A stretch of 64,000 nt of DNA. Origin: Patescibacteria group bacterium (GTDB lineage: Bacteria; Patescibacteriota; Minisyncoccia; Minisyncoccales; JAHCRE01). The notes under the pieces were generated by a model. It made no database searches. It had not been told where the DNA came from and saw only the letters and a list, made by a program, of their open reading frames with translations. Numbering within the stretch: position 1 is the first letter of the stretch; every line of letters starts with the position of its first letter. Of this stretch, positions 1 to 64,000 are shown piece by piece. The stretch spans positions 3,360 through 67,359 of the forward strand of contig JAHCRE010000011.1 in NCBI GenBank assembly GCA_020148145.1. The letters are read 5' to 3'. Position numbers and translations under genes: made by a program.

Positions 1-2
1 AT

Positions 3-188
3 ATGGAAATAGACGGCATACCAGCTTTGAGGGTTTATACTCCTAAATCACCCATGGCTTGGTCTCAAGAAGATATTTACTTTATAAAGAATGATAAAGT
101 CTTTCAGATTAGCATGTTAAACGTGGACAACAAAGATAATAGGGCACTGTACGATAAAATACTTTTTACCTTCAGTATCTCAGAGTAA
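3..188 (+). CDS. hypothetical protein, 3' part (may start upstream of window)
   Basis: ORF open from window edge to TAA 186-188; no recognisable motif. Confidence 0.3.
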   Translation: MEIDGIPALRVYTPKSPMAWSQEDIYFIKNDKVFQISMLNVDNKDNRALYDKILFTFSISE

Positions 189-230
189 TTAATTTCACTA
201 AACAGGTTCTAACATCGTCCGTCCCTCGGA

Positions 231-294
231 GCCGCCGCCCCGAGAGCGAAGCCGTGAACCGAATTTATTCTGGTTCTGCGGTTTTTCTCGGGGG
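231..294 (+). repeat. GC-rich hairpin repeat, family R2, copy a
   Basis: GCCGCCGCCCCGAGAGCGAAGCCGTGAACCGAATT..ATTCTGGTTCTGCGGTTTTTCTCGGGG; outer stem CCCCGAGA/TCTCGGGG; second copy at 1017-1114. Confidence 0.7.
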
Positions 295-319
295 TTATTT
301 TATGGTATAATAGAACAAT

Positions 320-577
320 ATGGAAGAAGAAAAACAAATTTCACCACAGCCTCAAAAGAAAAATAAATGGGCATTGGCCTCTTTAATTTGTGGAGTTTTG
401 AGTATTTTTTCCATGTTTGGAATTTTTGGTATTTTTCCCTTCCTCGCTATCGCATTCGGAACTATGGGACTTATTAAAAAAGAAAATAAAACTTTTTCAA
501 TCATTGGAATCACTCTTGGAATTTTAGCACTCATTTTTAAATCCTTTCTCTTTTTCTTAAGTTGGCTTTGGAAGTGA
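320..577 (+). CDS. small membrane protein, DUF4190-like
   Basis: 85 aa, two hydrophobic segments (ALASLICGVLSIF.., SIIGITLGILALIF) in DUF4190-like arrangement; family call from memory. Confidence 0.55.
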   Translation: MEEEKQISPQPQKKNKWALASLICGVLSIFSMFGIFGIFPFLAIAFGTMGLIKKENKTFSIIGITLGILALIFKSFLFFLSWLWK

Positions 578-608
578 AGGTTTAGAGGTTCGAGTCCTTT
601 CTGGGGAG
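578..608 (+). other. tRNA 3'-half-like fragment (T-arm plus acceptor 3' strand) with no 5' half
   Basis: AGAGG-TTCGAGT-CCTTT then CTGGGGA-G; no complementary acceptor strand, D-arm or anticodon arm upstream. Confidence 0.4.
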
Positions 609-655
609 CTTTAATCCCGAGAGTTTTTCTCGGGAGGGGTTTGTTCTTCCAGGAC

Positions 656-685
656 TTGACAAATTTAAAATCAATATGGTATAAT
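656..685 (+). promoter_or_regulatory. consensus sigma70-type promoter TTGACA-N18-(TGG)TATAAT
   Basis: CTTGACAAATTTAAAATCAATATGGTATAAT; near-identical to the promoter at 47607-47636 (-). Confidence 0.6.
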
Positions 686-726
686 TGAGACATAAATAAG
701 GAGGGGCTGAATAGGAGGCGAGAAGA

Positions 727-936
727 ATGAATATCCACGCTAAAAAGGGTGACAAGGTCATTTACAAGCATCCAAATAGTGGTTACAAACACCACCAAGA
801 GACAGCAAGGAAACACTTAGTGCTAAATCAGGTATACACCGTTGAGAGAACTGAAGTAGGTGATTGGCATACAGATGTATATCTACAAGAAGTTCCTGGG
901 ATTGCATTCAATAGTGCTCATTTCGAAGATACGTAA
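727..936 (+). CDS. hypothetical small protein (69 aa)
   Basis: strong SD (AAGGAGG..AGGAGG) upstream of ATG, consensus promoter upstream. Confidence 0.6.
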   Translation: MNIHAKKGDKVIYKHPNSGYKHHQETARKHLVLNQVYTVERTEVGDWHTDVYLQEVPGIAFNSAHFEDT

Positions 937-1016
937 AAAACCAGAAATAGCATCTATATAGTCTACATGTATGTTGTCTCAAACTCTCTAACTACGGTTG
1001 GAGAGCTTTTTTATTT

Positions 1017-1114
1017 CCGCCCGCCCCGAGAGCGAAGCCGTGAACCGAATTCTTGCCCCGTAGTGAACTCCGTTCTACTACTGGGGTATTCTGGTTCTGC
1101 GGTTTTTCTCGGGG
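1017..1114 (+). repeat. GC-rich hairpin repeat, family R2, copy b, with a nested hairpin insertion (1056-1086)
   Basis: same arms as 231-294, interrupted by CCCCGTAGTGAAC-TCC-GTTCTACTACTGGGG (CCCAGTAG hairpin family). Confidence 0.7.
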
Positions 1115-1172
1115 TTTTGGTTTTGGGATATTTTTGCTAAAATAATAATATAGTATTTTATTAGGAAAAATT

Positions 1173-1769
1173 ATGGAAGAAGTAATTCCCAAAGAAGAAT
1201 TTAATAAATTGATGAAAATTGAAGGAGAGGTAAAAGGGTCTGCAATTAAGGAGGCCATAAGATTTATTTTCAAAGAAAAAGGGGGAGAGGGAATAAAGAA
1301 ATTAGAGGACACGATAATAAAGCTCGGTTATCCAAAATACAGAGAGATAAAAACAATGGATTTTTATCCTATAGGGATAGCCGCTATTACCCAGATAGTC
1401 ATTAAGAGGCTTTTTAATTTCGACGACAAAAAGCTTCAGGAAATGGGAAAATTTGAGGCCAAATTTTCTTTAATCATCAGACTTTTAACAAAGTATTTAT
1501 TTTCACTTGAGAAGGCAGTTAAGCAAGTCCCAGAAATGTGGGAAAAATACTATACGGTCGGAGATCTTAAAGTGGCTGAATATGATGAAGAGAAAAAATA
1601 TTTAATTTTAAGACTAGAAAATTTCCGTGTCCACCCACTTTTCTGTCAAGTCTTAAAAGGGTATTTTTCCAGCATACTTCAAATGATAGTTAGGGATGAA
1701 ATAACCTGTAAGGAAACAAAGTGTATTTTTCGCGGTGATGAATATGATGAATTTTTACTAAAGTGGTAA
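1173..1769 (+). CDS. hypothetical protein (198 aa), possible V4R/DUF2378-like ligand-binding fold
   Basis: long ORF; C-terminal C..ETKC..GDEY pattern; family guess weak. Confidence 0.55.
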   Translation: MEEVIPKEEFNKLMKIEGEVKGSAIKEAIRFIFKEKGGEGIKKLEDTIIKLGYPKYREIKTMDFYPIGIAAITQIVIKRLFNFDDKKLQEMGKFEAKFSLIIRLLTKYLFSLEKAVKQVPEMWEKYYTVGDLKVAEYDEEKKYLILRLENFRVHPLFCQVLKGYFSSILQMIVRDEITCKETKCIFRGDEYDEFLLKW

Positions 1770-1908
1770 GCAGTAGCATAGGGTTTTATTAAAAAAATTT
1801 GTGAATTTCTTGGTTGACAAACCTTAGATAAAAAAAGAGAATAAAATAAGAACTTTGATTATACTCAAGGTCGAATCGAATAAATAATTTTAATTAAATA
1901 AAATTAAA

Positions 1909-2136
1909 ATGATAGAAACTATTTTTTGGATAATTTTAATTGTCGTAGTAATAGGTCTGATTTGGTATTTTCTTCGGCAAAAAGGAGCACCAGCACCAAC
2001 CGAGGAACCTGAGGAAAAACCGGAAGTTCCATCATCAGAGATTCCTTTGGAGGTTCCTCCCTCAGCAACTCCCCCTGAAATTCCACCATCAGAGACTCCA
2101 CCTGAAGTTCCACCATCGGAAACACCAACCATTTAA
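1909..2136 (+). CDS. small membrane-anchored Pro/Glu-rich repeat protein
   Basis: N-terminal TM (IFWIILIVVVIGLIWYF), then PPSE(T/I)PPE(V/I) repeats; AAGGTCGAA box 40 nt upstream. Confidence 0.5.
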   Translation: MIETIFWIILIVVVIGLIWYFLRQKGAPAPTEEPEEKPEVPSSEIPLEVPPSATPPEIPPSETPPEVPPSETPTI

Positions 2137-2169
2137 TTTTTAAATACGATATAAATATGAAATGTTTTG

Positions 2170-2200
2170 CCCGGTAGGACAACTTGGTTGTACTACTGGG
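2170..2200 (+). terminator. hairpin of the CCCAGTAG..ACTACTGGG family (likely terminator)
   Basis: CCCGGTAGGACAAC-TTG-GTTGTACTACTGGG then TTT; related hairpins at 1056-1086 and 53158-53236. Confidence 0.45.
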
Positions 2201-2249
2201 TTTAGTTGTTAGATATTGACAGAAATTTTGAGTTTGTTATACTCAAAAT

Positions 2250-2355
2250 TAGAGATATTTAAACCACCGAGGAGGGATTAGGAGGAAAGAAATTCAGATA
2301 ATGAATCAAATTCAGCCAAAACCGACTTGGAGGGAGGAAAGGAGGTGGTTTTTTT
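2250..2355 (+). ncRNA. candidate small RNA (or 34-aa ORF) between a promoter and a terminator-like stem
   Basis: TTGACA 2216-2221/TATACT 2238-2243; AAACCACC..GGTGGTTTTTTT closing stem around two purine-rich GGAGG-like tracts. Confidence 0.3.
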
Positions 2356-2735
2356 CGTTGGTACAGTTAAAAAACTGTGTTTTTTTATTGAAGGTTTTTT
2401 ATTGAGGGAAGCTACCTCTGGACACCAAGTTAGATGAGATGAGTTATCTCATTTCCTCCCTAACTTTGGTGTCCGGAGATAATTTCTTTTAATGTTTAAG
2501 ATAGAATGGCCTGTGGAAAACTTTTACTTGACCTACCTTTTGACTTAATTATACAATAATTAAATTGAATAATTTGCTTAGAGGAGGAGCTAAGTAAAAA
2601 ATCAGTGTCCTACCCATCAAAGTTAGGAAATAAAAATTTTATACCTCAAACAAAAACTTCTCAAGAAGGGGAAGTTTTTATTTTTTTATAAATAAAGGTC
2701 AACCAAAAATTAACAATTATAGATTTGTTAAAAAA

Positions 2736-3983
2736 ATGAAAAAAATAATCTTAGCAATAATTTCAGCAACACTATTATTTACTATTCAGTCAACCTTAGC
2801 TACACCTACAAACTTAGTTGTCAATGGAGATTTTGAAACACCAGAAGTCACCAATTCTAGTAAATGGCAGGTTTTTTCCTCAGACGCTGTTCCAGGCTGG
2901 ACAGTAGAATGGGCAGCAGAATATTCAGGAGCACCAGACCCTGCCAATCTTGAGCTGCATGAGGGTGTTCTTATGTCTGCATATGACGGCGATCAGTCTG
3001 TAGAGATGGACACTGATTGGAGTTCAGCCAATGGAGAGCCAGCTTCAGTTAAAATTTATCAGGATATTGAAACATGCGTAGGCGGTGAATACACTTTAAG
3101 TTATGCCTGGTCTCCGCGTCCCAGACACAATAATAATGCAATGGAAGTTTACTGGAATGGAAGTTTAGTTGGAAGTCATTCAGGATCAACTTCTGGTTGG
3201 AACTTAGAGACAATAACCGGTTTAACTGCCTCTGGAGCTACAACCCGAATCGAATTTATTGAAACAGGTAATCCTGATTCTTTGGGAATGTTTTTAGATG
3301 CAGTAAGCGTTGAGCAGACCAAGGATTGTCTTTTAAGGGAAGCAGAAATTACTTCGCCAGCAGCAGGAGATACTATAGTTGGTTCAGTTGATTTCACAGC
3401 TTACTTAATTGATGATGACCAAGATCCTGTCCAGTGGGCTGTTAGAAAAGGAACTTGCGCTATGGGACAAGGCACGGTTTTAGGAAATGTTGATGGACAT
3501 AATGACCCCTATACTTGGACATATGATTCAGGTACCCACACTCATACTTTCTTAGCCACAGCTGATACTTGTGCCTGGGAGCCAGGAGATTATTGTTTTG
3601 TTTTTAATCCCAAAGAAGATAGCGGCGAAAGTGATATCCGCTTAACCCGTGAGTTTATAGTTGCTTCCTGCGATGAAGACGGTGATGGTATTGATAATAA
3701 TGAAGATATGTGTTTAGGAACAGGGGCAGATGTTCCCGAGGAAGAATTAGGAACTAATAGATGGATATGGGATGGGACTGACTGGATAACAAACAAACCA
3801 AAAGGAAAAGGCAAAGGACTTGATAGAGATTTTACTATTGAACAAACTAATGGATGTAGCTGTTTTCAGATACTTTATTGGCTTAATGAAAATTATCTTG
3901 CGGAATATGGTGAAATGAATGGTCATTGGAAATTTGGTTGCAGTAAGAGCGTTATAGAAGATTTTATTTCTCTTACTGACTAA
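2736..3983 (+). CDS. secreted protein: DUF642/choice-of-anchor-C-like N-domain plus Cys/Asp-rich C-terminal region
   Basis: signal peptide; NLVVNGDFE..GW..LDAVSV domain shared with the 5086 protein; CDEDGDGIDNNEDMC calcium-binding-like motif. Confidence 0.75.
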   Translation: MKKIILAIISATLLFTIQSTLATPTNLVVNGDFETPEVTNSSKWQVFSSDAVPGWTVEWAAEYSGAPDPANLELHEGVLMSAYDGDQSVEMDTDWSSANGEPASVKIYQDIETCVGGEYTLSYAWSPRPRHNNNAMEVYWNGSLVGSHSGSTSGWNLETITGLTASGATTRIEFIETGNPDSLGMFLDAVSVEQTKDCLLREAEITSPAAGDTIVGSVDFTAYLIDDDQDPVQWAVRKGTCAMGQGTVLGNVDGHNDPYTWTYDSGTHTHTFLATADTCAWEPGDYCFVFNPKEDSGESDIRLTREFIVASCDEDGDGIDNNEDMCLGTGADVPEEELGTNRWIWDGTDWITNKPKGKGKGLDRDFTIEQTNGCSCFQILYWLNENYLAEYGEMNGHWKFGCSKSVIEDFISLTD

Positions 3984-4036
3984 GTAATACAAAAATAAAA
4001 AGGTCGAACAAAATTATTTTAAAATTTTGAAAAAGA

Positions 4037-5011
4037 GTGAAAAAAATATTTTTAGTAACAATCATAGTAACTCTGTTATCTGTAGCAAGTATTGCAATGG
4101 CAGGTATTCCTGATGGAGCAGCTGGTCCCTGGGCAGATGAAATGGTGAGCTTTAATCAAGGAAACAGAGCTAATGGTACGCCAGTTGTGCCCGAAAGAAG
4201 CGACCCTACTCAAGCTCTTGGTCCAGCAGAAGGTACTGATACAATCAATTTTGTTTCTCTTGGTTTTGGTGGAATATTAATCTTGAAATTTGATAACTGC
4301 ATTTTAAACGGCGAAGGTGACGACATAGACATTGTTGAGACAAGTTATGGCAGTCCAAGTTGTGGCGCTTATCCAGAAACAGTTAGGATTTATGCTTCTC
4401 AAGATAATAGTACTTGGGAGGATTTGGGAACGAGCTGTTTAGATGGAGCTTGTGACTTGGGGTCATTGCCCTGGGCTCAATATATAAAGTTAGTTGATGA
4501 AAGTAATACTAGTGATTTTGGCGGGACAGCTGATGGTTTTGATGTTGATGGAGTAAAAGCAATTCATACCGCTGAAGAATGTCCAGAAGAACCTTGTTGT
4601 GGAGGAAAACAGATTAATGTAGGTAATCGTGCCTTTGTCATAAATGATGTAACAGCTGTTGGAAAGACCGGTGGAAATAAAATCATTAATATTGCCAGTA
4701 AAGGTGGCTCAAATGGTGGCAACAACACCATTAGGACCGGTGATGCCCAATCTGTCGCTGTTACTACTACTGTAGTTAATTCTAATTTAAGAGAACCTTG
4801 TTGTAGAGGAAAGCAAATTAATGTAGGTAATCGTGCTTTTGTAATGAACGATGTAACAGCTGTTTCAAAGACTGGCGGAAATAGAATTATTGACGTAGCC
4901 ACAAAAGGTGGTTCAAGCACTGGCCATAATTCAATCACTACTGGTTGGGTCTATTCCGGATCTTCAGCAATGACTGTTGTTAACAGCAATAAAAGAGGAA
5001 TTGTCCGCTAA
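4037..5011 (+). CDS. secreted protein: N-terminal beta-sandwich-like domain plus two CC-initiated Asn/Gly-rich repeat modules
   Basis: GTG start, signal peptide; modules CCGGKQINVGNRAFVINDVTAVGKTGGN..TGDAQSVAV..VVNSN from ~4595 and ~4799. Confidence 0.75.
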   Translation: MKKIFLVTIIVTLLSVASIAMAGIPDGAAGPWADEMVSFNQGNRANGTPVVPERSDPTQALGPAEGTDTINFVSLGFGGILILKFDNCILNGEGDDIDIVETSYGSPSCGAYPETVRIYASQDNSTWEDLGTSCLDGACDLGSLPWAQYIKLVDESNTSDFGGTADGFDVDGVKAIHTAEECPEEPCCGGKQINVGNRAFVINDVTAVGKTGGNKIINIASKGGSNGGNNTIRTGDAQSVAVTTTVVNSNLREPCCRGKQINVGNRAFVMNDVTAVSKTGGNRIIDVATKGGSSTGHNSITTGWVYSGSSAMTVVNSNKRGIVR

Positions 5012-5085
5012 ATAATACAAGGCTCAGGCATTTAGAGCCAAGAAAAGGTCGGCTAAAAATTTAAAAATTTTTAGAAATTAATCAA

Positions 5086-6147
5086 ATGAGAAAAATAATT
5101 GCAATAACAGTTTTGACAGTTTTAACTCTTACTGCTTTTCCAGTAAAAGCTAATGGAAACTTAGTTGTCAATGGTGGCTTCGAAGAGCCAGTAGTTACTG
5201 ATTCAGCCCAGTGGGATATTTTCCCTGACGGTACAACTGGTTTAGGTTGGACTGTTGAGTGGAGAGGAGATATTCCAACCAGCTGGGGCGGCTACCCAAG
5301 ACCAGATCCTTCTTTGCAGGAGCTTCATGCCGGAGTAAATGGCTGGCTTCCTTACGAAAGAGACCAATATGCCGAGCTCGATACAGACTGGTATGGTCCA
5401 GGGCATCCTCAAAACAATGAACCGGCTTCTGTAAAAATTTATCAGAATCTTTCTACTGGATGCGGATGCCAATACGAGTTAACATTTTGGTTTTCACCTC
5501 GACCTGGAACACCCGAGAGCGACAACGTTCTTGAGGTTCAGTGGGGCGGTACGGTTTTAGGCACTATTTCTCGAGCAGGCAATAGCCAGACTGACTGGTC
5601 AGAACACACATATACAGTAACTGCCACAGGTTCTACTACAAGATTGCAGTTTACTGATTTAGGTACTGCTAACTCTCTTGGAACTTTCCTTGATGATGTA
5701 AGTGTTACAGAGATTTCTTGCCCAGAAGAACCATGTTGTGGAGGAAAACAAATCAATGTAGGAAATCATGCCTTTGTGATAAATGATGTAACAGTTGTTT
5801 CAAAGACTGGCGGAAATAGAATTATTAATATTGCCAGTAAAGGCGGCTCAAATGGTGGCAACAACACCATTAGGACCGGCGATGCCCAATCTGTCGCTGT
5901 TACTGATACGGTGGTTAATTCTAATTTAAGAGAAGGTTGTTGCGAAGGAAAGCAAATTAATGTAGGAAATCACGCCTTTGTAATGAACGATGTAACCGCT
6001 GTTTCAAAAACTGGTGGCAATAGAATTATTGATGTAGCCACAAAAGGTGGTACAAGTTATGGCAATAATTCAATCACTACCGGTTGGGTTTATTCTGGAG
6101 CCTCAGCAATGACTGTTGTTAACAGCAATATTATTAGAAGCTGGTAA
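5086..6147 (+). CDS. secreted protein: DUF642/choice-of-anchor-C-like domain plus two Asn/Gly-rich repeat modules
   Basis: signal peptide; N-domain paralogous to the 2736 protein; C-terminal ~400 nt near-identical to 4590-5000. Confidence 0.75.
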   Translation: MRKIIAITVLTVLTLTAFPVKANGNLVVNGGFEEPVVTDSAQWDIFPDGTTGLGWTVEWRGDIPTSWGGYPRPDPSLQELHAGVNGWLPYERDQYAELDTDWYGPGHPQNNEPASVKIYQNLSTGCGCQYELTFWFSPRPGTPESDNVLEVQWGGTVLGTISRAGNSQTDWSEHTYTVTATGSTTRLQFTDLGTANSLGTFLDDVSVTEISCPEEPCCGGKQINVGNHAFVINDVTVVSKTGGNRIINIASKGGSNGGNNTIRTGDAQSVAVTDTVVNSNLREGCCEGKQINVGNHAFVMNDVTAVSKTGGNRIIDVATKGGTSYGNNSITTGWVYSGASAMTVVNSNIIRSW

Positions 6148-6157
6148 GAATTAATAG

Positions 6158-6315
6158 AGCTCAGATCCGCGCCCCCTATAGAAACTAGTGCTTAGGGGGC
6201 GGGACTTGGGCTCTGCCTTGAGCCATGCCCCGATCCTTTAGGATTCGGGGCGAAACCCCGGGTTCTTCGGAATTCGGAGCAAGGTTCAGGTATTTAAAGA
6301 ACCCAAGCCCGCCTA
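6158..6315. repeat. GC-rich multi-hairpin element in an intergenic region
   Basis: CGCCCCC..GGGGGCG, GCCCCGATCCTTTAGGATTCGGGGC, long-range GGCGGGACTTGGG/CCCAAGCCCGCC; strong contrast with AT-rich flanks. Confidence 0.6.
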
Positions 6316-6386
6316 AATTTTTCCCAAAATTTTGGTGGGCAAGAAAGGTCGAAGGGAAAAAATGAATTAAATAACATACAAGTAAA

Positions 6387-6869
6387 ATGAGAAAGATATT
6401 TGTTGGTTTAGCAGTTCTAGCTTTAGCCTTGATGGCAGTTGCTCCAGCTTTTGCTCGTGGGCCCAAACAGGTTGCTGTAGATAATTGCGCTTTTGTAATA
6501 AATGATGTAACAGCTGTTGGAAAGACTGGTGGAAACAAAATTATAAATATTGCCAGTAAAGGTGGCGATAACGATGGTAACAATACCATTAGGACCGGTG
6601 AAGTCGAGTCTGTTGCTTATGCTGAGACTATGGCTAATTCTAATTTACAAGAAGGTTGCTGCATGAGAAAGCAGATTAATGTAAATAATCATGCTTTTGT
6701 AATGAATGATGTAACAGCTGTTGGAAAAACTGGTGGGAACAAAATTGTTGATGTAGCCACAAAAGGTGGTGCAAGTGGTGGCAACAATTCAATTACTACT
6801 GGTTGGGTTTTGTCTGGAGCTACAGCAATTACTGTTGTTAACAGCAATATTACTAGAGGTGTAGAGTAG
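6387..6869 (+). CDS. secreted minimal protein: signal peptide plus two Asn/Gly-rich repeat modules only
   Basis: 160 aa; same module as the C-termini of the 4037 and 5086 proteins. Confidence 0.75.
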   Translation: MRKIFVGLAVLALALMAVAPAFARGPKQVAVDNCAFVINDVTAVGKTGGNKIINIASKGGDNDGNNTIRTGEVESVAYAETMANSNLQEGCCMRKQINVNNHAFVMNDVTAVGKTGGNKIVDVATKGGASGGNNSITTGWVLSGATAITVVNSNITRGVE

Positions 6870-7012
6870 TAGGACCATAGATATAAGATTGATTGTTAAG
6901 AATAAGGAAGAGGGTTCCTTGCCTCTTCCTCTGGATAAGCTCTTATAAAACCTTATAAAAGATTGATATGAGGGCTTATACAAGGGAAGACTACGACCCA
7001 CCCACCCTAAAT

Positions 7013-7576
7013 ATGAAAAAAAATCTTACAATTATCATTTTGGCTTTAATAATTATTCCTTTATCTGTTCAAGCTTTTTCCTTTGAAGAACTTTTTAACG
7101 AACTAGGAGAACTATTCTCCGATGAAGAATGGTTTTCTGAAGAATGGGTTTCTAATGAAAATGGCGATAGTCAAGTGATAAATAGGATTAATGTTTCAAC
7201 CAATACTGGCGATACAGTAATAAATGGTGAAGTAAAAGAAGGTGAGACAAAGAGTAAAGTCTATGTAAAAAATATTATTAACGGAACAGAAATAGATCCA
7301 ATTGAGATTGAATCTGAGGCAAACGAAGTTAAAGTGGAAAGCGAAATTAAAGTAGAGGATGACAAAGCCATTGTTCAAAGAGAAATCCAGATTGATTCTG
7401 AAACCGAGACAGAAACTTATGAGGTAGATTTGGAAGATGCTGATTCTTGTCTTTCTGAAATGGAAGCTTGTGAAGGGAATTTAGGAGAGACTGAAGAGAG
7501 TGTAACCGGCAGCTGGTGGGGCAACTTCGTTGATAATCTAAAATCTTTTTTCTGGAATATTTTTAGTATTTTTTAA
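7013..7576 (+). CDS. secreted acidic protein (start moved to MKKNLTIIILA)
   Basis: signal peptide begins at in-frame ATG 7013; Glu/Asp-rich. Confidence 0.6.
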   Translation: MKKNLTIIILALIIIPLSVQAFSFEELFNELGELFSDEEWFSEEWVSNENGDSQVINRINVSTNTGDTVINGEVKEGETKSKVYVKNIINGTEIDPIEIESEANEVKVESEIKVEDDKAIVQREIQIDSETETETYEVDLEDADSCLSEMEACEGNLGETEESVTGSWWGNFVDNLKSFFWNIFSIF

Positions 7577-7581
7577 AGAAT

Positions 7582-10500
7582 ATGAAAAAAATAAATAAAT
7601 CAAAAATTATTATCTTAATTTCTTTACTAATTACAGGATTAGTGGTTTTTGCTTTCTCTGCTTTTTCAGTTTTAGCTGAAGAAGGGGAAGGTGAAAATGG
7701 TGGTATCCAAATTGAAACAGCTGAACCTTATTGTGGCGATGGTAATGTAGATGAAAGTGAAGAGTGTGACGACGGCGCAAACAACGGCCTTGAATGCCTC
7801 CCTGAATATGGCTCAACTTGTAATTATTGTTCAACAGATTGTCAAACCGTTGAACTTCAGGGTCCCTATTGCGGAGATGGCAATTTAGACGATGGTGAAG
7901 AATGTGACGATGGAAATAATGAAGACGGAGATGATTGTTCAGCTAATTGCCTAACTGAAGAAGTTAGTGAACCAATATGTGGAGATGGAGTTATAGAAGG
8001 AGATGAAGAATGTGACGAAGGAGAAAATAATGGAACAGAGTGCACTCCTGAATATGGTTCAACCTGTAATTATTGTTCAACAGATTGTGGAATCGTCGAG
8101 CTTACAGGCGCTTACTGTGGCGATGGTAATTTAGACGAAGCTGAAGAATGCGATGACGCTAACAATGAAGATGGAGATGGTTGTTCAGCTAATTGTACAA
8201 TTGAAGAAGTTGCGGGCGAAGAAGGCACTGGCGAGGGAGAAAATGAACCACTATGTACCGACGTTGATGAAGACGGTTACGCAGTCGAAGGTGAAGATTG
8301 CGGAGCCATAGATTGTGATGATACTAACCCAGATGTTAATCCAGGTGCTACTGAAACTAGCGACAATCAAATTGATGACAATTGTGACGGCGAAATAGAC
8401 GAAGAAGAGCAAGGAGATTCAACTGACGAAGGAGACGAGGGAGACGAAGTAGACGAAGGAAACGAAGAATGCGAGGAAGAGATAGAGGAGATTATAGAAG
8501 ATTTCGAAGAAGAAAACTGCCAAGAAGAAGATTGTGCGATAGAGCTTGTCGAAAATAATGAGGCAGAAGTAGAAAATGAGATTGTAAATGCAGGGTCAAG
8601 CGGCAGTAATGAGGTTGAAAGTCCTGGCGATGCCATAATCGACACTGGAGATGTAAATTTGGTCGTTGGTTTAGTTAATACTGTAAATTCTAACGTTATT
8701 GGCTTTGATTTTGCTCAATTCTTATTCAACATTTTTTCGCAATTACAAGGAAATATTGATCTATCAGAGGAAATCGGAGAATCTTCTGAAGAAGGTTGTT
8801 CTCCAGATATGGATTGCATGAATATCGTTAGTGATAACGAGGGCTCTATTGAGAACGAAGTTTTAATTGATGCTTCAACTGGTAACAATTCAGCTAGCAG
8901 TAACAGCGGAGATGCGATTATTAACACAGGAGATGCTAATGTTGTTACCAATGTCTTTAATTTTCTCAACAGCAATATTATTGGTTCAAACTGGACCCAG
9001 ATTATTATAAATGTCTTTGATAATTGGATTGGTGATTTAATTTTCCCTGGAAAAGAGGCAATGCAAGATTTTTTAGGACAAGGATCATCGGTCTGCGGAG
9101 GAGATTGCGGAGGAACCAATATAGTTAGTTCGAATGAAGGCCAAATCGAAAACGAAGTTACTGTAGTTGCAGATACCGGTCAAAACACAATCACAAGAGG
9201 CTCTGGTATAATCAATACCGGTCATGCCAATGCCCAAGCCAATGTTTTTAACGTAGCTAATTCTAATATAAATGGTGGAAGCTGGTTCCTTTTAGGAATC
9301 AATGTTTTTGGCAACTGGAAGGGGAATGTATTTAGTTTACCTCCCGGCTTTGGAAATAATGTAAGCTCTAATGGTGTTAAACTTTATAATCTTGGACCCG
9401 AAGATCTCGATAATCCATCAGAGAATAGTTCTTTGAATATCGTTAACGATAATACAGGGACCATTAAAAATAGTGTTCTAGTCAATGTTTCAACTGGTGG
9501 AAACACGGCCAATTCCAATGAAGGCTCAGCTGTGATAAACACTGGAAATGCTAATGTTCTAACTAATCTCACCAATATTTTAAATTCAAATATTACTGGA
9601 GCCAATTGGCTTTTGGGGATGATTAATGTTTTTGGTAACTGGCAAGGGGATTTAGCTTTTGGCCGACCTGACCTTTGGATAGGAATTAGTGCAGAAGCTC
9701 CGAGTAATATGCCAAAAACTGGTGAGCAAATTACATACACCTTGACTTATATTAATAATGGAAATGCTGATGCCACCAATGTTACTATGACTGACGATTA
9801 CAATGAAGAGCATCTTGACGTTAATAATTCTGGTTCAGGTACGGTTATAGATAATCCGGGGGAAGTGTACTGGAACATTGGCACAGTCCCACCAGGTGGT
9901 TCAGGTTCAGTTTCATATACTACGACAGTCAATGGAAATATGCCCCGTGGAACAGGCCTTTATATTACTAACACCGCCCAAATTGACTGTTTTGAAGATG
10001 ATGCAAATTATGCAGATAATATTGATGAGATTTCAATCGGAATAGCTAAAATTTATGAAAATTCTCCCTGTGGCATGTGGCCCTGCCCATCAACACCTGC
10101 TCGACCAAACTTAGAAATTACCAAAACTAATAATGTTGATGATTTTGTTTATGCTGGAAGCGAGGTTGATTATCAGATAGTACTTTACAATGACAGTAGC
10201 GGCCCGGCCTATGATGTAGTTATTGAAGATGTTATAATTATTGACCAAGATTCTTTTGAAGTATTTAATACTCAAAGTTGGGATTTAGGGAAAGTTTTTC
10301 CTTATGAAGAAATAATCATTGACTATACAGTAGCTATTGGCTCTGAAGTCCCGGTTGGTTTTTATAAAAATACTGCTAAAGCTACGGGTACAGACAGCAA
10401 AGAAAATCCTGTTTGGACTTCTGAAGTCTCTACTGTAATTGAGGTAAGGGTAGAAGAAGCCCCTCCTCAGGAAGGAGCTGGAGAGGAATTAGAAGAAGAG

Positions 10501-10923
10501 GAAATAGTAGAAGAGGAAATTTCTCTTGAGGAGATAGAAAATGAACTAAATGGAATAGAGGATAAGATAGAGAAAATAAGGGAAGAAATAGAGAGAAGGA
10601 TAAAAGAAGCTCCCCCTGAGGTTTCGCCTGAGCCCGAAAGCACTCCAATTCATTTCCCAGAAATATTGATACCAGAAGTTTTAGCTCAAGAAGAAGAGCC
10701 CGGCCCATTAGAAGAACCCAAAGAGCCAAAAATTGAGAAAAATGGACTAGAAAAGCTTTTAGAAAAACTTCTGGGTGCAATCAGTAGAATGTCACCTGAA
10801 GATATTCCAATTGGTATTGGCCTCCTTACCCTTTCAATAATTATTTTATTCTTTTTAATGCGAGAACGAAAAAATAAAAAAGGGAAGAGAAAAAAGGGAA
10901 GAAAAAAAGTAAGTAAAACCTAA
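7582..10923 (+). CDS. giant mosaic surface protein (1113 aa)
   Basis: signal peptide; 4x CGDGxxDxxEECDDGxN..C cysteine-rich repeats; CxDxDxDG..DCDD motif; 4x N.G.I.N.V..TG.N..TGDAN..NSNI modules; 2x DUF11-like repeats; acidic coiled coil; C-terminal TM plus K/R tail. Confidence 0.8.
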   Translation: MKKINKSKIIILISLLITGLVVFAFSAFSVLAEEGEGENGGIQIETAEPYCGDGNVDESEECDDGANNGLECLPEYGSTCNYCSTDCQTVELQGPYCGDGNLDDGEECDDGNNEDGDDCSANCLTEEVSEPICGDGVIEGDEECDEGENNGTECTPEYGSTCNYCSTDCGIVELTGAYCGDGNLDEAEECDDANNEDGDGCSANCTIEEVAGEEGTGEGENEPLCTDVDEDGYAVEGEDCGAIDCDDTNPDVNPGATETSDNQIDDNCDGEIDEEEQGDSTDEGDEGDEVDEGNEECEEEIEEIIEDFEEENCQEEDCAIELVENNEAEVENEIVNAGSSGSNEVESPGDAIIDTGDVNLVVGLVNTVNSNVIGFDFAQFLFNIFSQLQGNIDLSEEIGESSEEGCSPDMDCMNIVSDNEGSIENEVLIDASTGNNSASSNSGDAIINTGDANVVTNVFNFLNSNIIGSNWTQIIINVFDNWIGDLIFPGKEAMQDFLGQGSSVCGGDCGGTNIVSSNEGQIENEVTVVADTGQNTITRGSGIINTGHANAQANVFNVANSNINGGSWFLLGINVFGNWKGNVFSLPPGFGNNVSSNGVKLYNLGPEDLDNPSENSSLNIVNDNTGTIKNSVLVNVSTGGNTANSNEGSAVINTGNANVLTNLTNILNSNITGANWLLGMINVFGNWQGDLAFGRPDLWIGISAEAPSNMPKTGEQITYTLTYINNGNADATNVTMTDDYNEEHLDVNNSGSGTVIDNPGEVYWNIGTVPPGGSGSVSYTTTVNGNMPRGTGLYITNTAQIDCFEDDANYADNIDEISIGIAKIYENSPCGMWPCPSTPARPNLEITKTNNVDDFVYAGSEVDYQIVLYNDSSGPAYDVVIEDVIIIDQDSFEVFNTQSWDLGKVFPYEEIIIDYTVAIGSEVPVGFYKNTAKATGTDSKENPVWTSEVSTVIEVRVEEAPPQEGAGEELEEEEIVEEEISLEEIENELNGIEDKIEKIREEIERRIKEAPPEVSPEPESTPIHFPEILIPEVLAQEEEPGPLEEPKEPKIEKNGLEKLLEKLLGAISRMSPEDIPIGIGLLTLSIIILFFLMRERKNKKGKRKKGRKKVSKT

Positions 10924-10950
10924 AACATTTTATCAATTAAGAAATTAAAA

Positions 10951-10982
10951 ACGGCAAGAGAATATCTTCTCGCCGTTTTTTC
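10951..10982 (+). terminator. rho-independent terminator
   Basis: ACGGCAAGAG-AATAT-CTTCTCGCCGT followed by a T-run. Confidence 0.6.
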
Positions 10983-11163
10983 TTGACTAATTTTCAAGAA
11001 ATTGTATCATAATTAAGATGGCCTCAAATTCACTTCTAACCATTAAGAATACTGTTATAGAAAAAGGTGAGTTTTTAATTTAAAAATTCCGCGAGAAGCG
11101 GAATTTTTTGTTCTTAACAATCAAAGGTCGATTTGTCATCGAAAACTAAATTTTATTAAAAAT

Positions 11164-11763
11164 ATGAAGAAAAAGTCAAATGTGGAAAAATTAGCCAACT
11201 TTTTATTAGAATTAAGGGTTTTCAAGTACGCTCCTCGAGCCTCTATTTCTTATTTAAAAGGACCGATAAAAGAAAATGTAGCCGAGCATTGTTTTTTTAC
11301 TACTATGATTGGGTGGGTGTTAGCGAGACTCGAAAAAGCCAATGAAAATAAAGTTATAAAAATGTGCCTTATCCATGATTTAGCCGAAACAAGAGGAGGG
11401 GAGAGAAGTCTCATTAATAAATTTTATAGCCAACCCTTGAATGAGCCAAAAATGATTCAAGAAATATGCCAGGATTGTAGTTTGGAGGATTTTCAATTTA
11501 CTAAGCTTTTTCGAGAATTTTTTGAAGAGAAGACTAAAGAGGCAAAAGTGGCTAAAGACGCTGATATTTTATCCCAAATGATGTGGGAAAAAGAATGCTT
11601 AGATTTAGGAAATCAAAAGGCAAAAAAATGGGTTGATTTCTCTTTAAGCAGGTTAAAAACAAAAAGTGGCAAGAAATTGGGAAGAAAACTCAAAACAGTA
11701 GATAGCGATGAGTGGTGGATGGAAATATTTAAAAAATACATTTTAAAAACAAAATTCCTCTAA
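11164..11763 (+). CDS. HD-domain phosphohydrolase (YfbR-like 5'-nucleotidase family)
   Basis: ENVAEHCF..., LIHDLAETRGGE (H..HD..D pattern). Confidence 0.65.
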   Translation: MKKKSNVEKLANFLLELRVFKYAPRASISYLKGPIKENVAEHCFFTTMIGWVLARLEKANENKVIKMCLIHDLAETRGGERSLINKFYSQPLNEPKMIQEICQDCSLEDFQFTKLFREFFEEKTKEAKVAKDADILSQMMWEKECLDLGNQKAKKWVDFSLSRLKTKSGKKLGRKLKTVDSDEWWMEIFKKYILKTKFL

Positions 11764-11801
11764 ATTGATGGGTGAAGGTAAATTAAATATAAAACTTCCA
11801 A

Positions 11802-11897
11802 AGAGCCCCGCGCCGAAGGCGCGGGCTCTCTTGTTTTTGGGAAGATTGAGTTATAATATAAAATAGTGGTTTGGCCCCGCCCGAGGCGGGCGGGGGA
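11802..11897 (+). repeat. ~95-bp direct repeat, copy 1 (GC hairpin terminator + TATAAT segment + GC hairpin)
   Basis: AGAGCCCCGCGCCGAAGGCGCGGGCTCT..GGGAAGATTGAGTTATAATATAAAATAGTGG..GGCCCCGCCCGAGGCGGGC; copy 2 at 12313-12405. Confidence 0.8.
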
Positions 11898-12037
11898 GAG
11901 AAAAAGTTAAAAAATTGTGTTCAATTCAAATTTTTGGGCAAACTATCTCAAAGATGCAAAACTTGACAGTGATATCTATAAGTTTATTATAAAAATAGAG
12001 AGCACTAAAGTCTAAAATCTAAAATAATTTATAAATT

Positions 12038-12289
12038 ATGCTTACAGAAGAAGATGTCCAAAAAATTATTGAGGCTAATCGGGAAGTTTTCCCTACCAAG
12101 GAAGATTTTGAGAATTTCAAGCAGGAGTTAAGGGAAGGCTTTTCTGATTTACAAACCTCTGTAGATGCTTACGCAAAGAAAGCTGATGACTATTTCAAAG
12201 AAATGGTAGCATTATCACATAAAGTTAACCGTCATGAGAGGTGGATTCAACAAATCGCCGAAAAACTTGGAATAAAGTTAGAATATTAA
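12038..12289 (+). CDS. hypothetical coiled-coil protein (83 aa)
   Basis: ORF flanked by the 95-bp direct repeats. Confidence 0.5.
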   Translation: MLTEEDVQKIIEANREVFPTKEDFENFKQELREGFSDLQTSVDAYAKKADDYFKEMVALSHKVNRHERWIQQIAEKLGIKLEY

Positions 12290-12312
12290 ATTAAATCAAA
12301 TTACCTTTTTTA

Positions 12313-12405
12313 AGAGCCAGCCGAAGGCGCGGGCTCTTTTGTTTTTGGGAAGATTAAGTTATAATATAAAATAGTGGCTTGGCCCCGCCCGAGGCGGGGC
12401 AGGGG
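12313..12405 (+). repeat. ~95-bp direct repeat, copy 2
   Basis: near-identical to 11802-11897. Confidence 0.8.
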
Positions 12406-12467
12406 ATAGAACAGGTCGAACTACCCTCGTTTTCTATGTAACCTTTTTAATTAAAAATTAAAATTTT

Positions 12468-13040
12468 ATGTCGGATGAAAGTTTAGAAAACAAAAAAATT
12501 CTTATTGGAATAAGTGGCGGTATTGCTATGTATAAAATCTGTAGCCTAGTCCGGTTACTTGTAAGAAATAGGGTTCAGGTAAAAGTAGTTATGACGGAAA
12601 ATGCAACGAAATTTATTTCTCCCTTAGTGTTTCAATCTTTGACACAATCTCCTGTATATGTTTCGATGTTTAACCCTATAAGGTTGGGTTTTAATGACTT
12701 AAAACATATAAAATTAGCCAAATGGTTAGATATATTTATATTAGCTCCTGCGACAGCTAACACGATTGGTAAAATAACCAATGGTATTGCAGATAATCTT
12801 TTAACAACAGTTATTTCAGCTTTGCCCGAAAAGATACCTTTAATTGTTATTCCAGCCATGAATGTAAATATGTGGAAAAACGTTTTTGTTCAAGAAAATA
12901 TTAAGAAACTAAGAAAAAGAAACAATTGTTATATCGTTGGACCCATAAAAGGAAGGTTGGCGAGCGGCGAGATAGGAGAAGGAAGAATGGTAGAAATAGA
13001 GGAAATTTTCAAAATTACGAAAAAGCTCCTTTTAAAATAA
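12468..13040 (+). CDS. coaC: phosphopantothenoylcysteine decarboxylase (flavoprotein half of Dfp)
   Basis: ILIGISGGIAMYK.., LAPATANTIGKITNGIADNLLT. Confidence 0.8.
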   Translation: MSDESLENKKILIGISGGIAMYKICSLVRLLVRNRVQVKVVMTENATKFISPLVFQSLTQSPVYVSMFNPIRLGFNDLKHIKLAKWLDIFILAPATANTIGKITNGIADNLLTTVISALPEKIPLIVIPAMNVNMWKNVFVQENIKKLRKRNNCYIVGPIKGRLASGEIGEGRMVEIEEIFKITKKLLLK

Positions 13041-13141
13041 AAAATCTACTTTAAAAGGAAGATATTAAATTTGAATTTAGTTACTAGGGAATAAAGGTTC
13101 TAGTTCTATTTTTACACAAAGAGCTTTAAACTAATCACATT

Positions 13142-13798
13142 ATGCGCCAATTGAAAAACAAAAAAATCCTTATTACCGCTGGGCCGGTATGGGTTCCCAT
13201 AGATAAAATAAGGGTTATTACTAATATTTTTAAGGGTGCTTTAGGTTTGCTAATAGCAAAGGGGGCAATAAAAAGAGGGGCAAGGGTAACTCTTTTATTA
13301 GGGCCTGGATCTCTATGTTTTCCCGAGCGATGTCCTAAAAATTTAAAAGTAATCCGATTTAAATTCTTTACTGAGCTTTATAGATTAATGAGGGATGAAA
13401 TATCTTCTCGAAAATACGATGTTGTGATCCATTCGGCAGCTGTGGCTGATTATATGCCGATAAAATATTATAAAGGTAAGATAAAATCTAGAGAGAATCT
13501 TGTAATAAAGCTAAGACCAACAGAAAAAATAGTAGATCAAATTAAAAAATGGTGCCCAGAAGTGTTTTTAGTAAAATTTAAACTCGAAGTCAACTTAAAT
13601 AAAAAAGAGCTTATCAAACGAGCCTATAAAAGTATGATGGCTTCAAATGCTGATTTAATGGTAGCCAATGATTTTAAAGATATTAGTAAGAAAGACCATA
13701 AGGCTTTTATTATTGATATTAATAAGAATATTATTCCTTGTAATCAAAAAAAAGGAATTGCAAAAAAGCTTTTAAATGTTATCTTCAACAAGATATGA
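13142..13798 (+). CDS. coaB: phosphopantothenate-cysteine ligase
   Basis: ILITAGPVWVPIDKIRVITN.., VIHSAAVADY; adjacent to coaC as a separate gene. Confidence 0.75.
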   Translation: MRQLKNKKILITAGPVWVPIDKIRVITNIFKGALGLLIAKGAIKRGARVTLLLGPGSLCFPERCPKNLKVIRFKFFTELYRLMRDEISSRKYDVVIHSAAVADYMPIKYYKGKIKSRENLVIKLRPTEKIVDQIKKWCPEVFLVKFKLEVNLNKKELIKRAYKSMMASNADLMVANDFKDISKKDHKAFIIDINKNIIPCNQKKGIAKKLLNVIFNKI

Positions 13799-13889
13799 GC
13801 TCTTTCTTCTGACCCGTGCTGATTCATTGGAGCCCTGAAGATATTTCAGAAAAGGTCAAAAAAAAGAGATTATCTAAAAAAGATAATAT

Positions 13890-14693
13890 ATGAATGAGGA
13901 TATTAAATGTTTTCTTAAAGAGACAGAATTTTGTGATTTTGCCCATCCAGATATTCAAGAGATAGCTTATAAGATCACAGATAGCTACACCAATAATAGG
14001 GATAAAGCTGTCAGTTTGTTTTATTGGGTGAGAGACAATATTTTATACCGGGTCGGGAACTGGCAAAAAAAAGCTTCAGAGACTTTAGTAGAGAAAGAAG
14101 GCGCCTGTACTAACAAGGCTAATCTTTTAGTTGCTTTATTACGCGCCAATAATATTCCTGCTGGTTATGGAATAATGAAAGTTGATGGTCAGAGATACTT
14201 TGGTCCTATTGCTATACCAATGTTGAGAAAATTTATAGGTAAAATCTCCACCCATATCTATGTATCGGTTTATCTAAATAATAAATGGATTAAGTGCGAT
14301 CCCTCTGACGATAAAGAGCTTTGTGAAAGTACTTATTATTTTAACCCTCCAAGTAAATTAGTAGAATGGGATGGGATTCAGAATGCGATGTTAAATGTAG
14401 ATGAAAAACATATTTTAAAGGATAGTTGTCCAATAGCCAATATTGACCCCTGGATGCACAAAAGACCCAGACATGCTCGAGGTATTCCTTTAGAAGTAGC
14501 TAATATTTTCATTAGATTTGCCAGAAAGAATAAACAAAAAGTTACTAATACTAAGGATTTAGAAGTTTTATTTAAAAAATGGTTAAGGGTAAATTGTCCC
14601 TTATATTTTTATTCATTTTCTATAATTTCTTGGTATAAAATTTTTAAGTCAAATTCTAAACGGTCTTGTAATGATACTATCGAAAATAATTAG
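13890..14693 (+). CDS. transglutaminase-like domain protein
   Basis: EGACTNKANLLVALLRANNIPAGYG .. THIYVSVY .. CDPSD (Cys-His-Asp core). Confidence 0.7.
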   Translation: MNEDIKCFLKETEFCDFAHPDIQEIAYKITDSYTNNRDKAVSLFYWVRDNILYRVGNWQKKASETLVEKEGACTNKANLLVALLRANNIPAGYGIMKVDGQRYFGPIAIPMLRKFIGKISTHIYVSVYLNNKWIKCDPSDDKELCESTYYFNPPSKLVEWDGIQNAMLNVDEKHILKDSCPIANIDPWMHKRPRHARGIPLEVANIFIRFARKNKQKVTNTKDLEVLFKKWLRVNCPLYFYSFSIISWYKIFKSNSKRSCNDTIENN

Positions 14694-14724
14694 TTCTAAT
14701 TTAAAATAATTTATATTTTTATCA

Positions 14725-16326
14725 ATGTTATACTTTTATGCCATAGGAGTTTTAATAGCTGGAGCTGTAAACACGTTTTTTGGGTGTATGGTTTATTTTA
14801 GAAATAAGAAGGCTTTACCTAATATTCTTTATGGGTTTTTATCTTTAGCTTTTGCTGTTTGGTGTTATGCTTGGGTCGCGATGATGTTATTAGTTAACGA
14901 AAATGTAGGCCTTGCTTACTTCCTTGCTCGTTTACTTAATCTCGGTGCTATCTTTATCCCAATTTTTTATTTTCATTGGGTATTGTCTGTTCTGGGAATT
15001 ACTAAAGAAAAGAAAAAAATTATTATATTGGGGTATGTGGTAACATTTGTATTTACTATCTTTAGCTGGACCTCGTTATATATTAAAGGCGTGCATCCTA
15101 TCTTGTTTTTTCCATATTGGCCTACCGCAGGTTCTTTATATAAGTGGTATTTAATATTTGGATATTTTACTTTTGTGTTTTATGGGTTATACCTTTTATT
15201 AAAATATTTTATTAAAACTACTGGAGATAGAAAAAACCAGATAAAATATGTCATTTTAGGGTCATTAATGGGGTTTGGCGCAGGTGCAGTAAATTTTCCT
15301 TTAATGTATGGCGTTAATCCATTTGGTTATTTTAGTATATTAGGAATATTTATATTTTTAGCTATCTTCATACCATTCCCAATACCTCTTAGTTATGCTG
15401 TGATTAAATATCATCTTATGGACATTAGAGTTATTTTAACCGAACTCTTGGTTGGAGTAATTGCTCTGATCCTATTAGTCCAGGCTTTTGCCGCCGAAAC
15501 TCTCGGGTTGAAGATTTTTGGATTTGTCCTCTTGGGTTTATTTGGTGTTGTGGGTTACTTTTTAATCAAGAGTATTTTAAGGGAAATTGAATTGAGAGCA
15601 CAACTGGAGGTGGCAAATGTTGAGCTTGAGAGATTAGATAAGGCGAGAGCAGAGTTTATTTCTATTGCTTCCCATCAGTTGAGAACTCCTTTAACAGCTA
15701 TCAAAGGTTATATTTCAATGGTTCTTGAGAAAGCCTATGGAAAAATTCCAGGGAAAATTGAAAAGCCTTTAAAAAATGTCTATGAATCAAATAAGAGATT
15801 AACAAGGCTAGTTAATGACTTATTAAGCGTTTCCAGGATTGAATCTGGGAGACTGGAAATGAAATTTGAGAAAGTTTCTTTAGAAGATATAATTTCAAGT
15901 ATAGTTGGAGAATTAAAGACTAAGGCAAAAGAGAAAAAACTTTATTTGAAATGGGAAAAACCAAAAATATCTTTGCCAAAAATTTCAATAGATAGAGATA
16001 AAATCAGGCAGGTTATTCTGAATGTAATTGACAATGCCATTAAGTATACTGAAAAAGGAGGAATAAAAATAAATCTCAAGAGCCAAAACTCAAATCTCAG
16101 GATTACTGTAGAAGATACTGGAGTAGGGTTAACAAAGGAAGAGTCAGAGCTCCTTTTTGAAAGTTTTGTTAGGGGAAAGGCAGGGGTTCAGTTCTGGACA
16201 GGAGGGGCAGGCCTTGGTCTTTATATATCCAAGAAATTTGTTGAAATGCACAAGGGAAAGGTTTGGGTAGAAAGCGAGGGTAAAGGAAAAGGAAGTACAT
16301 TTTATATTGAATTGCCGGTAAGATAG
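14725..16326 (+). CDS. membrane sensor histidine kinase
   Basis: multi-TM N-terminus; H-box FISIASHQLRTPLTAIKGY; N, G1, G2 boxes (NAIKYT, DTGVG, GGAGLGL). Confidence 0.85.
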   Translation: MLYFYAIGVLIAGAVNTFFGCMVYFRNKKALPNILYGFLSLAFAVWCYAWVAMMLLVNENVGLAYFLARLLNLGAIFIPIFYFHWVLSVLGITKEKKKIIILGYVVTFVFTIFSWTSLYIKGVHPILFFPYWPTAGSLYKWYLIFGYFTFVFYGLYLLLKYFIKTTGDRKNQIKYVILGSLMGFGAGAVNFPLMYGVNPFGYFSILGIFIFLAIFIPFPIPLSYAVIKYHLMDIRVILTELLVGVIALILLVQAFAAETLGLKIFGFVLLGLFGVVGYFLIKSILREIELRAQLEVANVELERLDKARAEFISIASHQLRTPLTAIKGYISMVLEKAYGKIPGKIEKPLKNVYESNKRLTRLVNDLLSVSRIESGRLEMKFEKVSLEDIISSIVGELKTKAKEKKLYLKWEKPKISLPKISIDRDKIRQVILNVIDNAIKYTEKGGIKINLKSQNSNLRITVEDTGVGLTKEESELLFESFVRGKAGVQFWTGGAGLGLYISKKFVEMHKGKVWVESEGKGKGSTFYIELPVR

Positions 16327-16399
16327 TTTCTATTTAATAAATTTTAAAAATGGTCAAAATAAAATATAATTAATAAAATATAATTAATAATAAATTAAT

Positions 16400-16765
16400 A
16401 TGAAAAAAATACTTTTAATTGAAGACGAAAAAATTTTAGCCGATATGTACAAAGATAAATTTACTCAGTCAGGCTATAAAATAAGCATTGCTTTTGATGC
16501 CAGGGAAGGTATGAAATTAGCTAAAAAAGAAAAGCCAGATTTAATAATTTTAGACATTTTACTACCCAAGGAAAATGGAGTTTTCTTTCTCGAAAAACTA
16601 AAAGGTGACCCTGAAGTTTCTTCTATTCCAGTTGTTGCCTTTTCGAATTATGATGACCCAGGAACAAAAAAAGAAGCCCTGAGACTTGGGGTTAAAGCCT
16701 ATTTTATCAAAACCAATTTCACCCCTCAGGAATTTGTCGAAAAAATAAAAGAGTATCTCATGTAA
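16400..16765 (+). CDS. single-domain response regulator (receiver only)
   Basis: ILLIEDE.., DLIILDILLP, KAYFIK; 121 aa, no output domain. Confidence 0.85.
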   Translation: MKKILLIEDEKILADMYKDKFTQSGYKISIAFDAREGMKLAKKEKPDLIILDILLPKENGVFFLEKLKGDPEVSSIPVVAFSNYDDPGTKKEALRLGVKAYFIKTNFTPQEFVEKIKEYLM

Positions 16766-16792
16766 ACATCCAAACATATAAACAAAATTAAG

Positions 16793-18145
16793 ATGCGAAG
16801 AATTTTCAACATAGAGACGGTAAAGTATATTGGGAAGGAAGTGAAAATTTGTGGATGGGTCCAGAAGAGAAGAGACCATGGAGGCATAGTTTTTTTAGAT
16901 TTAAGAGATAAATCAGGAATTTTGCAGGTAGTTTGCTCTCCAAAGTTGGTTAAAGATGTAAAAGATGAATATGTCTTAGCAGTAGAGGGAAAAGTAAAAA
17001 AAAGACCAATTAAGATGATAAATCCTAAATTGGAAACTGGGAAAATAGAAGTTTCGGCCTCAAAAATTGAAATTTTAGCTGAGGCAGCCCCCACTCCTTT
17101 TGACTTAAAAGATCAAGAATTAACTGTAAGCTTACCAACCCTTTTGGATTATCGACCCCTAACCTTGCGTCATCCAAAAATTAAAGCCATTTTCAAGATT
17201 CGAGAAGAAATTATTGAAAGTTTTAGAAAAAATATGAAAGCTCTGGGCTTTTTTGAATTTCAGGCCCCAACTATTGTTCCGGTTGCTACTGAAGGAGGGG
17301 CTGAGGTTTTTCATATCGATTACTTTAATTATGATGCCTATCTTGCTCAAAGCCCTCAGCTTTATAAACAGATTTTAGTTGGGGTTTTAGAGCGAGTTTT
17401 TACTGTTACCGGAGTCTACCGGGCTGAGCCCAGTATTACTACCCGCCATCTTTGTGAATACACCAGTTTAGATATAGAAATGGGCTTTATTGATTCCTGG
17501 GAAGAGTTAATGGATGCCTGCCAGGTTTTAATTTACAATATTTTTTCCGACCTTAAGAAAAACTGCAAAAAAGAGTTTGAGATTTTTGGTCAAAACATTC
17601 CCAAATTAAATCCAAAAATCCCTCGCCTAAAATTGCGAGAGGCTCAAAAAATTATTTTTAAAAGAACCAAAAGAGATAACCGAAAAGAACCAGATTTAGA
17701 ACCAGAAGACGAAAGGGAAATTTGCCGCTGGGCAAAAGAAAAAAAGAACTCTGAATTAGTTTTTATTACCCATTTCCCAGTTGAAAAACGACCATTTTAT
17801 ACCTATCCTGACCCTAAAAATCCAAAATATACTTTAAGTTTCGACCTCCTTTATAGAGGATTAGAAATAGTTACCGGTGGCCAGAGAATTCACCAATATA
17901 AAAAACTCTTAAAAAATATAAGAAAATTTGGCTTAAAAATAAAAGATTTTAAATATTATTTGCAGGCCTTCAAATATGGAATGCCACCTGAAGGAGGTTT
18001 TGCCCTAGGGGTTGAAAGAATAACAAAACAAGTTTTAGGATTAAGAAATGTCCGGGAAGCCAGTTTCTTCCCTCGGGACATGGGAAGAATTGACCAAAAA
18101 CTCTCTACCTTACAACCAAGGAGGAAAAAGAAAAAAAAGAAATGA
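16793..18145 (+). CDS. aspS: aspartate-tRNA ligase, archaeal/eukaryal type
   Basis: OB-fold N-terminus (GWVQKRRDHGGIVFLDLRD), QSPQLYKQ, YRAEPSITTRHLCEYTSLD, GGFALGVER; poly-Lys C-tail. Confidence 0.85.
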   Translation: MRRIFNIETVKYIGKEVKICGWVQKRRDHGGIVFLDLRDKSGILQVVCSPKLVKDVKDEYVLAVEGKVKKRPIKMINPKLETGKIEVSASKIEILAEAAPTPFDLKDQELTVSLPTLLDYRPLTLRHPKIKAIFKIREEIIESFRKNMKALGFFEFQAPTIVPVATEGGAEVFHIDYFNYDAYLAQSPQLYKQILVGVLERVFTVTGVYRAEPSITTRHLCEYTSLDIEMGFIDSWEELMDACQVLIYNIFSDLKKNCKKEFEIFGQNIPKLNPKIPRLKLREAQKIIFKRTKRDNRKEPDLEPEDEREICRWAKEKKNSELVFITHFPVEKRPFYTYPDPKNPKYTLSFDLLYRGLEIVTGGQRIHQYKKLLKNIRKFGLKIKDFKYYLQAFKYGMPPEGGFALGVERITKQVLGLRNVREASFFPRDMGRIDQKLSTLQPRRKKKKKK

Positions 18146-19098
18146 GGAAAAATCTAAAATATTTTTTAATTGCTTTTTTGATTAGTCTTCCTTTTTTTTG
18201 GGAAATAAATCTTTTAGAAAAAAGCTTAGAAGATTTTTTCTTTTGGCATGAAATTTCAAAAAATCCCCAAATATTAACTGCAAAAATAAATCTATCTGAA
18301 ATCAAAAGAAATTCAAAATCTTTTGAAATTAAAGAGGGGGAAGTTGAGGAATTCCAGGCCCAGGCAGAATCAGTAATTTCTACCTGGATTGGGCCAGATA
18401 ATCAAAAAGAAATTCTTTTTAAAAAAGAAATTGAAAAAAGATTACCAATTGCCAGCCTAACCAAATTAATGACTGCCAATGTTGTTTTAGAATACTATGA
18501 TCTTTCCCAGGCTGTTAAAATCTCCAAAGAGACAGTTTTCCAAGAAGAGGAATTTGGAAAATTGAAAGTGGGAGAAATTCTTACGGTAAAAGATCTTCTT
18601 TATCTTTTACTAATAGAATCGAGTAATGATGCGGCTTATGCCTTATCTGAGGTAATTGGCCAACCTGCCTTTGTTGAATTAATGAATTTGGAGGCAGAAA
18701 ATTTACTTTTAAAAAATACTCATTTTTCAGATTCCATTGGCCTCGATCCCAACAACTATTCAACCGCTACAGATTTAGTGAAATTTACTCAGTTTTTACT
18801 CCAAAAACCTTTAATCTGGGAAATTCTGGCTCTCCCTGAATTCAATCTTTACTCTCCAGAGAACATTTTCCACCATAAACTTTTAAATACTAACGAATTT
18901 TTAAGAGAGTGGGGAAATGACCTGGAAATAGTTGGGGGCAAAACTGGCTATACCCCTGAAGCCAAAGATTGCTTCCTGTTAGTTTTAAAAGTTCCAGAAA
19001 AAGAAGAGTTCTTAATAAATGTGATTTTGGGGTCAGAAAATAGATTTGAAGAAATGAAAAAACTGGTTGATTGGATAATCACAAACTACAAACTATAA
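18142..19098 (+). CDS. D-alanyl-D-alanine carboxypeptidase (peptidase S11/PBP5-like)
   Basis: SLTK, SSND, KTGYT motifs; ATGA overlap with aspS stop. Confidence 0.8.
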   Translation: MRKNLKYFLIAFLISLPFFWEINLLEKSLEDFFFWHEISKNPQILTAKINLSEIKRNSKSFEIKEGEVEEFQAQAESVISTWIGPDNQKEILFKKEIEKRLPIASLTKLMTANVVLEYYDLSQAVKISKETVFQEEEFGKLKVGEILTVKDLLYLLLIESSNDAAYALSEVIGQPAFVELMNLEAENLLLKNTHFSDSIGLDPNNYSTATDLVKFTQFLLQKPLIWEILALPEFNLYSPENIFHHKLLNTNEFLREWGNDLEIVGGKTGYTPEAKDCFLLVLKVPEKEEFLINVILGSENRFEEMKKLVDWIITNYKL

Positions 19099-19114
19099 AC
19101 TACAAACTGAAATT

Positions 19115-20176
19115 ATGCCGGAATTAGCTATTAATGTTATTAAAATTTTTACTCTGGGAGCAGCTGGATTTATTTTAGCATTTTTACTTACACCGATTTT
19201 AACCCATTTTTTATATAAATATAAACTTTGGCGAAAATCAGTAAGGGAAAGGGCCATTGATAGGGGAGAGGTACCCTTTTTTAAAAAATTTCATGGAAAA
19301 GAAGAAATTAGTATTCCGAGATTTGGAGGCTTACTTATCTGGGTAACAACTCTGATTTTAATTTTTTTATTTTTCATAATCTCAAAATTTACTGACATTT
19401 GGTGGCTTAAAAAACTAAATTTTTTAAGCCGAGGACAAACTTGGTTGCCTCTATTTACCTTAGTTGCAGCTTCTCTGTTAGGGCTGGTTGATGATATTTT
19501 ACAGGTTTTTGGCAAAGGGAAATATGTTGGTGGGGGATTGAGCCTTAAAACCCGCCTTATTTTGGTTTTCTTAATTGGTCTGATTGGTGCCTGGTGGTTT
19601 TATTCAAAACTTGACTGGACAACTCTGCATATTCCGGGAATAGGGGATTTTAAAATTGGAATCTGGTACATACCTTTTTTCATTTTGGTGATGATGGCAA
19701 CTTATTCAGGAGGAGTAATTGATGGGCTAGATGGTTTAGCCGGTGGAATTTTTGCCACGATTTTTGGAGCCTACTCAGCAATTGCCCTATTTTTAGGCCA
19801 GATTGATTTAGCTGCCTTCTCGGCTGTAATTTTGGGAACAATCTTGGCTTTTTTGTGGTTTAATATTCCGCCGGCCAGATTTTATATGGGAGAAACAGGA
19901 ATTTTAGGACTTTGTGCCACTTTAACCGTTATTGCCTTTTTAACTGATTCAGTGTTGGTTTTGCCAATAATTGGATTTTTATTAGTCATTGAATCGGGAT
20001 CAGTAATTTTACAGCTCCTTTCCAAGAAATTTCGCAAGAAAAAACTATTTTTAGCTGCCCCAATCCATCATCACTTTGAAGCCAAAGACTGGCCCCACTA
20101 CAAAGTCACAATGCGATTTTGGGTTATCGGAATTGTAATGGCAATTATAGGAATAGCTATCAGATTGCTTGGATAA
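19115..20176 (+). CDS. mraY: phospho-N-acetylmuramoyl-pentapeptide transferase
   Basis: 10-TM pattern, DDILQ.., DGLDGLAGG, PIHHHFE. Confidence 0.9.
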   Translation: MPELAINVIKIFTLGAAGFILAFLLTPILTHFLYKYKLWRKSVRERAIDRGEVPFFKKFHGKEEISIPRFGGLLIWVTTLILIFLFFIISKFTDIWWLKKLNFLSRGQTWLPLFTLVAASLLGLVDDILQVFGKGKYVGGGLSLKTRLILVFLIGLIGAWWFYSKLDWTTLHIPGIGDFKIGIWYIPFFILVMMATYSGGVIDGLDGLAGGIFATIFGAYSAIALFLGQIDLAAFSAVILGTILAFLWFNIPPARFYMGETGILGLCATLTVIAFLTDSVLVLPIIGFLLVIESGSVILQLLSKKFRKKKLFLAAPIHHHFEAKDWPHYKVTMRFWVIGIVMAIIGIAIRLLG

Positions 20177-20201
20177 TATGTAAAACCGTCACAAAAGAAA
20201 A

Positions 20202-20400
20202 ATAACCCAAAATCGGAGAGGGGCGATAGGGGAACTGGGTGTTCCCCCGAGGTGGAAGTATTGAAACCGCAAGGTTTCAAGGAGCGGAGCGAAGCCCCAA
20301 AGGGGGCGCTCGAGCGAAGCGCGAGAGAGCGGAGCGACGATTTTGGGTAATTGCCATTGTAATGGCAATTATAGGAATAGCTATTAGACTTTTGGGCTGA
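20202..20400 (+). repeat. GC-rich structured element (family GCE-1) plus diverged duplicate of the mraY 3' end
   Basis: 20202-20215 is the reverse complement of mraY 20114-20127; GC core 20216-20337; 20338-20400 repeats mraY 20114-20176 (52/63 nt identical). Confidence 0.8.
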
Positions 20401-20418
20401 GCTTGAACCGTAGTATAT

Positions 20419-20436
20419 TTTCTACGATCGTAGAAA
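20419..20436. promoter_or_regulatory. perfect 18-bp palindrome TTTCTACGATCGTAGAAA (candidate operator)
   Basis: ends 8 bp upstream of the -35 of the 20445 promoter; further copies at 47114-47133 and 63901-63920. Confidence 0.6.
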
Positions 20437-20444
20437 TCGCACTA

Positions 20445-20472
20445 TTGACAAAGTTTTTAAATTTGCTATAAT
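20445..20472 (+). promoter_or_regulatory. consensus promoter TTGACA-N16-(TGC)TATAAT
   Basis: CTATTGACAAAG..ATTTGCTATAAT; same architecture as 28637, 30546, 31352, 40082 and 42162(-). Confidence 0.6.
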
Positions 20473-20499
20473 CGAAATAGTAAAAATGGGGGAAATGGA

Positions 20500-20748
20500 A
20501 TGGAACTTAAAGTAGGAACGTTGGTGGTGAACAGATATCACAAAACTTTCGGAATTGTCGTAGAAGAAAAAGGAGGAGGAGAGTGGGTGCTACGATGCTG
20601 TTCTCCTCTTGGAACTGATGTTCGGGATGTTCTTAGTAAGGCTCAATTAAAGCCGCTCTTGGATATTCCAGAATCGGAGCGAGAGCTTCCTATTAAAGAA
20701 ATTCTTGAAAAATATCAATGGGGCATACTTGCTAGGGCGTTTTGCTAG
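20500..20748 (+). CDS. small protein, CCSPxG family, paralog 1
   Basis: 82 aa; W-V-L-R-CCSPLG and L-D-I-PESE motifs shared with the 31412 protein; SD-like GGGGGAAA. Confidence 0.6.
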   Translation: MELKVGTLVVNRYHKTFGIVVEEKGGGEWVLRCCSPLGTDVRDVLSKAQLKPLLDIPESERELPIKEILEKYQWGILARAFC

Positions 20749-20821
20749 AACATTTACTTAAATTGAAAATTCTTCAAAAATCCTTAAAAACATCGAAACC
20801 ACCACCTTAAATTCCCAAAAA

Positions 20822-20856
20822 GGGGTTATCCAAAATAAGGATTGACCCCGTTTTTT
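20822..20856 (+). terminator. conserved terminator GGGGTTATCC..GGATTGACCCC + T-run
   Basis: same hairpin after the paralogs at 31788-31820 and (inverted) 41786-41826. Confidence 0.7.
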
Positions 20857-20888
20857 ATTTTAAGAAAATTTTGTTAAAATATTATAAG

Positions 20889-22319
20889 ATGCCAAAGAAA
20901 TATCTTATTTTAAGAAAAAAATATCCAAGATTTGTTTTTAATAAGTATTCTTGGAGAATCTTGAATAAAAACTTATACATCTCTTTTGATTTTAAAATTA
21001 CACCTGATATCTCCTTTAAACCGAAAATAATCATAGAAAATGTTGATAAAAATAGAATTAAAAAAATAGGAGATGGGGTATTGAACAATTTAATCTTTAA
21101 TTTAGGTTTAATTGAAACCTTGAGTTATTGGAAAGCAACCTGTTCACCTGAAATTAAAATTTTAGCTGGCCCTTTAGATAAAAAACAAATTAAATGGTGG
21201 AAAGATTTAATCTTAAACGGCATGGGCCAGTTTTTTTATGAAAACAAAATTAATTTTCGAAAACCAAACTTCCTCAAAATAACAAATTTACAGAGGACGG
21301 GCCTCTGGAAGCTTTGTCACGGAGAGTTAAGAAATCGGGTTTTGGTTCCAATTGGGGGAGGGAAAGATTCAATTGTTACTTTGGAAATTTTGAAAAAGGC
21401 GAGAAAAAATATTACCTGTTTTTCTCTTAATCCAACAAAGGCCTCAAGAAAGATAATGAGAATCGCCGGCTGTAAAAAGCCAATTATTGTTCGAAGAGAA
21501 ATTGATAAAAAGTTATTTGAATTGAATCGCCAAGGATTTTTAAATGGTCATACCCCTTTTTCTGCCTATTTAGCCTTTTTAAGCGTTCTTTGTGCAGTGA
21601 TTTTCGATCAAAAACATATTGCTTTTTCAAATGAGAGAAGTTCAAACGAAGGGAATTTAAGATATTTAGGGAAAGTAATTAACCATCAGTATTCAAAAAG
21701 TTTCAATTTTGAGAGAAAATTTCGAGATTATTCAAAAAAATACTTAGCCAAAAATGTTGAATACTTTAGTTTTTTAAGACCACTTTACGAAATTCAAATT
21801 TCTAAATTATTCAGCAAATATCCTAAATATTTCTCTTCTTTTATGAGTTGTAATGAAGCTTTTAAAACTTATTCCGGGACAAAAAAACCTTTAAAGGGGT
21901 GGTGCAAAAAATGCCCAAAATGCCTATTTATTTTTACAAGTTTATATCCATTTTTAGGAAAATACCGATTGGTTAAAATTTTTGGAGAGAATATCTTTGA
22001 AAAAATTTCTTTTTTGCCAACAATGTTAGAATTAACAGACTTAAGAAAATTCAAGCCTTTTGAATGTGTTGGAACAAAAAAAGAAAGCCTGGTTGCCTTT
22101 TATTTGAGTTGGAAGAAAAATAGGGTAGGGAAGAGGTTTTTTCTTTTAAAATATTTTGAAAAAAATATCTTACCAAGACATCTAAACCTTAAAAGAGAAT
22201 CAAAAAAAATAATGAATTCCTGGTCAAATCAACACAATTTACCAAAAGAATTCGAAAAAATATTAAAAAACCCCGAAATTATGGGTTATTTCTTGACAAA
22301 TTTTGATGATTTGCTATAA
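20889..22319 (+). CDS. PP-loop-like ATP pyrophosphatase family protein in the cell-wall cluster (possible MurL-type epimerase)
   Basis: VPIGGGKDSIVTLE (SGGxDS-like), C-terminal CKKCPKC; located between mraY and murD; start moved to ATG 20889. Confidence 0.6.
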   Translation: MPKKYLILRKKYPRFVFNKYSWRILNKNLYISFDFKITPDISFKPKIIIENVDKNRIKKIGDGVLNNLIFNLGLIETLSYWKATCSPEIKILAGPLDKKQIKWWKDLILNGMGQFFYENKINFRKPNFLKITNLQRTGLWKLCHGELRNRVLVPIGGGKDSIVTLEILKKARKNITCFSLNPTKASRKIMRIAGCKKPIIVRREIDKKLFELNRQGFLNGHTPFSAYLAFLSVLCAVIFDQKHIAFSNERSSNEGNLRYLGKVINHQYSKSFNFERKFRDYSKKYLAKNVEYFSFLRPLYEIQISKLFSKYPKYFSSFMSCNEAFKTYSGTKKPLKGWCKKCPKCLFIFTSLYPFLGKYRLVKIFGENIFEKISFLPTMLELTDLRKFKPFECVGTKKESLVAFYLSWKKNRVGKRFFLLKYFEKNILPRHLNLKRESKKIMNSWSNQHNLPKEFEKILKNPEIMGYFLTNFDDLL

Positions 22320-22352
22320 TATAGATATAAATAAAACGGCGGAGGTGTAACA

Positions 22353-22490
22353 ATGAAAAGTAGTATAGTGGTCATTGACAAGAAAATGAAGGAACTATTG
22401 AGAAATAGCACCCATAGAGTGAATGGGGGAACAGTAGCTCCAATAAGAAACAAAAAAGAAAGAGACGGCCTAAGAAACTTTGGACGCTGA
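22353..22490 (+). CDS. possible small basic protein (45 aa), below the ORF-track cutoff
   Basis: SD GGAGGTG 6 nt upstream of ATG; long hairpin terminator at 22520-22575. Confidence 0.35.
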   Translation: MKSSIVVIDKKMKELLRNSTHRVNGGTVAPIRNKKERDGLRNFGR

Positions 22491-22642
22491 TCTTTCTAAG
22501 GTTGTCTCCTATCTCCTTTAGTCTCTAGTGGAAATCCTATTTTTTTTCAGGGATATCCTACTAGAGACTTTTTTTATATTTTTAAAATAGTGTTTATTTT
22601 CACTAAAATTTATGGTATTTTATAATTAGATAGGGGATAAAA

Positions 22643-24013
22643 ATGATTTTGAATGAATTAAAAAACAAAAGAGTATTGATTTTAGGCTTTGGAAGAGAGG
22701 GGATAGATAATTTTAGATTTTTGAGGAAATTGTTTCCAAAGAAAGTTTTTGGGGTAGGGGACAGGTTAAAATTAAGCGAATTAAGTAATCGAGCAAAGAA
22801 AGTGATTAAGCCGGATAAAAAGGTTAAACTTCATTTAGGCAAAAATTATCTAAAATCTCTTAAGAATTATGATCTTATAATTAAATCACCGGGAATTCCA
22901 CCAAAAGAAATATTGTCCTTTTTAAAAAAGGGACAAAAAATTACCTCTCAGACTGAAATTTTCTTTGAAAATTGCCCAGGAAAAATCATAGGAATTACCG
23001 GAACAAAGGGGAAAAGCACAACTGCCTCTTTGATTTATCAAATATTAAAAAAAGGGGTCGCCTCAAAGAAGCGAACCTCGCCCCTCGGGCGGGGGCTAAA
23101 AGTTCATTTAGTTGGAAACATTGGAAAGCCGGTCTTGCAACTCTTATTTTCAGCTACCAAAAAGGATGTTTATGTTTACGAATTATCCAGCCATCAATTG
23201 TTAAATCTTAAAAAAAGCCCAGGTTTTGCCGTATTTTTAAATTTATATCCTGAGCATTTAGATTATTACAAGGATTTTAAAGAATATATTTCAGCTAAAG
23301 CCAATGTAACTCGCTATCAGACAAAAAAAGATTATTTAATTTTTAATTCGCGAGACAAAATTGTCAGAGAAATTGCTAAAAAGTCAAAGGCTAAAAAAGT
23401 TCCAATCAATACGAAAAGTATTGAAAAAATTATTAAAATCAAAGATATTCCTTTGAAAGGCAAATTCAATCTCCAAAATGTGGCAGCAACAATTGAAATC
23501 GGAAAGATTTTTGGAATTTCATCAAGAGATATTGCTTTGGCAATTAAGAAATTCAAACCCCTGCCTCACAGATTAGAATTTATTGGCAAATTTAAAGATA
23601 TAAAATTTTATAACGATTCTCTGTCAACAATTCCTGAGACTACAATTTTGGCAATGGAGGCTTTGGGGGAAAATATTCAAACAATTATCCTTGGAGGGTT
23701 TGAGAGAAATCAGGATTTTAAGAAGTTAGTAAAGAAAATTCTAAATAGTAAAATCAAAACTGTAATATCTTTTCCAACTACCGGAGAGAGAATATGGAAT
23801 AACATCCTTCAACAGAAAAAAGGTAGACTAGCACCTAAATATTTCTTAGTCAACAATATGAGAGAAACAGTAAAATTAGCCTATCAATACACGAGCGGGG
23901 GAAAAATCTGCCTTTTATCTTGTGCCTCCCCGAGTTTTGGTATTTTTCGAGATTATAAAGAAAGAGGTAATTTATTCAAGAAATATGTAAAGAAATATGC
24001 CAAGAAACCCTAG
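22643..24013 (+). CDS. murD: UDP-N-acetylmuramoylalanine-glutamate ligase
   Basis: GITGTKGKST, Mur ligase central and C-terminal domain patterns. Confidence 0.9.
   Translation: MILNELKNKRVLILGFGREGIDNFRFLRKLFPKKVFGVGDRLKLSELSNRAKKVIKPDKKVKLHLGKNYLKSLKNYDLIIKSPGIPPKEILSFLKKGQKITSQTEIFFENCPGKIIGITGTKGKSTTASLIYQILKKGVASKKRTSPLGRGLKVHLVGNIGKPVLQLLFSATKKDVYVYELSSHQLLNLKKSPGFAVFLNLYPEHLDYYKDFKEYISAKANVTRYQTKKDYLIFNSRDKIVREIAKKSKAKKVPINTKSIEKIIKIKDIPLKGKFNLQNVAATIEIGKIFGISSRDIALAIKKFKPLPHRLEFIGKFKDIKFYNDSLSTIPETTILAMEALGENIQTIILGGFERNQDFKKLVKKILNSKIKTVISFPTTGERIWNNILQQKKGRLAPKYFLVNNMRETVKLAYQYTSGGKICLLSCASPSFGIFRDYKERGNLFKKYVKKYAKKP
23054..23096 (+). repeat. GC-rich segment inside the murD reading frame, in frame (~14 extra residues)
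   Basis: GGGGTCGCCTCAAAGAAGCGAACCTCGCCCCTCGGGCGGGGGC encodes VASKKRTSPLGRGL just before the conserved GNIG motif. Confidence 0.5.
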
Positions 24014-25106
24014 TCATTTAGATTATGCTTTAGTTGGGATAACAGTTTCGCTCTTAGTGTTAGGGGTCTTGATAATATCCAGTGTCTCAGCCTCTGTCTC
24101 TCAAGAAAGATTTGGTCAAACTCTTTATTATCTAAAACACCAGGTTCTTCTTGGAATTTTACCGGGGGTAATTTTAGCAATTGTTTTTTTGAAAATTCCT
24201 CTAAATTTTTTAAAAAAAAGGGTTCCGGTTTTGTTTTTAATTAATCTTGGGGTTTTGGGGATGGTTTTTTTACCTAAAATTGGAGTTTCTCTTGGGGGAG
24301 CAGCTAGATGGATAAATTTAGGACCTATTTCTCTACAACCAACAGAGTTTTTAAAACTTACTTTTATACTTTATTTAGCCAGCTGGTTAAGTAGTAAAAC
24401 TGAGAAAGTAACTTTAACTAAAAAATCAAAAAAGTTTAGCCAAACTCTGGTCGCCTTTTTAATAGTAATGGGATTAACGAGTTTACTTTTAATCCGTCAA
24501 CCAGATATTAGCACTTTGGGAGTAATTGTTTTGGTAGGAATACTAATTTATTTTTTAGCTGGTACGCCTCTTTGGCATAGCATTTTAATGATTTTGGTTA
24601 TGATAGCTGGCTTATTGGTTTTAATAAAAATTGCTCCTTATCGAGCAGAGAGGCTTTCAGTTTTTTTTAACCCCGAAATTGACCCGATGGGAATGGGTTA
24701 TCAAATAAAACAAGCCTTAATTACCGTAGGGTCAGGAGGAATAACAGGTCTTGGATTAGGAATGTCTAAAGCAGGCTTTTTGCCTCGCTCAATGTCAGAT
24801 TCAATTTTTGCCATTTTTGCCGAAGAGACAGGATTTATAGGAAGTTTAATTCTAATTTCCCTTTTTTTGATTTTTTTCTGGCGAGGGTTTAAAATTGCAA
24901 AAGAGGCTCAAGATAAATTTTCTCAATTAGCTGCTTTAGGAATTAGCTCCTGGATTATCATTCAAGCCTTTGTTAATATTGGATCAATGGTAGGTATTCT
25001 GCCCTTAACTGGCATTCCTTTACCATTTATTAGTTACGGTGGATCACATTTAATTTCAGAACTCATCGGAGTAGGAGTACTATTAAATATATCAAAACAT
25101 TTATGA
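23997..25106 (+). CDS. ftsW: SEDS-family peptidoglycan polymerase FtsW/RodA
   Basis: 10-TM pattern, LQPTEFLK, GIPLPFISYGGS. Confidence 0.85.
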   Translation: MPRNPSHLDYALVGITVSLLVLGVLIISSVSASVSQERFGQTLYYLKHQVLLGILPGVILAIVFLKIPLNFLKKRVPVLFLINLGVLGMVFLPKIGVSLGGAARWINLGPISLQPTEFLKLTFILYLASWLSSKTEKVTLTKKSKKFSQTLVAFLIVMGLTSLLLIRQPDISTLGVIVLVGILIYFLAGTPLWHSILMILVMIAGLLVLIKIAPYRAERLSVFFNPEIDPMGMGYQIKQALITVGSGGITGLGLGMSKAGFLPRSMSDSIFAIFAEETGFIGSLILISLFLIFFWRGFKIAKEAQDKFSQLAALGISSWIIIQAFVNIGSMVGILPLTGIPLPFISYGGSHLISELIGVGVLLNISKHL

Positions 25107-26227
25107 AAATACTTTTCACTGGTGGAGGCACCGGTGGTCATGTTTTTCCAATAATTGCAATTTGTAGAGAACTAAGAAGAATTTATCCAAAGAAAGATCT
25201 CCAACTCTTTTATACGGGTCCAAAAGATGAATTTGGGGCAATTTTACTTTCCCATGAAGGAATAAAAGTTAAAACAATTTTGGCTGGGAAAATTAGAAGA
25301 TACTTAGGAATAAAAAGTTTCTTTTTAAACTTTATTGATCTTTTCTTCAAAACTCCAATAGGAATTATTCAGGCATTTTTCTCCAACTTCTTTTTAAACC
25401 CTGACTTAATATTTAGCAAAGGGGGGTTTGGTTCAATTCCGGTAGTAATTTCTGGCACGATTTTGCAAATTCCAATTTTTTTACATGAATCAGATATTTC
25501 ACCGGGCCTAGCTAATAGATCTTTAAGTAGATTTGCTCTAGAAATCTTTATCTCTTTTCCTAGAACCGAATATTTTTCTCCAAAAAGAATGATTTTGGTT
25601 GGCAATCCAATTAGAAAAGAAATTTTGGAAGGAGAAAAAGAGAAAGCAAAAGAGATTTTTAGATTAAGTTATGATCGACCTATAATTTTAATTTTGGGGG
25701 GTTCCCAGGGGGCTCAAAGAATCAACGATGTCATACTTTTGATTTTGCCAGAAATCCTTAAAAATTTTGAGTTAATTCATCAGTGTGGAGAGCGAAATTT
25801 TAAAGCGGTGGAAGCCCAGGTAAATGCTATAATTTCTGAGAGATCAAGAAAATACTATAATCTTTTCCCATTTTTGAAAGAGGAAGAATTAAAACAGGCT
25901 TACAAAGTTTCTGATTTAATTGTTAGTCGGGCAGGGTCAGGAAGTATTTTTGAGATTGCAGCTTTAGGTAAACCAAGCATTTTAATTCCCCTTTCTGAAG
26001 CTGCCCAGAATCATCAGTTAAAAAATGCCTATTGCTTCGCTCAAAATAAGGCCTGCCTTGTAATGGAGGAGATAAATTTCACTCCCCATTTTTTCTTAGA
26101 AAGAATAAAATATCTATTTTCTCATCCCCAGGAAATGGAGATTATGAAAAGCCGAGCCAAAGAGTTTTCTAAACCCCGAGCAGCTAGAATAATTGCTGAA
26201 TATATTTCAGAATATTTAAGCCAATAA
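25103..26227 (+). CDS. murG: undecaprenyldiphospho-muramoylpentapeptide beta-N-acetylglucosaminyltransferase
   Basis: GGGTGGHVFP, GGSQGA, RAGSGSIFE. Confidence 0.9.
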   Translation: MKILFTGGGTGGHVFPIIAICRELRRIYPKKDLQLFYTGPKDEFGAILLSHEGIKVKTILAGKIRRYLGIKSFFLNFIDLFFKTPIGIIQAFFSNFFLNPDLIFSKGGFGSIPVVISGTILQIPIFLHESDISPGLANRSLSRFALEIFISFPRTEYFSPKRMILVGNPIRKEILEGEKEKAKEIFRLSYDRPIILILGGSQGAQRINDVILLILPEILKNFELIHQCGERNFKAVEAQVNAIISERSRKYYNLFPFLKEEELKQAYKVSDLIVSRAGSGSIFEIAALGKPSILIPLSEAAQNHQLKNAYCFAQNKACLVMEEINFTPHFFLERIKYLFSHPQEMEIMKSRAKEFSKPRAARIIAEYISEYLSQ

Positions 26228-26252
26228 AAATTTTGATAGACTAAAATAGAAA

Positions 26253-27869
26253 ATGGAAACCTCTGATTTTAAATTTATTAAACCGGGAGAAATTCGAACA
26301 AGAATAGCTCCTGCCCCTACTGGTTTTCTACATATTGGTACAGCCAGAACTGCTCTTTTTAATTATCTCTTTGCTAAAAAAAACCAGGGCGTTTTTATTT
26401 TAAGAATTGAGGACACTGACATTGAAAGATGCAAAACCGAATATGAAAAAGATATTATGGAGAGTTTAAAATGGCTAGGAATTGAGTGGGATGAAGGACC
26501 AACAGAAAATAAAAAATATATTAGGGATTATGGACCCTATAGACAAAGTGAAAGATCAGAGATTTACAGAAAATACCTGGAAAAATTATTAGATGAGGGT
26601 ATGGCTTATCGTTGTTTTTGTTCAAAAGAGGAGTTAGAAGCCCAGAGGCAGTATCAAATGTCAATTGGTGAACCTCCGCGCTATTCTGGAAAATGCTCCC
26701 AGCTTTCTTCAGAGGAAATAAAAAAATATTTAGCTGAGAGGAAAAAATCGGTCATTAGATTCAAGATGCCCTCAAAAAAGGTAGTTTTTGAAGATATGAT
26801 CAGGGGACGTGTAGAATTTGATTCTGGCCTAATTGGAAATATTGTCATTGCCAAAGACCTTTTTACTCCTCTTTATAATTTTGCCTGTGTCATTGATGAT
26901 TTTGAAATGAAGGTATCTCATGTAATAAGAGGGGAAGACCATCTTCCTAACACTCCCAAGCAAATTCTAATCCAAAAGGCCTTGGGCTTCCCTCAGCCCA
27001 AGTATGCTCATTTACCTTTGATTTTAGGCCCAGACAGGACTAAATTAAGTAAAAGACATGGTGCAGTTGCTATCGCAGAATTTAAAAAAGCCGGCTATTT
27101 ACCCGAGGCTTTAATTAATTTTATGGCCTTTTTGGGGTGGAATCCCGGAGGGAAAAGAGAAATTTATTCCCCGGCTTCTCTAATAAAAGAGTTTTCAATG
27201 GAAAGGGTCCAAAAAGGAGGGGCAGTTTTTAATACTAAGAGGTTAGATTTTTTAAATGGATTCTATATTCGCCAAAGATCGATTGAGAAACTAACTGAGC
27301 TTTGTCTACCTTATCTAATTGAAGCAAGATTGATTGAGGAGTTAGAACAAAGTCCTGGCGATAGAAAAATATTAGGGTTTTTTAAAACTAAGGGAAAAAA
27401 GTTTAAAATTAAAGAAACAGGAGAGATTATAGATTTAGATTATTTAAAAAAAATTGTTTCAATATATCAAGAAAGATTAAAAAAATTATCTGAAATTTCA
27501 GAATTAACTGATTTTTTCTTTAAAGAAAAATTGGGATATGATAAGAATCTTTTGAAATGGACGCTACCCTTCCGTCATCCTCTGACAGAGCAAACTCCTG
27601 AGATGATAAATAAAGAAGTCAGAGTTTGTCTTGATAGATTAAGAAAGATATTGTCTAAAATAAGAGGGGGGAATTGGAATAAAGAAAATTTAGAAAGGTT
27701 TTTAATGCCAGAAGCCGTGAAAATAGGGGATAAGGGAAAGATTTTATGGCCTTTTAGGGTTGCCTTGACTGGCAAAGAAGCTTCGGCCGGACCTTTTGAA
27801 ATTGCTGAGATTTTGGGGAGGGAGAAAGTCTTAAAAAGAATAAAAGAGGCCAGAGAATTAGTAAAATAA
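26253..27869 (+). CDS. gltX: glutamate-tRNA ligase
   Basis: RIAPAPTGFLHIGTART (HIGH), KLSKRHG (KMSKS). Confidence 0.9.
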   Translation: METSDFKFIKPGEIRTRIAPAPTGFLHIGTARTALFNYLFAKKNQGVFILRIEDTDIERCKTEYEKDIMESLKWLGIEWDEGPTENKKYIRDYGPYRQSERSEIYRKYLEKLLDEGMAYRCFCSKEELEAQRQYQMSIGEPPRYSGKCSQLSSEEIKKYLAERKKSVIRFKMPSKKVVFEDMIRGRVEFDSGLIGNIVIAKDLFTPLYNFACVIDDFEMKVSHVIRGEDHLPNTPKQILIQKALGFPQPKYAHLPLILGPDRTKLSKRHGAVAIAEFKKAGYLPEALINFMAFLGWNPGGKREIYSPASLIKEFSMERVQKGGAVFNTKRLDFLNGFYIRQRSIEKLTELCLPYLIEARLIEELEQSPGDRKILGFFKTKGKKFKIKETGEIIDLDYLKKIVSIYQERLKKLSEISELTDFFFKEKLGYDKNLLKWTLPFRHPLTEQTPEMINKEVRVCLDRLRKILSKIRGGNWNKENLERFLMPEAVKIGDKGKILWPFRVALTGKEASAGPFEIAEILGREKVLKRIKEARELVK

Positions 27870-28143
27870 CCAGAAAATTGGTGAAATAAAAAAGGCCAGT
27901 TCTTTTAACAGAATCTGGCTTTACAAAAAAGTTTATTGGGCTTCTGGTTCTTCTAAGATCTCTAAGCCTTCCTAGTTGCTCTAAGTCCCTTAAGACTCCC
28001 TGAGTCTTCTTGGTTCTTCTAAGATCTCTAAGCCTTCCTATGTTTTCTAAGATCTCTAAGACTCCTTGAGTCTTCTTGGTTCTTCTAATATATCTAAGTC
28101 TTCCTATATTTTCTAAAGTCTCTAAAACCCCTTTTCCTGTCAC
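27754..28143 (-). CDS. doubtful ORF translating the 66-bp repeats as 22-aa repeats (GVLExLENIGRLRxxRRTKKTQ)
   Basis: GGAGG 8 nt upstream of GTG 28143, but the 3' third is antisense to the gltX end. Confidence 0.3.
   Translation of the reverse strand: MTGKGVLETLENIGRLRYIRRTKKTQGVLEILENIGRLRDLRRTKKTQGVLRDLEQLGRLRDLRRTRSPINFFVKPDSVKRTGLFYFTNFLVILLILWPLLFFLRLSPSPKSQQFQKVRPKLLCQSRQP
27944..28143. repeat. 3 x 66-bp tandem repeat
   Basis: units 27944-28010, 28011-28076, 28077-28143; each carries several (T)CTAAG motifs. Confidence 0.85.
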
Positions 28144-28180
28144 TTTTTTCACCTCCAAAGAGCTATTTATTTAGCAGACT

Positions 28181-28525
28181 ATGTCCGCTAAACATAATCT
28201 ATTATATAAAATTGTAATAATCTTGTCAATGGCTAGTTTAATTTTGCCTATTTTCTCATTGGCCAGGGAAACTGAGGACGTAAAAGTTGTAGTAACGCAT
28301 GAAAAACCAATAGGGGAAAGGCTTGATGATTTACTTCAGGGTTTAAAGCAGGGTTTAATAGGGGCTTGGCAGGAAGCTTTGGGAATCTGGAAAAAAATGT
28401 TAGATGGGGTGAAAAATCTCTGGGAGCAAAAAATCTGGTCCTTTTTCTTTAGAAAAATAGAAGAAGGAATACAAAAAATTGGAAACGTTATTTTAGAAAA
28501 ATTCAGAGCATTATTAAATAGATAA
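28181..28525 (+). CDS. hypothetical signal-anchored protein (114 aa)
   Basis: N-terminal hydrophobic segment; no known motif. Confidence 0.55.
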   Translation: MSAKHNLLYKIVIILSMASLILPIFSLARETEDVKVVVTHEKPIGERLDDLLQGLKQGLIGAWQEALGIWKKMLDGVKNLWEQKIWSFFFRKIEEGIQKIGNVILEKFRALLNR

Positions 28526-28540
28526 TACTAGGATAGAATA

Positions 28541-28618
28541 ATATTGTGCGACATTTAATTAGCGGGCATAACCGTTAGGCCTGCCTGCCGCGGGCAGGGT
28601 AGGGGACTAACGGTTTTT
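28541..28618 (+). terminator. conserved 3' module: ATATTGTGCGACATTTA motif plus AACCGTTAG..CTAACGGTTTTT hairpin (GC insertion in the loop)
   Basis: same module at 42184-42244 (-); related module with the motif inverted at 40011-40070. Confidence 0.65.
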
Positions 28619-28636
28619 GTTTGCCTCGGCTTGCTA

Positions 28637-28664
28637 TTGACAAATTTTGTATATTTGCTATAAT
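28637..28664 (+). promoter_or_regulatory. consensus promoter TTGACA-N16-(TGC)TATAAT driving cassette array 1
   Basis: GCTATTGACAAATTTTGTATATTTGCTATAAT. Confidence 0.65.
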
Positions 28665-28680
28665 TAAAATATAAAGTGAA

Positions 28681-28776
28681 ATAGTTCTTTAAAATAAAAT
28701 ATGGGGAAGGGAAGAATTTCATCTCCCGCAGAGAGGAAATCAAAAACTGGTTTTTTGCCTGCGGGAGAGTGAAAAA
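28681..28776 (+). promoter_or_regulatory. structured 5' leader A (ATAGTTCTTTAAAA, G-box, hairpin, SD)
   Basis: GGGGAAGGGAAGAA 28703-28716; stem CTCCCGCAG 28723-28731 / CTGCGGGAG 28759-28767. Confidence 0.6.
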
Positions 28777-28989
28777 ATGAAGAGAAAAATGTGGGAGAAA
28801 ATACTGAGATACTTCGCTGTGGGAGGAGTCTTTGTAATTATCATACTAGCAAGCGCGGGGGTGATAGTGTTTCTAATAGCATTCTCAGGCCTTGGTCTAG
28901 CGTCTCTACCGTTAGTAGCATGCTTTATCTGTATATTTGCATTCTTCCTACAGGAAAAAGGGATAAAAGCGATACTCGAGTTATTGTGA
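28777..28989 (+). CDS. small 2-TM membrane protein (70 aa), cassette 1
   Basis: two long hydrophobic segments; follows leader A. Confidence 0.6.
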   Translation: MKRKMWEKILRYFAVGGVFVIIILASAGVIVFLIAFSGLGLASLPLVACFICIFAFFLQEKGIKAILELL

Positions 28990-28993
28990 GCAA

Positions 28994-29060
28994 TTCTCCT
29001 TTCCCCTCTTTTTTCGAGCCCGCAAATAGTTGTGGATTCGAAAAAGGAGTTAGTTCTTTA
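28994..29060 (+). repeat. cassette junction J1: C-box plus CTCTTTTTTCGAGC..GAAAAAAGGAG hairpin
   Basis: TTCTCCTTTCCCCTCTTTTTTCGAGCCCGCAAATAGTTGTGGATTCGAAAAAAGGAGTTAGTTC; copies at 29654, 47151(-) and 46381(-). Confidence 0.75.
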
Positions 29061-29148
29061 AAATCAAATATGGGGAAGGGAGAGAATTTATCTCTCGCAG
29101 AGAGGGAGTTAATAAAAATAGCTTCTTGCCTGCGGGAGATGAAAAGAG
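29061..29148 (+). promoter_or_regulatory. structured leader B
   Basis: GGGGAAGGGAGAGA 29072-29085; stem TCTCTCGCAG 29091-29100 / CTGCGGGAGA 29130-29139. Confidence 0.55.
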
Positions 29149-29190
29149 TTGCGGAGGAAAACGGTTGGGAGAAGTAATTTTCTCGGATTC

Positions 29191-29640
29191 ATGATTCGCG
29201 ATAAACGGGAAAGGAAAGTAAGAAGTAAACATTATAGGAAAGGGAAGATAATACTCCTCGGAATACAAGTGGGTATCATTATTATCATCGGGGGTTCCTT
29301 GCTTGATTTAGCGATTATCAGAATTATAAGTGGATTATGGTTTTTAACATTTTTAACACTAACTGCTTTTGTTTTTTTACTATTTTCAAACTGGTTAATT
29401 TATAGTTTGCTGGCCCCTATGCCTTATATTGGCAGGAGTTTCAAAGAATGGCACGCGACAGAGCATAAACTCATATACCTGCTAGAAAATGGTGAAAGAT
29501 TGACATTAGAAAATCTAAGAGCAGCACCATCGCGTAATCGTAGATGCGCAAGCAGAAACATGTGGCTAAAGGAACCTTCGGACGATAAACTAGAAGAAGC
29601 CTTTAGGGTAGGCCGTGAATATCTCAATCTGTTTACTTGA
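29191..29640 (+). CDS. membrane protein with DUF1385-like motifs, cassette 2 (alternative TTG start 29149)
   Basis: 3 TM segments, then WHATEHKLI..LTLENL..RRCAS, resembling the GAEHK/RCGT motifs of DUF1385 (from memory). Confidence 0.55.
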   Translation: MIRDKRERKVRSKHYRKGKIILLGIQVGIIIIIGGSLLDLAIIRIISGLWFLTFLTLTAFVFLLFSNWLIYSLLAPMPYIGRSFKEWHATEHKLIYLLENGERLTLENLRAAPSRNRRCASRNMWLKEPSDDKLEEAFRVGREYLNLFT

Positions 29641-29653
29641 CGAATTTAAAAAA

Positions 29654-29720
29654 TCTCCACTTTCCCTCTTTTTTCGAGCTCATAAACCTTGTGGGCTGAA
29701 AAAAGGAATTGTTCTTTTAA
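29654..29720 (+). repeat. cassette junction J2
   Basis: TCTCCACTTTCCCTCTTTTTTCGAGCTCATAAACCTTGTGGGCTGAAAAAAGGAATTGTTC. Confidence 0.75.
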
Positions 29721-29726
29721 AAATAT

Positions 29727-29810
29727 AAAAAAGGGGAAGTTCACGTAGGTGAATTGTCTATCAAAATTTGGTAAATAGCTCACCTACGTGAAAGGAGGTG
29801 AAAATCAAGT
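29727..29810 (+). promoter_or_regulatory. structured leader C (subtype 2)
   Basis: perfect 13-bp stem TTCACGTAGGTGA 29740-29752 / TCACCTACGTGAA 29780-29792; conserved loop AATTGTCTATCAA..GGTAAATAGCTC; SD AGGAGGTG. Confidence 0.65.
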
Positions 29811-30455
29811 ATGAGTGCAAGTGTAACAAGTAAGAAAAGTGAGACAAGTGAAACGAGAGAAGAAGAACAAGTGAGGCAAGTGAGAAAGGCGTTTGAGAAA
29901 ATGCTCGCAAGTTTTATGTTCGAAGTTAAAAAGAAAGATAAGGTTGATGATATAAGGAAGATGATAAAAACTTTCATTGAGGCTGGAATTCTCCAAGAAC
30001 GAGCAGAACGAGCGCAAATATCCTTTGACATTCGAAAAGGAATCGCTTCTGTCAGTCTTCTTTCCTACGAGAAATATTTTACTAAGCTGTGGAAAGATAC
30101 GTTAGAAAAAATGTCTAAATGGTTCGAGGCCACAATAAAGAGAGAAGCAAAGGCTTTGGGGTTCAATTTTAATTGGCGAGAAGTCGATGGATTCTTTCTT
30201 GACATTCGTACGTCTGACGAAAAAGAAGATCACGAATATGCGAGAGCAACATTATACCGTCCTGAGGCATTTAAGGAAGCACAAAAGATAATGCACTATA
30301 CCCACACGAAGCTAAATGAGTTAGGATTTTCTGCGCAAATCATCAAGGTCGTTACTCCTGGAAAAGTTTACACCATCGATGCATTAAAATACATTGTCCG
30401 AAACATCACTGCCGTCGCTTACTTAAGAACGGGAGTCGAAATTCGTTCCCTCTAA
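29811..30455 (+). CDS. hypothetical protein (214 aa), cassette 3
   Basis: strong SD; no known motif. Confidence 0.65.
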   Translation: MSASVTSKKSETSETREEEQVRQVRKAFEKMLASFMFEVKKKDKVDDIRKMIKTFIEAGILQERAERAQISFDIRKGIASVSLLSYEKYFTKLWKDTLEKMSKWFEATIKREAKALGFNFNWREVDGFFLDIRTSDEKEDHEYARATLYRPEAFKEAQKIMHYTHTKLNELGFSAQIIKVVTPGKVYTIDALKYIVRNITAVAYLRTGVEIRSL

Positions 30456-30506
30456 TACAGAATCTTTAGATTTCTCCTACTTCCCCTTTTTCTTTCTATT
30501 CAAAAA

Positions 30507-30527
30507 GCCCGTTGCTGGGCAGTTTTT
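30507..30527 (+). terminator. rho-independent terminator ending array 1
   Basis: GCCCGTTGCTGGGC + TTTTT. Confidence 0.6.
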
Positions 30528-30545
30528 ATTTTGCTCGGTACGCTA

Positions 30546-30575
30546 TTGACAAAGAAAAATTTAGTGTGCTATAAT
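30546..30575 (+). promoter_or_regulatory. consensus promoter TTGACA-N18-(TGC)TATAAT
   Basis: CGCTATTGACAAAG..GTGTGCTATAAT. Confidence 0.6.
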
Positions 30576-30604
30576 ATAAACACAAATTAAGGAGGGATAG
30601 ATGA

Positions 30605-30958
30605 ATGCTGTTTGTTTGGGTAAGGATAACGCTTCAAGAAGTATCTAAACATGTAGCGGTGATAAAGGAGCTCATTGACAATCTACCAGGAATAGTAGCA
30701 GAAGCATTGAGCGTACCAGGTACTGATGGGGAATTGACTTCAGATGAGATAGAAGTAAAATTCGAAACCTTTGGGCCGTTCGATGTTCATAGCAAAGACA
30801 TAGAAATCATAATCTTGGCTAACGATTACCCGGAAAGAAAGAAAAATCTTGACGAAAGACAAACGCTTATCAAAGAAGGGGTGAAAAGAATCCTGTATTC
30901 CGGCATTACCGGTTTCGTCTGGGTACTTCCGTTGCCAGGTTCTTTCGGAGAATTCTAG
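30605..30958 (+). CDS. hypothetical protein (117 aa)
   Basis: SD AAGGAGGG; no confident family. Confidence 0.55.
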   Translation: MLFVWVRITLQEVSKHVAVIKELIDNLPGIVAEALSVPGTDGELTSDEIEVKFETFGPFDVHSKDIEIIILANDYPERKKNLDERQTLIKEGVKRILYSGITGFVWVLPLPGSFGEF

Positions 30959-30967
30959 CCAAAATCG

Positions 30968-31252
30968 GTGATGGAAATGAGAGTCAGCCTCAAGGTTGTA
31001 AATATTGAAGATGGGCTAGAGAAAGCTAGAGTTGCCAAGATTCACCTTTTCAAAGAAGGGGACAATGATGAAAAGTTCGCTGAAGCCGAAAGAATAGTCA
31101 GGGAAATCTTTGGTGATATACGAGAAGGGGTAGAATTTGTAGCCAAGGGTGAGAAGACTACTGAGATTCATATCCGTCCGAACGCTCGTTTCCTTGAGAA
31201 ATTCAGAGAAGCAAACCGAAGAATCAGAGAGATTTTCTTTCATAAAGCGTAG
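30968..31252 (+). CDS. hypothetical protein (94 aa)
   Basis: co-directional, 9 nt after the previous stop; followed by a GGGGCTTTCC..GGATTGACCCC terminator. Confidence 0.5.
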   Translation: MMEMRVSLKVVNIEDGLEKARVAKIHLFKEGDNDEKFAEAERIVREIFGDIREGVEFVAKGEKTTEIHIRPNARFLEKFREANRRIREIFFHKA

Positions 31253-31351
31253 AAGTATAAAAAACTACGAATTTCCATTAAGGGGCTTTCCAAAAAGGAT
31301 TGACCCCATTTTTTATTCTTAGGGTAAGGAACTGGCGGTTTTTTGATAATA

Positions 31352-31381
31352 TTGACAAAGGGAAAATTAATATATTATAAT
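31352..31381 (+). promoter_or_regulatory. consensus promoter TTGACA-N18-TATAAT
   Basis: ATATTGACAAAGGGAAAATTAATATATTATAAT. Confidence 0.6.
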
Positions 31382-31411
31382 GAAATATCAACTGAATATG
31401 GAGGGAAAGAA

Positions 31412-31762
31412 ATGGAAATTAAAGAGAATGTACTTGTGGCGGTTAGTTCTCCAAAGCATACTTTAGGAAAAGTAGTGAGCAGAGAGGAAAAAGAAGGTGT
31501 CTGGATAGTTGACTGTTGTTCCCCTGTCGGACTTATTAAGGTCTCCGAGAACTTTCTGATACCGATTATTGAACTCCCTGAATCAGATCAAAAACTTAAC
31601 CCTGAAGAGCTTGCCCGAAAATGTAGCCCCAGTATTTTAGCCTATCTCTTTGTCGAAAGACAAACAACCTGGGGTTCCATCGGTTCACTGCATAAGGATC
31701 TCGAAAAGCTTTACGACTCTGTAAGAAAAATACAAGAAGGACTTAAACAAGCAGTAAAATAA
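31412..31762 (+). CDS. small protein, CCSPxG family, paralog 2 (start moved downstream of the promoter)
   Basis: WIVDCCSPVG, ELPESDQKL; SD GGAGGGAAAG; the track start 31343 lies upstream of the -35. Confidence 0.6.
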   Translation: MEIKENVLVAVSSPKHTLGKVVSREEKEGVWIVDCCSPVGLIKVSENFLIPIIELPESDQKLNPEELARKCSPSILAYLFVERQTTWGSIGSLHKDLEKLYDSVRKIQEGLKQAVK

Positions 31763-31912
31763 CCAACCGTCCTGAAATTTCCAGCAAGGGGTTATCCAAA
31801 AAGGATTGACCCCGTTTTTTATTTTAACTCCCTCCAAACAGGTTCTAACATTGTCTTGCAACATGTGTTGTTAGGCCGAGCGTCTCACAAGACATATTAA
31901 GCGACATTTCTT

Positions 31913-32003
31913 TTGATTTTTTGATTTTTTAATCAAATTTTTGACTACTTTTATCTTAAATCGAAGCGCTTCACTTTGAAAAAAATCAAATTTAATCAAA
32001 TTT
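31913..32003. repeat. iteron-like short repeats (TTGATTTTT / AATCAAATTT)
   Basis: TTGATTTTTTGATTTTTT, then AATCAAATTT at 31931, 31984 and 31994 in the opposite orientation. Confidence 0.55.
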
Positions 32004-32069
32004 TTTCAAAAAGTCGATTGCATACCCTGGGATGCAAGGGGTAATATTTATCAACATTTTATTTTGATC

Positions 32070-32118
32070 TTGACAAAAATTGACAAAATTTGACAGGGAG
32101 TAATTTAAAACTTAAAAT
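32070..32118 (+). promoter_or_regulatory. three TTGACA boxes phased at 10 bp, the last with TAAAAT at 17-nt spacing
   Basis: TTGACA at 32070, 32080 and 32090; TAAAAT 32113-32118; 8 nt upstream of the xis-like ATG. Confidence 0.55.
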
Positions 32119-32126
32119 AAAACAAC

Positions 32127-32306
32127 ATGGATCATCTTTTAACCATTAAAGAGGTTGCTAAATATCTCAAGGTCAGCGAGAGGTCTATTTTGCGTTATAT
32201 TGAATCTGGTCGACTTAGAGCTTCTAAGATCGGCCAATGGCGTATCAAGAAAGGGGATTTAGAAAAATTTTTAAAAGAAAACTCAAATGTCAAAAAGAAA
32301 ATTTAA
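32127..32306 (+). CDS. excisionase-family helix-turn-helix DNA-binding protein (59 aa, below the track cutoff)
   Basis: LLTIKEVAKYLKVSERSILRYIESGRLRASKIGQWRIKKGDLEKFL; overlaps the MTase start by 20 nt. Confidence 0.7.
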   Translation: MDHLLTIKEVAKYLKVSERSILRYIESGRLRASKIGQWRIKKGDLEKFLKENSNVKKKI

Positions 32307-33447
32307 AAAAAGAGATGGCTGGGATTTTACAGAGGTACCTTTAAGAATCAGACAGGGTGGGGTTCATTTCTTTCATCACTATACAGCTAAATTTATACCT
32401 CAAATTCCAGAAAAATTTATTAAAATGTACTCCCAAAAACGAAATAATATCGTGGTCGATCCGTTTATGGGCTGTGGGACTACTTTGGTAGTTGCTAAAT
32501 TGATTGGTTGTCATTCCTACGGTGTAGATACCAATCCTTTAGCAGTTAAAATTACTAAAGTAAAAACAATGGTCGTTAACAAAAAAATTGTAGAGGAAAT
32601 AGATGATTTCATTCATTGGATTTCATCTCGTAAAGAATATAGAAAAACAAATAATACAAAATCTCTTTCCAAGACAGATTTTCGACAAGGGGAGAAAGGC
32701 ACATTTCTATTTGAAGGCAGTAAAGAGTGGTTTAGAAATGACGTAGCGGGCAAGATTAAAAACATATTAAATCGAACAAAAGTTTACGACGAACATGTAC
32801 GGGACTTTATAAAAGTCGGGGTTTCGGATTTATTAAAAGGTATGAGTAATGCCCGTATGGATATCAATGTTCCCACGCTTCCATCTCGCCCGATTTACAT
32901 AGATAAAAAGCATTATTATAGAAGGGTAAACAATCGGACAAGATACATTCCGGTTTATTCAAGAGTATTATCGCAAGTTTTAAGAATGAAAAAAGCAATT
33001 TTAGAGTTTAACAAGAACATAAATCATAATTTAATTTGTAAACCTAAGCTGGGCGATGCTAGAGAGTTAAGTAAACACGTAAAGTCGTGTAATCTTGTTA
33101 TAACTTCTCCACCATACTGGTCAGCTCAAAATTATCAGAAACTTCACATGCTCTCATTTAAGTTATTTGGTCTGAACATAGATGAGGAAGATGAAATTGG
33201 AAGGAATGGTCATGACCATTATCAAAAGGACATGGTAAAAGTTCAAGAAGAAATCGCAAAAATTCTTAAAGGATACTATGGTCTTGTTATAGGTAAAGAT
33301 AAGCGGAATCGAGAACATTTGAAGCTCGTAGAATCGGCTAAAAGAGTTGGTTTTAAATTAGTTGATAGGTTTGTTAGACGCTTAAGCAACCAAACATTTT
33401 TTTCTAAACAAATTAAAAATGAGTTTATTTATGTTTTTAAAGTTTAA
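32287..33447 (+). CDS. DNA amino-methyltransferase (N4-C or N6-A), motif I before motif IV
   Basis: VVDPFMGCGTTLVVA (FxGxG) near the N-terminus, ~200-aa insert, then VITSPPYW. Confidence 0.8.
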   Translation: MSKRKFKKRDGWDFTEVPLRIRQGGVHFFHHYTAKFIPQIPEKFIKMYSQKRNNIVVDPFMGCGTTLVVAKLIGCHSYGVDTNPLAVKITKVKTMVVNKKIVEEIDDFIHWISSRKEYRKTNNTKSLSKTDFRQGEKGTFLFEGSKEWFRNDVAGKIKNILNRTKVYDEHVRDFIKVGVSDLLKGMSNARMDINVPTLPSRPIYIDKKHYYRRVNNRTRYIPVYSRVLSQVLRMKKAILEFNKNINHNLICKPKLGDARELSKHVKSCNLVITSPPYWSAQNYQKLHMLSFKLFGLNIDEEDEIGRNGHDHYQKDMVKVQEEIAKILKGYYGLVIGKDKRNREHLKLVESAKRVGFKLVDRFVRRLSNQTFFSKQIKNEFIYVFKV

Positions 33448-33459
33448 ATTTTGATTATT

Positions 33460-34959
33460 ATGAAAACTTTTGATTTTAGCAAATCAGTAATTCAGGAGGT
33501 TATAGATGAATTCGATCGAGCAGAAAAATACATAAAAATAGCTATGTTTCAAATCCACAATGATTTAGTTATTGATAAATTATTCAAAAAAATTAAGGAG
33601 GGGTTAATAGTAGAAATAATAACATTACCTTATGATAGTATTCACGAGAACGTAAGAGAACATGTAACAGAGAGACTAGAAAAGCTTAAATCTAGAGGGG
33701 GTAATATTCTATTCTGTAAATGGAATGTTGGAGACCCTGAAAGAACCACGACAGCAGTGGGAAGGTGGTATTTATTTCATGGAAAGTTCATCGTAACGGA
33801 TAAGGCAGCGATTAGTCTTTCTGCAAATTTTATCCAAACTCCTGAGCTAGACGCAATCCTAATTTTCAGAAATGAGCAAGATAAGATTCAAGAATTTAAT
33901 AATAAATTCGAGGAACTAAAAGAGTTATTCATAATTGAAAATAATGGTTATGAAGGGAATATTAGACAAAAAATATCGGAGACAAAGCACCCAAGAGCTA
34001 AAGAAGTTTTTGCACTTCCAAGGGGAATAAGCGAAGTATATAAAAAAACATGGATACAACATTATCCATCTGAATTATGTCCTAAGGATGTAAATATAGA
34101 AGAAAAACTATATATAACTCCATTTGATTGTAGGGGAAGAAATTTTCTTATGAAGATTATTGATGAGGCCGAAAAATTCGTTTATATTTCCTCTGAAAGT
34201 TTCACTGATAAAGAATTTCCTAATTTCTTAAAAAAAATTAGATTCAAAAATATAGAGATAAAGTTATTAACTGAATTTGGAAGCATGGATTTTTCTGATA
34301 GAATACAAATTTTTATGAAAGAATTATTAGCAGCGGGCGTACAAATGAATACAACAAGAGAAGATTTACATGCCAAACTAGTAATTACAGATAAATTAAT
34401 CGCTATAACCTCAATAAATCTTAATAGAATAAATTTAGGATTTAAGAAAACCGGAGATTTTTGGAGAGAGAACACAGAGACAATACTAATATGTAGAGGT
34501 CACAACATAATAAGGAAAGCAAGACAGAAATATAACGCAATTTTTAATGCATCGGAAAAAATTATTGATAAAATGGCTGAGAGAAATTCATCAGTTGCTG
34601 GGAGACTATTTAGGGATGTGTTCAAAATTAGATCGGGTTCAGATGCTAAGCTATTTTTAGCTAAACTGAAATTGAATGTAGATATTAACAAAGAGAAATT
34701 TTTATTAGATGTTTTAAAACTAACCATTAAGCTAGCTAATAATTTTAATGTGAGAATAATTTCAAAAAAAGAAGTATTGATGGCTTTAATATTAAATTAT
34801 CTAAGTGAGAGGAAGCATGATTTCAATGAATTATCCGAGAAATTAGATCCAATTATAGAGCGAGCAGAAATAGAACCCGTCTTAGACATTCTTGTTTCAC
34901 GTAATCTAATTGTAAAGCAAGGAGAATTTTACAAGATAAACGTTGATGCAATTTTCTAA
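33460..34959 (+). CDS. PLD-family (two HKD motifs) nuclease, likely the restriction partner, with a C-terminal winged-helix-like region
   Basis: HGKFIVTD and HAKLVITD motifs; 3 nt after the MTase stop (TTG 33451 or ATG 33460). Confidence 0.7.
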   Translation: MKTFDFSKSVIQEVIDEFDRAEKYIKIAMFQIHNDLVIDKLFKKIKEGLIVEIITLPYDSIHENVREHVTERLEKLKSRGGNILFCKWNVGDPERTTTAVGRWYLFHGKFIVTDKAAISLSANFIQTPELDAILIFRNEQDKIQEFNNKFEELKELFIIENNGYEGNIRQKISETKHPRAKEVFALPRGISEVYKKTWIQHYPSELCPKDVNIEEKLYITPFDCRGRNFLMKIIDEAEKFVYISSESFTDKEFPNFLKKIRFKNIEIKLLTEFGSMDFSDRIQIFMKELLAAGVQMNTTREDLHAKLVITDKLIAITSINLNRINLGFKKTGDFWRENTETILICRGHNIIRKARQKYNAIFNASEKIIDKMAERNSSVAGRLFRDVFKIRSGSDAKLFLAKLKLNVDINKEKFLLDVLKLTIKLANNFNVRIISKKEVLMALILNYLSERKHDFNELSEKLDPIIERAEIEPVLDILVSRNLIVKQGEFYKINVDAIF

Positions 34960-34967
34960 GGCAAAAA

Positions 34968-34991
34968 AGCCCATCGCTGGGCTGTTTTTTT
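34968..34991 (+). terminator. rho-independent terminator after the R-M pair
   Basis: AGCCCATCGCTGGGCT + TTTTTTT. Confidence 0.65.
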
Positions 34992-35045
34992 ATCCAGTTT
35001 GACACTTATTAAAAAGCCAGCTACTTTGAAAGTGGGAGATTACTT

Positions 35046-35528
35046 ATGAAAGAAAAAAATAAATTAAAAAAGATAAAATATAAAATTAAAACAGCTCTCG
35101 ATCAATTATACAAAACTGATTATTTTCTATTCGAAAAAGATTTGTGTGAAAGATGTATAAATCATAAATTTGCAATATATTTGGAACAACAAAGTTTTGG
35201 TAAAGGATACTTTATCGACTGTGAATATAATAAATCCCATCTTAATCAAAGAACTAGCCCAAAAAGAGTCTCTAGTGAGAAAGGAAACTATATCGACATC
35301 ATTATCACCAAAAGAGACGGTAATTATAGGAACGATTTTATTTGTTTTGAGGTTAAGAAATGGAAGAATTATAGAAAGAAAAATAAGGATATAGAAAAAT
35401 TACAAATTTTAACCAAAGGAATACGATTTGGCTATGATTATGGTTTTTATGTCATTTTAGGAAGGACAAGAGATGAAACAAAAGTTGAAATATATAAAGG
35501 AGGAAAACTTTTAAAACACACTTTCTAG
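35046..35528 (+). CDS. PD-(D/E)xK nuclease-fold-like protein (160 aa)
   Basis: YIDIIITKRD ... FICFEVKKW (D..ExK pattern); SD GGGAG. Confidence 0.45.
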   Translation: MKEKNKLKKIKYKIKTALDQLYKTDYFLFEKDLCERCINHKFAIYLEQQSFGKGYFIDCEYNKSHLNQRTSPKRVSSEKGNYIDIIITKRDGNYRNDFICFEVKKWKNYRKKNKDIEKLQILTKGIRFGYDYGFYVILGRTRDETKVEIYKGGKLLKHTF

Positions 35529-35639
35529 GATGATTTAAATGGTGTTGGAACATCCTTAAGTGTCGGGCAAGGTATTTATGCGAGGTTTAGCAAAAACATA
35601 AAAGGTCGAAGAATTAATTGAGAAATAACAAAAAATATT

Positions 35640-37190
35640 ATGGCGAAAAGATTTAACAAAACTGACAAAGTTGTAATAGAACCAAAAGAAGAATTTGCTT
35701 ATGGATATATCATCAAAGCTTTAGCAGGAGGACTATACCCAAACAAGTTTCATGTTATTAGAGAATATATTCAGAATGCTTTTGATGCAGTAGTTAATTG
35801 GAAAGATACTCATAATGGCTCAAATGTTATTGTAAAAATAACAGTTAAAAAGCCCTCTATATTTATATTTGACAACGGAACAGGCATGAATAGGGTTACG
35901 CTTAACGAGTACAGGAAAGTAGGATATTCAAGGAAAAAAATAGGCGAGGCTGTTGGATTTAGGGGCATAGGGAAACTAGCCGGTATTTCAGTGGCCAGAA
36001 AATTAATAGTTACAACAAGTCCTTATGGCGTTAAAGAAAAATACGCTCTGGAATTTGATGCCGAGAGAATGCTTAAAGAGATCGATGATTTAAAAAAACG
36101 TAAGCAGAACATACCCCTCAATACACTGATAGAAAAATATACGAACATAAGCTCCGATGTCGAAAAGGCAGACAAGCATTATACATTTATAGAGCTTCAT
36201 GGAATAAAGCAGGATTCGAAGATTCTTTTTGATAAAAATAAGCTAAAAGACTACATTTCGAAAAATACACCCGTTCCTTTTGATCCAAACTTTGTTTACG
36301 GAAAAGAAATCGAAGATGGAATTAAGAAATTAGTTGATGACTATAACTGCGTAAATATTTTTGTAGACGGTGATAATATCTATAAGCCTTACATTCCGAA
36401 CCTAAACAATCCTAGACACATCGTAGTCTGGGAAAAAAACAAAACAAAAATATTAGGATACTGCTGGTATTGCGAAAACAAAAAAAGGGGGCAGATAAAG
36501 CCTATTGACAAAGCAGGTTTGGTTTATAGATACAAAAATTTTGCAGTTGGAGACCATGATTTGCCTAGGCGAACATTGTGGGATACTTCTACCCATCTAG
36601 CTTTTTACTTTATAGGGGAGATTTACATTTGTGATAAGAATATGTTACCAACTGCACAAAGAGATGATTTTGAGCAGACATCAGCTCGTAGTAGATTTTA
36701 TAATGAAGGTGTCCAGATTTCAAAGGAAATTAACAGAATAGCTAGGGCAAGTTCTGGAATAAGAAGGGCGTTGCATTATGTCGATGTTGGAAAGAACCTA
36801 ATTTCAGAAGTTAAACAGGACCTTCAGAAGCAGGAGCATTATTTAAAAGACCTCGGTGCGGAAAAAGTCGCACAGATTTACAATGTCATAAAAGGCATAA
36901 AAGAAAGAAAAAAGAATATTCCTAAAAAAAATAAGAAGAATAGAATTCTGGCAGACAAAGTCGTTAAGCAAGGGGAATTGTTGCTTAAGAAATTTGGAGG
37001 TGTCAAAAGATTAAGTAGGGAGTATGATATAACAAGAAAAATCAATCTCAATGCTCAGGCTAAAGATGTATATTCTGTGGCTATCAGAACTCTGAAAGAT
37101 TTTTTTATTGGTAACCAGCAAGAACTAGAAAAGGCGATAAGGCTTTTTCAGAAAAACTTGACGACCTTTTTCTCAAAAAAGAACAAATGA
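35640..37190 (+). CDS. GHKL (Bergerat-fold) ATPase, MORC/paraMORC-like, unknown C-terminal half
   Basis: REYIQNAFDA (N box), FDNGTGM (G1), GFRGIGKLAG (G2); AAGGTCGAA box 36 nt upstream. Confidence 0.75.
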   Translation: MAKRFNKTDKVVIEPKEEFAYGYIIKALAGGLYPNKFHVIREYIQNAFDAVVNWKDTHNGSNVIVKITVKKPSIFIFDNGTGMNRVTLNEYRKVGYSRKKIGEAVGFRGIGKLAGISVARKLIVTTSPYGVKEKYALEFDAERMLKEIDDLKKRKQNIPLNTLIEKYTNISSDVEKADKHYTFIELHGIKQDSKILFDKNKLKDYISKNTPVPFDPNFVYGKEIEDGIKKLVDDYNCVNIFVDGDNIYKPYIPNLNNPRHIVVWEKNKTKILGYCWYCENKKRGQIKPIDKAGLVYRYKNFAVGDHDLPRRTLWDTSTHLAFYFIGEIYICDKNMLPTAQRDDFEQTSARSRFYNEGVQISKEINRIARASSGIRRALHYVDVGKNLISEVKQDLQKQEHYLKDLGAEKVAQIYNVIKGIKERKKNIPKKNKKNRILADKVVKQGELLLKKFGGVKRLSREYDITRKINLNAQAKDVYSVAIRTLKDFFIGNQQELEKAIRLFQKNLTTFFSKKNK

Positions 37191-38059
37191 AATTTATGAA
37201 ACATAGACAGTATGAATCTACCGAAAATAAAGATAGGGTTAGAAAAGAAGATAAGGAGTTGATAGAAAAAGAATTTAAGAAAAAGAAAGCTAAATTATCG
37301 TACCTCGGCATGCCTTCTGGAGAATTGAAAGATATTTTAGAATGGCGAGATTATTTAGACAGATGTACGGCAGTTGAAAATAATTTTGTTCAAAGACATG
37401 AGCTGGCATTAAATGTTGTTCGTTTTAATTTAAATGGTAAAATTGATATTCTTTTTGGAGATATAGACGATATTTTGATAAAGGGGAAAGATAAGTACGA
37501 TAATAAATTGATATTTCCTTATGATATTATATTTCTTGATTATTTCGGCGGCATTTTATATAGAGGACTTAGAAGAGTCAATGCTATAGCTTCTCTTATT
37601 TCTAAACAGAGAGGGAATTCTTTTTTGTTGTTCCTAACTTTTAATCTTAAGGAGAGCAGATATGCTAAGAATACAATCGTGGATACGCTTAGAAAGATTA
37701 AACAGGAGTTGTCAGTATTCTGCTGGGATGAAAAAACAAAAAAACAAATAGTAGAGATTACTAAGTGGTATGAGGATGCGGAAGAGATTTACAGACAGAA
37801 AATATTCGTACCATATTTTATTAAAACTAATGCTGAAAATGTAGGATTTGAAGTGTATGCTTACCCACCTGTCTTTTATGAAGGTTTTAGAAAGAATCCC
37901 ATGTTACATTTCGCTTTCAAGTTAGTACCTGAAGGAAAATTTCCCACAAAGGCAGTGAGCAAGCAGACAATAATTGATATAATAAATCTTGATCTAAAAG
38001 GAGTTTCCAGGGGGATGGTAAGTGTTTTAAAAAAGAGGTCGCCAAATTTAAAAATATAA
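37187..38059 (+). CDS. unknown protein with a Rossmann/SAM-MTase-like motif order
   Basis: LSYLGMPSG .. AVENN .. FGDIDD .. IIFLDYFGG; ATGA overlap with the GHKL stop; no DPPY/NPPY. Confidence 0.55.
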   Translation: MKFMKHRQYESTENKDRVRKEDKELIEKEFKKKKAKLSYLGMPSGELKDILEWRDYLDRCTAVENNFVQRHELALNVVRFNLNGKIDILFGDIDDILIKGKDKYDNKLIFPYDIIFLDYFGGILYRGLRRVNAIASLISKQRGNSFLLFLTFNLKESRYAKNTIVDTLRKIKQELSVFCWDEKTKKQIVEITKWYEDAEEIYRQKIFVPYFIKTNAENVGFEVYAYPPVFYEGFRKNPMLHFAFKLVPEGKFPTKAVSKQTIIDIINLDLKGVSRGMVSVLKKRSPNLKI

Positions 38060-38077
38060 TATATTACACTTTTAAAT

Positions 38078-39193
38078 ATGAACAAAAGAGGCAAAATGAA
38101 AGTCCTATTAGTCGAACCAAATTTCCCAATACCACCCAAAAGTAAGAACCACAGGGATTTTTTGCCTATCGGCTTATTGAAGCTAGCGAGTTATCATAGG
38201 GATAAAGGTGATAAAATAAAGCTTGTTAGGGGCGACCATTATTTTTTTGATTTTTATCCCAATCAAGTAAAAATAACTTCGCTTTTTACATATTGGTTTA
38301 ATTATGTATGGGAGAGTGTAAAGTTCTATAAAGAAAACTATCCGAAGGCCAAAGTAATAGTAGGCGGTATCTACGCGTCATTAATGCCAGAGCATTGCAG
38401 AAAATCAGGTTGCGATGAAGTATTTATTGGAGTGGATAACAAGGTTGAGAAATTCAAGCCTGCTTATGATCTTGTGGATGTGGATTATCAAATTGTCCAT
38501 GCTTCAAGAGGCTGTATTAGGAGGTGCAAATTCTGCGGAACTTGGAAAATCGAACCGAAATTTACTTATAAAAAGAGCATAAAAGATGAGGTATGCAGTA
38601 ATAGGATAATATTTTATGACAATAACCTTTTGGCTAATCCGCACATAAAGGAAATCCTTGAAGAATTGAAAAATGCCAAGCACAACGACAGGGTTGTGTA
38701 TTCGGAAAGCCAATGCGGTATTGACGGAAGGCTTCTGACTCCTGAAGTGGCTAAATTATTAAAACAAGCGAGATTCCTTAATCCAAGGATTGCTTGGGAT
38801 CACGGTTATGCACAAAGGCGTATGATAAAAAAACAGATTGATATGCTTGTTGATGCGGGCTATCCTGCAAAAGAAATTTATGTTTTTATGATTTATAACT
38901 TCGAACAGGATTATTATGAAATGCTGAAAAAGCTGAAGCAATGCAAGGGATGGGGTGTGCAGATAGCTGATTGTAGGTATAGGCCCCTGAATCAAATTTT
39001 TGACAATTACAATCCAAGAGAAAAGCAGACAGACAAGGATTATTTCATATATCCAAAATGGACAGATAGGCAGATAAAGCTCTTCAGGAAAAAAGTAAGG
39101 CAGCAGAATATTATGATAAGACATGGTTTTAGTCTTTATAGTAAAGAGCTGGAAAGATTGGGGGCAAAGAGAAGGATGAATAAGTCCCACTAA
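38078..39193 (+). CDS. B12-binding-domain radical SAM protein
   Basis: N-terminal KVLLVEPN..LPIGLLKLASY Rossmann-like region; ASRGCIRRCKFCGTW (CxxxCxxC). Confidence 0.75.
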   Translation: MNKRGKMKVLLVEPNFPIPPKSKNHRDFLPIGLLKLASYHRDKGDKIKLVRGDHYFFDFYPNQVKITSLFTYWFNYVWESVKFYKENYPKAKVIVGGIYASLMPEHCRKSGCDEVFIGVDNKVEKFKPAYDLVDVDYQIVHASRGCIRRCKFCGTWKIEPKFTYKKSIKDEVCSNRIIFYDNNLLANPHIKEILEELKNAKHNDRVVYSESQCGIDGRLLTPEVAKLLKQARFLNPRIAWDHGYAQRRMIKKQIDMLVDAGYPAKEIYVFMIYNFEQDYYEMLKKLKQCKGWGVQIADCRYRPLNQIFDNYNPREKQTDKDYFIYPKWTDRQIKLFRKKVRQQNIMIRHGFSLYSKELERLGAKRRMNKSH

Positions 39194-39305
39194 ATCTGCT
39201 ACCGAACCAATTAATTAACAATCCTCCTGCACTCTGGGGAGTTCCGGAGGACAAGAAATAACTCCTTAGAAAAAATTGAAGATTTCTTACGGGGCAGGGA
39301 ATTAA

Positions 39306-39572
39306 TTGAGAAATAAAACTATGGGCAAGTCAGGTAGAAAGATAAGGTCGACAGGAAATAATTTAAGAACATGCGAAGTATTAACCAAGGATGGTGTGTG
39401 GAGAGCTGGGTTTTTGTTTATCGATTCTTCTGATTATCTTGTTCTTGCTAATAATATTTATAACGACTCATTGATGGGTCCACTTAAACAAAGAAAAATC
39501 AGATGTATACATAAAGAAGCTGATTTTACAGTCTTTCCTCGTGAGAAAGTGTGTAATATAAAATTTTTCTAG
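39306..39572 (+). CDS. hypothetical protein (start uncertain: TTG 39306 or ATG 39321)
   Basis: ORF only. Confidence 0.4.
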   Translation: MRNKTMGKSGRKIRSTGNNLRTCEVLTKDGVWRAGFLFIDSSDYLVLANNIYNDSLMGPLKQRKIRCIHKEADFTVFPREKVCNIKFF

Positions 39573-39579
39573 CGGAGGT

Positions 39580-40011
39580 ATGATTATTTCATCCCCAACA
39601 CTTGAATATTTAATTATTGTTCCGGACAAAGCACGTTCTTTCCGATCTCGTTACGCTAAAACATATCGGGAAAAAGTACGCGAATGCGCCAAAGCTGTCA
39701 TCAAAAAAATGTTTTACAGTGACGATATCAATCTTAAGATGGACTATTTCTACAGAGGAAATCGAAACGTCGATATGGATAATGTTACCAAGAATGTAAT
39801 GGATGCATTGACGGGTTTAGTTTATCCAGATGACAAATTGGTCAAAGATCAGAGTTCTAGGGCGCATCGGATCGATAAGGTTACGAGTATAAAACGAGAA
39901 GTGTTCGATATATTCAAACCATTGCTTCATTACAAAGAATATCTAGCGATACGTATAAGCTCGAAGAGTTGCTTTCACAGGAAACAAGCTAGCAAAAGAA
40001 CGAACGATTAA
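39580..40011 (+). CDS. rusA: RusA-family Holliday junction resolvase
   Basis: NVDMDNVTKNVMDALTGLVYPDDKLV (D-DN-K..D.L.G..Y.DD). Confidence 0.7.
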   Translation: MIISSPTLEYLIIVPDKARSFRSRYAKTYREKVRECAKAVIKKMFYSDDINLKMDYFYRGNRNVDMDNVTKNVMDALTGLVYPDDKLVKDQSSRAHRIDKVTSIKREVFDIFKPLLHYKEYLAIRISSKSCFHRKQASKRTND

Positions 40012-40070
40012 TGTCGCACAATACACCTTGTAAGACAAAGAAAACCGTTAGGGTAGGGAAGTAGCGGTTT
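40011..40070 (+). terminator. ATGTCGCACAATA motif (inverted relative to 28541) plus AAACCGTTAGGGTAGGGAAGTAGCGGTTT hairpin
   Basis: motif overlaps the last base of the rusA stop codon; hairpin then T-run. Confidence 0.6.
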
Positions 40071-40081
40071 TATTTTTATTA

Positions 40082-40109
40082 TTGACAAAGTCTATATTTA
40101 GCATATAAT
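40082..40109 (+). promoter_or_regulatory. consensus promoter TTGACA-N16-TATAAT
   Basis: ATTGACAAAGTCTATATTTAGCATATAAT. Confidence 0.6.
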
Positions 40110-40138
40110 GTAGGTAGCACAAAATTGGAGGGAGATAG

Positions 40139-40576
40139 TTGGGTATAAAACAAGTTGAGGAAGCTAGTCTTGAAGGATACGAGGGACCAATTTTTCCTGA
40201 AGAGATCAAAGAACTAAACAAAATACTCAGGGCAGTAGTGCGAAAGCATCTCCGACAAAAGGACATAGATACATTGAAAGAAATCGAAAATGTAGAGAGA
40301 ATTTCTTATGCTATCGTTACCACAGACCGTTATCGTTGGAACTTCGCTTTATTTGCCAGAATGCGAAAGAGTGGAGAAGTTATTGTTGTTTTTCCACGAT
40401 TGACATCCTTTGTTTTAGATAGGTCTGTCGCCGTCTATGTTAAATCAAAAGCTTCAATTAGTGTTCAGGAAGTCAATGTGTTCCTTGAAAGGATTCAACT
40501 CAGATTTCACAGAGCCTGGAGAAGACAAACGAGAAAAGAACTTCAGGAAATCCTTGACCCAATATCTAAAGACTAA
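40139..40576 (+). CDS. hypothetical protein (145 aa, TTG start)
   Basis: SD GGAGGGAG; hairpin terminator 40578-40616. Confidence 0.55.
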   Translation: MGIKQVEEASLEGYEGPIFPEEIKELNKILRAVVRKHLRQKDIDTLKEIENVERISYAIVTTDRYRWNFALFARMRKSGEVIVVFPRLTSFVLDRSVAVYVKSKASISVQEVNVFLERIQLRFHRAWRRQTRKELQEILDPISKD

Positions 40577-40825
40577 AGGGAGGTAAAATCACAATATTTT
40601 TTCCTCCCGTTTTTTTATATATAAACTCTGTAGGGGAGTAGAGGCCTTCCACTTGACATAGCCTCTTCGGCTATTTATTATGAATATAGAGAGGGTCGCA
40701 CAATGTAGGTTAAGCGACACTTTATATCTGAAGAGAAGTACCGCTTAACCTGACGCAGATTTTGCGCACATTTAAGTAAATATCGCAAGAATCTGCTCTT
40801 TCTTATATTTTTATAAAAAATAATT

Positions 40826-41782
40826 ATGAAAAAATCAGACAAACCAATTATAAAACATATCCCCGACTTTTTGGATTATTGCGAAATAGAAAAAGGATTA
40901 TCAGAAAAAACTCAAGAGAATTATGATCGCTACCTCCGGAAGTTCGTTTTCTGGCTGAAAAGGACCAAAAAAGAGGCTCTTTTGCCCCACGAGCTAAGTG
41001 CTGATGATATTTGGCATTATAGACTCTATTTATCGAGATATAAGGATAATAAGGGCAAAATCCTTAAAAAAACCACCCAGAACTACTATTTAATCGCTCT
41101 GAGAGCCCTTTTAAGCTATTTTACAGCCAAAGATATAGTTTCACCTCCGGTGGATAAAATAAAGCTCCCAAAGGATGCTAGAAGGGCAAAAACCGTCAAA
41201 TTCCTTAAATTAGAGCAGGTTGAGAAGCTTTTAATGACCCCTAATACTAAAAACAAGATTGGTTTAAGAAACAGGGCTATTTTAGAGACATTATTCTCAA
41301 CCGGCCTAAGAATAGCTGAACTTGTGGCCCTTAATAAAGAACAATTCGCTAATATAAGAAATAAAAAGGATTTGGAGCTTTCAATTATAGGCAAAGGAGA
41401 TGTTCCCCGAACAGTATATTTTTCAGAGCGTGCCTTATCTTGGGTTAAAAAATATTTGGAGACTCGCAAGGATAAGGAAAAAGCCCTATTTATTCATTAT
41501 AGGGCTAGAAAAGACGTAGAATGCCGTTTAACAGCTCGTTCTATAGAAAGAATTGTTAAAAAATATGCAATCTTGGCTGGGGTGCCGATTTTTACTACTC
41601 CCCATACCATCCGCCATTCTTTTGCCACCGATCTCTTAGCGAAAGGCGTTGACTTAAGAACCATACAGGAATTCTTAGGCCACAAAAATATTGTTACCAC
41701 TCAGATATATACCCATGTGACAAGTAAGCGCTTAAGAGACATCCATCGCAAATTTCATAGTGGAAAAAAATTAAAAGAATAA
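40826..41782 (+). CDS. tyrosine recombinase, XerC/XerD family (island integrase or housekeeping Xer)
   Basis: NRAILETLFSTGLRIAELVAL, HTIRHSFATDLL, LGHKNIVTTQIYTHV (R..HxxR..Y). Confidence 0.85.
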   Translation: MKKSDKPIIKHIPDFLDYCEIEKGLSEKTQENYDRYLRKFVFWLKRTKKEALLPHELSADDIWHYRLYLSRYKDNKGKILKKTTQNYYLIALRALLSYFTAKDIVSPPVDKIKLPKDARRAKTVKFLKLEQVEKLLMTPNTKNKIGLRNRAILETLFSTGLRIAELVALNKEQFANIRNKKDLELSIIGKGDVPRTVYFSERALSWVKKYLETRKDKEKALFIHYRARKDVECRLTARSIERIVKKYAILAGVPIFTTPHTIRHSFATDLLAKGVDLRTIQEFLGHKNIVTTQIYTHVTSKRLRDIHRKFHSGKKLKE

Positions 41783-41831
41783 AAAAAACGGGGTTAATCC
41801 TCTCTATGGGCTAACCCCTTTTTGGGAATCT

Positions 41832-42110
41832 TTAAGGTACTGTCCTTAGCATCGCTAAACTGATAATTATATCAACAAGGTATTTCTCAACAATTCTTAC
41901 AGGTACTAGTCCTTGGTCTCTTTTAGGGATATCTGGTACGAGAGGTATCAGAGTTGTGCCAGATACAGCATTACGGACAGTAGCATGGCCACACCATCGT
42001 ATCGTCCACCGATCTTCGCCTTCGTGTACAAGAGTGACTGCGAACTTTTTATGAACCGTATCCACTGCTAACATATTCTCTTGAATTTCCATTTTCTCTT
42101 GAATCTCCAT
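41832..42110 (-). CDS. small protein, diverged member of the CCSPxG family (paralog 3)
   Basis: same length class, W-T-I-R-W-C and IPLVPDIP segments collinear with paralogs 1 and 2; same promoter and terminator types. Confidence 0.5.
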   Translation of the reverse strand: MEIQEKMEIQENMLAVDTVHKKFAVTLVHEGEDRWTIRWCGHATVRNAVSGTTLIPLVPDIPKRDQGLVPVRIVEKYLVDIIISLAMLRTVP

Positions 42111-42134
42111 TTAGTCCTCACCTTTCATATTTAG

Positions 42135-42162
42135 ATTATAGCAAATAATTTTCATTTGTCAA
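42135..42162 (-). promoter_or_regulatory. consensus promoter TTGACA-N16-TATAAT
   Basis: minus strand GCTATTGACAAATGAAAATTATTTGCTATAAT. Confidence 0.6.
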
Positions 42163-42183
42163 TAGCACGCCAAGTGAAATATA

Positions 42184-42244
42184 AAAAACCGTTAGTTCCC
42201 TACTCTAACGGTTTTTCACTACCTAATAAATGTCGCACAATATT
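42184..42244 (-). terminator. conserved 3' module (ATATTGTGCGACATTTA + AACCGTTAG..CTAACGGTTTTTT) downstream of the SOR gene
   Basis: minus strand reads ATATTGTGCGACATTTATTAGGTAGTGAAAAACCGTTAGAGTAGGGAACTAACGGTTTTTT. Confidence 0.65.
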
Positions 42245-42271
42245 ATCTAGAATCTGCCTCCTCCAACAATC

Positions 42272-42673
42272 TCAACTAATCTTCCATAACCCGTGAATAT
42301 TGCAATAAGCCCTTGCGCCGACAATTTCCTTTCTGGTATAAAATTCTACTTCTGGCTTATCACCTGGCTTTAAAAACTTCCTGCCTCTTTTGCCATCTGC
42401 AGGAATAATTTCTATCCATTCAATATAATGATTTTCTTCCATTGGATGTTCTACCTCCCCTACTTTTATCTTCACCCCGTCTTTTCCTTGACATATGTTT
42501 GCCGGTAATTCTTCAATTACTGGCACATGTTTTTCAAGACCCTCATCTTTGTTTTTTTCTTCTAACAATTCCATTGGCTGACCACAACAAACAAGCTGCC
42601 CAGCACCCGTATGTAAAACCTCAACAATGTTTCCGCAGATATTACATTTGTAGATTTGATTTTGTTCTGTCAT
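42272..42673 (-). CDS. dfx: desulfoferrodoxin (2Fe superoxide reductase)
   Basis: N-terminal CNICGN..CCG desulforedoxin motif; [26 protein letters not shown]. Confidence 0.85.
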
Positions 42674-42694
42674 ATTATTGCTTATTTTTTAACT

Positions 42695-43279
42695 TTAGTA
42701 TTCTTCGCATTTGATTTGATAAAAATTTCTCGCGTGGTCGCAAGAGGGACATCTCTCTGGTGGTTCTGTTCCAAAATGAACATAACCGCATTCACGGCAG
42801 ACCCACCAAACTTCTCTTTCTTTTTTGAATACAGTGCCAGCTTCCACTTCTTTTAAAAGTTTCTTATACCTTTCCTCGTGATGTTTTTCTGCTATAGCAA
42901 TCGCCATTAATCTTTTAGCAATTTCAGGAAAACCTTCTTTTTCTGCCACATCAGCAAATTCTGGATACATCTGAGTATACTCGTAGTTCTCGCCAGCAAT
43001 GGCAGATTTTAGATTATCAGCAGTATTGCCAAGTATTGTTGGAGCTACAGCTGTAACCTTAATCTCATCTAAACTTTCATTACTTTTCTTTTTCAGCTCA
43101 TTTATATGTTCAAAAAGTCTTTTAGCGTGTTCTTTTTCATTCTCTGCTGTAATAAGAAAAATTTCTGCAATCTGTTCAAAGCCTTCTTTTTTAGCCACTT
43201 TTGCATAAAAAGTATATCTATTTCTTGCCTGACTTTCGCCAATAAATGCTTTAGTTAGATTTTCGATTGTGTTCTTCAT
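42695..43279 (-). CDS. rbr: rubrerythrin (start moved to MKNTIENL)
   Basis: ExxH diiron helices ([18 protein letters not shown]) plus C-terminal CRECG..CPSC rubredoxin; AAGGTCG box 36 nt upstream of ATG 43279. Confidence 0.85.
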
Positions 43280-43432
43280 AATCTTTTTTATCTTTTTTAA
43301 TTTTAGTTTACGACCTTTCATTTCTATTCTACCAAAAAACCGCCTTCTTGGCGATTTTTTATTACCCAATCAAACGTCGCACAATATTAAAGGCTCTTGA
43401 CTAATAGAAGACCTAAATTCAATGAACCTAAT

Positions 43433-43978
43433 CTAAAATTTTGTTTTAGGTGCTTCCCTTTCTTCTACTTCTTCAATTTCAAAAAATTCAGTCTTTTTAA
43501 AGCCGAACAGCCTGGCTATTAAATTATAAGGAAACTGCTCTTGTCTAATATTGAAATCCCTGACATTGCCATTATAAAATCTTCGGGCTGCTTGAATTTT
43601 ATTTTCCGTATCAGTTAAATCTCCCTGAAGTTTTTTGAAGTTCTCGGAAGCTTTCAATTCTGGATAATTTTCAGCCACCGCAAACAAAGTTTTTATAGCT
43701 CCGGTTAATCCTTTTTCTGCCCCACCTGCTTCAGCAGGAGTTTTAGCAGTCAACGCCCTTGCTCTGGCCTCGGTTACTTGTTCAAAAACTTTTCTTTCAT
43801 GAGCTGCATATCCTTTAACCGTTTCTACTAAATTAGGAATAAGATTGTGTCTTCTTTTTAATTGAACATCAATATCAGCCCAAGCTGCTTTGGTTCTGTT
43901 TTTCAAACTAATCAAGCCATTATAAATGTAGATGGCTAAAACAACGATAGCAATGATAATCCAAATAGCAAAACACAT
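43433..43978 (-). CDS. lemA: LemA family protein
   Basis: N-terminal TM, RRHNLIPNLV, ARRFYNGNVRDFN. Confidence 0.85.
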   Translation of the reverse strand: MCFAIWIIIAIVVLAIYIYNGLISLKNRTKAAWADIDVQLKRRHNLIPNLVETVKGYAAHERKVFEQVTEARARALTAKTPAEAGGAEKGLTGAIKTLFAVAENYPELKASENFKKLQGDLTDTENKIQAARRFYNGNVRDFNIRQEQFPYNLIARLFGFKKTEFFEIEEVEEREAPKTKF

Positions 43979-44061
43979 AATTTTGAGTTAATAATATTAA
44001 GTTTTTACGATCGACCTTGCTTTAATTATATTAAAAATCATAATTTTCTTTATAGGTAAAT

Positions 44062-45888
44062 CTATCCAGCGCCCCCTCCCCCACCTCCACCACCACCGCC
44101 AGCAGCGCCTCCGACACCACCTACTCCTCCTGTACCTGCTCCTCCGCCAAAAGTTCGGGAAATAGAAGATGTAAAAGAAGAAATGCTTGAAGAAAAAGAA
44201 TTAAAAGATGCTGGAGCACCACCTTTACCACCCCCACCATATGCATAGACAACTGGCACATACCAATTTTGTTTTTGATAAGAAAAATCAGAAAATCTTT
44301 CTGCCCATTTCTTTTCTACACCAAGAATCAAAGCAAAAGGAAGATATTTGGAAAAAGTCTCTAATGTCTCGGCCCCAAGCCTAAACCTCTCAGCCGTTTG
44401 AAGATACTCTTTAAAACCCAGTAATTTCCATTTAGCTTCTAATCCTTTTTGAGTTAAGCTCGGCATATAGTGAGCGAAAATTAAGATAATCGTTGCTGAA
44501 ATAATCAAACTTAATCCAAGAATTGAAATCTGAGCAAAATATCTCACAAGCCCTGTGCCTAAAAGAAAAGACAATATAAGCCAGCCGAAAAAAATGACTA
44601 AAGCCAGAAGGAAAATCTTATTAGAAGTTTTTCCATATTTTTTTCTGACATTAAGGATATTGCCCATAAAATAACCTGTTTCTCCAACTTCTTGATGAAG
44701 TGACTTTTCTATTCCGGGAATCTTCTTATAAAATTTATTTTTCAAATCATCGCTAGAAACCACATTTTTATTTTTAAAAATGTCTCTTATTATTTTTTGT
44801 TCAAAAAGTAAAAGGTCGCTTTCGTCTTTTAACTTCTCGAGAGTGTATTCTCGTGTCTTGAAAATAGAGAAACCTTTTTCTTTTTCTCTAATTCTCAAAT
44901 AACCCCTGACAGCTAAATCAATAATTGTTGCTGTAATATCTTTCATGTGAACGGCCTGGTCAATCAATACTCCGAATACGGCAGGAGGTAAGTTTTCTGG
45001 AGGAGAGTATTGGGCTATAATAGTTTTGCCAATTTTAGGATCTTTACCCCTTTTTCTCCAAAGAATATACATTTTAACAAAAAAGGAAATTGGCAAAGCA
45101 AAAGCAATCAATAAGATTATCCAGTTAATTATCTGGTTGCGATAAAGAAAGGGTTTAGCAACTATTCCCTTGGGCCAAGTTACAACTATGGTCAAAAAAT
45201 TATGCGGCATTATATTATATCCCCAAAATCTAACCGTTTGACTACCAATGACTTGATAATTACTACTTTCGGTTTTACTCCCCAATGGCCCAATAAATAA
45301 TTTTTGCCCTATTTGTTCTCTTTCGATCCCCCTGGGTAAATGAACTACAACTTCGGCCTGCCTTACTTCAACTTCTCTGTCTTCAAAAATAGCATTCCAA
45401 TAAAGCTCATCCCATTTCTCATAAAAACCTAGGCCACCATGAACTTTATACTTTATTGTCCAAGACCTTAACTCGTTATCAAACACTTTCCTGGGAAAGT
45501 TCCATTGAACACTCAATCTGTTTCTTTTGTAGGAGATTTTATACTCATTTTTATCTAATTTTTTCCCTTGGCCATCAAAAACCTCAATATCGGAAATGTG
45601 GTCTAAGTCCTTCAGTTCAATATCACGATAAAAATAACCGAAATCGCCCTTCAGGTTGTAGGTCTGTTTTTCCGTAACATCAAAAGTGCTATCTTGATTA
45701 ATTTGGATATCTACCTCAATTGAGTGATAATAATAACTTTTATTTAAAGCAGCCTGGCAAAAATCATAACTTCCTACTTCTAAAAATAAGAGGGTAAAAA
45801 ATATTAAAAAGAATAATCCTAAACTAAACTTCTTTAATTTTCCATTTATTTTAAACATACCTTTCAATAAAAAATGTTTATACATCAA
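44062..45888 (-). CDS. DUF2207-type membrane protein with Gly-rich C-terminus
   Basis: usual LemA partner; extracellular N-domain, several TMs, terminal GGGGGAG tail. Confidence 0.75.
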   Translation of the reverse strand: MMYKHFLLKGMFKINGKLKKFSLGLFFLIFFTLLFLEVGSYDFCQAALNKSYYYHSIEVDIQINQDSTFDVTEKQTYNLKGDFGYFYRDIELKDLDHISDIEVFDGQGKKLDKNEYKISYKRNRLSVQWNFPRKVFDNELRSWTIKYKVHGGLGFYEKWDELYWNAIFEDREVEVRQAEVVVHLPRGIEREQIGQKLFIGPLGSKTESSNYQVIGSQTVRFWGYNIMPHNFLTIVVTWPKGIVAKPFLYRNQIINWIILLIAFALPISFFVKMYILWRKRGKDPKIGKTIIAQYSPPENLPPAVFGVLIDQAVHMKDITATIIDLAVRGYLRIREKEKGFSIFKTREYTLEKLKDESDLLLFEQKIIRDIFKNKNVVSSDDLKNKFYKKIPGIEKSLHQEVGETGYFMGNILNVRKKYGKTSNKIFLLALVIFFGWLILSFLLGTGLVRYFAQISILGLSLIISATIILIFAHYMPSLTQKGLEAKWKLLGFKEYLQTAERFRLGAETLETFSKYLPFALILGVEKKWAERFSDFSYQKQNWYVPVVYAYGGGGKGGAPASFNSFSSSISSFTSSISRTFGGGAGTGGVGGVGGAAGGGGGGGGGGAG

Positions 45889-45964
45889 ATTATATCACGA
45901 AAAAAGCCCGAGAACAACCCCCGGGAAAACACATCCTCTACTCTATTAAGTTTGTTAAATTTTT

Positions 45965-46180
45965 AGAAATAAAAAAAGGAGGCACATAGCGATGTGCCTT
46001 TAAGGATGACTAAGTATATTAAGGTGCTATATCCCCATTCAGAAAAAAAGGGGAAGAGAGCTTTCTTTGGGATGGTGTTCTCACCCACCAAGAGGCCCCA
46101 TGCGAAGAGTAGGCTCTCGGTAAACGCACGTGCAAACAGGGTTTCATACATGCAGAAAGGCCCAAAGAAAACCCTCTAAT
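45965..46180 (-). ncRNA. candidate structured RNA or decayed cassette ending in a strong terminator
   Basis: long-range TTCTTTGGG/CCCAAAGAA pairing, C-box CTCTCTTCCCC, terminator GGCACATCGCTATGTGCC + T-run (45971-45998); weak promoter TTGACA 46213-46208. Confidence 0.25.
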
Positions 46181-46300
46181 TTCTATCATTGCTTAAAATA
46201 ATACTTCTGTCAAGTCAATAAAATCCACATGAGGAGAATTAAAAATAAAAAAATGCCCGGTAATGGACTTTTTAAAATCTCTTTTTAAATTAGAAGTAGT

Positions 46301-46345
46301 GAGGGGAGAAGTGAACTATGCGTATCGCTCCTGCTTCTCCCCCCT
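46301..46345 (-). repeat. 'empty cassette': G-box and C-box back to back
   Basis: minus strand GGGGGGAGAAG-N23-CTTCTCCCCTC directly after junction J5. Confidence 0.5.
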
Positions 46346-46380
46346 TTGGGTCAAAGATTTGCCCTCATTATTATTGGGCT

Positions 46381-46472
46381 CACCTCCTTTTTCCAACCGA
46401 CAATGTGCTTCCTCGGCATATTCGCTAAAGAGGCGAAATTGCAAGCTAGAAAAAAGAGGGGAAGGAGAAATT
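46381..46472 (-). repeat. cassette junction J5
   Basis: minus strand AATTTCTCCTTCCCCTCTTTTTTCTAGC..GGTTGGAAAAAGGAGGTGAGC. Confidence 0.65.
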
Positions 46473-46476
46473 GTTA

Positions 46477-46977
46477 TTAATCAAAGTTTTGTAAAGTTCT
46501 TGGAATCATTTTTATTGGAATCGCTTTTATTGGAATCACTTTTACTTGGATTACTTCCAATGTTTTCTTTGCTGATGCTAATTCCTTTTCGATTAATGCC
46601 AACTCCTTTTCAGATTCATCAATCATCCCTCGCATTAATATTTCTGTGGCAATATACTGCCCAATGGTTATTTTCTTTATACCCTTTTTTTTCCACAATC
46701 TTACGATGGCTTTTGATAATCTTAATTTGGGTTTGTCAATATCTATTACTTCTCTTAGTGCCTGCCTTATTTCGCTTCCACTCAACTTTAGATGTTTCAT
46801 AATATCTCCAAAAGTATTGTGTTCAGCACATATTTGCCTCGCACAATTATCGATCTCTTCTTTTTTTACCCCGATAGCCTCATGGGATGTCTCTTTCTCG
46901 TGTCTTATTTTGTCCAAGATTATAATTATATTTTTTTTCTTTTCCAATTTTTTTCGCCTCTGCAGACAAGAGACCAA
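46477..46977 (-). CDS. hypothetical protein, array-2 cassette (start uncertain); C-terminal xIPIK repeats from a 15-bp tandem repeat (46500-46559)
   Basis: ORF after leader E; TTGGAATC(N)CTTTTA x ~4. Confidence 0.5.
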   Translation of the reverse strand: MVSCLQRRKKLEKKKNIIIILDKIRHEKETSHEAIGVKKEEIDNCARQICAEHNTFGDIMKHLKLSGSEIRQALREVIDIDKPKLRLSKAIVRLWKKKGIKKITIGQYIATEILMRGMIDESEKELALIEKELASAKKTLEVIQVKVIPIKAIPIKMIPRTLQNFD

Positions 46978-47045
46978 TGGTTCGATAAACTCACCACAAG
47001 TTTTTGATTTCCTCTCTGCAGAGGTGAATTTCTTCTCCTTCCCTT
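46950..47045 (-). promoter_or_regulatory. structured leader E (subtype 1)
   Basis: minus strand GGGAAGGAGAAG box, then CCTCTGCAG..CTGCAGAGG stem. Confidence 0.5.
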
Positions 47046-47113
47046 TTAATTTTGTTAAAGAGCTATTTAATAAAATTTAAGATTTTTTTCTGATAAATCT
47101 TGCCTGTCATACA

Positions 47114-47133
47114 TTTTCTACGATCGTAGAAAA
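47114..47133. promoter_or_regulatory. perfect 20-bp palindrome TTTTCTACGATCGTAGAAAA
   Basis: between junction J4 and leader E. Confidence 0.6.
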
Positions 47134-47150
47134 CACGGTCCATTTTATAG

Positions 47151-47212
47151 CTACTCCTTTTTCCAGACCGCAATTTTCATTACGAGCTCGAAAAAAGAGA
47201 GGGAGGAAGAGG
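47151..47212 (-). repeat. cassette junction J4
   Basis: minus strand CCTCTTCCTCCCTCTCTTTTTTCGAGCTCGTAATGAAAATTGCGGTCTGGAAAAAGGAGTAGC. Confidence 0.7.
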
Positions 47213-47286
47213 TTTATATCTCTTACGACGAGACAGACCAAGGTACTTCTTCATGAAAAACAAAGAGATGGATTATGACGGCAAGA

Positions 47287-47490
47287 TTAGACATTAGAAA
47301 GTGTTGCTTTAAGGATTAACATTTTTTTAACTTCCTCTGGTATGGGCTTCTGTACTAGGGCATCGCAGAAGGGACATTTGTATCGGTAGACTTTGATAGT
47401 GATTATACCAGCTTCGTTACTAAAAGAAACATGTTGCTTGAACTCCATTTCGCAGTTTTTGCACTTCCTATCAAGTTCTATGGAGGGCAT
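47287..47490 (-). CDS. small zinc-ribbon protein (67 aa), array-2 cassette
   Basis: CKNC ... CPFC pairs; follows leader D. Confidence 0.6.
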   Translation of the reverse strand: MPSIELDRKCKNCEMEFKQHVSFSNEAGIITIKVYRYKCPFCDALVQKPIPEEVKKMLILKATLSNV

Positions 47491-47600
47491 TTTTTATTCC
47501 TCTTTGGACGAGCGAGCTATCTACCACAATTGATAGACAATTCGCTCGCCTAAAATCCTTCCTTCCCCATAAATTTTATCAAAGAACTATCTCATTTTAC
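47491..47600 (-). promoter_or_regulatory. structured leader D (subtype 2)
   Basis: minus strand ATAGTTCTTTGATAAAATTTATGGGGAAGGAAGGA, stem GGCGAGCGA/TCGCTCGTC, loop ATTGTCTATCAA..GGTAGATAGCTC. Confidence 0.65.
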
Positions 47601-47606
47601 ATCTTA

Positions 47607-47636
47607 ATTATACCATATACGTTTTAAATTTGTCAA
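47607..47636 (-). promoter_or_regulatory. consensus promoter driving array 2
   Basis: minus strand CTTGACAAATTTAAAACGTATATGGTATAAT. Confidence 0.65.
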
Positions 47637-47707
47637 GCCCTGGACAACAAAAACCCGAGGAAACTCTCGGGCTGATATTTACTGGGTTTTCATTCTATTT
47701 TTTTTCC

Positions 47708-47863
47708 TTAAATTGAAGTAATAAAAGAAAATATAAGAAATGCAATTATAACTAAAATACAAAATTTCAAACCTTCGTTTTCAGTACGGGTCAAATATTC
47801 AATCAGACTAACTAAGAAAACAATTATGAATGCTGTAATGAGAGTTATATATAAAATATTCAT
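47708..47863 (-). CDS. possible 51-aa 2-TM membrane peptide (below the track cutoff)
   Basis: MNILYITLITAFIIVFLVSLIEY..ILVIIAFLIFSFITSI; bidirectional terminator at 47654-47671. Confidence 0.35.
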   Translation of the reverse strand: MNILYITLITAFIIVFLVSLIEYLTRTENEGLKFCILVIIAFLIFSFITSI

Positions 47864-47890
47864 TAAGATGCTTTTTTAATAATTATTTTT

Positions 47891-48046
47891 CTATTTTTTC
47901 CTTTTCAACTCTTCGATATCGTATTTTAAATCTCTAATCTCGTTCCTAAGGCCCTCGATAGTCTCTTTAAGGTTATAAAGTATATCTCGAATTCTTTCTA
48001 CCTCTCTTTTTATAGCATAAACTTCATTTCGAATTTCTTCTTTCAT
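47891..48046 (-). CDS. possible 51-aa coiled-coil peptide (below the track cutoff)
   Basis: MKEEIRNEVYAIKREVERIRDILYNLKETIEGLRNEIRDLKYDIEELKRKK. Confidence 0.35.
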   Translation of the reverse strand: MKEEIRNEVYAIKREVERIRDILYNLKETIEGLRNEIRDLKYDIEELKRKK

Positions 48047-48066
48047 ATTACTTTATAATATAATTT

Positions 48067-48789
48067 TTAACCTATAGCGTCTCCGCCAAATCTTCTTTTG
48101 CGTCGGGAAAATTCTTTCAGGACTTCATCTAAATCTTTTTTAGTAAAATCGGGCCAAAGTTTTTTTGAAAAATAGAGTTCTGAATAGGCTGCCTGCCAAA
48201 GTAAAAAATTAGATAATCTTTTTTCTCCTCCTGCTCGAATAACTAAATCGGGGGTTGGCAGACCGGTAGTTAAAAGAAAATTTTCAAATAAATTCTCAGT
48301 AATCTTTTTAGCTGGAACTTTTTCTTTAATGATTTTTTGAATTGCCTGTAAAATATCCCATCTTCCACCATAACTTACAGCTAGATTCAACCGGAGTTTT
48401 TTATTATTTCTGGTTAAGTTTTCAACTTGCTTTATTATTTTTTGCAAGGATTTTGGTAACCTTTCTTTCTGGCCAATTATCTTTATTTTTACTCCCTCTT
48501 TATGAAGTTTTCCTATATCTCCTTTATTTGATAAACCCTGCTCAAACAATCCCATCAAATAATTAACCTCTTTCTTTGACCTTTTCCAATTTTCGGTTGA
48601 AAAACCAAAGGCAGTTAAAATTTTCACTCCCCGGTCTCCACACCACCTGGCAAATTTCTTTAAATTTTTATAGCCCTGCTGATGTCCGGCCAAATTTGGC
48701 AATCCCTTTTTCCGAGCCCAGCGCCGATTACCATCGGGAAACAAAACTATGTGATAGGGAATTTTTTTAGATTTTTCCTTTTTTTTCAT
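48067..48789 (-). CDS. uppS: undecaprenyl-diphosphate synthase (start moved to MKKKEKSKK)
   Basis: HIVLFPDGNRRWA, RAGGEKRLSNFLLWQ; the track N-terminus runs into the repeat element. Confidence 0.85.
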   Translation of the reverse strand: MKKKEKSKKIPYHIVLFPDGNRRWARKKGLPNLAGHQQGYKNLKKFARWCGDRGVKILTAFGFSTENWKRSKKEVNYLMGLFEQGLSNKGDIGKLHKEGVKIKIIGQKERLPKSLQKIIKQVENLTRNNKKLRLNLAVSYGGRWDILQAIQKIIKEKVPAKKITENLFENFLLTTGLPTPDLVIRAGGEKRLSNFLLWQAAYSELYFSKKLWPDFTKKDLDEVLKEFSRRKRRFGGDAIG

Positions 48790-48802
48790 ATCCTGGAGAG
48801 CT

Positions 48803-48919
48803 CGAGAACCTTTTATAAAGGGTCTCGAATATATACGCGAGGCCACGGGTTATAAGGTCCCGGGACTCGCGTATCCTTTCATTTTTGGCGGTTGGACACC
48901 TTTTTGAAAAAGGGGTCCA
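48803..48919 (-). repeat. composite H1-H2-H3 hairpin element, copy e1
   Basis: H1 TGGACCCCTTTTTCAAAAAGGTGTCCA, H2 GCGAG-TCCCGGG..CCCGTGG-CCTCGC, H3 CGAGACCCTTTATAAAAGGTTCTCG (minus strand). Confidence 0.7.
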
Positions 48920-49080
48920 TTGAGCAAACTTGTCTCTTTTATAATAATTGGCTCTTTCTCTTTTTGCCTGGCTACAATGAAACCGATAGCAAAAGAAAGT
49001 AAAGAAATTAAAATTACTCCGATTAACAATATTATATCATCCTGGTGGTCTTTGACAAATTGTTTTATTCTTGCTAACAT
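48850..49080 (-). CDS. small membrane protein; C-terminus reads into repeat e1
   Basis: one TM (IILLIGVILISLLSFAIGFIV); last ~20 codons lie in H1/H2. Confidence 0.45.
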   Translation of the reverse strand: MLARIKQFVKDHQDDIILLIGVILISLLSFAIGFIVARQKEKEPIIIKETSLLNGPLFQKGVQPPKMKGYASPGTL

Positions 49081-49162
49081 GATTTAGGTTAGTAGCTTAT
49101 TAGAAAAAGAATAATGTAAATCTCTAAAAAGCTAAGAAGCTACAATCTAACAAGCTAAAGAT

Positions 49163-49435
49163 ATGGCGAAGACTAAAGCAAAAGGATCAACAAGATTAGG
49201 AAGGGATTCTCGACCAAAATATTTAGGTGTTAAGCTTTTTGAAGGTCAAAAGGTTAAATCAGGAATGATAATTATCCGTCAGCGAGGTACTAAATTCCTT
49301 CCTGGAAAAAATGTCAAAAAAGGAAGAGATGATACCCTTTATGCTCTAAGAGAAGGGGTTGTTCGCTTTGGAACAAAAAGAAAAAGAAACTTTGACCACT
49401 CCCAACGCCTAGTAAAAATTGTAAATGTAGAATAA
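49163..49435 (+). CDS. rpmA: 50S ribosomal protein L27
   Basis: [33 protein letters not shown]. Confidence 0.9.
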
Positions 49436-49471
49436 AAACTTAAAATTTTAATTTTTAAAAGCCGTAGAATT

Positions 49472-51100
49472 TTACGGTTTTTTCTTTTTTAAACAAGCTC
49501 TGACAAATTCTTTAAACAATGGGTGGGGTTTCAATGGTCTTGATTTGAATTCAGGATGAAATTGGGTTCCAACGAAAAAGGGGTGATTTTTCAATTCAAT
49601 AATCTCAACTAAATCTCTTTCCGGGTTAACACCTGCCATTATCATTCCTCCTCTTTCTAAAGCCCCTCTAAATTCGTTATTTAGTTCGTAGCGGTGACGA
49701 TGACGTTCTGAAATATAATTTTTTTTGCCATAAGCTTTCCAGCTCAAAGTATTCCTTTTTAACTTACATTTATATTCTCCTAATCTCATTGTCCCGCCAT
49801 ATTTTTTTTCTCTTAAAAGAGCTTTTTGTTCAGGCATAAAATCAATTACCCCCTGACAATTTTTACAAAATTCAGTAGAGTGAGCCCTCTTCCATCCTAA
49901 AACATTTCTGGCAAACTCAACCACTGCCAGTTGCATTCCCAGGCATAACCCTAAAAAGGGAATTTTTTGTTTTCGACAAAATTCAGTTGCCTTTATTTTC
50001 CCCTCCACTCCCCTACTCCCAAAACCTCCGGGAACAATTATACCGTCAAATTTTCTCAGTTCATTAACTGATTTCGGATTTTTTTCATAATTCTCAGCTG
50101 AAAGCCAGACTATCTCTGGTTTTCTTTTAAAAAACCAGGTGGCATGCTTTATTGCTTCAATTATCGAGATATAAGAATCCATTAAGGTAAAGCGACCAGT
50201 CTCAAAATATTTTCCAACCATACCAATTTTAACCAGCGATTTAGCGCCTTTTATTACTTTGACCAGCGCCCTCCAGTTTCTTAAACTACTCTTTCTTGAT
50301 CTTTGACCAAATTTTTTTAAAATTTGATTACCTAAATTTTCCTTTTCAAAATTAAGAGGTATTTCATAAATTACTCTAATATCGGGAGCAGAAATAACAT
50401 CCTCTTTAACTACATTACAAAAAATTGAAATCTTTCTTTTCCGCGGTTCATCCAAAGGAACCATAGACCTGGCCAAGATAATATCTGGTTGGATACCAGC
50501 TGTATTTAAGGTTCTCACTGCATGTTGGGTGGGCTTTGTTTTCATCTCCCCAATGATTTTTGGAATCGGTAAGTAACTAACCAAAATAAAAAGAACATCT
50601 TTAGGATGTCTCAACTTCATCATTCTGGCTGCCTCTAAAAAGAGCATATTTTGATACTCCCCTACTGTTCCTCCGATTTCAATTAAGACAAAATCGGCTT
50701 TTGTGTTTCTAGCTACCCGCAAGATCCTGGAGATCACCTCATTTGGAATATCAGGAACAACCTCAACGCAACGGCCACCGTATTCTAAATTTCTTTCCCG
50801 ATTTATCACTGCTTGATAAACTCGACCGGTGGTAATGTAATTATCAGTAGTTAAATCCTCATCTAAAAATCTTTCATAATTCCCCATATCTTGATCACAT
50901 TCTATTCCGTCCTTGGTGACAAAAACTTCCCCATGTTCAATAGGATTCATTGTTCCAGCATCAACATTGATATAGGGATCAATTTTAATGGCAGAAATCT
51001 TAAAATTCTTGCTCTGTAAAATTTTCCCAATTGAGGCAGTAGCCACTCCTTTACCAATACCAGACATGACCCCTCCGGCAACAAAAATATATTTTGGCAT
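49472..51100 (-). CDS. pyrG: CTP synthase
   Basis: YIFVAGGVMSGIGKG, GICLGMQLAVVEFARNV, FHPEF. Confidence 0.9.
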   Translation of the reverse strand: MPKYIFVAGGVMSGIGKGVATASIGKILQSKNFKISAIKIDPYINVDAGTMNPIEHGEVFVTKDGIECDQDMGNYERFLDEDLTTDNYITTGRVYQAVINRERNLEYGGRCVEVVPDIPNEVISRILRVARNTKADFVLIEIGGTVGEYQNMLFLEAARMMKLRHPKDVLFILVSYLPIPKIIGEMKTKPTQHAVRTLNTAGIQPDIILARSMVPLDEPRKRKISIFCNVVKEDVISAPDIRVIYEIPLNFEKENLGNQILKKFGQRSRKSSLRNWRALVKVIKGAKSLVKIGMVGKYFETGRFTLMDSYISIIEAIKHATWFFKRKPEIVWLSAENYEKNPKSVNELRKFDGIIVPGGFGSRGVEGKIKATEFCRKQKIPFLGLCLGMQLAVVEFARNVLGWKRAHSTEFCKNCQGVIDFMPEQKALLREKKYGGTMRLGEYKCKLKRNTLSWKAYGKKNYISERHRHRYELNNEFRGALERGGMIMAGVNPERDLVEIIELKNHPFFVGTQFHPEFKSRPLKPHPLFKEFVRACLKKKKP

Positions 51101-51109
51101 TTTGGAAAG

Positions 51110-51235
51110 TTCGAAAACCTTTTTTAAAAGGTTTTCGAATGTATGCCTTTGGCTACGGGTTATAAAATCCCGAGCCGAAGGTAACCTTTAATTTTTTGGA
51201 GCTTTTTACACCCTTTTTCTAAAAAAGGGGTCCAA
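51110..51235 (-). repeat. composite H1-H2-H3 hairpin element, copy e2
   Basis: 30-bp palindrome TTCGAAAACCTTTTTTAAAAGGTTTTCGAA (H3), GGCTCGGGATTTTATAACCCGTAGCC (H2), GGACCCCTTTTTTAGAAAAAGGGTG (H1). Confidence 0.7.
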
Positions 51236-51240
51236 ATGAT

Positions 51241-51687
51241 TTATTTTTCCTCGATAACTATTATTCTTATTTCCGCCTCTAAATTATGTTCAAAATGAAT
51301 TTTAACCGGGAACTCTCCCAATTCTTTAATTGGTTGCGGTAAATCAATCTGGCTCTTTTTAATTTTAAATCCTAATTCTTTTAATTTTTCTGAAATTTTT
51401 TGGACATTAATTGACTCAAAAAGCTGACCTTCTGGGCCAATTTTAACAGGAATTATAACCTCCCGGCCATCAATGGTAGAAACAAAATCTTGGATCTTCT
51501 TTAATTCTTCTTCGGCTTTTTTTAATTCAATCTCTTTTTGAGTTTTAAGCCATTTTAAGGCCTCTCTTGTTGCCTGCTTTACTAATCCTTTAGGAATCAA
51601 AAAGTTTCGGGCATAACCATCCTTTACTTCTTTAATTTCATACTTTTTGCCGAGATTTTCAATATTTTTAAGAAGAATTACCCGCAT
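51241..51687 (-). CDS. rplI: 50S ribosomal protein L9
   Basis: MRVILLKNIENLGKKYEIKEVKDGYARNFLIPKGL. Confidence 0.9.
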   Translation of the reverse strand: MRVILLKNIENLGKKYEIKEVKDGYARNFLIPKGLVKQATREALKWLKTQKEIELKKAEEELKKIQDFVSTIDGREVIIPVKIGPEGQLFESINVQKISEKLKELGFKIKKSQIDLPQPIKELGEFPVKIHFEHNLEAEIRIIVIEEK

Positions 51688-51701
51688 ATTAGATTATTTT
51701 A

Positions 51702-51914
51702 TTATAAATCTTTAATTATTTCAATCGCTTTATTTAGTTGTGGATCGCATCCGTCGCTCCGCTCTCTCTCGCTTCGCTCGAGCGCCCCCTTTGGGGCTTC
51801 GCTTCGCTCCTTAGAAACCCTCGGTTTCTAACGCTCGACCTTCGGCCTCCCTGTTTTCCTACACGGGAGGATACCCAATCCTCCCGACCCCTCCTGTGAG
51901 ATCGCGATCCACAA
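51702..51914 (-). repeat. GC-rich element (GCE-1) plus diverged duplicate of the S41-protease 3' end
   Basis: 51900-51914 is the exact reverse complement of 51951-51965; GC core 51749-51899; 51702-51748 repeats the last 15 codons of the protease gene. Confidence 0.8.
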
Positions 51915-53099
51915 TTATAATTGCTTAACTACTTCAATTGCTTTACCTAGTTGTGGATCGCGATCTTCCTCATAGTCCTCGAGAGTCATCTCCACTTCTA
52001 TATCGGGTTCAAGCCCCTGGTCAGTAATGAGCTCGCCTTTTGGGGTCAACCATTTGGCTACTGTAATTTTTAAAGAAGAGCCTCCTTTTAATTCTTCCAG
52101 TTCCTGGATAGAGCCTTTACCAAAAGAAGTTTCCCCAATTATTTTTATGCCTCGATTATCTCGTAGCGCACCAGCTAAAATTTCTGATCCCGAAGCCGAC
52201 CCCTGATTAATTAAGATAACGGTTGGATGGGGTAAAAGCCAGGAATTCCCTCCGGCTTTATATTCCTTTTTCTCTTTACCAACACCGAAATCTTCAATTA
52301 CCACTACATCTCCTCTTTCTAAAAACCAACCGGCAATATCCTGGGCCACCTCCAAATAGCCCCCGGGATTATTCCTTAAATCCAAAATTATCTTTTTTGC
52401 TGGACTATCTAAAATCTCAATAGCTGCCTTCTTAAAATCTAAACTTGCCTTTTCAGAAAACTGATAGATTTCTAAGTGGGCAATATCTCCTTCAATTAAT
52501 TCCCATTTTAAAGAAGGAATTTCAATTACTGCTCTCACAATTTTAATTTCCTTTGGTTCTTCCCAACCTTCCCGAAAAATTGTTAAGGTAACCTCAGTTC
52601 CCTCTGGGCCCCTAATGAGTGAAACTGCCTCATTAATTGTTAAATCAGCAGTTAAAATATCTTCAACTTTTAAAATTTTATCGCCCGATCTCAAACCAGC
52701 CTTTTGAGCCGGTGTTCCTTTCAATGGAGCGATTATTAAAAGTTGACCTTTTTTAATTCCGATTTCAGCCCCAATTCCTTCAAAAACCCCTTTGACTTCC
52801 TCAATAAATTTTTCTGTTTCTTCAGGATCCAAAAAAATAGTATAGGGATCATCTAGAGACCTTACCATTCCCGAAATTGCCCCATAAATCATTTGCTGAA
52901 TATCAAACTTCTGAGGCTCAGCAAATTTCTCTTCCAAAACTTCCCAGGCCTCCCAGAAAAGAGAAAAATCAAGTTCTTCGGGTGGACAAACTGGACAAAC
53001 CACCTGTAATTCTCCAAATAAAAAACCTAAGCCAAAACTCACTAAGATTCCGACCACTAAAAAAACAAAAATTATTCTTTTCTTACTAAAAATTGGCAT
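51915..53099 (-). CDS. C-terminal processing peptidase (S41) with PDZ domain
   Basis: PDZ (GTPAQKAGLRSGDKILKV), GSASGSEILAGAL, GKGSIQ. Confidence 0.85.
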   Translation of the reverse strand: MPIFSKKRIIFVFLVVGILVSFGLGFLFGELQVVCPVCPPEELDFSLFWEAWEVLEEKFAEPQKFDIQQMIYGAISGMVRSLDDPYTIFLDPEETEKFIEEVKGVFEGIGAEIGIKKGQLLIIAPLKGTPAQKAGLRSGDKILKVEDILTADLTINEAVSLIRGPEGTEVTLTIFREGWEEPKEIKIVRAVIEIPSLKWELIEGDIAHLEIYQFSEKASLDFKKAAIEILDSPAKKIILDLRNNPGGYLEVAQDIAGWFLERGDVVVIEDFGVGKEKKEYKAGGNSWLLPHPTVILINQGSASGSEILAGALRDNRGIKIIGETSFGKGSIQELEELKGGSSLKITVAKWLTPKGELITDQGLEPDIEVEMTLEDYEEDRDPQLGKAIEVVKQL

Positions 53100-53157
53100 A
53101 TTAGATTTTTATAGCAGAAATTAATTAGAAAGTCTAATCTCCATAAAATTATTGTAA

Positions 53158-53236
53158 ACCCAGTATGACAACTCTAACAAGGTTTTCTTTCAGAAAACCT
53201 TATATTTGCGGAGTAAGTCAGAGTTGCACTACTGGG
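53158..53236 (-). terminator. long hairpin of the CCCAGTAG family downstream of the 53320 gene
   Basis: CCCAGTATGACAACTCT..AGAGTTGCACTACTGGG with inner hairpin AAGGTTTTC..GAAAACCTT. Confidence 0.5.
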
Positions 53237-53319
53237 TAAATAAAAACTGAGCTAGTTTTAAGATAAGCTCAGTTGAGAAAAGTAGAAGACTGAGGAGTGC
53301 TGGAGTAAAATTTTGGATA

Positions 53320-54231
53320 TTATCTAAGGGAATTGATAATTTTCTCTGCAATTGCAATGGCTATTGCTTTCTGGGTTTCTTTAGTTTGCGCCCCTATGTG
53401 AGGGGTACAAACTACATTTGGTAATTTTACTAATTCTGAATTTTCGGGCGGTTCAACTTCGTAAACATCTAATGCCGCTCCTCTCAGTTTTCCGGATTTT
53501 AGCGCTTGTAAAAGAGCCTTTTCATCCACAACTGAACCTCTAGATGTGTTGATTAAGCAAGCTCCCTTTTTCATAAATTGAAACTCCTTTGTCCCAATCA
53601 TGTGAAAGGTTTGCTCGGTTAATGGAACATGTAGCGTGATTACATCGCTTCTTTGTAATGATTCTTTGAGTGGAACGAATTCTGCTTCAAGTTCTTTTAG
53701 TAACTCTGGGCTCGGCGGATTCCGTTTTGTAATAAGTATTTTCATTCTTAAAGCTTTCGCTATCTCAGCTACTCTCTTGCCAACGTTTCCCAAGCCTATT
53801 ATGCCAAGAGTTTTATCTTTCAGCTGCCAACCCATCAGTTCCTCCTTAATCCACTTTCCCTCCTTTATGGCCCGGTCAGCAGATGGGATATTTCGCGCTA
53901 ACGAAATCATCAATCCTATTGTTAGTTCGGCAGCGGCTTGGGCAATGGCTTCTGACGTATTTAAAACAATGATTCTTCTTTTTTTCGCAGCCTCCATATC
54001 AATGTTGTCTAAGCCTCCACCAGCCCGACCTATAACTTTTAGTTGCCATCCAGCTTTAATGATTTCCTTTGTAATTTTGGTCCGACTTCGCACGATTAGT
54101 GCATCGTAGCCTGAAACTACTTTTTTTAACTGCTCAGAGGAAATCGTAGGGTTTAGGTCAACTTCGAAACCTGCTTTTTGCAACCTTTCTATCCCTGCCT
54201 TATGAATTGGGTCACAGATAAGAACCTTCAA
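53320..54231 (-). CDS. D-isomer-specific 2-hydroxyacid dehydrogenase (PGDH-like), paralog of 56862-57764
   Basis: GIIGLGNVGKRVA (NAD), RGSVVDEKAL, TPHIGAQT; TTG start with AAGGTG SD. Confidence 0.8.
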   Translation of the reverse strand: MKVLICDPIHKAGIERLQKAGFEVDLNPTISSEQLKKVVSGYDALIVRSRTKITKEIIKAGWQLKVIGRAGGGLDNIDMEAAKKRRIIVLNTSEAIAQAAAELTIGLMISLARNIPSADRAIKEGKWIKEELMGWQLKDKTLGIIGLGNVGKRVAEIAKALRMKILITKRNPPSPELLKELEAEFVPLKESLQRSDVITLHVPLTEQTFHMIGTKEFQFMKKGACLINTSRGSVVDEKALLQALKSGKLRGAALDVYEVEPPENSELVKLPNVVCTPHIGAQTKETQKAIAIAIAEKIINSLR

Positions 54232-54406
54232 TATTTTTCACCTTCTTTAAAAAAGAACTATTTTGATTATAGCATTACTCAAAATTTTTTCAATATTTAG
54301 TTGGTTAGTTATTTCACGAGCTTAAAATAAAAAACGCCAGAAAATGGCGCTTTATTATAGAAAAAAAGGGGGGATTGAAGTGTTTTATCTTCGGGGGCTT
54401 GAATTT

Positions 54407-56482
54407 TTATGACGGCGGTGTCCATGGTGGGGCTACATAGCCAAACTGTTTTGCTATGACTACTACATCGAAGATGTCGATTATCTGGTCCTGTTTTAGG
54501 TCAGCTCTAGAGTTCCATTCTGGACGTGACTCGCCTGGTAGATAGTATGATCCGAAGGCCTTCGCCATGACGACTATATCGAAGATGTCCACAGATCCGT
54601 CCGAGTTTAAGTCCTCTGCAGGAAGGTCCTCTTTCCACATTGGATAGAAGTCGATGCCTGGATATAATGGGTCGTGGTCCCATCCTTGAACCCAGTCCCT
54701 CTCCCAGTGACGATCCAAAGGGTTGTCCAACGGAACGCTTGGACAATCCTCAATGTAGATTTCTTGAAGTTCAGAGTAGATTGCTTTTCTTATTTCTAGA
54801 TCCGTTTCCATTTCTCCCTTTTCGACCAGTTCGTCAACGACAGAATTGTTGTATCCTTGCAATACTGCGAAAGTTCCATAGCTGTACATAAACGGGGAGA
54901 TGAAGTTATGTGGATCTGTAGAGCCAGCGAACATATTAGTAAACCAAACCGGTAACTCCGTAAAGTCATTCGATACTTCCACAACATCGATGTGAAATTT
55001 CGGGTTTAGGCTCTCAATGTTCATCTCCAGAAATTGGCACGCCATCCCCATCTCTATGTTTCCCAGCTCGTAACAGATGGCCATTGTGAAGCCGTTGGCC
55101 CACAGTTGTCCACCCCAAGCACTTCTGAAGTGTTCTTCTGCTTTGGCAAAGTCAAGATAGTATCCGAATTGACTCAGACCCTGATCATAACCAAGTATCT
55201 CTGGTATTATGGGTGTAACTATCTGATACGCTTCTCTCATGCACACTTCTTCGATGAACATATCGTAGTCAAAGCTGTAGGCAAAGGCCTTCCTAACGTC
55301 AATGTCGCTAAAGAAATCCGGTGGAATTCCTGATTCATCTAATGTGCCTGGAGATAATCCTCCTGGTACACCCATGTATGGACTCGTCGTCGATATCTTG
55401 AAGTTGAAGAACATGGCATCAACAGAGAATGTAGGTAGAGGATAGACGCAACGTATCCCTGGTTGTCCAAAAAGTTCTTCGGCATACATCCTTGGAACAT
55501 CTATTATATCAAGGTCGCCAGCTAAGAACATTAGTTTTCTTGTGGACCATTCTGGGATTATCTCACCTTCAATCACATTGCAATAACCCCGAGAATCCTC
55601 AGCCGGCCACCCAGAATGATAGGCTTCGAATTTTTTCAATCTCCATCTTATTCCTGGTTCCCAGAAGTCTAATTCCCAGGGACCAGTTCCATTCATTTTA
55701 GGGTCGTCGGGCTCTTCTGGTTTTGGTTCTTCAGGCTTACTAAGGTTATAATCAAGGGGCGATTTCTTGTCCTTTAACAAGTTACCGTATTTTTTGACCC
55801 ATTCGGTTATTTTTTTTGGGTCAACTCCAAGCCCAGGGAACTCTCCGCTCTGTTTTAGTAACCAACTCTTAGGCATTATCGACGCGCTTCTGTGTTTCAA
55901 CAGACGATGAAACGTCTTTGTCAAAGTATACATCTTCTTCTTAAAGTGAAAAATGATGCGGTTCTCTTTAACTTTTATTGCTTCATTTATTAATTCTAAG
56001 ATTTTCTTCGCTTTTTCTTCATCTTTCAAATCATCAAGAGAGAGCTGTTTCTTATCAAAGAACTGTAAGAGCTGTTCCTTATCAATCAGAAGATCAAGAA
56101 GATTTGCTGCTGTATTATGACCTTCTATCGCCAGTCCCATTATCATTAACCTGGCTAAGGAGTGCTTTACGTCCTCTGCGGTCAGAGTTTCTTCGCCGTG
56201 AAATTTAACGTCTTTTTTTATTTCTACCATGGCCTTCTGATTATCTTTGGACCACTCGAGACCATCTTTTGTAATAAGTGCGTATTTTTTCTTTCTTTTA
56301 CTTAACAATGTTTCATAGACATTGGATACAAGGTCGCTTTCTTGTTTAAGGTCAAGGGCCGGATCACAGGTTTTAGGGTCGCTCCTGCCTACTTTTACTT
56401 TCTCCTTGTTTTTCTGCGCTTGAACTGAAACTTCGAATTGAAGACAGATCGAAAGCAGTAGCATCAAAGCCAAAGCCAACAT
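54407..56482 (-). CDS. family-5 ABC substrate-binding-like protein with C-terminal dockerin-type repeats
   Basis: SBP_bac_5-like length and pattern; DLNSDGSVDIFDIVVMAKAFG and DLKQDQIIDIFDVVVIAKQFG; visibly higher G+C than the surroundings. Confidence 0.7.
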   Translation of the reverse strand: MLALALMLLLSICLQFEVSVQAQKNKEKVKVGRSDPKTCDPALDLKQESDLVSNVYETLLSKRKKKYALITKDGLEWSKDNQKAMVEIKKDVKFHGEETLTAEDVKHSLARLMIMGLAIEGHNTAANLLDLLIDKEQLLQFFDKKQLSLDDLKDEEKAKKILELINEAIKVKENRIIFHFKKKMYTLTKTFHRLLKHRSASIMPKSWLLKQSGEFPGLGVDPKKITEWVKKYGNLLKDKKSPLDYNLSKPEEPKPEEPDDPKMNGTGPWELDFWEPGIRWRLKKFEAYHSGWPAEDSRGYCNVIEGEIIPEWSTRKLMFLAGDLDIIDVPRMYAEELFGQPGIRCVYPLPTFSVDAMFFNFKISTTSPYMGVPGGLSPGTLDESGIPPDFFSDIDVRKAFAYSFDYDMFIEEVCMREAYQIVTPIIPEILGYDQGLSQFGYYLDFAKAEEHFRSAWGGQLWANGFTMAICYELGNIEMGMACQFLEMNIESLNPKFHIDVVEVSNDFTELPVWFTNMFAGSTDPHNFISPFMYSYGTFAVLQGYNNSVVDELVEKGEMETDLEIRKAIYSELQEIYIEDCPSVPLDNPLDRHWERDWVQGWDHDPLYPGIDFYPMWKEDLPAEDLNSDGSVDIFDIVVMAKAFGSYYLPGESRPEWNSRADLKQDQIIDIFDVVVIAKQFGYVAPPWTPPS

Positions 56483-56629
56483 TATAGCTTTTTTGTTCGT
56501 TACTTTTTCCTCCTTTTCTATTTATTTTGTCAAATAGCCAATTACTTTCTTACCATTTTCAAGAAAAAAAGTCAATATTTTATCAATTCGAATTAGCAAA
56601 ACCTCGCTCAAAGCGAGGTTTTTAGCTTG

Positions 56630-56700
56630 TGCCCCCACCCCGACTTGAACGGAGATTTACTGCTTAAAAGGCAGTTACTCTACCATTGAGTTATGGGGGC
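56630..56700 (-). tRNA. tRNA-Lys (anticodon UUU)
   Basis: hand-folded cloverleaf: GCCCCCA/TGGGGGC acceptor, ACTC/GAGT D-stem, ACTGC-CTTTTAA-GCAGT, CTCCG-TTCAAGT-CGGGG; 71 nt, CCA not encoded. Confidence 0.85.
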
Positions 56701-56702
56701 TT

Positions 56703-56803
56703 AGTCGCTCCGCTCCCTCTCGCTCGCTTTACTTGCTCGAGCGCTCGCCTTCGGCTCGCTTCGCTTCGCTCCTGGACCCCTTTCTTCAAAAGAAAGGTGT
56801 CCA
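56703..56803 (-). repeat. GCE-1 3' module plus H1 hairpin, abutting the tRNA-Lys 5' end
   Basis: minus strand TGGACACCTTTCTTTTGAAGAAAGGGGTCCA-GGAGCGAAGCGAAGCGAGCC..GAGGGAGCGGAGCGAC-TAA-tRNA. Confidence 0.7.
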
Positions 56804-56861
56804 ACCTCCAAAGAAATATAAGGTAAAAATTATTTTAGATGAACTTGCTGTCATTCTCTTC

Positions 56862-57764
56862 CTAAGAGGACTTTTTTATTGCTTCGCTTATTATTCTTAC
56901 TACTTCCTCGCCTATTCTTTCTTGAGCTTCTTTAGTAGAAGCGCCAATATGCGGGGTAAAAGTTAAATTCGTTAGTTTAATTAATTCTGAAACTTTTAGT
57001 GGTTCAACCTCAAATACATCAAGACCTGCACCTGCAATTTCTTTGTTTTTTAAAGCGTCGATTAAAGCGTTTTCGTCGACAACACAACCTCTAGCTGCAT
57101 TTATTAGGATAGCAGTAGATTTCATCTTTGAAAATTCATTCTTACTAATCATATGTCTAGTCTCATCGGTTAAGGGCGTGTGAACAGAAACATAATCCGA
57201 TTTCCGCAAAAGTTCATCAAGAGTCACCATCTCTATCTGTTCCACTTTAGTATATGGGTCATATCCAATCACCCTCATACCCAGTCCTTTTCCAAGTTGT
57301 GCTAATTCTCTGCCAATTCTCCCTAATCCTATGATTCCTAATATTTTCCCGTATAACTCTTGCCCTTTTAGTTCTTTCTTTTCCCATTTTCCTTTTTTTA
57401 TCCCGGTAGTACCCCTGACAATATGTCTGGACAGAGCGAACATATGAGCTAAAGCTAATTCGGCAACAGAAATAGATGAGGCGGCAGGAGTGTTAAACAC
57501 CTTTATCCCTCTCTTTTTAGCATGAGCAACATCTATATTATCAAGGCCGACCCCACCCCTTATTATCAGTTTCATATTATCCATCTTGTCTATCATATTC
57601 TTTTGAACCTTTGTCGCACCCCTGACAACCATAAAATCATAACCTTCTACCTTATCTGTTAATTCCTCTTTTGGCAACGACGAAAAGTCAGAAACCTCCA
57701 AGCCTAATTTTTTTAATTTCTCTATAGCGCTCTTAATTATGGAATCTGCTATCAATACTTTCAT
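56862..57764 (-). CDS. serA: D-3-phosphoglycerate dehydrogenase-like (short form)
   Basis: GIIGLGRIGRELA, ARGCVVDENAL, TPHIGAST; directly downstream of the class-V aminotransferase. Confidence 0.75.
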   Translation of the reverse strand: MKVLIADSIIKSAIEKLKKLGLEVSDFSSLPKEELTDKVEGYDFMVVRGATKVQKNMIDKMDNMKLIIRGGVGLDNIDVAHAKKRGIKVFNTPAASSISVAELALAHMFALSRHIVRGTTGIKKGKWEKKELKGQELYGKILGIIGLGRIGRELAQLGKGLGMRVIGYDPYTKVEQIEMVTLDELLRKSDYVSVHTPLTDETRHMISKNEFSKMKSTAILINAARGCVVDENALIDALKNKEIAGAGLDVFEVEPLKVSELIKLTNLTFTPHIGASTKEAQERIGEEVVRIISEAIKKSS

Positions 57765-57766
57765 AT

Positions 57767-58912
57767 TTAATCTAAATTTTTTAGCATCTCTTTTGCTATC
57801 TTAACGCTCTGGCCTAATTTTATTGGATATCCTAAATCCTTCAAAGAAAATTCAAGGGCTGATATGGCGGTTATAATATCAAATCGTCCTACATATCCCA
57901 GGTGGGCTATACGGATAACCTTGCCCTTTAAATGTGCCTGTCCACCAGCAACCTGAACTCCATATTTTTTATCAAGGGTATCTTTTAAGGTAGCTCCGTC
58001 AATTCCTTGAGGAACCTTTATTACAGTTAGAGCAGACGCAGGATTCTTTGAAAAAAGTTCTAATCCTAAGGCCTTGACTGCTTCTCTGGTGGCCTCGGCA
58101 AGTTTTTGGTGCCTTAAAAGTACTTTGCCTATGCCTTCTTTTTTTATTCTTGAAAGCGATTTATCCAAGGCCCTTATAATAGATATTCCAGGAGTAAATT
58201 TTGTTGGAAGTTTCTTTTCAAATGCTTTTAAGTATTCCTTGAAGTCAAAATAATACTTTGGACATTTTGAACTACCTGCAAATTTCCAGGCCTTCTCTGA
58301 TATACTGACAAATGCAAGTCCGGGTGGAAGCATAAGACCTTTTTGAGAAGCCGATACACAGATGTCAACGCCCCAATTATCAGTTTGGATATCGCAAGCC
58401 CCGAGCCCAGATATTGCATCCACCACCAGGATGGTTCCTGGTCTATTACGAACAATTTCTCCATATTTCTCAATAGGAAATAATGTTCCGGTTGATGTTT
58501 CACAAAGGGTTGCAAAAACAACCTTTATATCCGGATATTTGTCAAGTAAATTTTTTACCTTCTCTGGTTTTACATAATCTCCCCACTCAACATCCAAACT
58601 TATTACTTCAATTCCAAATGCCTTGCATATTTCTACCCACCTCTCACCGAACTTACCACCCATTATACATAATGCCTTATCTCCAGGAGAAAGGGTGTTT
58701 ACGACCGCACCTTCCATAGCCCCTGTCCCAGATGAGAGAAAAGTAAGGATTATATTTTTAGTTTTAAATACGGTTTTCAAATCCTCGCTTATTCTCTCAA
58801 ATATCTCCAAAAACTCTTTTGTCCGGTGATGAATAATAGGCTGGGCTTCAGCAAGCCTAACATCATCTGGTATAGGGGTTGGTCCTGGAGTAAGAAGATA
58901 TCTTTTTTTCAT
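57767..58912 (-). CDS. class-V aminotransferase (serine-pyruvate / phosphoserine aminotransferase type)
   Basis: LLTPGPTPIP.., SASQKGLMLPPG (PLP-Lys motif). Confidence 0.8.
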   Translation of the reverse strand: MKKRYLLTPGPTPIPDDVRLAEAQPIIHHRTKEFLEIFERISEDLKTVFKTKNIILTFLSSGTGAMEGAVVNTLSPGDKALCIMGGKFGERWVEICKAFGIEVISLDVEWGDYVKPEKVKNLLDKYPDIKVVFATLCETSTGTLFPIEKYGEIVRNRPGTILVVDAISGLGACDIQTDNWGVDICVSASQKGLMLPPGLAFVSISEKAWKFAGSSKCPKYYFDFKEYLKAFEKKLPTKFTPGISIIRALDKSLSRIKKEGIGKVLLRHQKLAEATREAVKALGLELFSKNPASALTVIKVPQGIDGATLKDTLDKKYGVQVAGGQAHLKGKVIRIAHLGYVGRFDIITAISALEFSLKDLGYPIKLGQSVKIAKEMLKNLD

Positions 58913-58981
58913 ATATTAATTAAAATAAAAAAAATCAAATAATTGTTAAATCTTAAAAGGCATTAAGAGAAATAATTAAAA

Positions 58982-60100
58982 TTATATTCCTTCTTTTTTT
59001 AATTTTTCTAATAGTTCTTTTTGTTTCTTTGTTAATCTCCTTGGGGTCTTAACAAGCAACTCCACATAAAGGTTTCCTCTGCCATGACCTGAAAAACGAG
59101 GAATTCCTTTTTTTGAAATTCGCAAAATCTTTCCTGATTCAGCCCCCCGGGGAATTTTTAATAAAATTTTCTTTCTTTCTAAAGTTTCAATTTCGATTTC
59201 ATCTCCTAAAGCGACCTGAGAAAAAGAAATTGGAACTTTAATATAAAGATCATCACCCCTTCTTTTAAAAATTGGATGTTCTTTAATAGAAATCCTAACG
59301 TATAAATCCCCCGGTCTTCCTCCTCTTTTACCGGCATTACCCTTTCCCTCAACTTTTATTATCTGGCTTGAATCAACTCCAGCCGGAATAAAAAATTTAA
59401 TATCTCCTTCCCCTCTTATCCTTCCTTCTCCTTTACAAACATTACAAGGAGTCTCTGGTCTTTGACCTTCTCCTTTACATTCAGGACAAATAATAAATCT
59501 AGTAAAAGATCCAAAAAATGTTCTTTTGACTTGCTGAACTTGACCTGTTCCTCGACAAGAAAAACATTCCTTGATTTTAGTCCCTGGCTCTCCCCCTTTA
59601 CCCTGACAACGAGAGCATAAAATCATTTTAGTTAAAGAAATTTGTTTTTCCTGATTCTTTAAAGTTTCTTCTAAGGGAATTTCAAGAATAATTTTAATAT
59701 CCCTTCCTCTTTTTAAATCTTTTTTTCTTGTTGGAGCACCGAACCCAAAAATTTCCTCAACCATTTCGCTTAAATCTCCGAGGTCTCCAAAATCAAACCC
59801 CCAGCCAGAGGCTGGTCCGCCTTGGGCGGAAAAATCCCCCTTAGGTCTTCCCCAGGCCCAGGTAAAATCAAAACCTGGCCCAAATCCTTTTCCTTCGAAA
59901 ACTCGACCAAATCTGTCATACTGGGTTCTTTTTTCTCTATCTGAAAGAATCTGGTAGGCCTCATTTATTTCTTTGAAACGCTTCCCATCCCCTCCTTTAT
60001 CTGGATGATATTTATGAGCCAACTTATAATAGGCCTTCTTGATTTCTTCTGGCGAGGCTTTACGAGAAACACCCAAAATTTTGTAATAATCCTTTTGCAT
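58982..60100 (-). CDS. dnaJ: chaperone DnaJ
   Basis: J-domain YHPDK, G/F region, 4 x CxxCxGxG. Confidence 0.9.
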
Positions 60101-60112
60101 TTTAAAATGAGT

Positions 60113-62017
60113 TTATTTTTCTTTAAATTCTCCTTCCTCAGCTGTAGGTTCATCTTCTTTTGGTTTTTCTTTCGGTTTTTCAGGGCTGGCTTTTTTGTAC
60201 ATCTCAGCTCCAATTTTTTGAATTGCCTGAGATAATTCTTGGGTCTTATTTTTTATTTCCTCTATATTATCACCTTCTTTTACTCCTTTCAAATCTTTAA
60301 CTTTTTCCTCAACTTCCTTTTTTGTCTCTGAAGAAATTTTATCTCCGGCCTCTTTCAGGGTCCTTTCGGTGGTATAGATTAAATTATCAGCCAAGTTTTT
60401 AGCTTCGCTTAATTCTCGCTTTTTACGATCTTCTTTTGCATGTAATTCTGCTTCTTTTTTCATTTTCTCTATCTCTTCTTTTGATAAACCTATTGATCCC
60501 TCAATTCTAATCGACTGAGAGCGAGAGGTTCCCTTATCTTTGGCTGTAACAGTTAAAATTCCATTAGCATCAATATCAAATTTCACTTCAACTTGGGGAA
60601 TTCCTCTTGGAGCAGGCGGAATTCCATCTAAAATAAACCTTCCCAATGACCTATTATTAGTTGCCATTGACCTTTCCCCTTGCAAAACATTTACTTCAAC
60701 CGATGTCTGACTATCAGCTGCAGTTGAAAATATTTGAGTTTTTGCTGTAGGAATAGTGGTATTTTTGGAAATCATGGCTGTATTTATTCCACCCAAGGTC
60801 TCAATTCCAAGAGAAAGCGGTAAAACATCCAACAAAAGAACACTCTTTATTTCTCCTTCTGGCGCTCTTCCCTCTTCCTTTGCTCTCAAAATCTCTCCCT
60901 GAATAGCTGCTCCCATTGCCACTACTTCTTCAGGATTAATAGTTTTGTTAGGCTCTTTGCCAAAAAAATTCTTAACCGCCTCTCTAACAGCTGGAGTTAA
61001 AGTTGTACCTCCAACCAAAATAACTTCATCGATGTCGTCTTTACTTAATTTTGCCTCTTTTAAGGTTTTTTTCACTCTTTCAATTGATCTTTCAACCAAA
61101 TCTCGGGTCTGGTTCTCCAGCTGAGCCCTTTTCAATTTATAATACAAATGCTTTGGCCCCGAAGTATCTGAGGAAATAAATGGGAGGTTAATTTCTGTTT
61201 CTATTGCCGAAGATAATTCTATTTTCGCATTTTCGGCTGCCTCTTTTAATCTTTGTAAAGCCAAGGGGTCTTTTGATAAATCAATTCCTTGATCTTTTTT
61301 AAATTGCCCAACTATCCAGTCAATTATTCTCTGGTCAAAGTCATTTCCCCCTAAATGAGCCTCTCCGCCGGTAGCTAAAACTTCAACTGTATCTGGAGCC
61401 ACATTCAAAATTGTCACATCAAAAGTTCCTCCTCCAAAGTCATAAACAACAACTTTTTCTGGCTTTTTCTTTCCCAATCCATAAGTCAGAGCAGCTGCCG
61501 TAGGCTCATTAATAACTCTCAAAACTTTAAATCCGGCAATTTCTCCGGCTGTTTTAGTTGTTTTTCTTTGGGAGTCATCGAAATTTGCTGGACAAGTAAT
61601 AACAGCTGTTTCCACTTTCTCGCCTAATTTTTCTTCTGCATCTAATTTTATTTTTTGTAAAATCATTGAGGAAATTTCAATCGCTGTGTGCCATTTATCA
61701 CCCATTTTTATCTCAACCCCACCATCTGCCCTTGCTCTTGTCTCGTAGGGTAAGCGTTTTAGCTCTTTTTGAACTTCGGGGTCAGAGTGTCTTCTACCAA
61801 TAAACCTTTTTACTGCGAAAATAGTATTTTTGGGATTGGTAATTGCTTGCCTTTTGGCTAAAATCCCAACAAGCCTTTCTCCATTTTTTGCCAATGCCAC
61901 AATTGAGGGTATCAGAATTGAACCCTCTCTACTTTCTATACATTTTGGCTCACCTGCTAAGATGGTGGCCATCTTTGAAATTGAGGTCCCTAAATCAATA
62001 CCTAGTACTTTACTCAT
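60113..62017 (-). CDS. dnaK: chaperone DnaK (start moved to [11 protein letters not shown])
   Basis: [27 protein letters not shown]; the track N-terminal extension lies in the GC-rich element. Confidence 0.9.
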
Positions 62018-62023
62018 AGTTAG

Positions 62024-62253
62024 TTCGCGGCACGACTCGCTCACTTTGTTCGCTCGTCTAACACCGCTCTTTAAAAACCCTAGGACGGAAGTTTCCGCAG
62101 AGCTAAGAACTCTCGCGTCCCTTCGGTTTTTAATATTTTCCTATACGGGAGAGCCGGAAGGTTCTCCCAGACGGGGCTTTCCGACTCAACCCGCTTCGCA
62201 GGTTTCGCGGAGAAGCCTCGCGTCTTGGCCGACCCCCTTCCGATATGGGGGTG
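62024..62253 (-). repeat. ~230-bp GC-rich structured element (GCE-1-related) between the AAGGTCGAA box and the dnaK start
   Basis: shares TTTTCCTA(C/T)ACGGGAG..CTCCC with 51860-51890; many GC hairpins; boundaries approximate. Confidence 0.65.
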
Positions 62254-62278
62254 TTAAATTTTAATTCGACCTTTGAAA

Positions 62279-62974
62279 TTATTTATTAATCAAATCAACA
62301 GCGTAGTTAGTAGGTCTACAAATTCCCATATTTGCTGGAATATCAAACTTTTTTCCACTAGGTAACGAAGCCCGTTGAGATATCCTACCACTTGTTACCC
62401 CTATAACTTTTCCGCTATCCAGGGAAAATACTGGTGAACCACTTGAGCCTTTATTAATGTGAGTATCGATCATAAAGAAATGTAGCGAGCCATCTTTGCC
62501 ACGTCTCTTCACTGAACTAATAATACAGTGGTTTGTGTTCATTGTAATCCCAAATTTCATACCTAATAGTACTGTAGCCAAAGGATATCCTATAAAAACA
62601 ACCTCATCCCCTTCTTTAACTGATTCTGAATCACCGAATCCTTCAATTGTTTCAAAATTATTCTTATCGGAAATTATTTGCATTAAAGCTAAATCGTTCT
62701 CTTCGTCTTTGTCTAATAATTTCACTTTGTATCTGTCATAATGCGTTATCCCTTTTTCATCGGTTTTACCCGGCACTGAAACCTCCAGATAACGAAGTTC
62801 GTTTTCAGGAATGTTTTTATATACATGCCAACAAGTTAAAAATTTACCATCATGAGAAACTATAAAACCAGTCCCTCTAATACTTACTTTGCCTTGATTT
62901 TTCTCTCCAGGTATATAGAGGGCCACTAAAATAATTGGTTTTTTATTTTGTTCTATAATTTGACTGATTTTCAT
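62279..62974 (-). CDS. trypsin-like serine protease
   Basis: CWHV (His), NDLALM (Asp), KGSSGSPVF (Ser). Confidence 0.75.
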   Translation of the reverse strand: MKISQIIEQNKKPIILVALYIPGEKNQGKVSIRGTGFIVSHDGKFLTCWHVYKNIPENELRYLEVSVPGKTDEKGITHYDRYKVKLLDKDEENDLALMQIISDKNNFETIEGFGDSESVKEGDEVVFIGYPLATVLLGMKFGITMNTNHCIISSVKRRGKDGSLHFFMIDTHINKGSSGSPVFSLDSGKVIGVTSGRISQRASLPSGKKFDIPANMGICRPTNYAVDLINK

Positions 62975-62987
62975 ATTATTTACATTA

Positions 62988-63332
62988 TTATTGATTATTT
63001 TTTATATCTTCAGGGAAATTTTTTATTTTTTTTGTAATGGATGTTCCCTCAGTGAAAATAAAATAATTATACGTACGATATTCGACTTTTGATTCAGATC
63101 TCGATTCAGCTTTCGAAGTGGAATTTGATTGGGGGCTATCTTTTTTAAATAATCTTTTAAAGAAAGTTATTGTCCTTGGCTCTACAAGTATAACTAACAA
63201 AATACATAAACCTCCGACGAAAAGATAGGTATAACGATTCCATTCTGAAAATTTAAAATTATTAGTTATTACAACTTTTAGCAAAATCATCCCTATTATT
63301 AAAAATGCGATTATTCTTCCTATGATTTTCAT
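62988..63332 (-). CDS. small membrane protein
   Basis: two TM segments; abuts the grpE stop. Confidence 0.5.
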   Translation of the reverse strand: MKIIGRIIAFLIIGMILLKVVITNNFKFSEWNRYTYLFVGGLCILLVILVEPRTITFFKRLFKKDSPQSNSTSKAESRSESKVEYRTYNYFIFTEGTSITKKIKNFPEDIKNNQ

Positions 63333-63851
63333 TTATTTAACTATTTTTACCTTAGCTGGTCTCAAGACCTTGCCGTGTAACAAATAGCCTTTTTGAACTT
63401 CTTCAATGACAATTCCTGAATCTTTGTCTTTTATTTCAACTTCTTCAACTATTTCCTGGAAATTTGGGTCAAATTTTTGCCCAATTGTTTTTATTTCTTC
63501 TACTCCCTGACTTTTTAAAAAATCTTTAATTTGGGCCTTAATTTGCAATAATCCTTTTACATTCTCATCATTTTTTAAATTTGCCGGTATCTTTTTTTCA
63601 ACTATTTCAAAATTATCTAAAATTGACAGGATTTTTAAAATTAAATCTATATTGGTATATTTTAACATTTCTGAAACTCTCTCTATCTCTTCTTTTTTGT
63701 AATTCAAAAAGTCAGCCCTAGTTCTCTGCCAACTAGCTAAATATTCATTTTTTAATTTTTGACATTCTTTAAGCTGTTTTTTAAAATCTTCAATATTTAA
63801 CCTCTTTTTTTCTTTATTTTTAACGCCTAGTTTCTTCTTTTCCTCTTTCAT
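63333..63851 (-). CDS. grpE: nucleotide exchange factor GrpE
   Basis: RTRADFLNYKKE, FDPNFQEIV, LLHGKVLRPAKVKI. Confidence 0.85.
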   Translation of the reverse strand: MKEEKKKLGVKNKEKKRLNIEDFKKQLKECQKLKNEYLASWQRTRADFLNYKKEEIERVSEMLKYTNIDLILKILSILDNFEIVEKKIPANLKNDENVKGLLQIKAQIKDFLKSQGVEEIKTIGQKFDPNFQEIVEEVEIKDKDSGIVIEEVQKGYLLHGKVLRPAKVKIVK

Positions 63852-63900
63852 ATTCCGTAATTTATAATTCAGATAGAACTATAAAATTAATTGTAATACA

Positions 63901-63920
63901 TTTTCTACAATCGTAGAATT
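63901..63920. promoter_or_regulatory. imperfect copy of the TTTCTACGATCGTAGAAA palindrome upstream of grpE
   Basis: TTTTCTACAATCGTAGAATT, ~50 nt upstream of the grpE ATG. Confidence 0.5.
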
Positions 63921-64000
63921 TATACTACATTAATATTCTGCCAATATTTTCATTAATGAGTTAATCAAGCCAATGTTTTTCTGATAAGCCATTCTTTTTG

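Follow-up and report, generated by a model that had tools for sequence, protein, structure and literature searches.

A 224-nt block (20114–20337) sits in the essential gene mraY, directly 5′ of the original Arg334 codon, in the 64,000-nt stretch of Patescibacteria DNA analyzed here (the window). We consider the chances about even that this block is a non-autonomous element, integrative or homing, with which a replacement gene tail is brought in. From its sequence, the inserted block comprises a gene tail (tail A), a spacer, an inverted arm, and a GC-rich core, while the tail that follows it (tail B) is the displaced original. The core belongs to a broader family of interspersed structured elements that extends beyond gene-tail integration. 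This family was previously undescribed in Patescibacteria, as our literature search turned up only work on group I introns in these bacteria and nothing on this element.

The mraY coding sequence (19115–20176, + strand) is an ORF of 353 amino acids with a match to Pfam PF00953, and an NCBI protein from a Patescibacteria MAG has the identical sequence. It ends in tail A (20114–20176, +), which consists of the final 20 codons and a TAA stop. The first 14 nt of this tail, X (20114–20127, +), form both the left edge of the duplication and the 5′ strand of a predicted hairpin, whose loop contains the AT-rich 25-nt spacer that follows the stop (20177–20201, +). Next comes the inverted arm, revX (20202–20215, +), which is the exact complement of X (14/14) and complements the corresponding segment of tail B, X′, at 13/14 positions. 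The duplex energy of revX is −18.2 kcal/mol with X versus −15.9 kcal/mol with X′, and the X-revX pairing forms in the predicted full-context fold. The 122-nt core (20216–20337, +) is then followed by tail B (20338–20400, +), which is joined to no ORF starting upstream. Tails A and B begin 224 nt apart (at 20114 and 20338); as 224 is not divisible by 3, straight read-through would leave B out of the mraY frame. The 224-nt block itself has no ORF except for an artefactual 53-codon frame.

Comparison of the two mraY tails showed that they share 52 of 63 bases, with 11 differences in 8 codons. From A to B there is a single amino acid change (GGA Gly to GCC Ala), TTG CTT becomes CTT TTG, and the stop is kept, with TAA changing to TGA. 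When 11 random substitutions were introduced into tail A, the mean number of amino acid changes was 7.4, and at most one change was reached in ∼5 of 10^6 trials. This bears out the original prediction that the second tail evolved as coding sequence and not as a drifting duplicate, and the coordinates and counts given there for mraY, including the 52/63 identity, the 11 differences, and the exact inverted arm, all hold. Between gapA loci, codon differences are of the coding type too, with 13 synonymous and 0 nonsynonymous between the A tails of L016 and L026, and 8 and 0 between the B tails of L012 and L016. From the near-exclusively synonymous differences, we infer that A and B each served as the functional end of an orthologous gene while they diverged in different lineages. 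Tail A contains no rare residue among 119 homologues, and the Ala of tail B is never found at its position in the same set. The Gly-to-Ala codon change also creates a perfect 8-bp hairpin within tail B, ATTGCCAT-TGTA-ATGGCAAT (20350–20369, +; predicted fold). MraY is made with tail A, and the gene needs no removal step to work.

Similarity to the tails of relatives is nearly equal for the two mraY tails (51 versus 50 of 63), and we therefore identified the native tail as B by its downstream context. The consensus promoter of the next gene, with TTGACA, 16 nt, TATAAT, and a TG (20445–20472, +), follows tail B, and in relatives TTGACA lies 3 to 12 nt downstream of the mraY stop. The mraY site is empty and uninterrupted in the relatives L030 to L033. 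We also found empty sites at gapA in L034 to L037, whose nucleotide identity to the filled locus L016 is 84 to 85% (that of the filled locus L012 to L016 is 83%), and at ctpA in L040. The region upstream of dnaK is without the element in L038 to L040, of which L039 is syntenic. No sign of a co-conversion tract appeared in mraY 5′ of the insertion, and exact look-up of the predicted empty-allele proteins in a collection of 15 billion proteins returned none.

The same core with its own gene-specific arms, which had been predicted at a second gene, was located at a gene for an S41 (CtpA-like) peptidase (51915–53099, − strand; NCBI name S41 family peptidase) that has its own tail A, with X at 51951–51966. 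Here revX (51899–51914, −) lies immediately 3′ of the stop, complements X at 16/16 positions, and has a duplex energy of −27.7 kcal/mol with X versus −21.2 kcal/mol with X′. The core of this copy (51754–51898, −), in which P2 is present, matched our covariance model at 51753–51894 with 144 bits and is identical to the mraY core at 59 of 61 positions across the 3′ domain. Tail B (51702–51753, −) has a 1-nt deletion at the junction and encodes DPQLNKAIEIIKDL followed by a stop, and the gene's own tail encodes DPQLGKAIEVVKQL followed by a stop. After tail B come 14 nt and then the start of rplI; since this spacing equals that of the empty site in a relative, B is native here as well. By hand count, the relative's tail matches B at ∼80% of nucleotides and A at 71%, and it differs from B by 2 amino acids and from A by 4.

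At mraY, the covariance model matched 20219–20338 with 100 bits (E = 2.6e-26), and the G+C content of the core is 63% compared to 35.7% for the window. From 5′ to 3′ on the + strand, the core contains a 5′ part GAGAGGGGCGAU, helix P1 (20228–20248), a joiner (20249–20258), P3 (20259–20281), GAGCGGAGCGAAGC (20282–20295), P4 (20296–20305), GCGCTCGAGC with a palindrome (20306–20315), and a GAGCG-rich 3′ end that reaches 20337/8. Fold z-scores at this core were −4.6 and −5.0. Across the family, in which the core is 116 to 177 nt long, we found double-sided changes at 15 of 22 core pairs, and 93.8% of the alignment cells were paired, versus 82% after shuffling and ∼55% after sliding, with none of 500 shuffles reaching the observed pairing values. 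The G-U pairs in the core helices are accommodated by the gene-sense strand only. Helices backed by compensatory changes on one strand are expected of a structured RNA, and from these comparisons we regard the core as structured on the strand that reads in the sense of the gene. The core is 90 to 97% identical between loci, though the flanking genes are only 73 to 87% identical, and its orientation is always that of the neighboring genes. Its 3′ domain holds 5 to 7 GAGCG motifs of either orientation, among them the palindrome CGCTCGAGCG. A core-encoded peptide was rejected, as the frame relative to B varies by locus and there is no spanning ORF at ctpA. Searches against Rfam found no family at the core with the gathering threshold in the window, and no match at the core up to E = 10 in the region 19900–20600 and nine loci.

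The architecture seen at the two window genes was found again at seven further genes (fusA, gapA, rpsJ, rplR, rpsI, and two others) in 16 independent contigs from metagenomes or MAGs, and one core serves at least ten distinct targets. Our covariance-model set consisted of 32 copies; the pattern search demanded a near-perfect 3′ domain, and the sample is accordingly biased to young or conserved copies. GTDB species representatives yielded one true match (L003), the other ten being chance hits in GC-rich genomes, and viral contigs, plasmids, and phages contained no copy. The order of parts is constant: the gene, X-Y-stop, 0 to 29 nt, the reverse complement of X, the core, and X′-Y′-stop. The duplicated segment measures 19 to 72 nt and runs from the insertion point to the stop codon or slightly beyond. 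The inverted arm is predicted to fold onto tail A as a 14- to 17-bp hairpin whose loop holds the stop codon. At ten loci, revX pairs more strongly with X than with X′ in six, equally in three, and slightly more weakly in one. It also tracks lineage-specific synonymous variants of X, that of L025 being unlike those of L012 and L026. The inverted arm thus belongs with tail A. Across ten or more unrelated junctions, no insertion-point motif is shared and there are only microhomologies of 2 to 4 nt; the nucleotides 5′ of the insertion point differ (AATG, TAAT/C, GGAA, GAGC, TCGG, and others), and no nucleotide is conserved at either junction.

These observations are consistent with a route in which the block and its tail were acquired from the mraY of another genome by recombination inside the near-identical X, much as integrative elements or homing introns invade an empty allele. 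Precise loss may occur through recombination between A and B, which would account for the patchy distribution and for B tails that range from pristine to mildly decayed. The core would be a conserved functional module, probably as RNA or as a single-stranded form of the sense strand, with a role in mobility and/or transcript processing. Since no protein is encoded, any enzyme would act in trans. New gene-specific tails and arms might be made by template switching of a polymerase or reverse transcriptase at RNA 5′ ends, a speculation based on the fold-back geometry and on junctions at tRNA +1. A more specific version, which we put forward only tentatively, is that this is a protein-less selfish element of ∼200 nt that retargets itself by base-pairing: the core would recruit the trans enzyme, the target-derived arms would direct insertion, the recoded tail would spare the host, and RNA 5′ ends (tRNA +1 and mRNA ends) would define the junctions. 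The enzyme may be a reverse transcriptase, recombinase, or nuclease, and insertion would be into essential genes, at their 3′ ends. Neither an enzyme nor an excised form nor a mixed filled and empty population was seen among the data analyzed.

Other copies of the core lie outside gene tails. In the window, which contains four family copies, the covariance model also matched a partial copy consisting of the 3′ domain only (56704–56807, −; 52 bits, E = 1e-12), which stops 3 nt short of the +1 of tRNA-Lys (56629–56700), and an expanded, diverged relative (62023–62250, −; 23 bits, E = 2e-4), which occupies the gap that separates dnaK from a trypsin-like protease gene and has its end 5 nt upstream of the dnaK ATG. 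Elsewhere, the core 3′ end is flush with tRNA +1 at three loci, relatives of the core end 2 to 19 nt upstream of start codons, and many copies lie within ribosomal-protein operons, always in the sense orientation. The tRNA +1 and start-codon copies have no tail duplication, arms, or direct repeats, and no protein is common to the neighborhoods of the arm-less copies. Since these relatives abut tRNA +1 and start codons, they hint that junctions are set at RNA 5′ ends; since they lack duplicated arms, it is not obvious that one mechanism of insertion accounts for every context.

The same copies favor a reading, which we view as unlikely, in which the core is a resident cis-acting element for RNA punctuation or processing and the tail duplication is a local accident. 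Cleavage at the core 3′ end would set tRNA and mRNA 5′ ends and leave a protective hairpin on the upstream mRNA, and the tail and arm would have arisen in place by fold-back or template-switch replication instead of import. In agreement with this, the tail A hairpin of L022 is a perfected 14-bp form of a native 7-bp quasi-palindrome, a template-switch signature, and the divergence of tail A and spacer follows that of the host. At gapA, tail A plus spacer is 76 to 82% identical between loci, versus 78 to 86% for the host genes, which fits long vertical co-divergence and repeated homing equally. The gapA tails, at 60 nt and saturated, are too short for their phylogeny to resolve the element lineage of the A tails. 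However, a duplication made in place starts out with two identical tails, and neutral drift of B cannot leave 10 of 11 differences silent. Equally close relatives with empty sites would demand repeated precise losses. The core matches no known ribozyme or RNA family, and cleavage is only proposed. If inheritance were vertical, the clean state of the L012 and L016 B tails would also require another explanation.

Those gapA tails bear on whether both tails are used, with the segment from A to the core being excised like an intron or bypassed from X to X′, and with B partly translated and under selection. The gapA B tails of L012, L016, and L025 encode the same 19 residues despite 8 or 9 silent codon differences per pair, except for one nonsense codon in L025, which lies within X′ and would be skipped by such a mechanism. 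Moreover, X and X′ are near-identical, like take-off and landing sequences. The loop of a hairpin contains the stop codon, and X′ is preceded by a purine-rich Shine-Dalgarno-like run, features reminiscent of T4 gene 60. We nevertheless find use of both tails improbable. Tail A is complete, in frame, stop-ended, and strongly constrained, so B is not needed. Several B tails carry residues absent from homologues, a nonsense codon, or an indel; against the 119 homologues, we counted 5 rare residues or nonsense codons in five B tails compared to 1 in five A tails, which suggests that B tails are under relaxed constraint. A core of 122 nt also falls short of the size of a group I or group II intron and has neither a splice-site consensus nor an Rfam match, the 224-nt gap exceeds the largest known bypass more than fourfold, and the tRNA-flanking copies cannot be introns.

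The original prediction had recognized the pattern of integrative elements that restore the 3′ end of their target gene, and this stands in part. Direct repeats of the target 3′ end beside an intact gene are present at mraY and nine other genes, a replacement 3′ end is supplied, B lies in its native context, and relatives have empty sites. The parts of the analogy that do not carry over are the recombinase, since the 224-nt block has no integrase gene or other ORF; the attachment site, since one core serves at least ten targets and the unrelated junctions have no single conserved attachment sequence; the arm hairpin around the stop, which the analogy leaves unexplained; and the core relatives at tRNA +1 and start codons, which a gene-tail integrator does not account for. 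A related alternative is that the element is the remnant of an integrase island, with only attL/attR arms left behind, and like a cis-mobilizable element would be moved by tyrosine recombinases encoded elsewhere, for which the GAGCG motifs and their palindrome CGCTCGAGCG would be arm-type sites. Direct repeats of a target 3′ end in which a block of identity gives way to divergence are a hallmark of islands, and a gene for a Xer-like integrase is present in the window (40826–41782). Yet this is the only integrase in the 20 window ORFs scanned, which include no reverse transcriptase or transposase, and it lies 20 kb away inside a restriction/defence island. None of the 32 copies is an integrase-carrying full-length relative, the G-U-paired hairpins and the strictly sense orientation argue for a form that is single-stranded, the ten or more unrelated targets share no junction motif, and the tRNA +1 and start-codon copies are without direct repeats. 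We rate this island origin slightly below the use of both tails. An assembly chimera joining the mraY ends of two strains through a repeat is hardly credible even for a window from a metagenome-assembled genome, as the ordered architecture occurs twice in the contig with different gene-specific sequences and again in 16 contigs that come from different projects and were built by different assemblers, and a chimera would not produce an inverted 14- to 16-nt arm every time.

The reduced genomes of Patescibacteria are thought to be poor in mobile elements. If the putative gene-tail element is mobile, it would add a further type to this group and would be, to our knowledge, the smallest known element to occupy essential genes harmlessly by means of a recoded gene end. 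One scaffold re-armed for at least ten targets implies either programmable sequence-guided insertion or recurrent template switching, and either would be new for bacteria. The self-retargeting version, if true, would give engineered home-and-rescue gene drives a natural equivalent and would involve a pathway of RNA-templated insertion not described in bacteria. If RNA processing is instead its main role, the family would provide lineage-specific punctuation of operon transcripts, giving tRNA and near-leaderless mRNA 5′ ends. In either case, annotation now overlooks the whole family, and displaced tails risk being called pseudogene fragments.

Among known classes, several did not fit. The element is not a MITE, as there are no family-wide terminal inverted repeats, the arms are gene-specific, and the duplications of 19 to 72 nt reach the stop. 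[quoted passage not shown] For a diversity-generating retroelement, too few differing sites are A (1 of 11 in copy B and 3 of 11 in copy A, by hand count), and none of the 20 scanned window ORFs encodes a reverse transcriptase. A retron noncoding RNA would also have inverted arms, but a reverse transcriptase gene adjoins 0 of 32 copies. An omega RNA or PATE of the IS200/IS605 type is not supported, as no TnpB, IscB, or TnpA is beside any copy and the left-junction nucleotides are variable.

Other systems share parts of the design. REP/BIME/REPIN sequences, MITEs, the Correia elements of Neisseria, the MIRUs of mycobacteria, and Rickettsia palindromic elements are likewise short, structured, multi-copy, intergenic or intercistronic, co-transcribed with their neighbors, and lineage-restricted. 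In contrast to these, our element has no fixed short target duplication, its 19- to 72-nt duplicate running to the stop and differing synonymously, and it has no known RAYT or transposase partner. TnpB/IscB omega RNAs and IS110 bridge RNAs resemble it in layout only, with a structured scaffold whose sharp edge abuts a locus-specific, target-matching sequence, whereas here there is no adjacent nuclease or recombinase gene and no target-adjacent motif, and target-derived sequence lies on both sides. The gap of T4 gene 60 and the byp elements of Magnusiomyces mitochondria are also GC-rich structured inserts within coding sequences of AT-rich genomes, with matching flanks and a stop codon in a hairpin. 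Their gaps are at most 55 nt compared to 224 nt here, where a complete in-frame tail A and stop precede the gap and make bypass unnecessary. Homing introns and inteins similarly occupy conserved sites in conserved essential genes that stay functional, and their patchy distribution suggests cycles of gain and precise loss that may apply here. They differ in that our element, with a 122-nt core, undergoes no RNA or protein removal and has no ribozyme core or endonuclease, function being kept by the duplicated tail.

A further comparison is with the integrative islands, ICEs, IMEs, and integrase-less CIMEs that enter tRNA genes or protein genes such as rpsI, rplL, guaA, and fda at the 3′ end. Unlike these, the element is ∼220 nt long and geneless, has target-specific arms and a stop-codon hairpin made by its extra inverted arm, is always in the sense orientation, and has relatives at tRNA 5′ ends and start codons. 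Like them, it is inserted in the 3′ end of a conserved gene, rpsI being a target of both, where it supplies a replacement end, displaces the original end as a direct repeat, and leaves empty sites to be found in relatives.

The original prediction described a GC-rich element behind mraY, and we found the gene end, spacer, inverted arm, core and tail copy where it had put them. The mraY ORF (+ strand) ends at 20176 and is followed by a 25-nt spacer, an inverted arm (revX, 20202-20215) that matches the reverse complement of 20114-20127 base for base, a noncoding core of 122 nt (20216-20337) with 63% G+C against 35.7% for the window, and a second tail (tail B, 20338-20400) identical to the last 63 nt of mraY (tail A) at 52/63 positions. 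Here, X and X′ denote the starts of tails A and B, Y and Y′ the remainders, and the block comprises tail A, spacer, revX and core. Since the mraY block, at 224 nt, is not divisible by three and tail A ends in its own stop, MraY is made with tail A; tail B leads into a perfect consensus promoter of the next gene. No ORF was found within this block, and the core frame differs between loci. An NCBI MAG labelled 'Patescibacteria group bacterium' encodes an identical MraY protein; among named organisms, the nearest relatives are Candidatus Nealsonbacteria. The same core had been said to recur at a second gene with arms of its own, and the S41 peptidase gene ctpA (minus strand) does have an arm, a core and a second tail. 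Its revX is a 16/16 inverted arm, its core matches that of mraY at 59/61 positions across the 3′ domain, and its second tail keeps the stop while differing by 8 nucleotides and 4 conservative amino acids over 45 nt.

We searched for further copies with a degenerate pattern drawn from the core's conserved 3′ part, which required a near-perfect 3′ domain and so biased the sample to conserved copies. This yielded one true match among 185,579 species-representative genomes (L003, behind fusA and ahead of tuf) and 18 metagenome contigs. In L003 and 15 of the metagenome contigs, a conserved gene has this ordered architecture at its 3′ end. The genes are gapA (five contigs), rplR (two), rpsI (two), rpsJ, fusA, an unidentified gene whose protein ends in ...GIRRIRAIL (two) and a methyltransferase-like gene. 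In all 16, the gene with its X-Y-stop end is followed by 0-29 nt, then by the reverse complement of X, the core and X′-Y′-stop, and the element is oriented like its host gene. The duplicated segment, 19-72 nt long, spans the insertion point to the stop codon or slightly beyond. Because the same layout occurs in independent assemblies from different projects, the architecture at mraY and ctpA is not an assembly artefact, and the feature is one member of a family, neither a chimera nor a peculiarity of one locus. We found no shared motif at the insertion points of the compared loci and no shared gene flanking the core copies. We also found no published description of the element; the literature searches returned only group I intron work in Patescibacteria.

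From 5′ to 3′, the core consists of RRAGGGGUC, a stem P1 of 7-9 bp and variable sequence, GURUAGGAAAACAG, an optional hairpin P2, P3 (UUAGAAACC ... GGUUUCUAA), GGAGCGRAGCGAAGC, a small variable hairpin P4, GCGCUCGAGC, a short loop and GCGAGAGRGAGCGGAGCGAC. A covariance model trained on 18 copies retrieved 32 copies from the collected sequences, four of them in the window at 20219-20338 (+), 51753-51894 (-), 56704-56807 (-) and 62036-62169 (-). In the model's alignment, both sides have changed in 15 of 22 pairs, and 93.8% of cells are paired, compared with 82% after shuffling (0/500 shuffles reach the observed values) and ~55% when the partner column is shifted by one. G-U pairs are confined to the gene-sense strand, and folds of single sequences exceed the stability of shuffles by 4.6-5.9 standard deviations. 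The core is thus a structured element on the sense strand. It has no Rfam match, even at E = 10, and searches of viral contigs, plasmids and phages turned up no copy. Within the core's 3′ domain lie five to seven GAGCG pentamers, among them the palindrome CGCTCGAGCG; they could serve as alternative RNA pairings or as protein-binding sites on DNA.

Comparison with relatives of the mraY 3′ region revealed uninterrupted sites with a single tail and no tandem tail duplication. At four such empty loci (79-84% nucleotide identity), the next promoter lies 3-12 nt after the tail, or a terminator follows it. Similarly, gapA is single-tailed in four loci whose proteins are 90-91% identical to that of the filled contig L016, and ctpA is empty in a complete Nealsonbacteria genome, where rplI begins 14 nt after the gene, the same spacing as from tail B to rplI in the window. 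By hand count, ctpA tail B is also nearer the relative's tail than is tail A (~80% vs 71% nt; 2 vs 4 amino-acid differences). This native downstream context and the affinity of the ctpA tail identify tail B as the displaced native tail, and the insertion as the block of tail A, spacer, inverted arm and core, set exactly 5′ of X′. No signal of a co-conversion tract was detected upstream of the mraY insertion, and the predicted empty-allele proteins are absent from the protein collection. Relatives without the GC-rich element contain LAGLIDADG homing-endonuclease ORFs (L035 113-979, near gapA; L039 4796-4896, after dnaJ). Six gapA homologues (P0129, P0130, P0141, P0155, P0175 and P0227) end in ...VGEESSK instead of ...VGKKL, a tail of other origin given that the one locus checked (L037) has no core.

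Both tails look coding. The 11 differences between the mraY tails fall in 8 codons, exchange two Leu codons, turn the stop from TAA to TGA and change one amino acid (Gly to Ala from A to B). In 200,000 simulations of this tail, 11 random substitutions changed 7.4 amino acids on average and at most one with a frequency of 5e-6. The claims of nearly synonymous divergence, and of a copy that diverged as coding sequence and not as a drifting duplicate, are supported. Among gapA contigs, the A tails of L016 and L026 are separated by 13 synonymous codon changes and 0 non-synonymous ones, the B tails of L012 and L016 by 8 and 0, and three B tails encode the same 19 residues, although these comparisons rest on short sequences. 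We favor the reading that tail B is a recent relic, in which the block would enter naive alleles with its tail A and tail B would be the resident tail at entry. In support of this, filled and empty gapA genes are intermixed at equal distances (83-88% nt), and the mraY and ctpA insertions were found only in the window's genome among those sampled, yet their A and B tails differ by ~17%. Further support comes from the targets, which are conserved motifs of essential genes, and from anomalies relative to 119 homologues, of which B tails have five (rare residues or a nonsense codon) and A tails one; ctpA tail B carries a 1-nt deletion. Less favored is that tail B is in use and hence kept by selection. 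Divergence of tail A plus spacer between loci equals host divergence, which fits long vertical descent, and under such descent clean B tails would need selection. However, tail A is whole and under constraint, damage is seen in several B tails, and no mechanism of removal matches, all of which favors tail B as a relic. A population model in which the block is repeatedly lost by A-B recombination and regained from filled alleles could reconcile both readings. In-place duplication followed by drift is ruled out by the mraY substitution pattern.

RevX complements the beginning of the duplicated segment, and the foot of the X:revX stem marks the duplication edge on its left and the core 5′ end on its right. 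Across ten loci, revX favors X over X′ in pairing strength at six, shows no difference at three and is marginally weaker with X at one. In gapA, it tracks lineage-specific synonymous variants of X (GCTTATG in L025 vs CATACGC in L012 and L026). The minimum-energy fold of the 311-nt mraY context predicts a revX:X stem of 17 bp with the stop codon in the loop, and an 11-bp hairpin formed by tail B alone. The perfect 8-bp center of the latter, ATTGCCAT-TGTA-ATGGCAAT (20350-20369), is made by the Gly-to-Ala codon change GGA to GCC and occurs neither in tail A nor in any relative; it may reflect either decay or selection for the structure. In contig L022, the tail A hairpin is a perfect 14-bp form of a 7-bp quasi-palindrome in the native tail, and it looks like a product of fold-back template switching.

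Using a sequence profile and the covariance model, we also found diverged relatives that have the 5′ domain in common, carry other 3′ domains and lie directly ahead of start codons, with gaps of 2 nt to rpsN, 5 nt to dnaK (in the window) and 11-19 nt to mreB and others. The dnaK relative (62023-62250, minus strand) is expanded to ~230 nt, with additional hairpins and a 3′ domain of another kind that ends in GUGCCGCGAAC, and occupies the entire gap between a trypsin-like protease gene and dnaK (ATG at 62017). In the syntenic relative L039, a plain 48-nt AT-rich spacer takes its place. Three other copies, with the same 3′ domain as that of mraY, directly abut tRNA +1 with their last base (L013 3835/3836, tRNA-Thr; L018 1509/1510, tRNA-Ile, inside an rRNA operon; L028 237/236, tRNA-Thr). 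Duplicated arms are absent from start-codon and tRNA-adjoining copies. A partial window copy (56704-56807, minus strand), consisting of the 3′ domain joined to a GGACACCUUU...AAAGGGGUCC hairpin, stops 3 nt short of the +1 of tRNA-Lys (56629-56700). Because the tRNA +1 landmark exists in RNA and not in DNA sequence, we suspect that the core 3′ junction forms at RNA 5′ ends. The step could be a template switch that leaves a host RNA at its 5′ end, resumes on a discrete core RNA at its 3′ end and adds 0-3 nucleotides. Alternatively, the core could be a processing signal, which would account for the tRNA +1 junctions.

Several other repeats were observed. Hairpins of the GGACACCUUU...AAAGGGGUCC type also lie near 48880-48910 and 51200-51235 of the window. 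Contig L018 has a core and two ORFs (158 and 186 aa, the second methyltransferase-like) between the 16S rRNA 3′ end and tRNA-Ile (133-1361), and contig L021 has three partial or complete core relatives in tandem (~6420-6730, minus strand), a composite structured region of ~300 nt before one gene. A terminator-like module, AAGGGGTTATCCAAAAAGGATTGACCCCGTTTTTTATT, is repeated behind several window genes (20805-20863, 31265-31321, 31771-31827 and 41781-41829 (-)), and separate GC-rich hairpin pairs recur at 11812/12320 and 48811/51121. Neighbors in a run of secreted-protein genes (2736-10923) have DNA repeats of 153 and 300 nt in common, with repeats at 4580-6821, 7722-8211 and 8920-9654.

Among 20 window ORFs scanned, we found no reverse transcriptase or transposase, and the only hit was a Xer-like integrase in a restriction/defense island 20 kb away. 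A defense/mobile island at 32287-41782 encodes an N6/N4 DNA methylase, a PLD-family nuclease, a HATPase_c_3 protein, a radical-SAM/B12 protein, a RusA resolvase and a Xer-like tyrosine recombinase. Our best explanation, at about even odds, is that the element integrates or homes non-autonomously and carries a replacement tail and a fold-back arm, with its structured core as the conserved functional module. A categorically new insertion system, sequence-guided or RNA-templated, seems to us doubtful. MITEs, retrons, diversity-generating retroelements and known ribozymes were rejected, as the element lacks the defining features of each. The original interpretation as an integrative element restoring the 3′ end of its target holds for the layout; unlike such elements, this one has many targets and comes without a recombinase. 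Homing introns and inteins are alike in ecology, but here there is neither a ribozyme core nor removal. Transposon-nuclease guide RNAs and bridge RNAs combine a scaffold with target sequence in a similar layout, a likeness of form only.

Follow-up and report, generated by a model that had tools for sequence, protein, structure and literature searches.

The window, that is the whole stretch of 64,000 nucleotides of a Patescibacteria group bacterium that was analysed, carries two arrays of small genes, at 28637-30530 on the forward strand and at about 47636-46240 on the reverse strand. On balance, we favor reading them as exchangeable gene cassettes bounded by conserved structured UTR brackets, which would also serve as recombination handles. 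In each array, a single perfect sigma-70 promoter is followed by two or three unrelated ORFs, without any internal promoter or terminator. Each ORF is preceded by a 5' module in which an AU-rich F-box (TAGTTCTTTRAAAT) is followed by a G-box of purines and by a hairpin in the leader, either of type A or of type B. The 3' module comprises a pyrimidine C-box, which begins at most a few nucleotides past the stop codon, and a hairpin of about 20 bp (J) located directly after it, so that a junction reads ...CCCCTCTTTTTTCGAGC...GGAAAAAGGAG(T)TAGTTCTTT. The G-box pattern has 23 matches compared with 8.7 ± 3.0 expected, a number reached in none of 100 shuffles. This bracketed arrangement fits no described RNA family or gene-cassette system. 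At the gathering threshold, Rfam found only a tRNA in the whole window, and permissive scans of both arrays gave only chance-level microRNA and snoRNA matches (best E = 0.38); no earlier description of this arrangement in Patescibacteria was found in the literature. The original prediction, which recognized no described element here, holds in this respect. It had also reported one consensus promoter ahead of three unrelated ORFs in the first array, which is borne out (12/12 consensus match; ORFs of 70, 163 and 214 aa), and every coordinate and sequence that it gave proved exact on re-reading.

The promoter of array 1 (28637-28664, +) consists of TTGACA, 16 nt and TG-TATAAT, hence with an extended -10. 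It is followed by F-box 1 (TAGTTCTTTAAAAT, 28682-28695), AU-rich and predicted to be single-stranded; the F-box is the best-conserved piece of the 5' module in the two leader alignments (A2 and A3). Then come G-box 1 (GGGGAAGGGAAGAA, 28703-28716) and a type A leader hairpin (28720-28771, alignment A2) whose 3' arm includes the SD sequence GGGAGAG, 6 nt upstream of the ATG. The cassette 1 ORF (28777-28989) encodes a 70-aa protein with two hydrophobic stretches and without Pfam family. C-box 1 (TTCTCCTTTCCCCTC, 28994-29008) begins 5 nt past the stop codon, and its duplex with G-box 1 has a predicted energy of -23.2 kcal/mol and contributes 14 base pairs when the cassette RNA is folded to minimum energy. 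J hairpin 1 (29006-29049), an irregular stem of about 20 bp, scores 62.7 bits on the sense strand against the J covariance model (R1) versus 41.8 bits on the antisense strand. In the second cassette, F-box 2 (29051-29064) was placed from its sequence and alignment A2, and G-box 2 (GGGGAAGGGAGAGA, 29072-29085) from its sequence, duplex energy and fold; a type A leader hairpin follows (29090-29140, alignment A2). The ORF (29149-29640, 163 aa, hydrophobic) has a TTG start with an alternative ATG at 29191; it shows a weak partial match to DUF1385, and its C-terminal part shares 43% identity with a cassette ORF of another locus (L026). This cassette ends with C-box 2 (TCTCCACTTTCCCTC, 29654-29668), supported by sequence and duplex energy, and J hairpin 2 (29666-29708; 54.5 bits sense versus 30.1 antisense with R1). 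The third cassette harbors a variant F-box (TTGTTCTTTTAAAAAT, 29709-29724; sequence and alignment A3) and a type B leader hairpin (29740-29792, alignment A3) with the SD sequence AAAGGAGGTG just 3' of it. Its G-box (AAAAAGGGGAAGT, 29728-29740) and C-box (ACTTCCCCTTTTT, 30479-30491) are indeed the perfect 13-bp inverted repeat that had been announced. Between them, the 214-aa ORF (29811-30455) has no hydrophobic stretch and is an orphan: it is its own sole match among 5.8 billion proteins and belongs to no Pfam or NCBIfam family. No J hairpin follows C-box 3, and the array ends with an intrinsic terminator (30507-30530) detected by the transcription-signal scan.

Array 2, on the reverse strand, has the same five-part architecture. 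Its promoter (47607-47636) also matches the consensus at 12/12 positions. The 5' module of its first cassette (47506-47589) includes an F-box (47589-47573), a G-box (47568-47556) and a type B leader (47551-47506); the ORF (47287-47490) encodes a zinc-ribbon-like protein of 67 aa, and the 3' module (47154-47212) is made of a C-box (47212-47199) and a J hairpin (47199-47154; 63.7 bits sense and 34.4 antisense with R1). In the 5' module of the second cassette (46957-47065), the F-box (47065-47049) and the G-box (47047-47027) precede a leader (47027-46957) of type A with an apical insertion. The 156-aa ORF (46477-46947, TTG start) has one homologue (L172, 54% identity), in which the box variants are compensated. 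Its 3' module (46384-46472) carries a C-box (46472-46456) and a long J variant (46458-46384). After this last J lies an ORF-less G-box/C-box hairpin (46290-46383), made of GGGGGGAGAAG, 22 nt and CTTCTCCCCTC, which can be called an 'empty cassette'; such a hairpin is also found after a J in L014, and a diverged copy in L022. Two genomes thereby conserve this element. The window harbors only these two arrays in 64 kb.

About 50 further loci share this architecture, some in other genomes of Patescibacteria (L003, L004, L009, L014, L016 and L018) and about 30 in metagenomes, and similar promoters and initial-transcribed modules precede the arrays of other loci. Conservation of the boxes in related genomes, proposed as a check with the original prediction, is thus found in dozens of independent loci. 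Furthermore, the architecture was present in all 11 contexts fetched solely by homology to one cassette protein. The query was a 157-aa family from L038, chosen because the window's own 214-aa ORF is an orphan and its 156-aa ORF has only a single homologue. The modules travel with unrelated ORFs.

By computational criteria, the J hairpin and both types of leaders are genuine sense-strand RNA structures. In the set of J hairpins selected by pattern, 90.6% of the cells are paired, seven pairs have changed on both sides (a value that none of 500 shuffles reached) and one U.G pair is invariant. In the set selected by protein homology, 89% are paired and the compensatory changes extend to the outer helix. 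The stem, of about 20 bp, has fixed G.G and C.A mismatches, and covariance-model scores are higher on the sense strand than on the antisense strand by 20-30 bits. Compensatory changes affect 8 of the 20 pairs of the type A leader (alignment A2) and 15 of the 22 pairs of the type B leader (alignment A3). Since such changes occur in J and in both leaders together with G.U pairs conserved on the sense strand, these hairpins act as RNA. As for a leader peptide starting at an ATG located before the G-box, this candidate was rejected: the ATG is present in only about half of the modules, being replaced by ATA or AAA in the others, and the frames end after 4-35 codons without any conserved frame.

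The G-box of a cassette is complementary to its C-box, and the predicted pairing of the two would close the cistron into a loop, J adjoining a G:C-box duplex of 10-15 bp. The energies of the box duplexes range from -16 to -23 kcal/mol, compared with -6.2 ± 3.1 kcal/mol for random 26-mers located 250-800 nt apart (p <= 0.006 for every box pair). Purine-tract versus pyrimidine-tract controls already reach -12.5 ± 4.7 kcal/mol; therefore, part of the box complementarity results from base composition. At least six pairs between the two boxes are found in the minimum-energy fold of 30 out of 35 single-cassette RNAs, with which pair probabilities agree. Boxes from the same cassette pair better than boxes from different cassettes (-17.45 versus -15.5 kcal/mol; z = -4.3, permutation p about 5e-5) and, within arrays, better than a C-box with the G-box of the next cassette (-18.0 versus -16.1). 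The covariation of boxes within a cassette is thus real but modest, since this advantage is only about 2 kcal/mol and all boxes are largely cross-compatible. Folds of whole arrays, intended to decide between pairing within a cassette and pairing across a junction, show a mixture of same-cassette, junction and nested pairings and were set aside. Mismatched box positions include 15 G.U and 19 A.C; G.U being in no excess over A.C, selection at the RNA level on the box extensions is unproven.

Several variants are matched in the two boxes of a cassette. For instance, an atypical GGGGGGTAAGCT in L014 is matched by AGCTAACCTCCC in the partner box, GGGGAAATGG with CCATTTCCCC is retained across diverged orthologues, and where the window has GGAG/CTCC, its orthologue L172 has GGTG/CACC. 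Other loci depart from the scheme: no G:C duplex is predicted in L026 and L045, the second cassette of L028 lacks a C-box, and L172 lacks the leader hairpin, its G-box being the SD of the ORF itself. In four orthologues, the ORF runs through the C-box into J; therefore, the duplex cannot persist there on translated mRNA. Of the RNA-level action that the original prediction had considered possible, the J and leader hairpins are well supported by compensatory changes, sense-strand G.U pairs and model scores, and cistron-end pairing is reasonably supported by the 30 folds, the same-cassette advantage and the compensated boxes of orthologues.

Near-identical strains differ by swapped cassettes, and the breakpoints lie inside the modules. 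In three alleles (L039, L046 and L030), flanks, promoter and J are 94-100% identical while one or two cassettes are wholly different, and the terminal J is identical, including its idiosyncratic apex, despite the different cassettes. Breakpoints fall at several places: the F-box, the interior of the G-box, the boundary between C-box and J, and the 3' arm of J. These shared frames, differing cassettes and varied breakpoints point to homologous exchange at the conserved modules. Moreover, the same ORF family occupies the first, second or third position depending on the array, and the window and L004, although syntenic downstream of gltX, carry unrelated cassettes. Cassette turnover at orthologous loci, another check suggested beforehand, is hence seen as content that differs between close relatives. 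In L003, L018 and L049, direct repeats of 36-41 bp flank whole arrays; around the window's own arrays, the search for flanking direct repeats gave only promoter- and terminator-like similarity. The DNA-level alternative of the original prediction, boxes as terminal inverted repeats of mobile cassettes, stands in part: cassettes are units exchanged between strains, as the three alleles indicate, but the boxes are not transposon terminal inverted repeats, since halves occur alone at array ends, and breakpoints vary without any integron integrase or transposase beside the arrays.

According to the reading that we favor, one strong promoter would yield a polycistronic transcript of all cassettes, in which the bracket may render every cistron autonomous and insulated. 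The G:C duplex and J would either shield the mRNA ends or provide a double-stranded processing site between cistrons, with cleavage perhaps in the AU-rich F-box. Access of ribosomes could be gated by the leader hairpin and the G:C pairing, and a ribosome terminating at the stop codon would have to melt the C-box. As DNA, the conserved modules may supply the homology needed for replacement of cassettes by recombination, for instance after DNA uptake. Patescibacteria are uncultured symbionts with tiny genomes, and little is understood of the way in which they acquire strain-specific genes and bring them to expression. A conserved expression adaptor, bracketing unrelated accessory ORFs and exchanged between near-identical strains, would account for the plugging in and expression of orphan genes with few regulators. 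If this is true, the structured RNA families would grow by three or more unannotated ones (J, leader A and leader B), 5'-3' mRNA closure would have a natural case as a general module, and the cassette system would be integron-like in its layout and not in its machinery. As the modules are short and defined by their sequence, this idea is directly testable. A wider proposal, put forward tentatively, is that of an integrase-independent cassette system in Patescibacteria. As RNA, its portable, structured UTR modules would circularize, insulate and control cistrons, allowing expression of whatever ORF is captured; as DNA, they would be homology handles, or sites of an unknown recombinase, for the shuffling of cassettes between arrays and between strains. 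Entire platforms of promoter, cassettes and terminator would be inserted at the 3' ends of genes for tRNAs and ribosomal proteins, with direct repeats of about 40 bp left behind.

The two boxes might also be independent motifs that do not pair, the G-box being an SD-like 5' stabilizer or ribosome standby site, and the C-box with J a 3' stabilizer or protein-binding hairpin, with complementarity as a by-product of composition and co-inheritance. The energy of the purine/pyrimidine control, the cross-compatibility of boxes, the lack of excess of G.U over A.C, the G-box of L172 that is an SD, the weak or absent duplex of some cassettes, and the array-start G-boxes and array-end C-boxes without local partner are all consistent with this. 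We nevertheless consider it rather unlikely, given the better pairing within cassettes and the non-consensus bases (pyrimidines in the G-box, purines in the C-box) that are matched in both boxes, with matched variants in L014, in cassette 3 of the window, in the L038 family and between L172 and the window; the conserved ORF-less hairpin also favors pairing. STAB-SD of cryIIIA in Bacillus thuringiensis is a 5' mRNA stabilizer, an SD-like purine box located far upstream of the start codon. The G-box resembles it as an SD-like purine box in the 5' UTR far from the real start (a true SD in L172) but has a dedicated complement in the 3' UTR and sits in a larger conserved module. A fold-back mRNA of type I toxins such as hok/sok or AapA1, in which the 3' box would keep the 5' translation signals of a small, toxic membrane protein locked until 3' processing, appears very improbable. 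In hok (tac/fbi) and in the long-distance interaction of AapA1, pairing between an element of the 3' UTR and one on the 5' side closes the whole mRNA and keeps the translation signals structured. Here too, 5'-3' pairing is predicted, the SD lies inside a hairpin, translation or 3' processing would reopen the closed mRNA, and the window array and L004 both start with a cassette for a small protein (67-70 aa) that has two hydrophobic stretches. However, most cassette ORFs encode proteins of 80-214 aa that are not small toxins, many without hydrophobic stretches, and the few with a Pfam match resemble enzymes or are domain proteins (cupin, low-molecular-weight phosphatase, GNAT-like). Furthermore, identical modules form a portable bracket around dozens of unrelated arrayed ORFs, and neither array has an antisense promoter above 9/12 or an evident antisense RNA. 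A type I toxin-antitoxin system, which pairs a small hydrophobic toxin ORF with an overlapping antisense RNA gene, does not match these arrays (ORFs of 67-214 aa).

The likeness to integrons is more extensive. As in attC cassettes, including attC clusters devoid of integrase, diverse small promoterless ORFs, mostly of unknown function, are lined up in tandem behind one promoter, and content differs between close relatives at orthologous loci. The cassette end is an imperfect palindrome: the conserved base helix of J, its fixed mismatches and its apex of variable length recall the R-box, spacer, L-box and variable terminal structure of attC. The complementarity of same-cassette boxes across the ORF is likewise an integron cassette trait. 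J and the arms of the C- and G-boxes could hence be an attC-like folded single-stranded site, at which cassette circles would be inserted by a site-specific tyrosine recombinase, and the boxes would be complementary because they are neighbors in the circular form. The 36-41 bp direct repeats around three arrays and a tyrosine recombinase at 40826-41782, the only recombinase in the window, would fit this scenario. However, this enzyme scores as a XerC/D recombinase (219 bits with XerD) and reaches 91 bits with the integron-integrase model, far below the cutoff of 265. It is 5-10 kb away from either array, and just one of 52 loci has a homologue. Neither the attC inverse core RYYYAAC nor the core GTTRRRY was seen in about 50 junctions read by eye. 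Furthermore, no fixed crossover point per cassette was found: 5' breakpoints are scattered, and the terminal J, identical across alleles with different cassettes, stays with the locus and not with the cassette. The G.U pairs conserved on the coding strand indicate RNA, and the cassettes add a large 5' module with a structured leader that takes in the context of the RBS and start codon. An integron as such was thus rejected (no IntI, no core sites, variable breakpoints), and insertion of circles at attC-like sites seems improbable.

Some other systems share features with the brackets. RNase III stalks are complementary sequences that bracket rRNAs, and the early mRNA of phage T7 has intercistronic hairpins. 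J similarly is an irregular hairpin of about 20 bp with fixed internal mismatches, located between cistrons of a transcript driven by a strong promoter, and after cleavage it would remain on the upstream mRNA as a 3' stabilizer. This likeness is one of predicted geometry alone (a stem of about 20 bp adjoining a G:C duplex of 10-15 bp); there is no sequence similarity with these sites, and the present elements flank accessory genes in a cellular chromosome. A phage or prophage origin was rejected, with no true copies in viral contigs: the J pattern had no match among 2.9 million, and the 118 matches to the F/G pattern all lack leader and J. REP/BIME, ERIC, Correia/NEMIS, BOX and RUP are palindromic intergenic repeats present in mRNA UTRs at many loci per genome, and repeats of this type can influence stability or act as RNase III cleavage sites. 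The modules are also repeated palindromic intergenic sequences in mRNA UTRs, but they are two distinct half-modules with a strict orientation, one linked to the start and the other to the end of an ORF, the halves occur alone at array ends, and a 64-kb window has two arrays only. No terminal inverted repeats with target duplications were found around single junctions. A MITE or Correia-type repeat was hence rejected, the junction being made of a separable 3' half (C-box and J) and 5' half (F-box, G-box and leader). No mobility gene or reverse transcriptase was found among the ten ORFs scanned at 32287-43369 and the ten scanned at 43436-62044, at and past the far side of array 2; these ORFs encode housekeeping, restriction-modification or defense functions.

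The three ORFs of array 1 (28637-30530, plus strand) are preceded by a perfect TTGACA-16-TGnTATAAT promoter at 28637-28664, in agreement with the original prediction, whose positions for boxes, hairpins and ORFs all proved correct on re-reading. An intrinsic terminator is found at 30507-30520 on the same strand. Since the two internal junctions contain no promoter-like or terminator-like sequence, the three ORFs constitute a single transcription unit. Three exact copies of the 14-mer CTCTTTTTTCGAGC, and a fourth with one mismatch, are present in the window. Two of these copies are on the minus strand around 47 kb, where reading disclosed a second array (array 2, about 47636-46240). It has its own promoter (47636-47607, minus strand) and encodes a 67-aa zinc-ribbon protein and a 156-aa protein, each ORF having flanking parts as in array 1. 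Furthermore, matches to the G-box pattern are in excess in the window (23 vs 8.7 expected).

From 5' to 3', a cassette comprises: an AU-rich F-box (TAGTTCTTTRAAAT), predicted to be unpaired; some ten A/T-rich bases, in many cases with ATG at the end; a purine G-box (core GGGGAAGG); a leader hairpin that extends to, or stops just 5' of, the SD and start codon; the ORF; a pyrimidine C-box (core CCTTCCCC), whose last base is 4-40 nt past the stop codon in most cassettes; and, directly 3' of it, the J hairpin (CTCTTTTTTCGAGC...GCTGGAAAAAGGAG). The leaders are of two types sharing an apical AUC...GGU stem: type A (stem, GCAGAGAGGAAAUCA, loop, UGGUUUCUUGCCUGC, stem) and type B (stem, GAAUUG, inner stem-loop, UAGCUC, stem). 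In the first cassette of an array, the promoter precedes the F-box; in the last one, J is followed by the terminator, except in array 1, where this J is missing. The encoded proteins are heterogeneous, many being orphans and most having no family match. Examples are small proteins that have two hydrophobic stretches, a zinc-ribbon protein, GNAT-like and cupin proteins and a low-molecular-weight phosphatase.

When 185,579 species genomes were scanned with a pattern for the J hairpin and its preceding C-box, six Patescibacteria loci in four genome assemblies and one additional locus (L011) from an uncultured bacterium were recovered; L018, L004 and L003 proved to contain complete arrays. A metagenome scan added 32 loci, of which 30 were retained as genuine. 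In viral contigs, the J pattern had zero matches, and the 118 matches to the F/G pattern all lacked leader and J. Since the genome and metagenome loci were chosen by their J pattern, an independent test based on protein homology was run with the 157-aa protein encoded by the L038 cassette as query. It has 16 homologues (58-99% identity), and F-box, G-box, leader, C-box and J were present in 11/11 contexts fetched in this way, the L177 version being diverged. A covariance model of J, a kind of check suggested in the original prediction, matched J in the window and gave about 20 sense-strand copies across the 12 other loci searched (these 11 contexts and L172), every one scoring above its own antisense match. 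A search of Rfam gave no match to the array elements and no prior description of the cassette was found in the literature on Patescibacteria, consistent with the initial failure to recognise a described element. We conclude that the cassette is genuine, that it occurs widely within one bacterial group and that it has no existing annotation.

The alignment of the 29 pattern-selected J sequences has 90.6% paired cells and 7 pairs changed on both sides, values reached by 0/500 shuffles. One U.G pair is invariant, another position is G-C or G.U, and a G.G mismatch is conserved. The 17 protein-selected sequences gave 89% of cells paired and 7 doubly changed pairs, which here reach the outer helix (U-A to C-G, C-G to U-A). 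In the window, J scores 54-64 bits on the sense strand vs 30-42 bits on the antisense strand. Compensatory changes affect 8/20 pairs of type A leaders and 15/22 of type B, and both types have conserved G.U pairs. Since G.U pairs are A.C mismatches on the opposite strand, the folded molecule is the coding strand, most simply the mRNA. Hence, for J and the leaders, these sense-strand structures support the action at the RNA level envisaged originally.

The duplex energies of the window's five box pairs range from -16 to -23 kcal/mol, vs -6.2 +/- 3.1 kcal/mol for random 26-mers at similar spacing. In a permutation test on 35 curated cassettes, boxes from the same cassette paired better (mean -17.45 kcal/mol) than boxes from different cassettes (-15.5 kcal/mol; z = -4.3, p about 5e-5). 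Within arrays, the mean was -18.0 kcal/mol for same-cassette pairs, -16.1 for a C-box with the next cassette's G-box and -15.7 for the reverse combination, same-cassette pairing being favoured in 6/8 arrays. When cassettes were folded singly (315-784 nt), at least six G:C-box pairs were present in the minimum-energy structure of 30/35, and pair probabilities agreed. The most telling cases for pairing are boxes departing jointly from the consensus: AAAAAGGGGAAGT with ACTTCCCCTTTTT in window cassette 3, GGGGGGTAAGCT with AGCTAACCTCCC in L014, GGAGAAGGAA with TTCCTTCTCC in L016 and GAGAAGAGAAG with CCTCTTTTCTC in L048 cassette 2. Orthologous cassettes with matched box variants provide added support. 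For instance, the C-box CCTCCCAT(T/C)TCCCC accompanies (A)TGG-containing G-boxes in 6/10 members of the L038 family, a feature absent from all other cassettes, and the single homologue of the second ORF of array 2 (L172, 54% identity) has GGTG/CACC vs GGAG/CTCC in the window. The predicted co-variation within a cassette is upheld by the same-cassette advantage, though it is modest. All boxes are broadly cross-compatible. Purine and pyrimidine tracts alone give -12.5 kcal/mol, mismatched positions show no excess of G.U over A.C, whole-array folds mix several pairing schemes and a few cassettes lack the duplex. That G-box and C-box are independent motifs that do not pair appears unlikely to us.

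Cassette content differs between close relatives, as expected if cassettes are mobile. L039, L046 (identical to L032, L042 and L043) and L030, from near-identical populations, share the upstream 220 nt (94-98% identity), J and 60 nt downstream (100%) and flanks of about 1 kb on each side (98-99%), and are wholly different between F-box and J: one type-A 157-aa cassette, one type-B cassette of about 90 aa, or two type-B cassettes. Likewise, the window and L004 are syntenic (gltX 71% identical, a small secreted protein in both) and their arrays have zero ORFs in common. Moreover, the L038-family cassette is promoter-proximal in 6 loci and downstream of unrelated cassettes in 7. The scattered breakpoints do not fit the original proposal that the boxes are terminal inverted repeats: according to the locus pair, they lie after TAGTTCTTTGA, within the G-box or at the C-box/J boundary, and in L052 in the 3' arm of J. 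Such variability, and the sharing of a terminal J by different alleles, are better explained by homologous exchange than by site-specific crossover at a fixed point. Both observations also argue against an integron-like DNA mechanism, which the array layout recalls; the window has a single recombinase, which is XerC/D-like, scores below the integron-integrase cutoff and has no linkage to arrays elsewhere, and attC core sites are not visible at the junctions. We therefore regard such a mechanism as improbable. Identity as a MITE was rejected because the two halves of the element occur separately.

What we observe are sense-strand modules that are structured, boxes that are complementary, a single promoter for each array and modular cassette exchange. 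Structured UTR brackets defining exchangeable gene cassettes are the best reading of these observations, which we hold with slightly better than even confidence. The G:C duplex would close each cistron and bring J alongside; J could stack on it, giving a helix of roughly 30-35 bp that could protect mRNA ends or be processed as double-stranded RNA. Single-strand cleavage could plausibly take place in the AU-rich F-box that separates J from the following G-box. The G-box resembles an SD and is the actual SD in L172. Since the distance from the stop codon to the C-box is within one ribosome footprint and four orthologues read through the C-box, translation must open any such duplex, and mRNA conformation would in this way be coupled to translation. 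In these orthologues of the 157-aa protein (L176, L178, L181, L177), the usual stop is missing and the ORF ends inside J (...ILLSPFFSSP*), the modules being intact. The predicted 5'-3' closure resembles that of the fold-back mRNAs hok and AapA1; however, the cassette ORFs do not encode toxins, and in neither array was an antisense promoter seen. In its predicted geometry, the intercistronic hairpin resembles phage T7 RNase III sites.

Several loci show further features around the arrays. Promoter-cassette-terminator platforms of 0.6-1.2 kb lie between near-perfect direct repeats of 36-41 bp, copies of the 3' end of rplU or a tRNA gene, in L003 (368-407/1000-1039), L018 (two 36-bp copies of the tRNA-Gln 3' end and terminator) and L049 (221-262/894-935). 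From their sequence they look as if inserted by integration; none contains an integrase. Arrays of L029 and L011 are also downstream of tRNA genes. Directly 3' of the two-cassette array of L047 are ORFs (1300-2050), one of which appears plasmid replication-relaxation-like by eye. After the last J, the unrelated loci L018, L023, L027, L029, L031, L035, L049 and L180 share a terminator module, AAAAACGCAAGAACTGTCTATAATTAGGCAGTTTTTG, which includes AAGAACT, complementary to the AGTTCTT core of the F-box; a degenerate tRNA T-arm-like piece (AGGTTCKAACAKCGTTCA) comes after this module in L018, L031 and L049.

In array 2, the last J is followed by an ORF-less unit (46290-46383, minus strand) with GGTG, a small hairpin, F-like TCTTTGACCCAAAG, G-box GGGGGGAGAAG, 22 nt and C-box CTTCTCCCCTC. 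The unit recurs 3' of J in L014 and, in diverged form, in L022, and may represent either an empty cassette or a small structured RNA. Another feature of array 2 is a perfect 20-nt palindrome, TTTTCTACGATCGTAGAAAA (47114-47133, minus strand), within an extra spacer of ~90 nt that separates J1' from the following F-box and is absent from other junctions. Downstream of array 1 (30544-31830, plus strand), small transcription units, each with its own consensus promoter (TATTGACAAAG...) and with ORFs lacking a family match, look like independently inserted small genes; two of them and the site 20805-20863 carry the three copies of a terminator module, AAGGGGYTWTCCAAAAAGGATTGACCCCRTTTTTTATT. Between the arrays, 32127-41782 (plus strand) looks like a defence or mobile island encoding an excisionase-type HTH protein, an N6/N4 DNA methylase, a PLD-family nuclease, a GHKL ATPase, a radical-SAM/B12 protein, RusA and the XerC/D-like recombinase.

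The upstream regions of uppS and pyrG share a 76-nt repeat (48811-48886 and 51121-51196, minus strand; 72% identical) that includes the hairpin CGCGAGGCCACGGGTTATAAGGTCCCGGGACTCGCG, has no Rfam match at the gathering threshold and may be a shared leader structure. A 79-nt direct repeat (11812-11890 and 12320-12398; 96% identical) includes GC-rich hairpins and a TATAAT region resembling a promoter. Within the minus-strand ORF at 27754-28158, units of ~66 nt (27945-28142) encode the repeat peptide RRTKKTQGVLE.LE.IGRLRDL, and repeats of 153-300 nt (4580-6821, plus strand) extend across the ORFs at 4037-6869.

Follow-up and report, generated by a model that had tools for sequence, protein, structure and literature searches.

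The hairpin at positions 29740-29792 of the 64,000-nucleotide stretch of DNA analysed here (the window) belongs to a family of RNA elements whose long hairpin, P2, is the core of a Patescibacteria-specific 5'-UTR module. P2 folds as RNA in the sense of the mRNA, and is not a DNA cruciform or a symmetrical operator. The hairpin family probably gates translation or marks a site at which the operon RNA is cut, as modelled from its structure and position. It is of a kind already known, a leader hairpin at a ribosome-binding site or an intercistronic processing hairpin. Our literature search found no description of this family and no described counterpart that combines a gene-specific outer stem, a conserved inner helix with a central A.C, paired 5' and 3' modules, arrays of orphan genes and restriction to the Patescibacteria.

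In leader C the P2 hairpin (29740-29792, plus strand) has an outer stem of 13 perfect pairs, TTCACGTAGGTGA (29740-29752) with TCACCTACGTGAA (29780-29792), followed by an A.C mismatch, the inner helix TTGTCTATCA/TGGTAAATAG and an apical loop; the fold has 23 bp and -25.6 kcal/mol. The SD of ORF C, AGGAGGTGA (29793-29801), begins immediately after the hairpin, and ATG 29811 opens an ORF (29811-30455) encoding 214 aa without a Pfam family. The second copy, in leader D, lies on the minus strand (47506-47551). Its outer stem pairs GGCGAGCGA (47550-47542) with TCGCTCGTC (47515-47507) and includes one G.U pair, again with an A.C mismatch between it and the inner helix, TTGTCTATCA/TGGTAGATAG; AGAGGA (47503-47498) and then ATG 47490 lie downstream. 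In both leaders the SD is just outside the helix. An earlier note on this DNA had described both hairpins at these places, with both arms, the perfect stem of C and the single G.U of D, and had recognised that unrelated outer stems enclose nearly identical interiors (ATTGTCTATCAAAATTTGGTAAATAGC in C, ATTGTCTATCAATTGTGGTAGATAGC in D). Our analysis bears this out.

The same note read the shared interior as a conserved loop. The interior is indeed conserved, but it is not a loop: it is a 10-bp inner helix with three G.U pairs and an apical loop of 3-5 nt, divided from the outer stem by the A.C mismatch. In leader D, folding pairs UUGUCUAUCA with UGGUAGAUAG, with three G.U, and leaves a 4-nt loop. 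Neither the sequence nor the length of the true apical loop is constant, and it accepts insertions of ~25-40 nt, so the idea of a conserved apical loop had to be dropped; the loop strings as originally written had also included an A that already belongs to the 5' arm and a TC that belongs to the 3' arm. The number of matches to the D loop pattern expected in a shuffled window is 0. Folding z-scores of leaders A-D range from -3.3 to -5.3, with none of 200 shuffles equally stable, while the value for leader E (-0.49) is for a stretch that ends short of E's 3' arm.

Profile searches of the window found exactly five leaders (A to E) and four copies of U, a module that lies 3' of the ORFs. Promoters matching the consensus at 12/12 positions are found upstream of A and D only, a terminator follows ORF C, and leaders B, C and E are internal. 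The leaders are thus arranged in two operons, promoter-A-B-C-terminator and promoter-D-E-... In front of every ORF stands a 5' module made up of P1 (TAGYTCTTT, then an A/T-rich spacer and a purine tract such as GGGGAAGG) and P2, and the 3' module U comes behind the ORF.

Array 1, on the plus strand, starts at the promoter at 28637-28664 (TTGACA-16-TATAAT, with a TG extension). Leader A consists of P1 at 28681-28710 (ATAGTTCTTT, an A/T-rich spacer and GGGGAAGG; nhmmer E = 8e-9) and a P2 hairpin at 28717-28774, with 24 bp, -30 kcal/mol and the type 1 interior CAGAGAGGAAATCA..TGGTTTTTTGCCTG. The covariance model described below places this hairpin at 28722-28768 (59.1 bits, E = 1.3e-12), and its 3' arm carries GGGAGAG, the SD for ATG 28777. 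ORF A (28777-28989) encodes a hydrophobic protein of 70 aa without a Pfam family, followed by a U hairpin at 29006-29049 (CTCTTTTTTCGAGC...TCGAAAAAGGAG). Next come the P1 module of leader B at 29050-29079 (TTAGTTCTTT...GGGGAAGG), its type 1 P2 hairpin at 29087-29143 (covariance model 29091-29139, 45 bits, E = 5e-9), ORF B at 29149-29640 (163 aa from TTG, with a weak DUF1385-like C-terminus) and a U hairpin at 29666-29707. The inner helices of leaders A and B covary. Leader C has its P1 module at 29708-29739; the model places its P2 at 29743-29789, scoring 55.7 bits on the sense strand and 23.7 on the antisense, and the intrinsic terminator at 30507-30530 ends the array.

Array 2 lies on the minus strand. 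Its promoter (47607-47636, TTGACA-18-TATAAT) is followed by the P1 module of leader D (47561-47590), by the P2 hairpin, which the model finds with 49.4 bits and E = 4e-10, and by ORF D (47287-47490; 67 aa, with a weak, sub-threshold zinc-ribbon match). The U module after ORF D occupies 47153-47221, with its hairpin at ~47200-47154. Leader E has P1 at 47037-47066 (ATAGCTCTTT...GGGAAGG) and a type 1 P2 hairpin at 46953-47028 with an extra 25-nt hairpin inserted at its apex and AGAGG in its 3' arm. The model recovered it at 47025-46956 with 35.4 bits and E = 1.5e-6, although this leader was absent from the seed. ORF E (46477-46947) probably starts from TTG at 46947, the longest frame opening at 46977, within the hairpin, and the U module of this last cassette of array 2 lies at 46384-46477. 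The motif pair ATAGTTCTTT..GGGGAAGG, once reported upstream of both C and D, is present as ATAGTTCTTT...GGGGAAGG in D, but C has ATTGTTCTTT...GGGGAAG. The grouping of A, B and E as a second subtype holds to the extent that all three have the type 1 interior; they are not a separate kind of element but members of one family with one architecture. The stem CTC(C/T)CGCAG does not apply to E, whose actual stem is CCTCTGCAG/CTGCAGAGG.

U is a genuine hairpin, with an invariant U6/A6 base and compensatory changes in 6 of the 14 pairs of its apical stem. It is located right after the stop codon, behind every cassette ORF; behind the last ORF of an array there is U and then a canonical GC-rich terminator. 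We rejected U as a terminator, as the last cassettes have this separate canonical terminator behind it. P1 is a putative hairpin: its pyrimidine half hardly varies and would pair with whatever purine tract stood opposite, so covariation carries no information on it. Single-sequence folding also predicted that the pyrimidine tract ahead of U pairs over a long range with the purines of the following P1; this helix shows no covariation, tracts from the same copy pairing no better than tracts from different copies (5.88 vs 5.89, p = 0.53), and we discarded it as unsupported.

We used several searches to find further members of the family. Species-representative genomes were scanned with a pattern derived from U, without use of the hairpin, and this led to seven Patescibacteria contigs in which the leaders were present as well. 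A metagenome scan with a pattern for the U-P1 junction matched at least 120 contigs, and profile search recognised ~25 true family members among the matches listed. Related contigs were fetched by patterns outside P2, and a sequence profile gathered 50 distinct leaders, all 50 of which have a long hairpin after P1. We then built a covariance model, R1, from the seed alignment of 32 natural sequences. In the window R1 gave five sense-strand matches (E = 1e-12 to 1e-6), the only others being weak antisense images of A and C and one match at E = 0.38. It found 49 further copies in 30 related contigs from MAGs and metagenomes, and none in ~95 unrelated contigs that had been fetched by chance pattern matches.

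The suggestion that the element matches no known RNA family was supported. A search of the whole window with Rfam 15 at the gathering score returned tRNA only, and permissive Rfam scans of both leader regions gave only hairpin-shaped noise, such as miRNA precursors, at E ~1-10. The window is a stretch of Patescibacteria chromosome on a metagenomic scaffold (ENA ERZ23498930, scaffold_93); it encodes gltX, asnS/aspS, murD/ftsW/murG, dnaK/dnaJ/grpE, pyrG, uppS, L9 and L27, and its relatives are Patescibacteria MAGs. We considered a phage origin and rejected it: megablast gave no match to phage genomes, and the window holds gltX, mur, dnaK, pyrG and ribosomal protein genes. Scans of viral contigs gave chance matches only, with no leader signal; five viral contigs fitted the U-P1 pattern, and leaders were found in none of the five.

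The copies share a common plan. P2 has a median length of 23.5 bp (20-29 bp in 43 of the 46 fully traced hairpins) and a median stability of -30 kcal/mol, with an apical loop of 3-8 nt, an inner helix of 9-12 bp, a central interruption and an outer helix of 10-15 bp. With insertions the apical loop spans 3 to ~40 nt. In most copies the interruption comes after 9-12 bp counted from the loop, and it is a 1x1 mismatch or, in type 1, a 2x2 AG/GC loop. The central position is A.C in 31/54 copies (57%) and unpaired in 37/54; it is Watson-Crick in the other 17, which indicates that the mismatch is not essential. In the inner helix next to the loop AUCA/UGGU is nearly invariant, and G.U is conserved at three positions. 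It is this common design, with the common AUCA/UGGU pairs beside the loop, that makes types 1 and 2 one family.

That the stem covaries, and that the element is therefore a functional structured RNA, had been proposed from the copies in the window alone, and the larger family supports it. In a model-based alignment of 53 distinct copies, which favours the model's own structure, 95.3% of the stem cells are paired, against 64% in shuffles, so the stem is kept in the homologues. Double compensatory changes occur in 18 of the 20 pairs, and the covariation score is 0.866 against 0.267 for shuffled alignments, with 0/500 shuffles reaching the observed value. The seed alignment of 32 sequences, which were trimmed by predicted structure, gives 95.3% paired, 18/20 pairs with double changes, and 0.863 against 0.267, again with 0/500 shuffles. 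It was built with fixed 10-nt flanks, since MAFFT, given complete hairpins without constraints, put the variable 3' arms out of register.

The copies are also related by descent, and two controls address this together with the trimming and the bias of the model. When partners were slid out of register, pairing fell to at most 49% in the 53 copies and to 36-48% in the seed alignment. Different copies agree in only 30% of the 12 nt next to the conserved interior, and the complementary run averages 10.1 of 12 nt within a copy's own arms, against 4.7 for arms taken from different copies.

The strand can be read from the pairs themselves. The P2 helices contain 180 G.U pairs against 36 A.C/C.A mismatches, most of the latter being the conserved central one. 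On the opposite strand the G.U pairs would become mismatches, and antisense scores are accordingly lower: R1 gives 59 bits sense against 20 antisense for leader A, and 56 against 24 for leader C. The excess of G.U and the preference for the sense strand together indicate an RNA folded in the sense of the mRNA.

P2 is closely tied to the start of translation. Behind 48 of the 50 leaders found by profile lies a plausible ORF read in the leader's direction, and the other two leaders run into the end of their contig. The 3' end of the hairpin is a median of 5 nt from the start codon, and the SD lies within or overlaps the 3' arm in 22/44 leaders and directly past the hairpin in 16/44. Within the 10 proximal nt of the 3' arm, 22/54 copies have an SD-like 5-mer, where shuffles give a mean of 4.3 and a maximum of 10; anti-SD-like 5-mers occur in the 5' arm in 21/54, and the reverse polarity in 2/54. 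Part of the apparently free variation of the outer stem is thus the gene's own SD region paired with an anti-SD arm. As the SD is outside the helix in ~40% of copies, simple sequestration of the SD is not a universal mechanism. We also looked for an upstream ORF or leader peptide. The ATG in ATGGGGAAGG opens short frames in about half of the copies and is ATA or AAA elsewhere; its loss in these copies, and a 1-nt loop deletion that shifts the frame in L005, argue that coding is not a conserved feature, and this candidate was rejected.

The genes downstream have little in common. The proteins are 37-452 aa long (median ~110), and a Pfam domain (E <= 0.001) was found in 7 of 44, all of different kinds, including phosphotyrosine phosphatase, M50 peptidase, cupin and GNAT; the other 37 have none. 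We compared the 14 ORFs that follow leaders in the window and in the MAG contigs, and detected no similarity between any two. Three genomes with GltX proteins of 68-71% identity carry such an array just downstream of gltX, with an altogether different set of ORFs in each. One P2, including its outer stem, precedes four unrelated ORFs, with similarity stopping at the 3' base of the hairpin, and a homologue of ORF B in L053 has the same type of leader with a different outer stem. Shared hairpins before unrelated ORFs and different outer stems before homologous ORFs indicate that the modules are portable relative to the ORFs.

The structure, strand and conservation of P2, and its position relative to the ribosome-binding site and cistron boundaries, are direct observations. 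The working model we favour is that P2 is a ribosome-binding-site gate, or a processing signal read by a factor specific for double-stranded RNA, most probably RNase III; we hold it with moderate confidence, at about an even chance. The small accessory genes would be transcribed as operons from one strong promoter, each cistron with its own P1, P2 and U. The outer helix of P2 would hold the SD against an anti-SD-like 5' arm, or end a few nt from it, and at ~-30 kcal/mol would be expected to close or crowd the ribosome-binding site for as long as no trans-acting factor intervenes. Cutting by RNase III would then separate the cistrons, leave a protective 3' hairpin on the upstream one and free the ribosome-binding site downstream. 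We infer from this model that occlusion represses translation, that a factor is needed and that RNase III is a candidate for it. The earlier note had proposed a protein- or ligand-binding element for translational control. The position of P2 makes translational control plausible, but a ligand riboswitch is unlikely.

RNase III is favoured because the two-turn length and the central interruption are features that make its substrates reactive. The substrates of E. coli RNase III typically have two helical turns, and internal loops can limit cleavage to one strand, leaving a protective 3' hairpin (PMC1540722). P2 has the two-turn helix of at least ~20 bp described in that paper (PMC1540722). It also has a central interruption in most copies, unpaired in 37/54 against 17/54 Watson-Crick, and it lies in leaders and between cistrons, as RNase III substrates do. 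One family contig, L116, carries a complete RNase III gene at 1642-2331, 0.8 kb from two leaders; its 229-aa product has Ribonuclease_3 and dsrm domains, the latter a dsRBD; none of the 60 window ORFs scanned, which included all those of >150 aa, has an RNase III domain. To our knowledge rnc is nearly universal in bacteria, and with RNase III on one family contig its presence therefore discriminates little. After cleavage the 10-13-bp outer duplex could remain annealed.

Other readings have to be set against this one. Bacterial RNase III has a weak sequence preference, and the conservation of the inner helix in two sequence types may therefore point to a sequence-specific binding protein. This is the main rival: a translational operator, in which the protein would bind the inner helix and mismatch and block entry of the 30S subunit or, by melting the hairpin, allow it, with no cleavage. 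We consider it a serious possibility, if not a probable one. It would explain why the inner helix is conserved in sequence and not in pairing alone (AUCA/UGGU and the three G.U) and why the hairpin abuts the ribosome-binding site, and a freely varying outer stem fits a part that merely presents the site and holds the ribosome-binding site; but no candidate gene is linked to the arrays, the two inner sequence types would need one tolerant protein or two, and the apical loop, where such proteins usually make contact, is variable and accepts ~25-40-nt insertions. It is unlikely that P2 and U simply protect each cistron segment from 5'- and 3'-exonucleases after processing, with no switching, as do the inverted repeats of chloroplast mRNAs and the 5' stabiliser hairpins of Gram-positive bacteria. 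Every cassette ORF is bracketed by stable 5' and 3' hairpins, U being distinct from the terminator, and the -30 kcal/mol median of the hairpin would suit such a role. Passive protection would not, however, require the two-turn length to be constant, nor the mismatch at the centre, nor conservation of the inner sequence. An SD enclosed in a stem of -30 kcal/mol would severely hamper translation of the very RNA that the stem stabilises, and since P1 comes first, P2 does not form the 5' end of the primary transcript.

Explanations at the level of DNA or of ligand and temperature sensing are progressively less likely still. The spacers with U, P1 and P2 might be recombination sites or mobile repeats, with the hairpin forming in single-stranded DNA, a reading that could hold beside an RNA function and that we think improbable. 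The conserved ~170-nt spacers between unrelated, mostly domain-less ORFs, the different ORFs downstream of gltX in three genomes, the same P2 before four unrelated ORFs and a tyrosine recombinase 10 kb away would all suit it. Yet there are five G.U pairs for each A.C mismatch, and good folding is confined to the sense strand. The element invariably points the way of its gene and stays with the ribosome-binding site, and it is the middle of the hairpin that is conserved rather than its base. Core sites of attC (RYYYAAC/GTTRRRY) were not seen by eye in the leaders or U, GTTCTTT and GTTAGTT in P1 being unfit for GTTRRRY. A recombinase core site in the inner palindrome was rejected, as a loop of 3 to ~40 nt is unfit as a recombinase spacer. 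The only tyrosine recombinase in the window is XerC/D-like, and no recombinase gene lies beside the arrays where neighbours were identified (the window, L005 and L116); beside the array of L005 lie gltX, murG and a gene homologous to the 114-aa one in the window. The fixed orientation and the median 5-nt gap to the start codon also distinguish P2 from REP/BIME and MITE repeats, and P2 is not an intrinsic terminator or attenuator: a scan flagged none there, and the SD or start codon follows the 3' arm. A ligand riboswitch or RNA thermometer controlling access to the SD is very improbable. In its favour, many copies sequester the SD and the element fits no known family, but P2 is a single near-continuous helix that has neither a junction nor a pseudoknot and hardly any conserved unpaired bases that might form a pocket; recurrent unpaired positions are confined to the central 1x1/2x2 mismatch and the variable loop. 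The genes behind it share no function, the hairpin is not followed by a terminator, and at ~-30 kcal/mol, with at least 20 mostly perfect pairs, it is too stable to melt as a thermometer.

The closest analogue of P2 is found in the processing signals of T7 early mRNA. These signals (R1.1 and its relatives) and the rncO and pnp leaders of E. coli are hairpins of about two turns with a central interruption, between cistrons or in leaders, and their cleavage gives mature mRNAs with a protective 3' hairpin and can alter translation. P2 resembles them in its two turns, its split into upper and lower stems and its intercistronic or leader position, although for P2 cleavage is something we only infer. 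It differs from these signals in that a 1x1 A.C usually takes the place of a larger asymmetric loop as the interruption, the sequence of the inner helix is kept from genus to genus, the outer stem is often an SD/anti-SD duplex, and tens of copies are found in a cellular genome, not in a phage. The coat-protein operators of MS2, Q-beta and PP7, T4 RegA sites and ribosomal protein operators are hairpins at ribosome-binding sites with covarying stems and fixed recognition features, and P2 too contains or touches the ribosome-binding site and has covarying stems. Such operators are short, at ~7 bp, have a loop or bulge that is conserved and are present as a single copy in each genome, whereas P2 has ~23 bp, a variable loop, many copies per genome and no known binding protein. 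As in leaders that sequester the SD, such as ROSE and fourU, an anti-SD 5' strand pairs with the SD in ~40% of P2 copies, but those thermometers are short and deliberately weak, and P2 has ~-30 kcal/mol and 95% of positions paired.

The Patescibacteria are a very large and mostly uncultured share of bacterial diversity, with small genomes, and we know of almost nothing on post-transcriptional gene regulation in them. The family provides a testable handle: a defined RNA structure, with five copies in the 64-kb window, on small orphan ORFs, which are the least understood genes. If the hairpin is indeed a signal for processing or gating, these reduced genomes would control a whole class of accessory genes with one uniform leader. 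The covariance model R1 can be used for mapping the regulon across the phylum.

The arrays themselves invite comparison with integrons, which they resemble in having small, unrelated and mostly unannotated ORFs, one promoter and repeated imperfect palindromes with cassette-specific arms. The attC site folds as single-stranded DNA, with conserved R/L boxes at the base of its stem and a variable centre, lies 3' of the ORF and needs IntI. P2 has instead a conserved centre and a variable base, an RNA-like, sense-specific fold and a link to the start codon, and no integron integrase adjoins the arrays whose neighbouring genes were identified. The PeSL (promoter-early stem-loop) cassettes of T4-type phages are promoter-plus-terminator units that flank unrelated small ORFs and plausibly supply homology for their shuffling. 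P2 is similar in that conserved regulatory modules surround unrelated small ORFs in variable regions, but its internal copies have no promoter and it is a leader element in a bacterial chromosome. We also entertain, as a tentative and rather unlikely proposal, that U, P1 and P2 are the boundaries of Patescibacteria-specific single-gene cassettes, in which each ORF would move together with its expression modules. Arrays at fixed places in the chromosome, such as the one downstream of gltX, would gain and lose cassettes by exchange within the spacers, and a dedicated factor that reads the two-turn hairpin would select which cassettes are expressed. No gene for a trans-acting factor recurs beside the arrays, RNase III being on one family contig only. 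Such a system would give an integron-like outcome from RNA-level modules and not from attC/IntI, and modules that mark exchangeable cassettes would explain the turnover of orphan genes at fixed loci. The junctions lie at different places in different pairs of copies, which suggests that the exchange is ordinary homologous recombination between the conserved spacers and not site-specific.

Downstream of array 2, the minus-strand pair of leader-ORF cassettes D and E, lies what is probably an unannotated small RNA gene (45975-46185, minus strand). It is preceded by a promoter-like TTGACA at 46213 (-), carries a GC hairpin and U-run at 45999-45980 (-), and is predicted to fold (MFE -72 kcal/mol, z = -4.67) into a three-way junction closed by a 17-bp stem, AGAGGGUUUUCUUUGGG/CCCAAAGAAAGCUCUCU. 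A search of Rfam returned no family matching this candidate. A further conserved element, GGAGGUGAGCCCAAUAAUA...GGGGGGAGAAG...CUUCUCCCCUCACUA, containing a 9-bp hairpin, follows the last U hairpin of array 2 (46290-46390, -). Similar sequences occur in two related contigs, behind a terminal U in L015 (below 7486) and ahead of a P1 motif in L088 (near 5960).

Three leaders carry the same 25-nt extra hairpin, GUGGUGAGUUUAUCGAACCAU, with the stem GUGGU/ACCAU, at the apex of P2. One copy lies at 46975-47005 (-), inside the P2 hairpin of leader E, and the others are on related contigs, L067 (4274-4343) and L131 (10708-10777). The three leaders otherwise differ from one another and represent both inner-helix types. 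The insertion appears to have arisen by duplication of part of the P2 apex. On another leader-carrying contig, L116, the gene order nusB-rnc-rpsP (1061-2847) lies immediately upstream of a two-cassette leader array, with rnc encoding an RNase III with a dsRBD.

Entire terminator-promoter units are repeated within the genome of the window. The stretch upstream of array 1, the plus-strand cassettes A to C (28530-28675, +), consists of ATAATATTGTGCGACATTTA..., a terminator, AACCGTTAG...CTAACGGTTTTT, and then the consensus promoter, and an inverted copy at 42124-42250 (-) precedes the gene at 41832-42110.

An island-like block occupies 32127-41782 (+). It encodes an excisionase-like HTH_17 protein, an N6/N4 DNA methylase, a PLD-family nuclease, a HATPase_c_3 protein, a radical-SAM protein and RusA, and ends with a XerC/D-like tyrosine recombinase (40826-41782, +). 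The segments 40041-40071 and 42185-42215 form a 31-nt inverted repeat whose arms are 90% complementary. A terminator-like repeat, CCAAAAAGGGGUUAUCCAAAA.AAGGAUUGACCCCGUUUUUUAUU, roughly 55 nt long, occurs four times in the window (20805-20863, 31265-31321 and 31771-31827, +; 41781-41829, -), and two of its copies flank the block.

Other repeats were seen elsewhere in the window. A 79-nt repeat, 96% identical between its copies at 11812-11890 and 12320-12398 (+), flanks a small ORF and is laid out as two GC hairpins with a TATAAT-containing stretch between them. Tandem 28/38-nt repeats (TGGTTCTTCTAAGATCTCTAAGCCTTCC..., 27945-28142) fall within a minus-strand ORF (27754-28158) between gltX and a gene of 114 aa. 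Three neighbouring genes at 4037-6869 (+), of which two match DUF642 weakly, have 300-nt and 153-nt repeats in common that are 77-89% identical, which suggests that a C-terminal domain has been duplicated.
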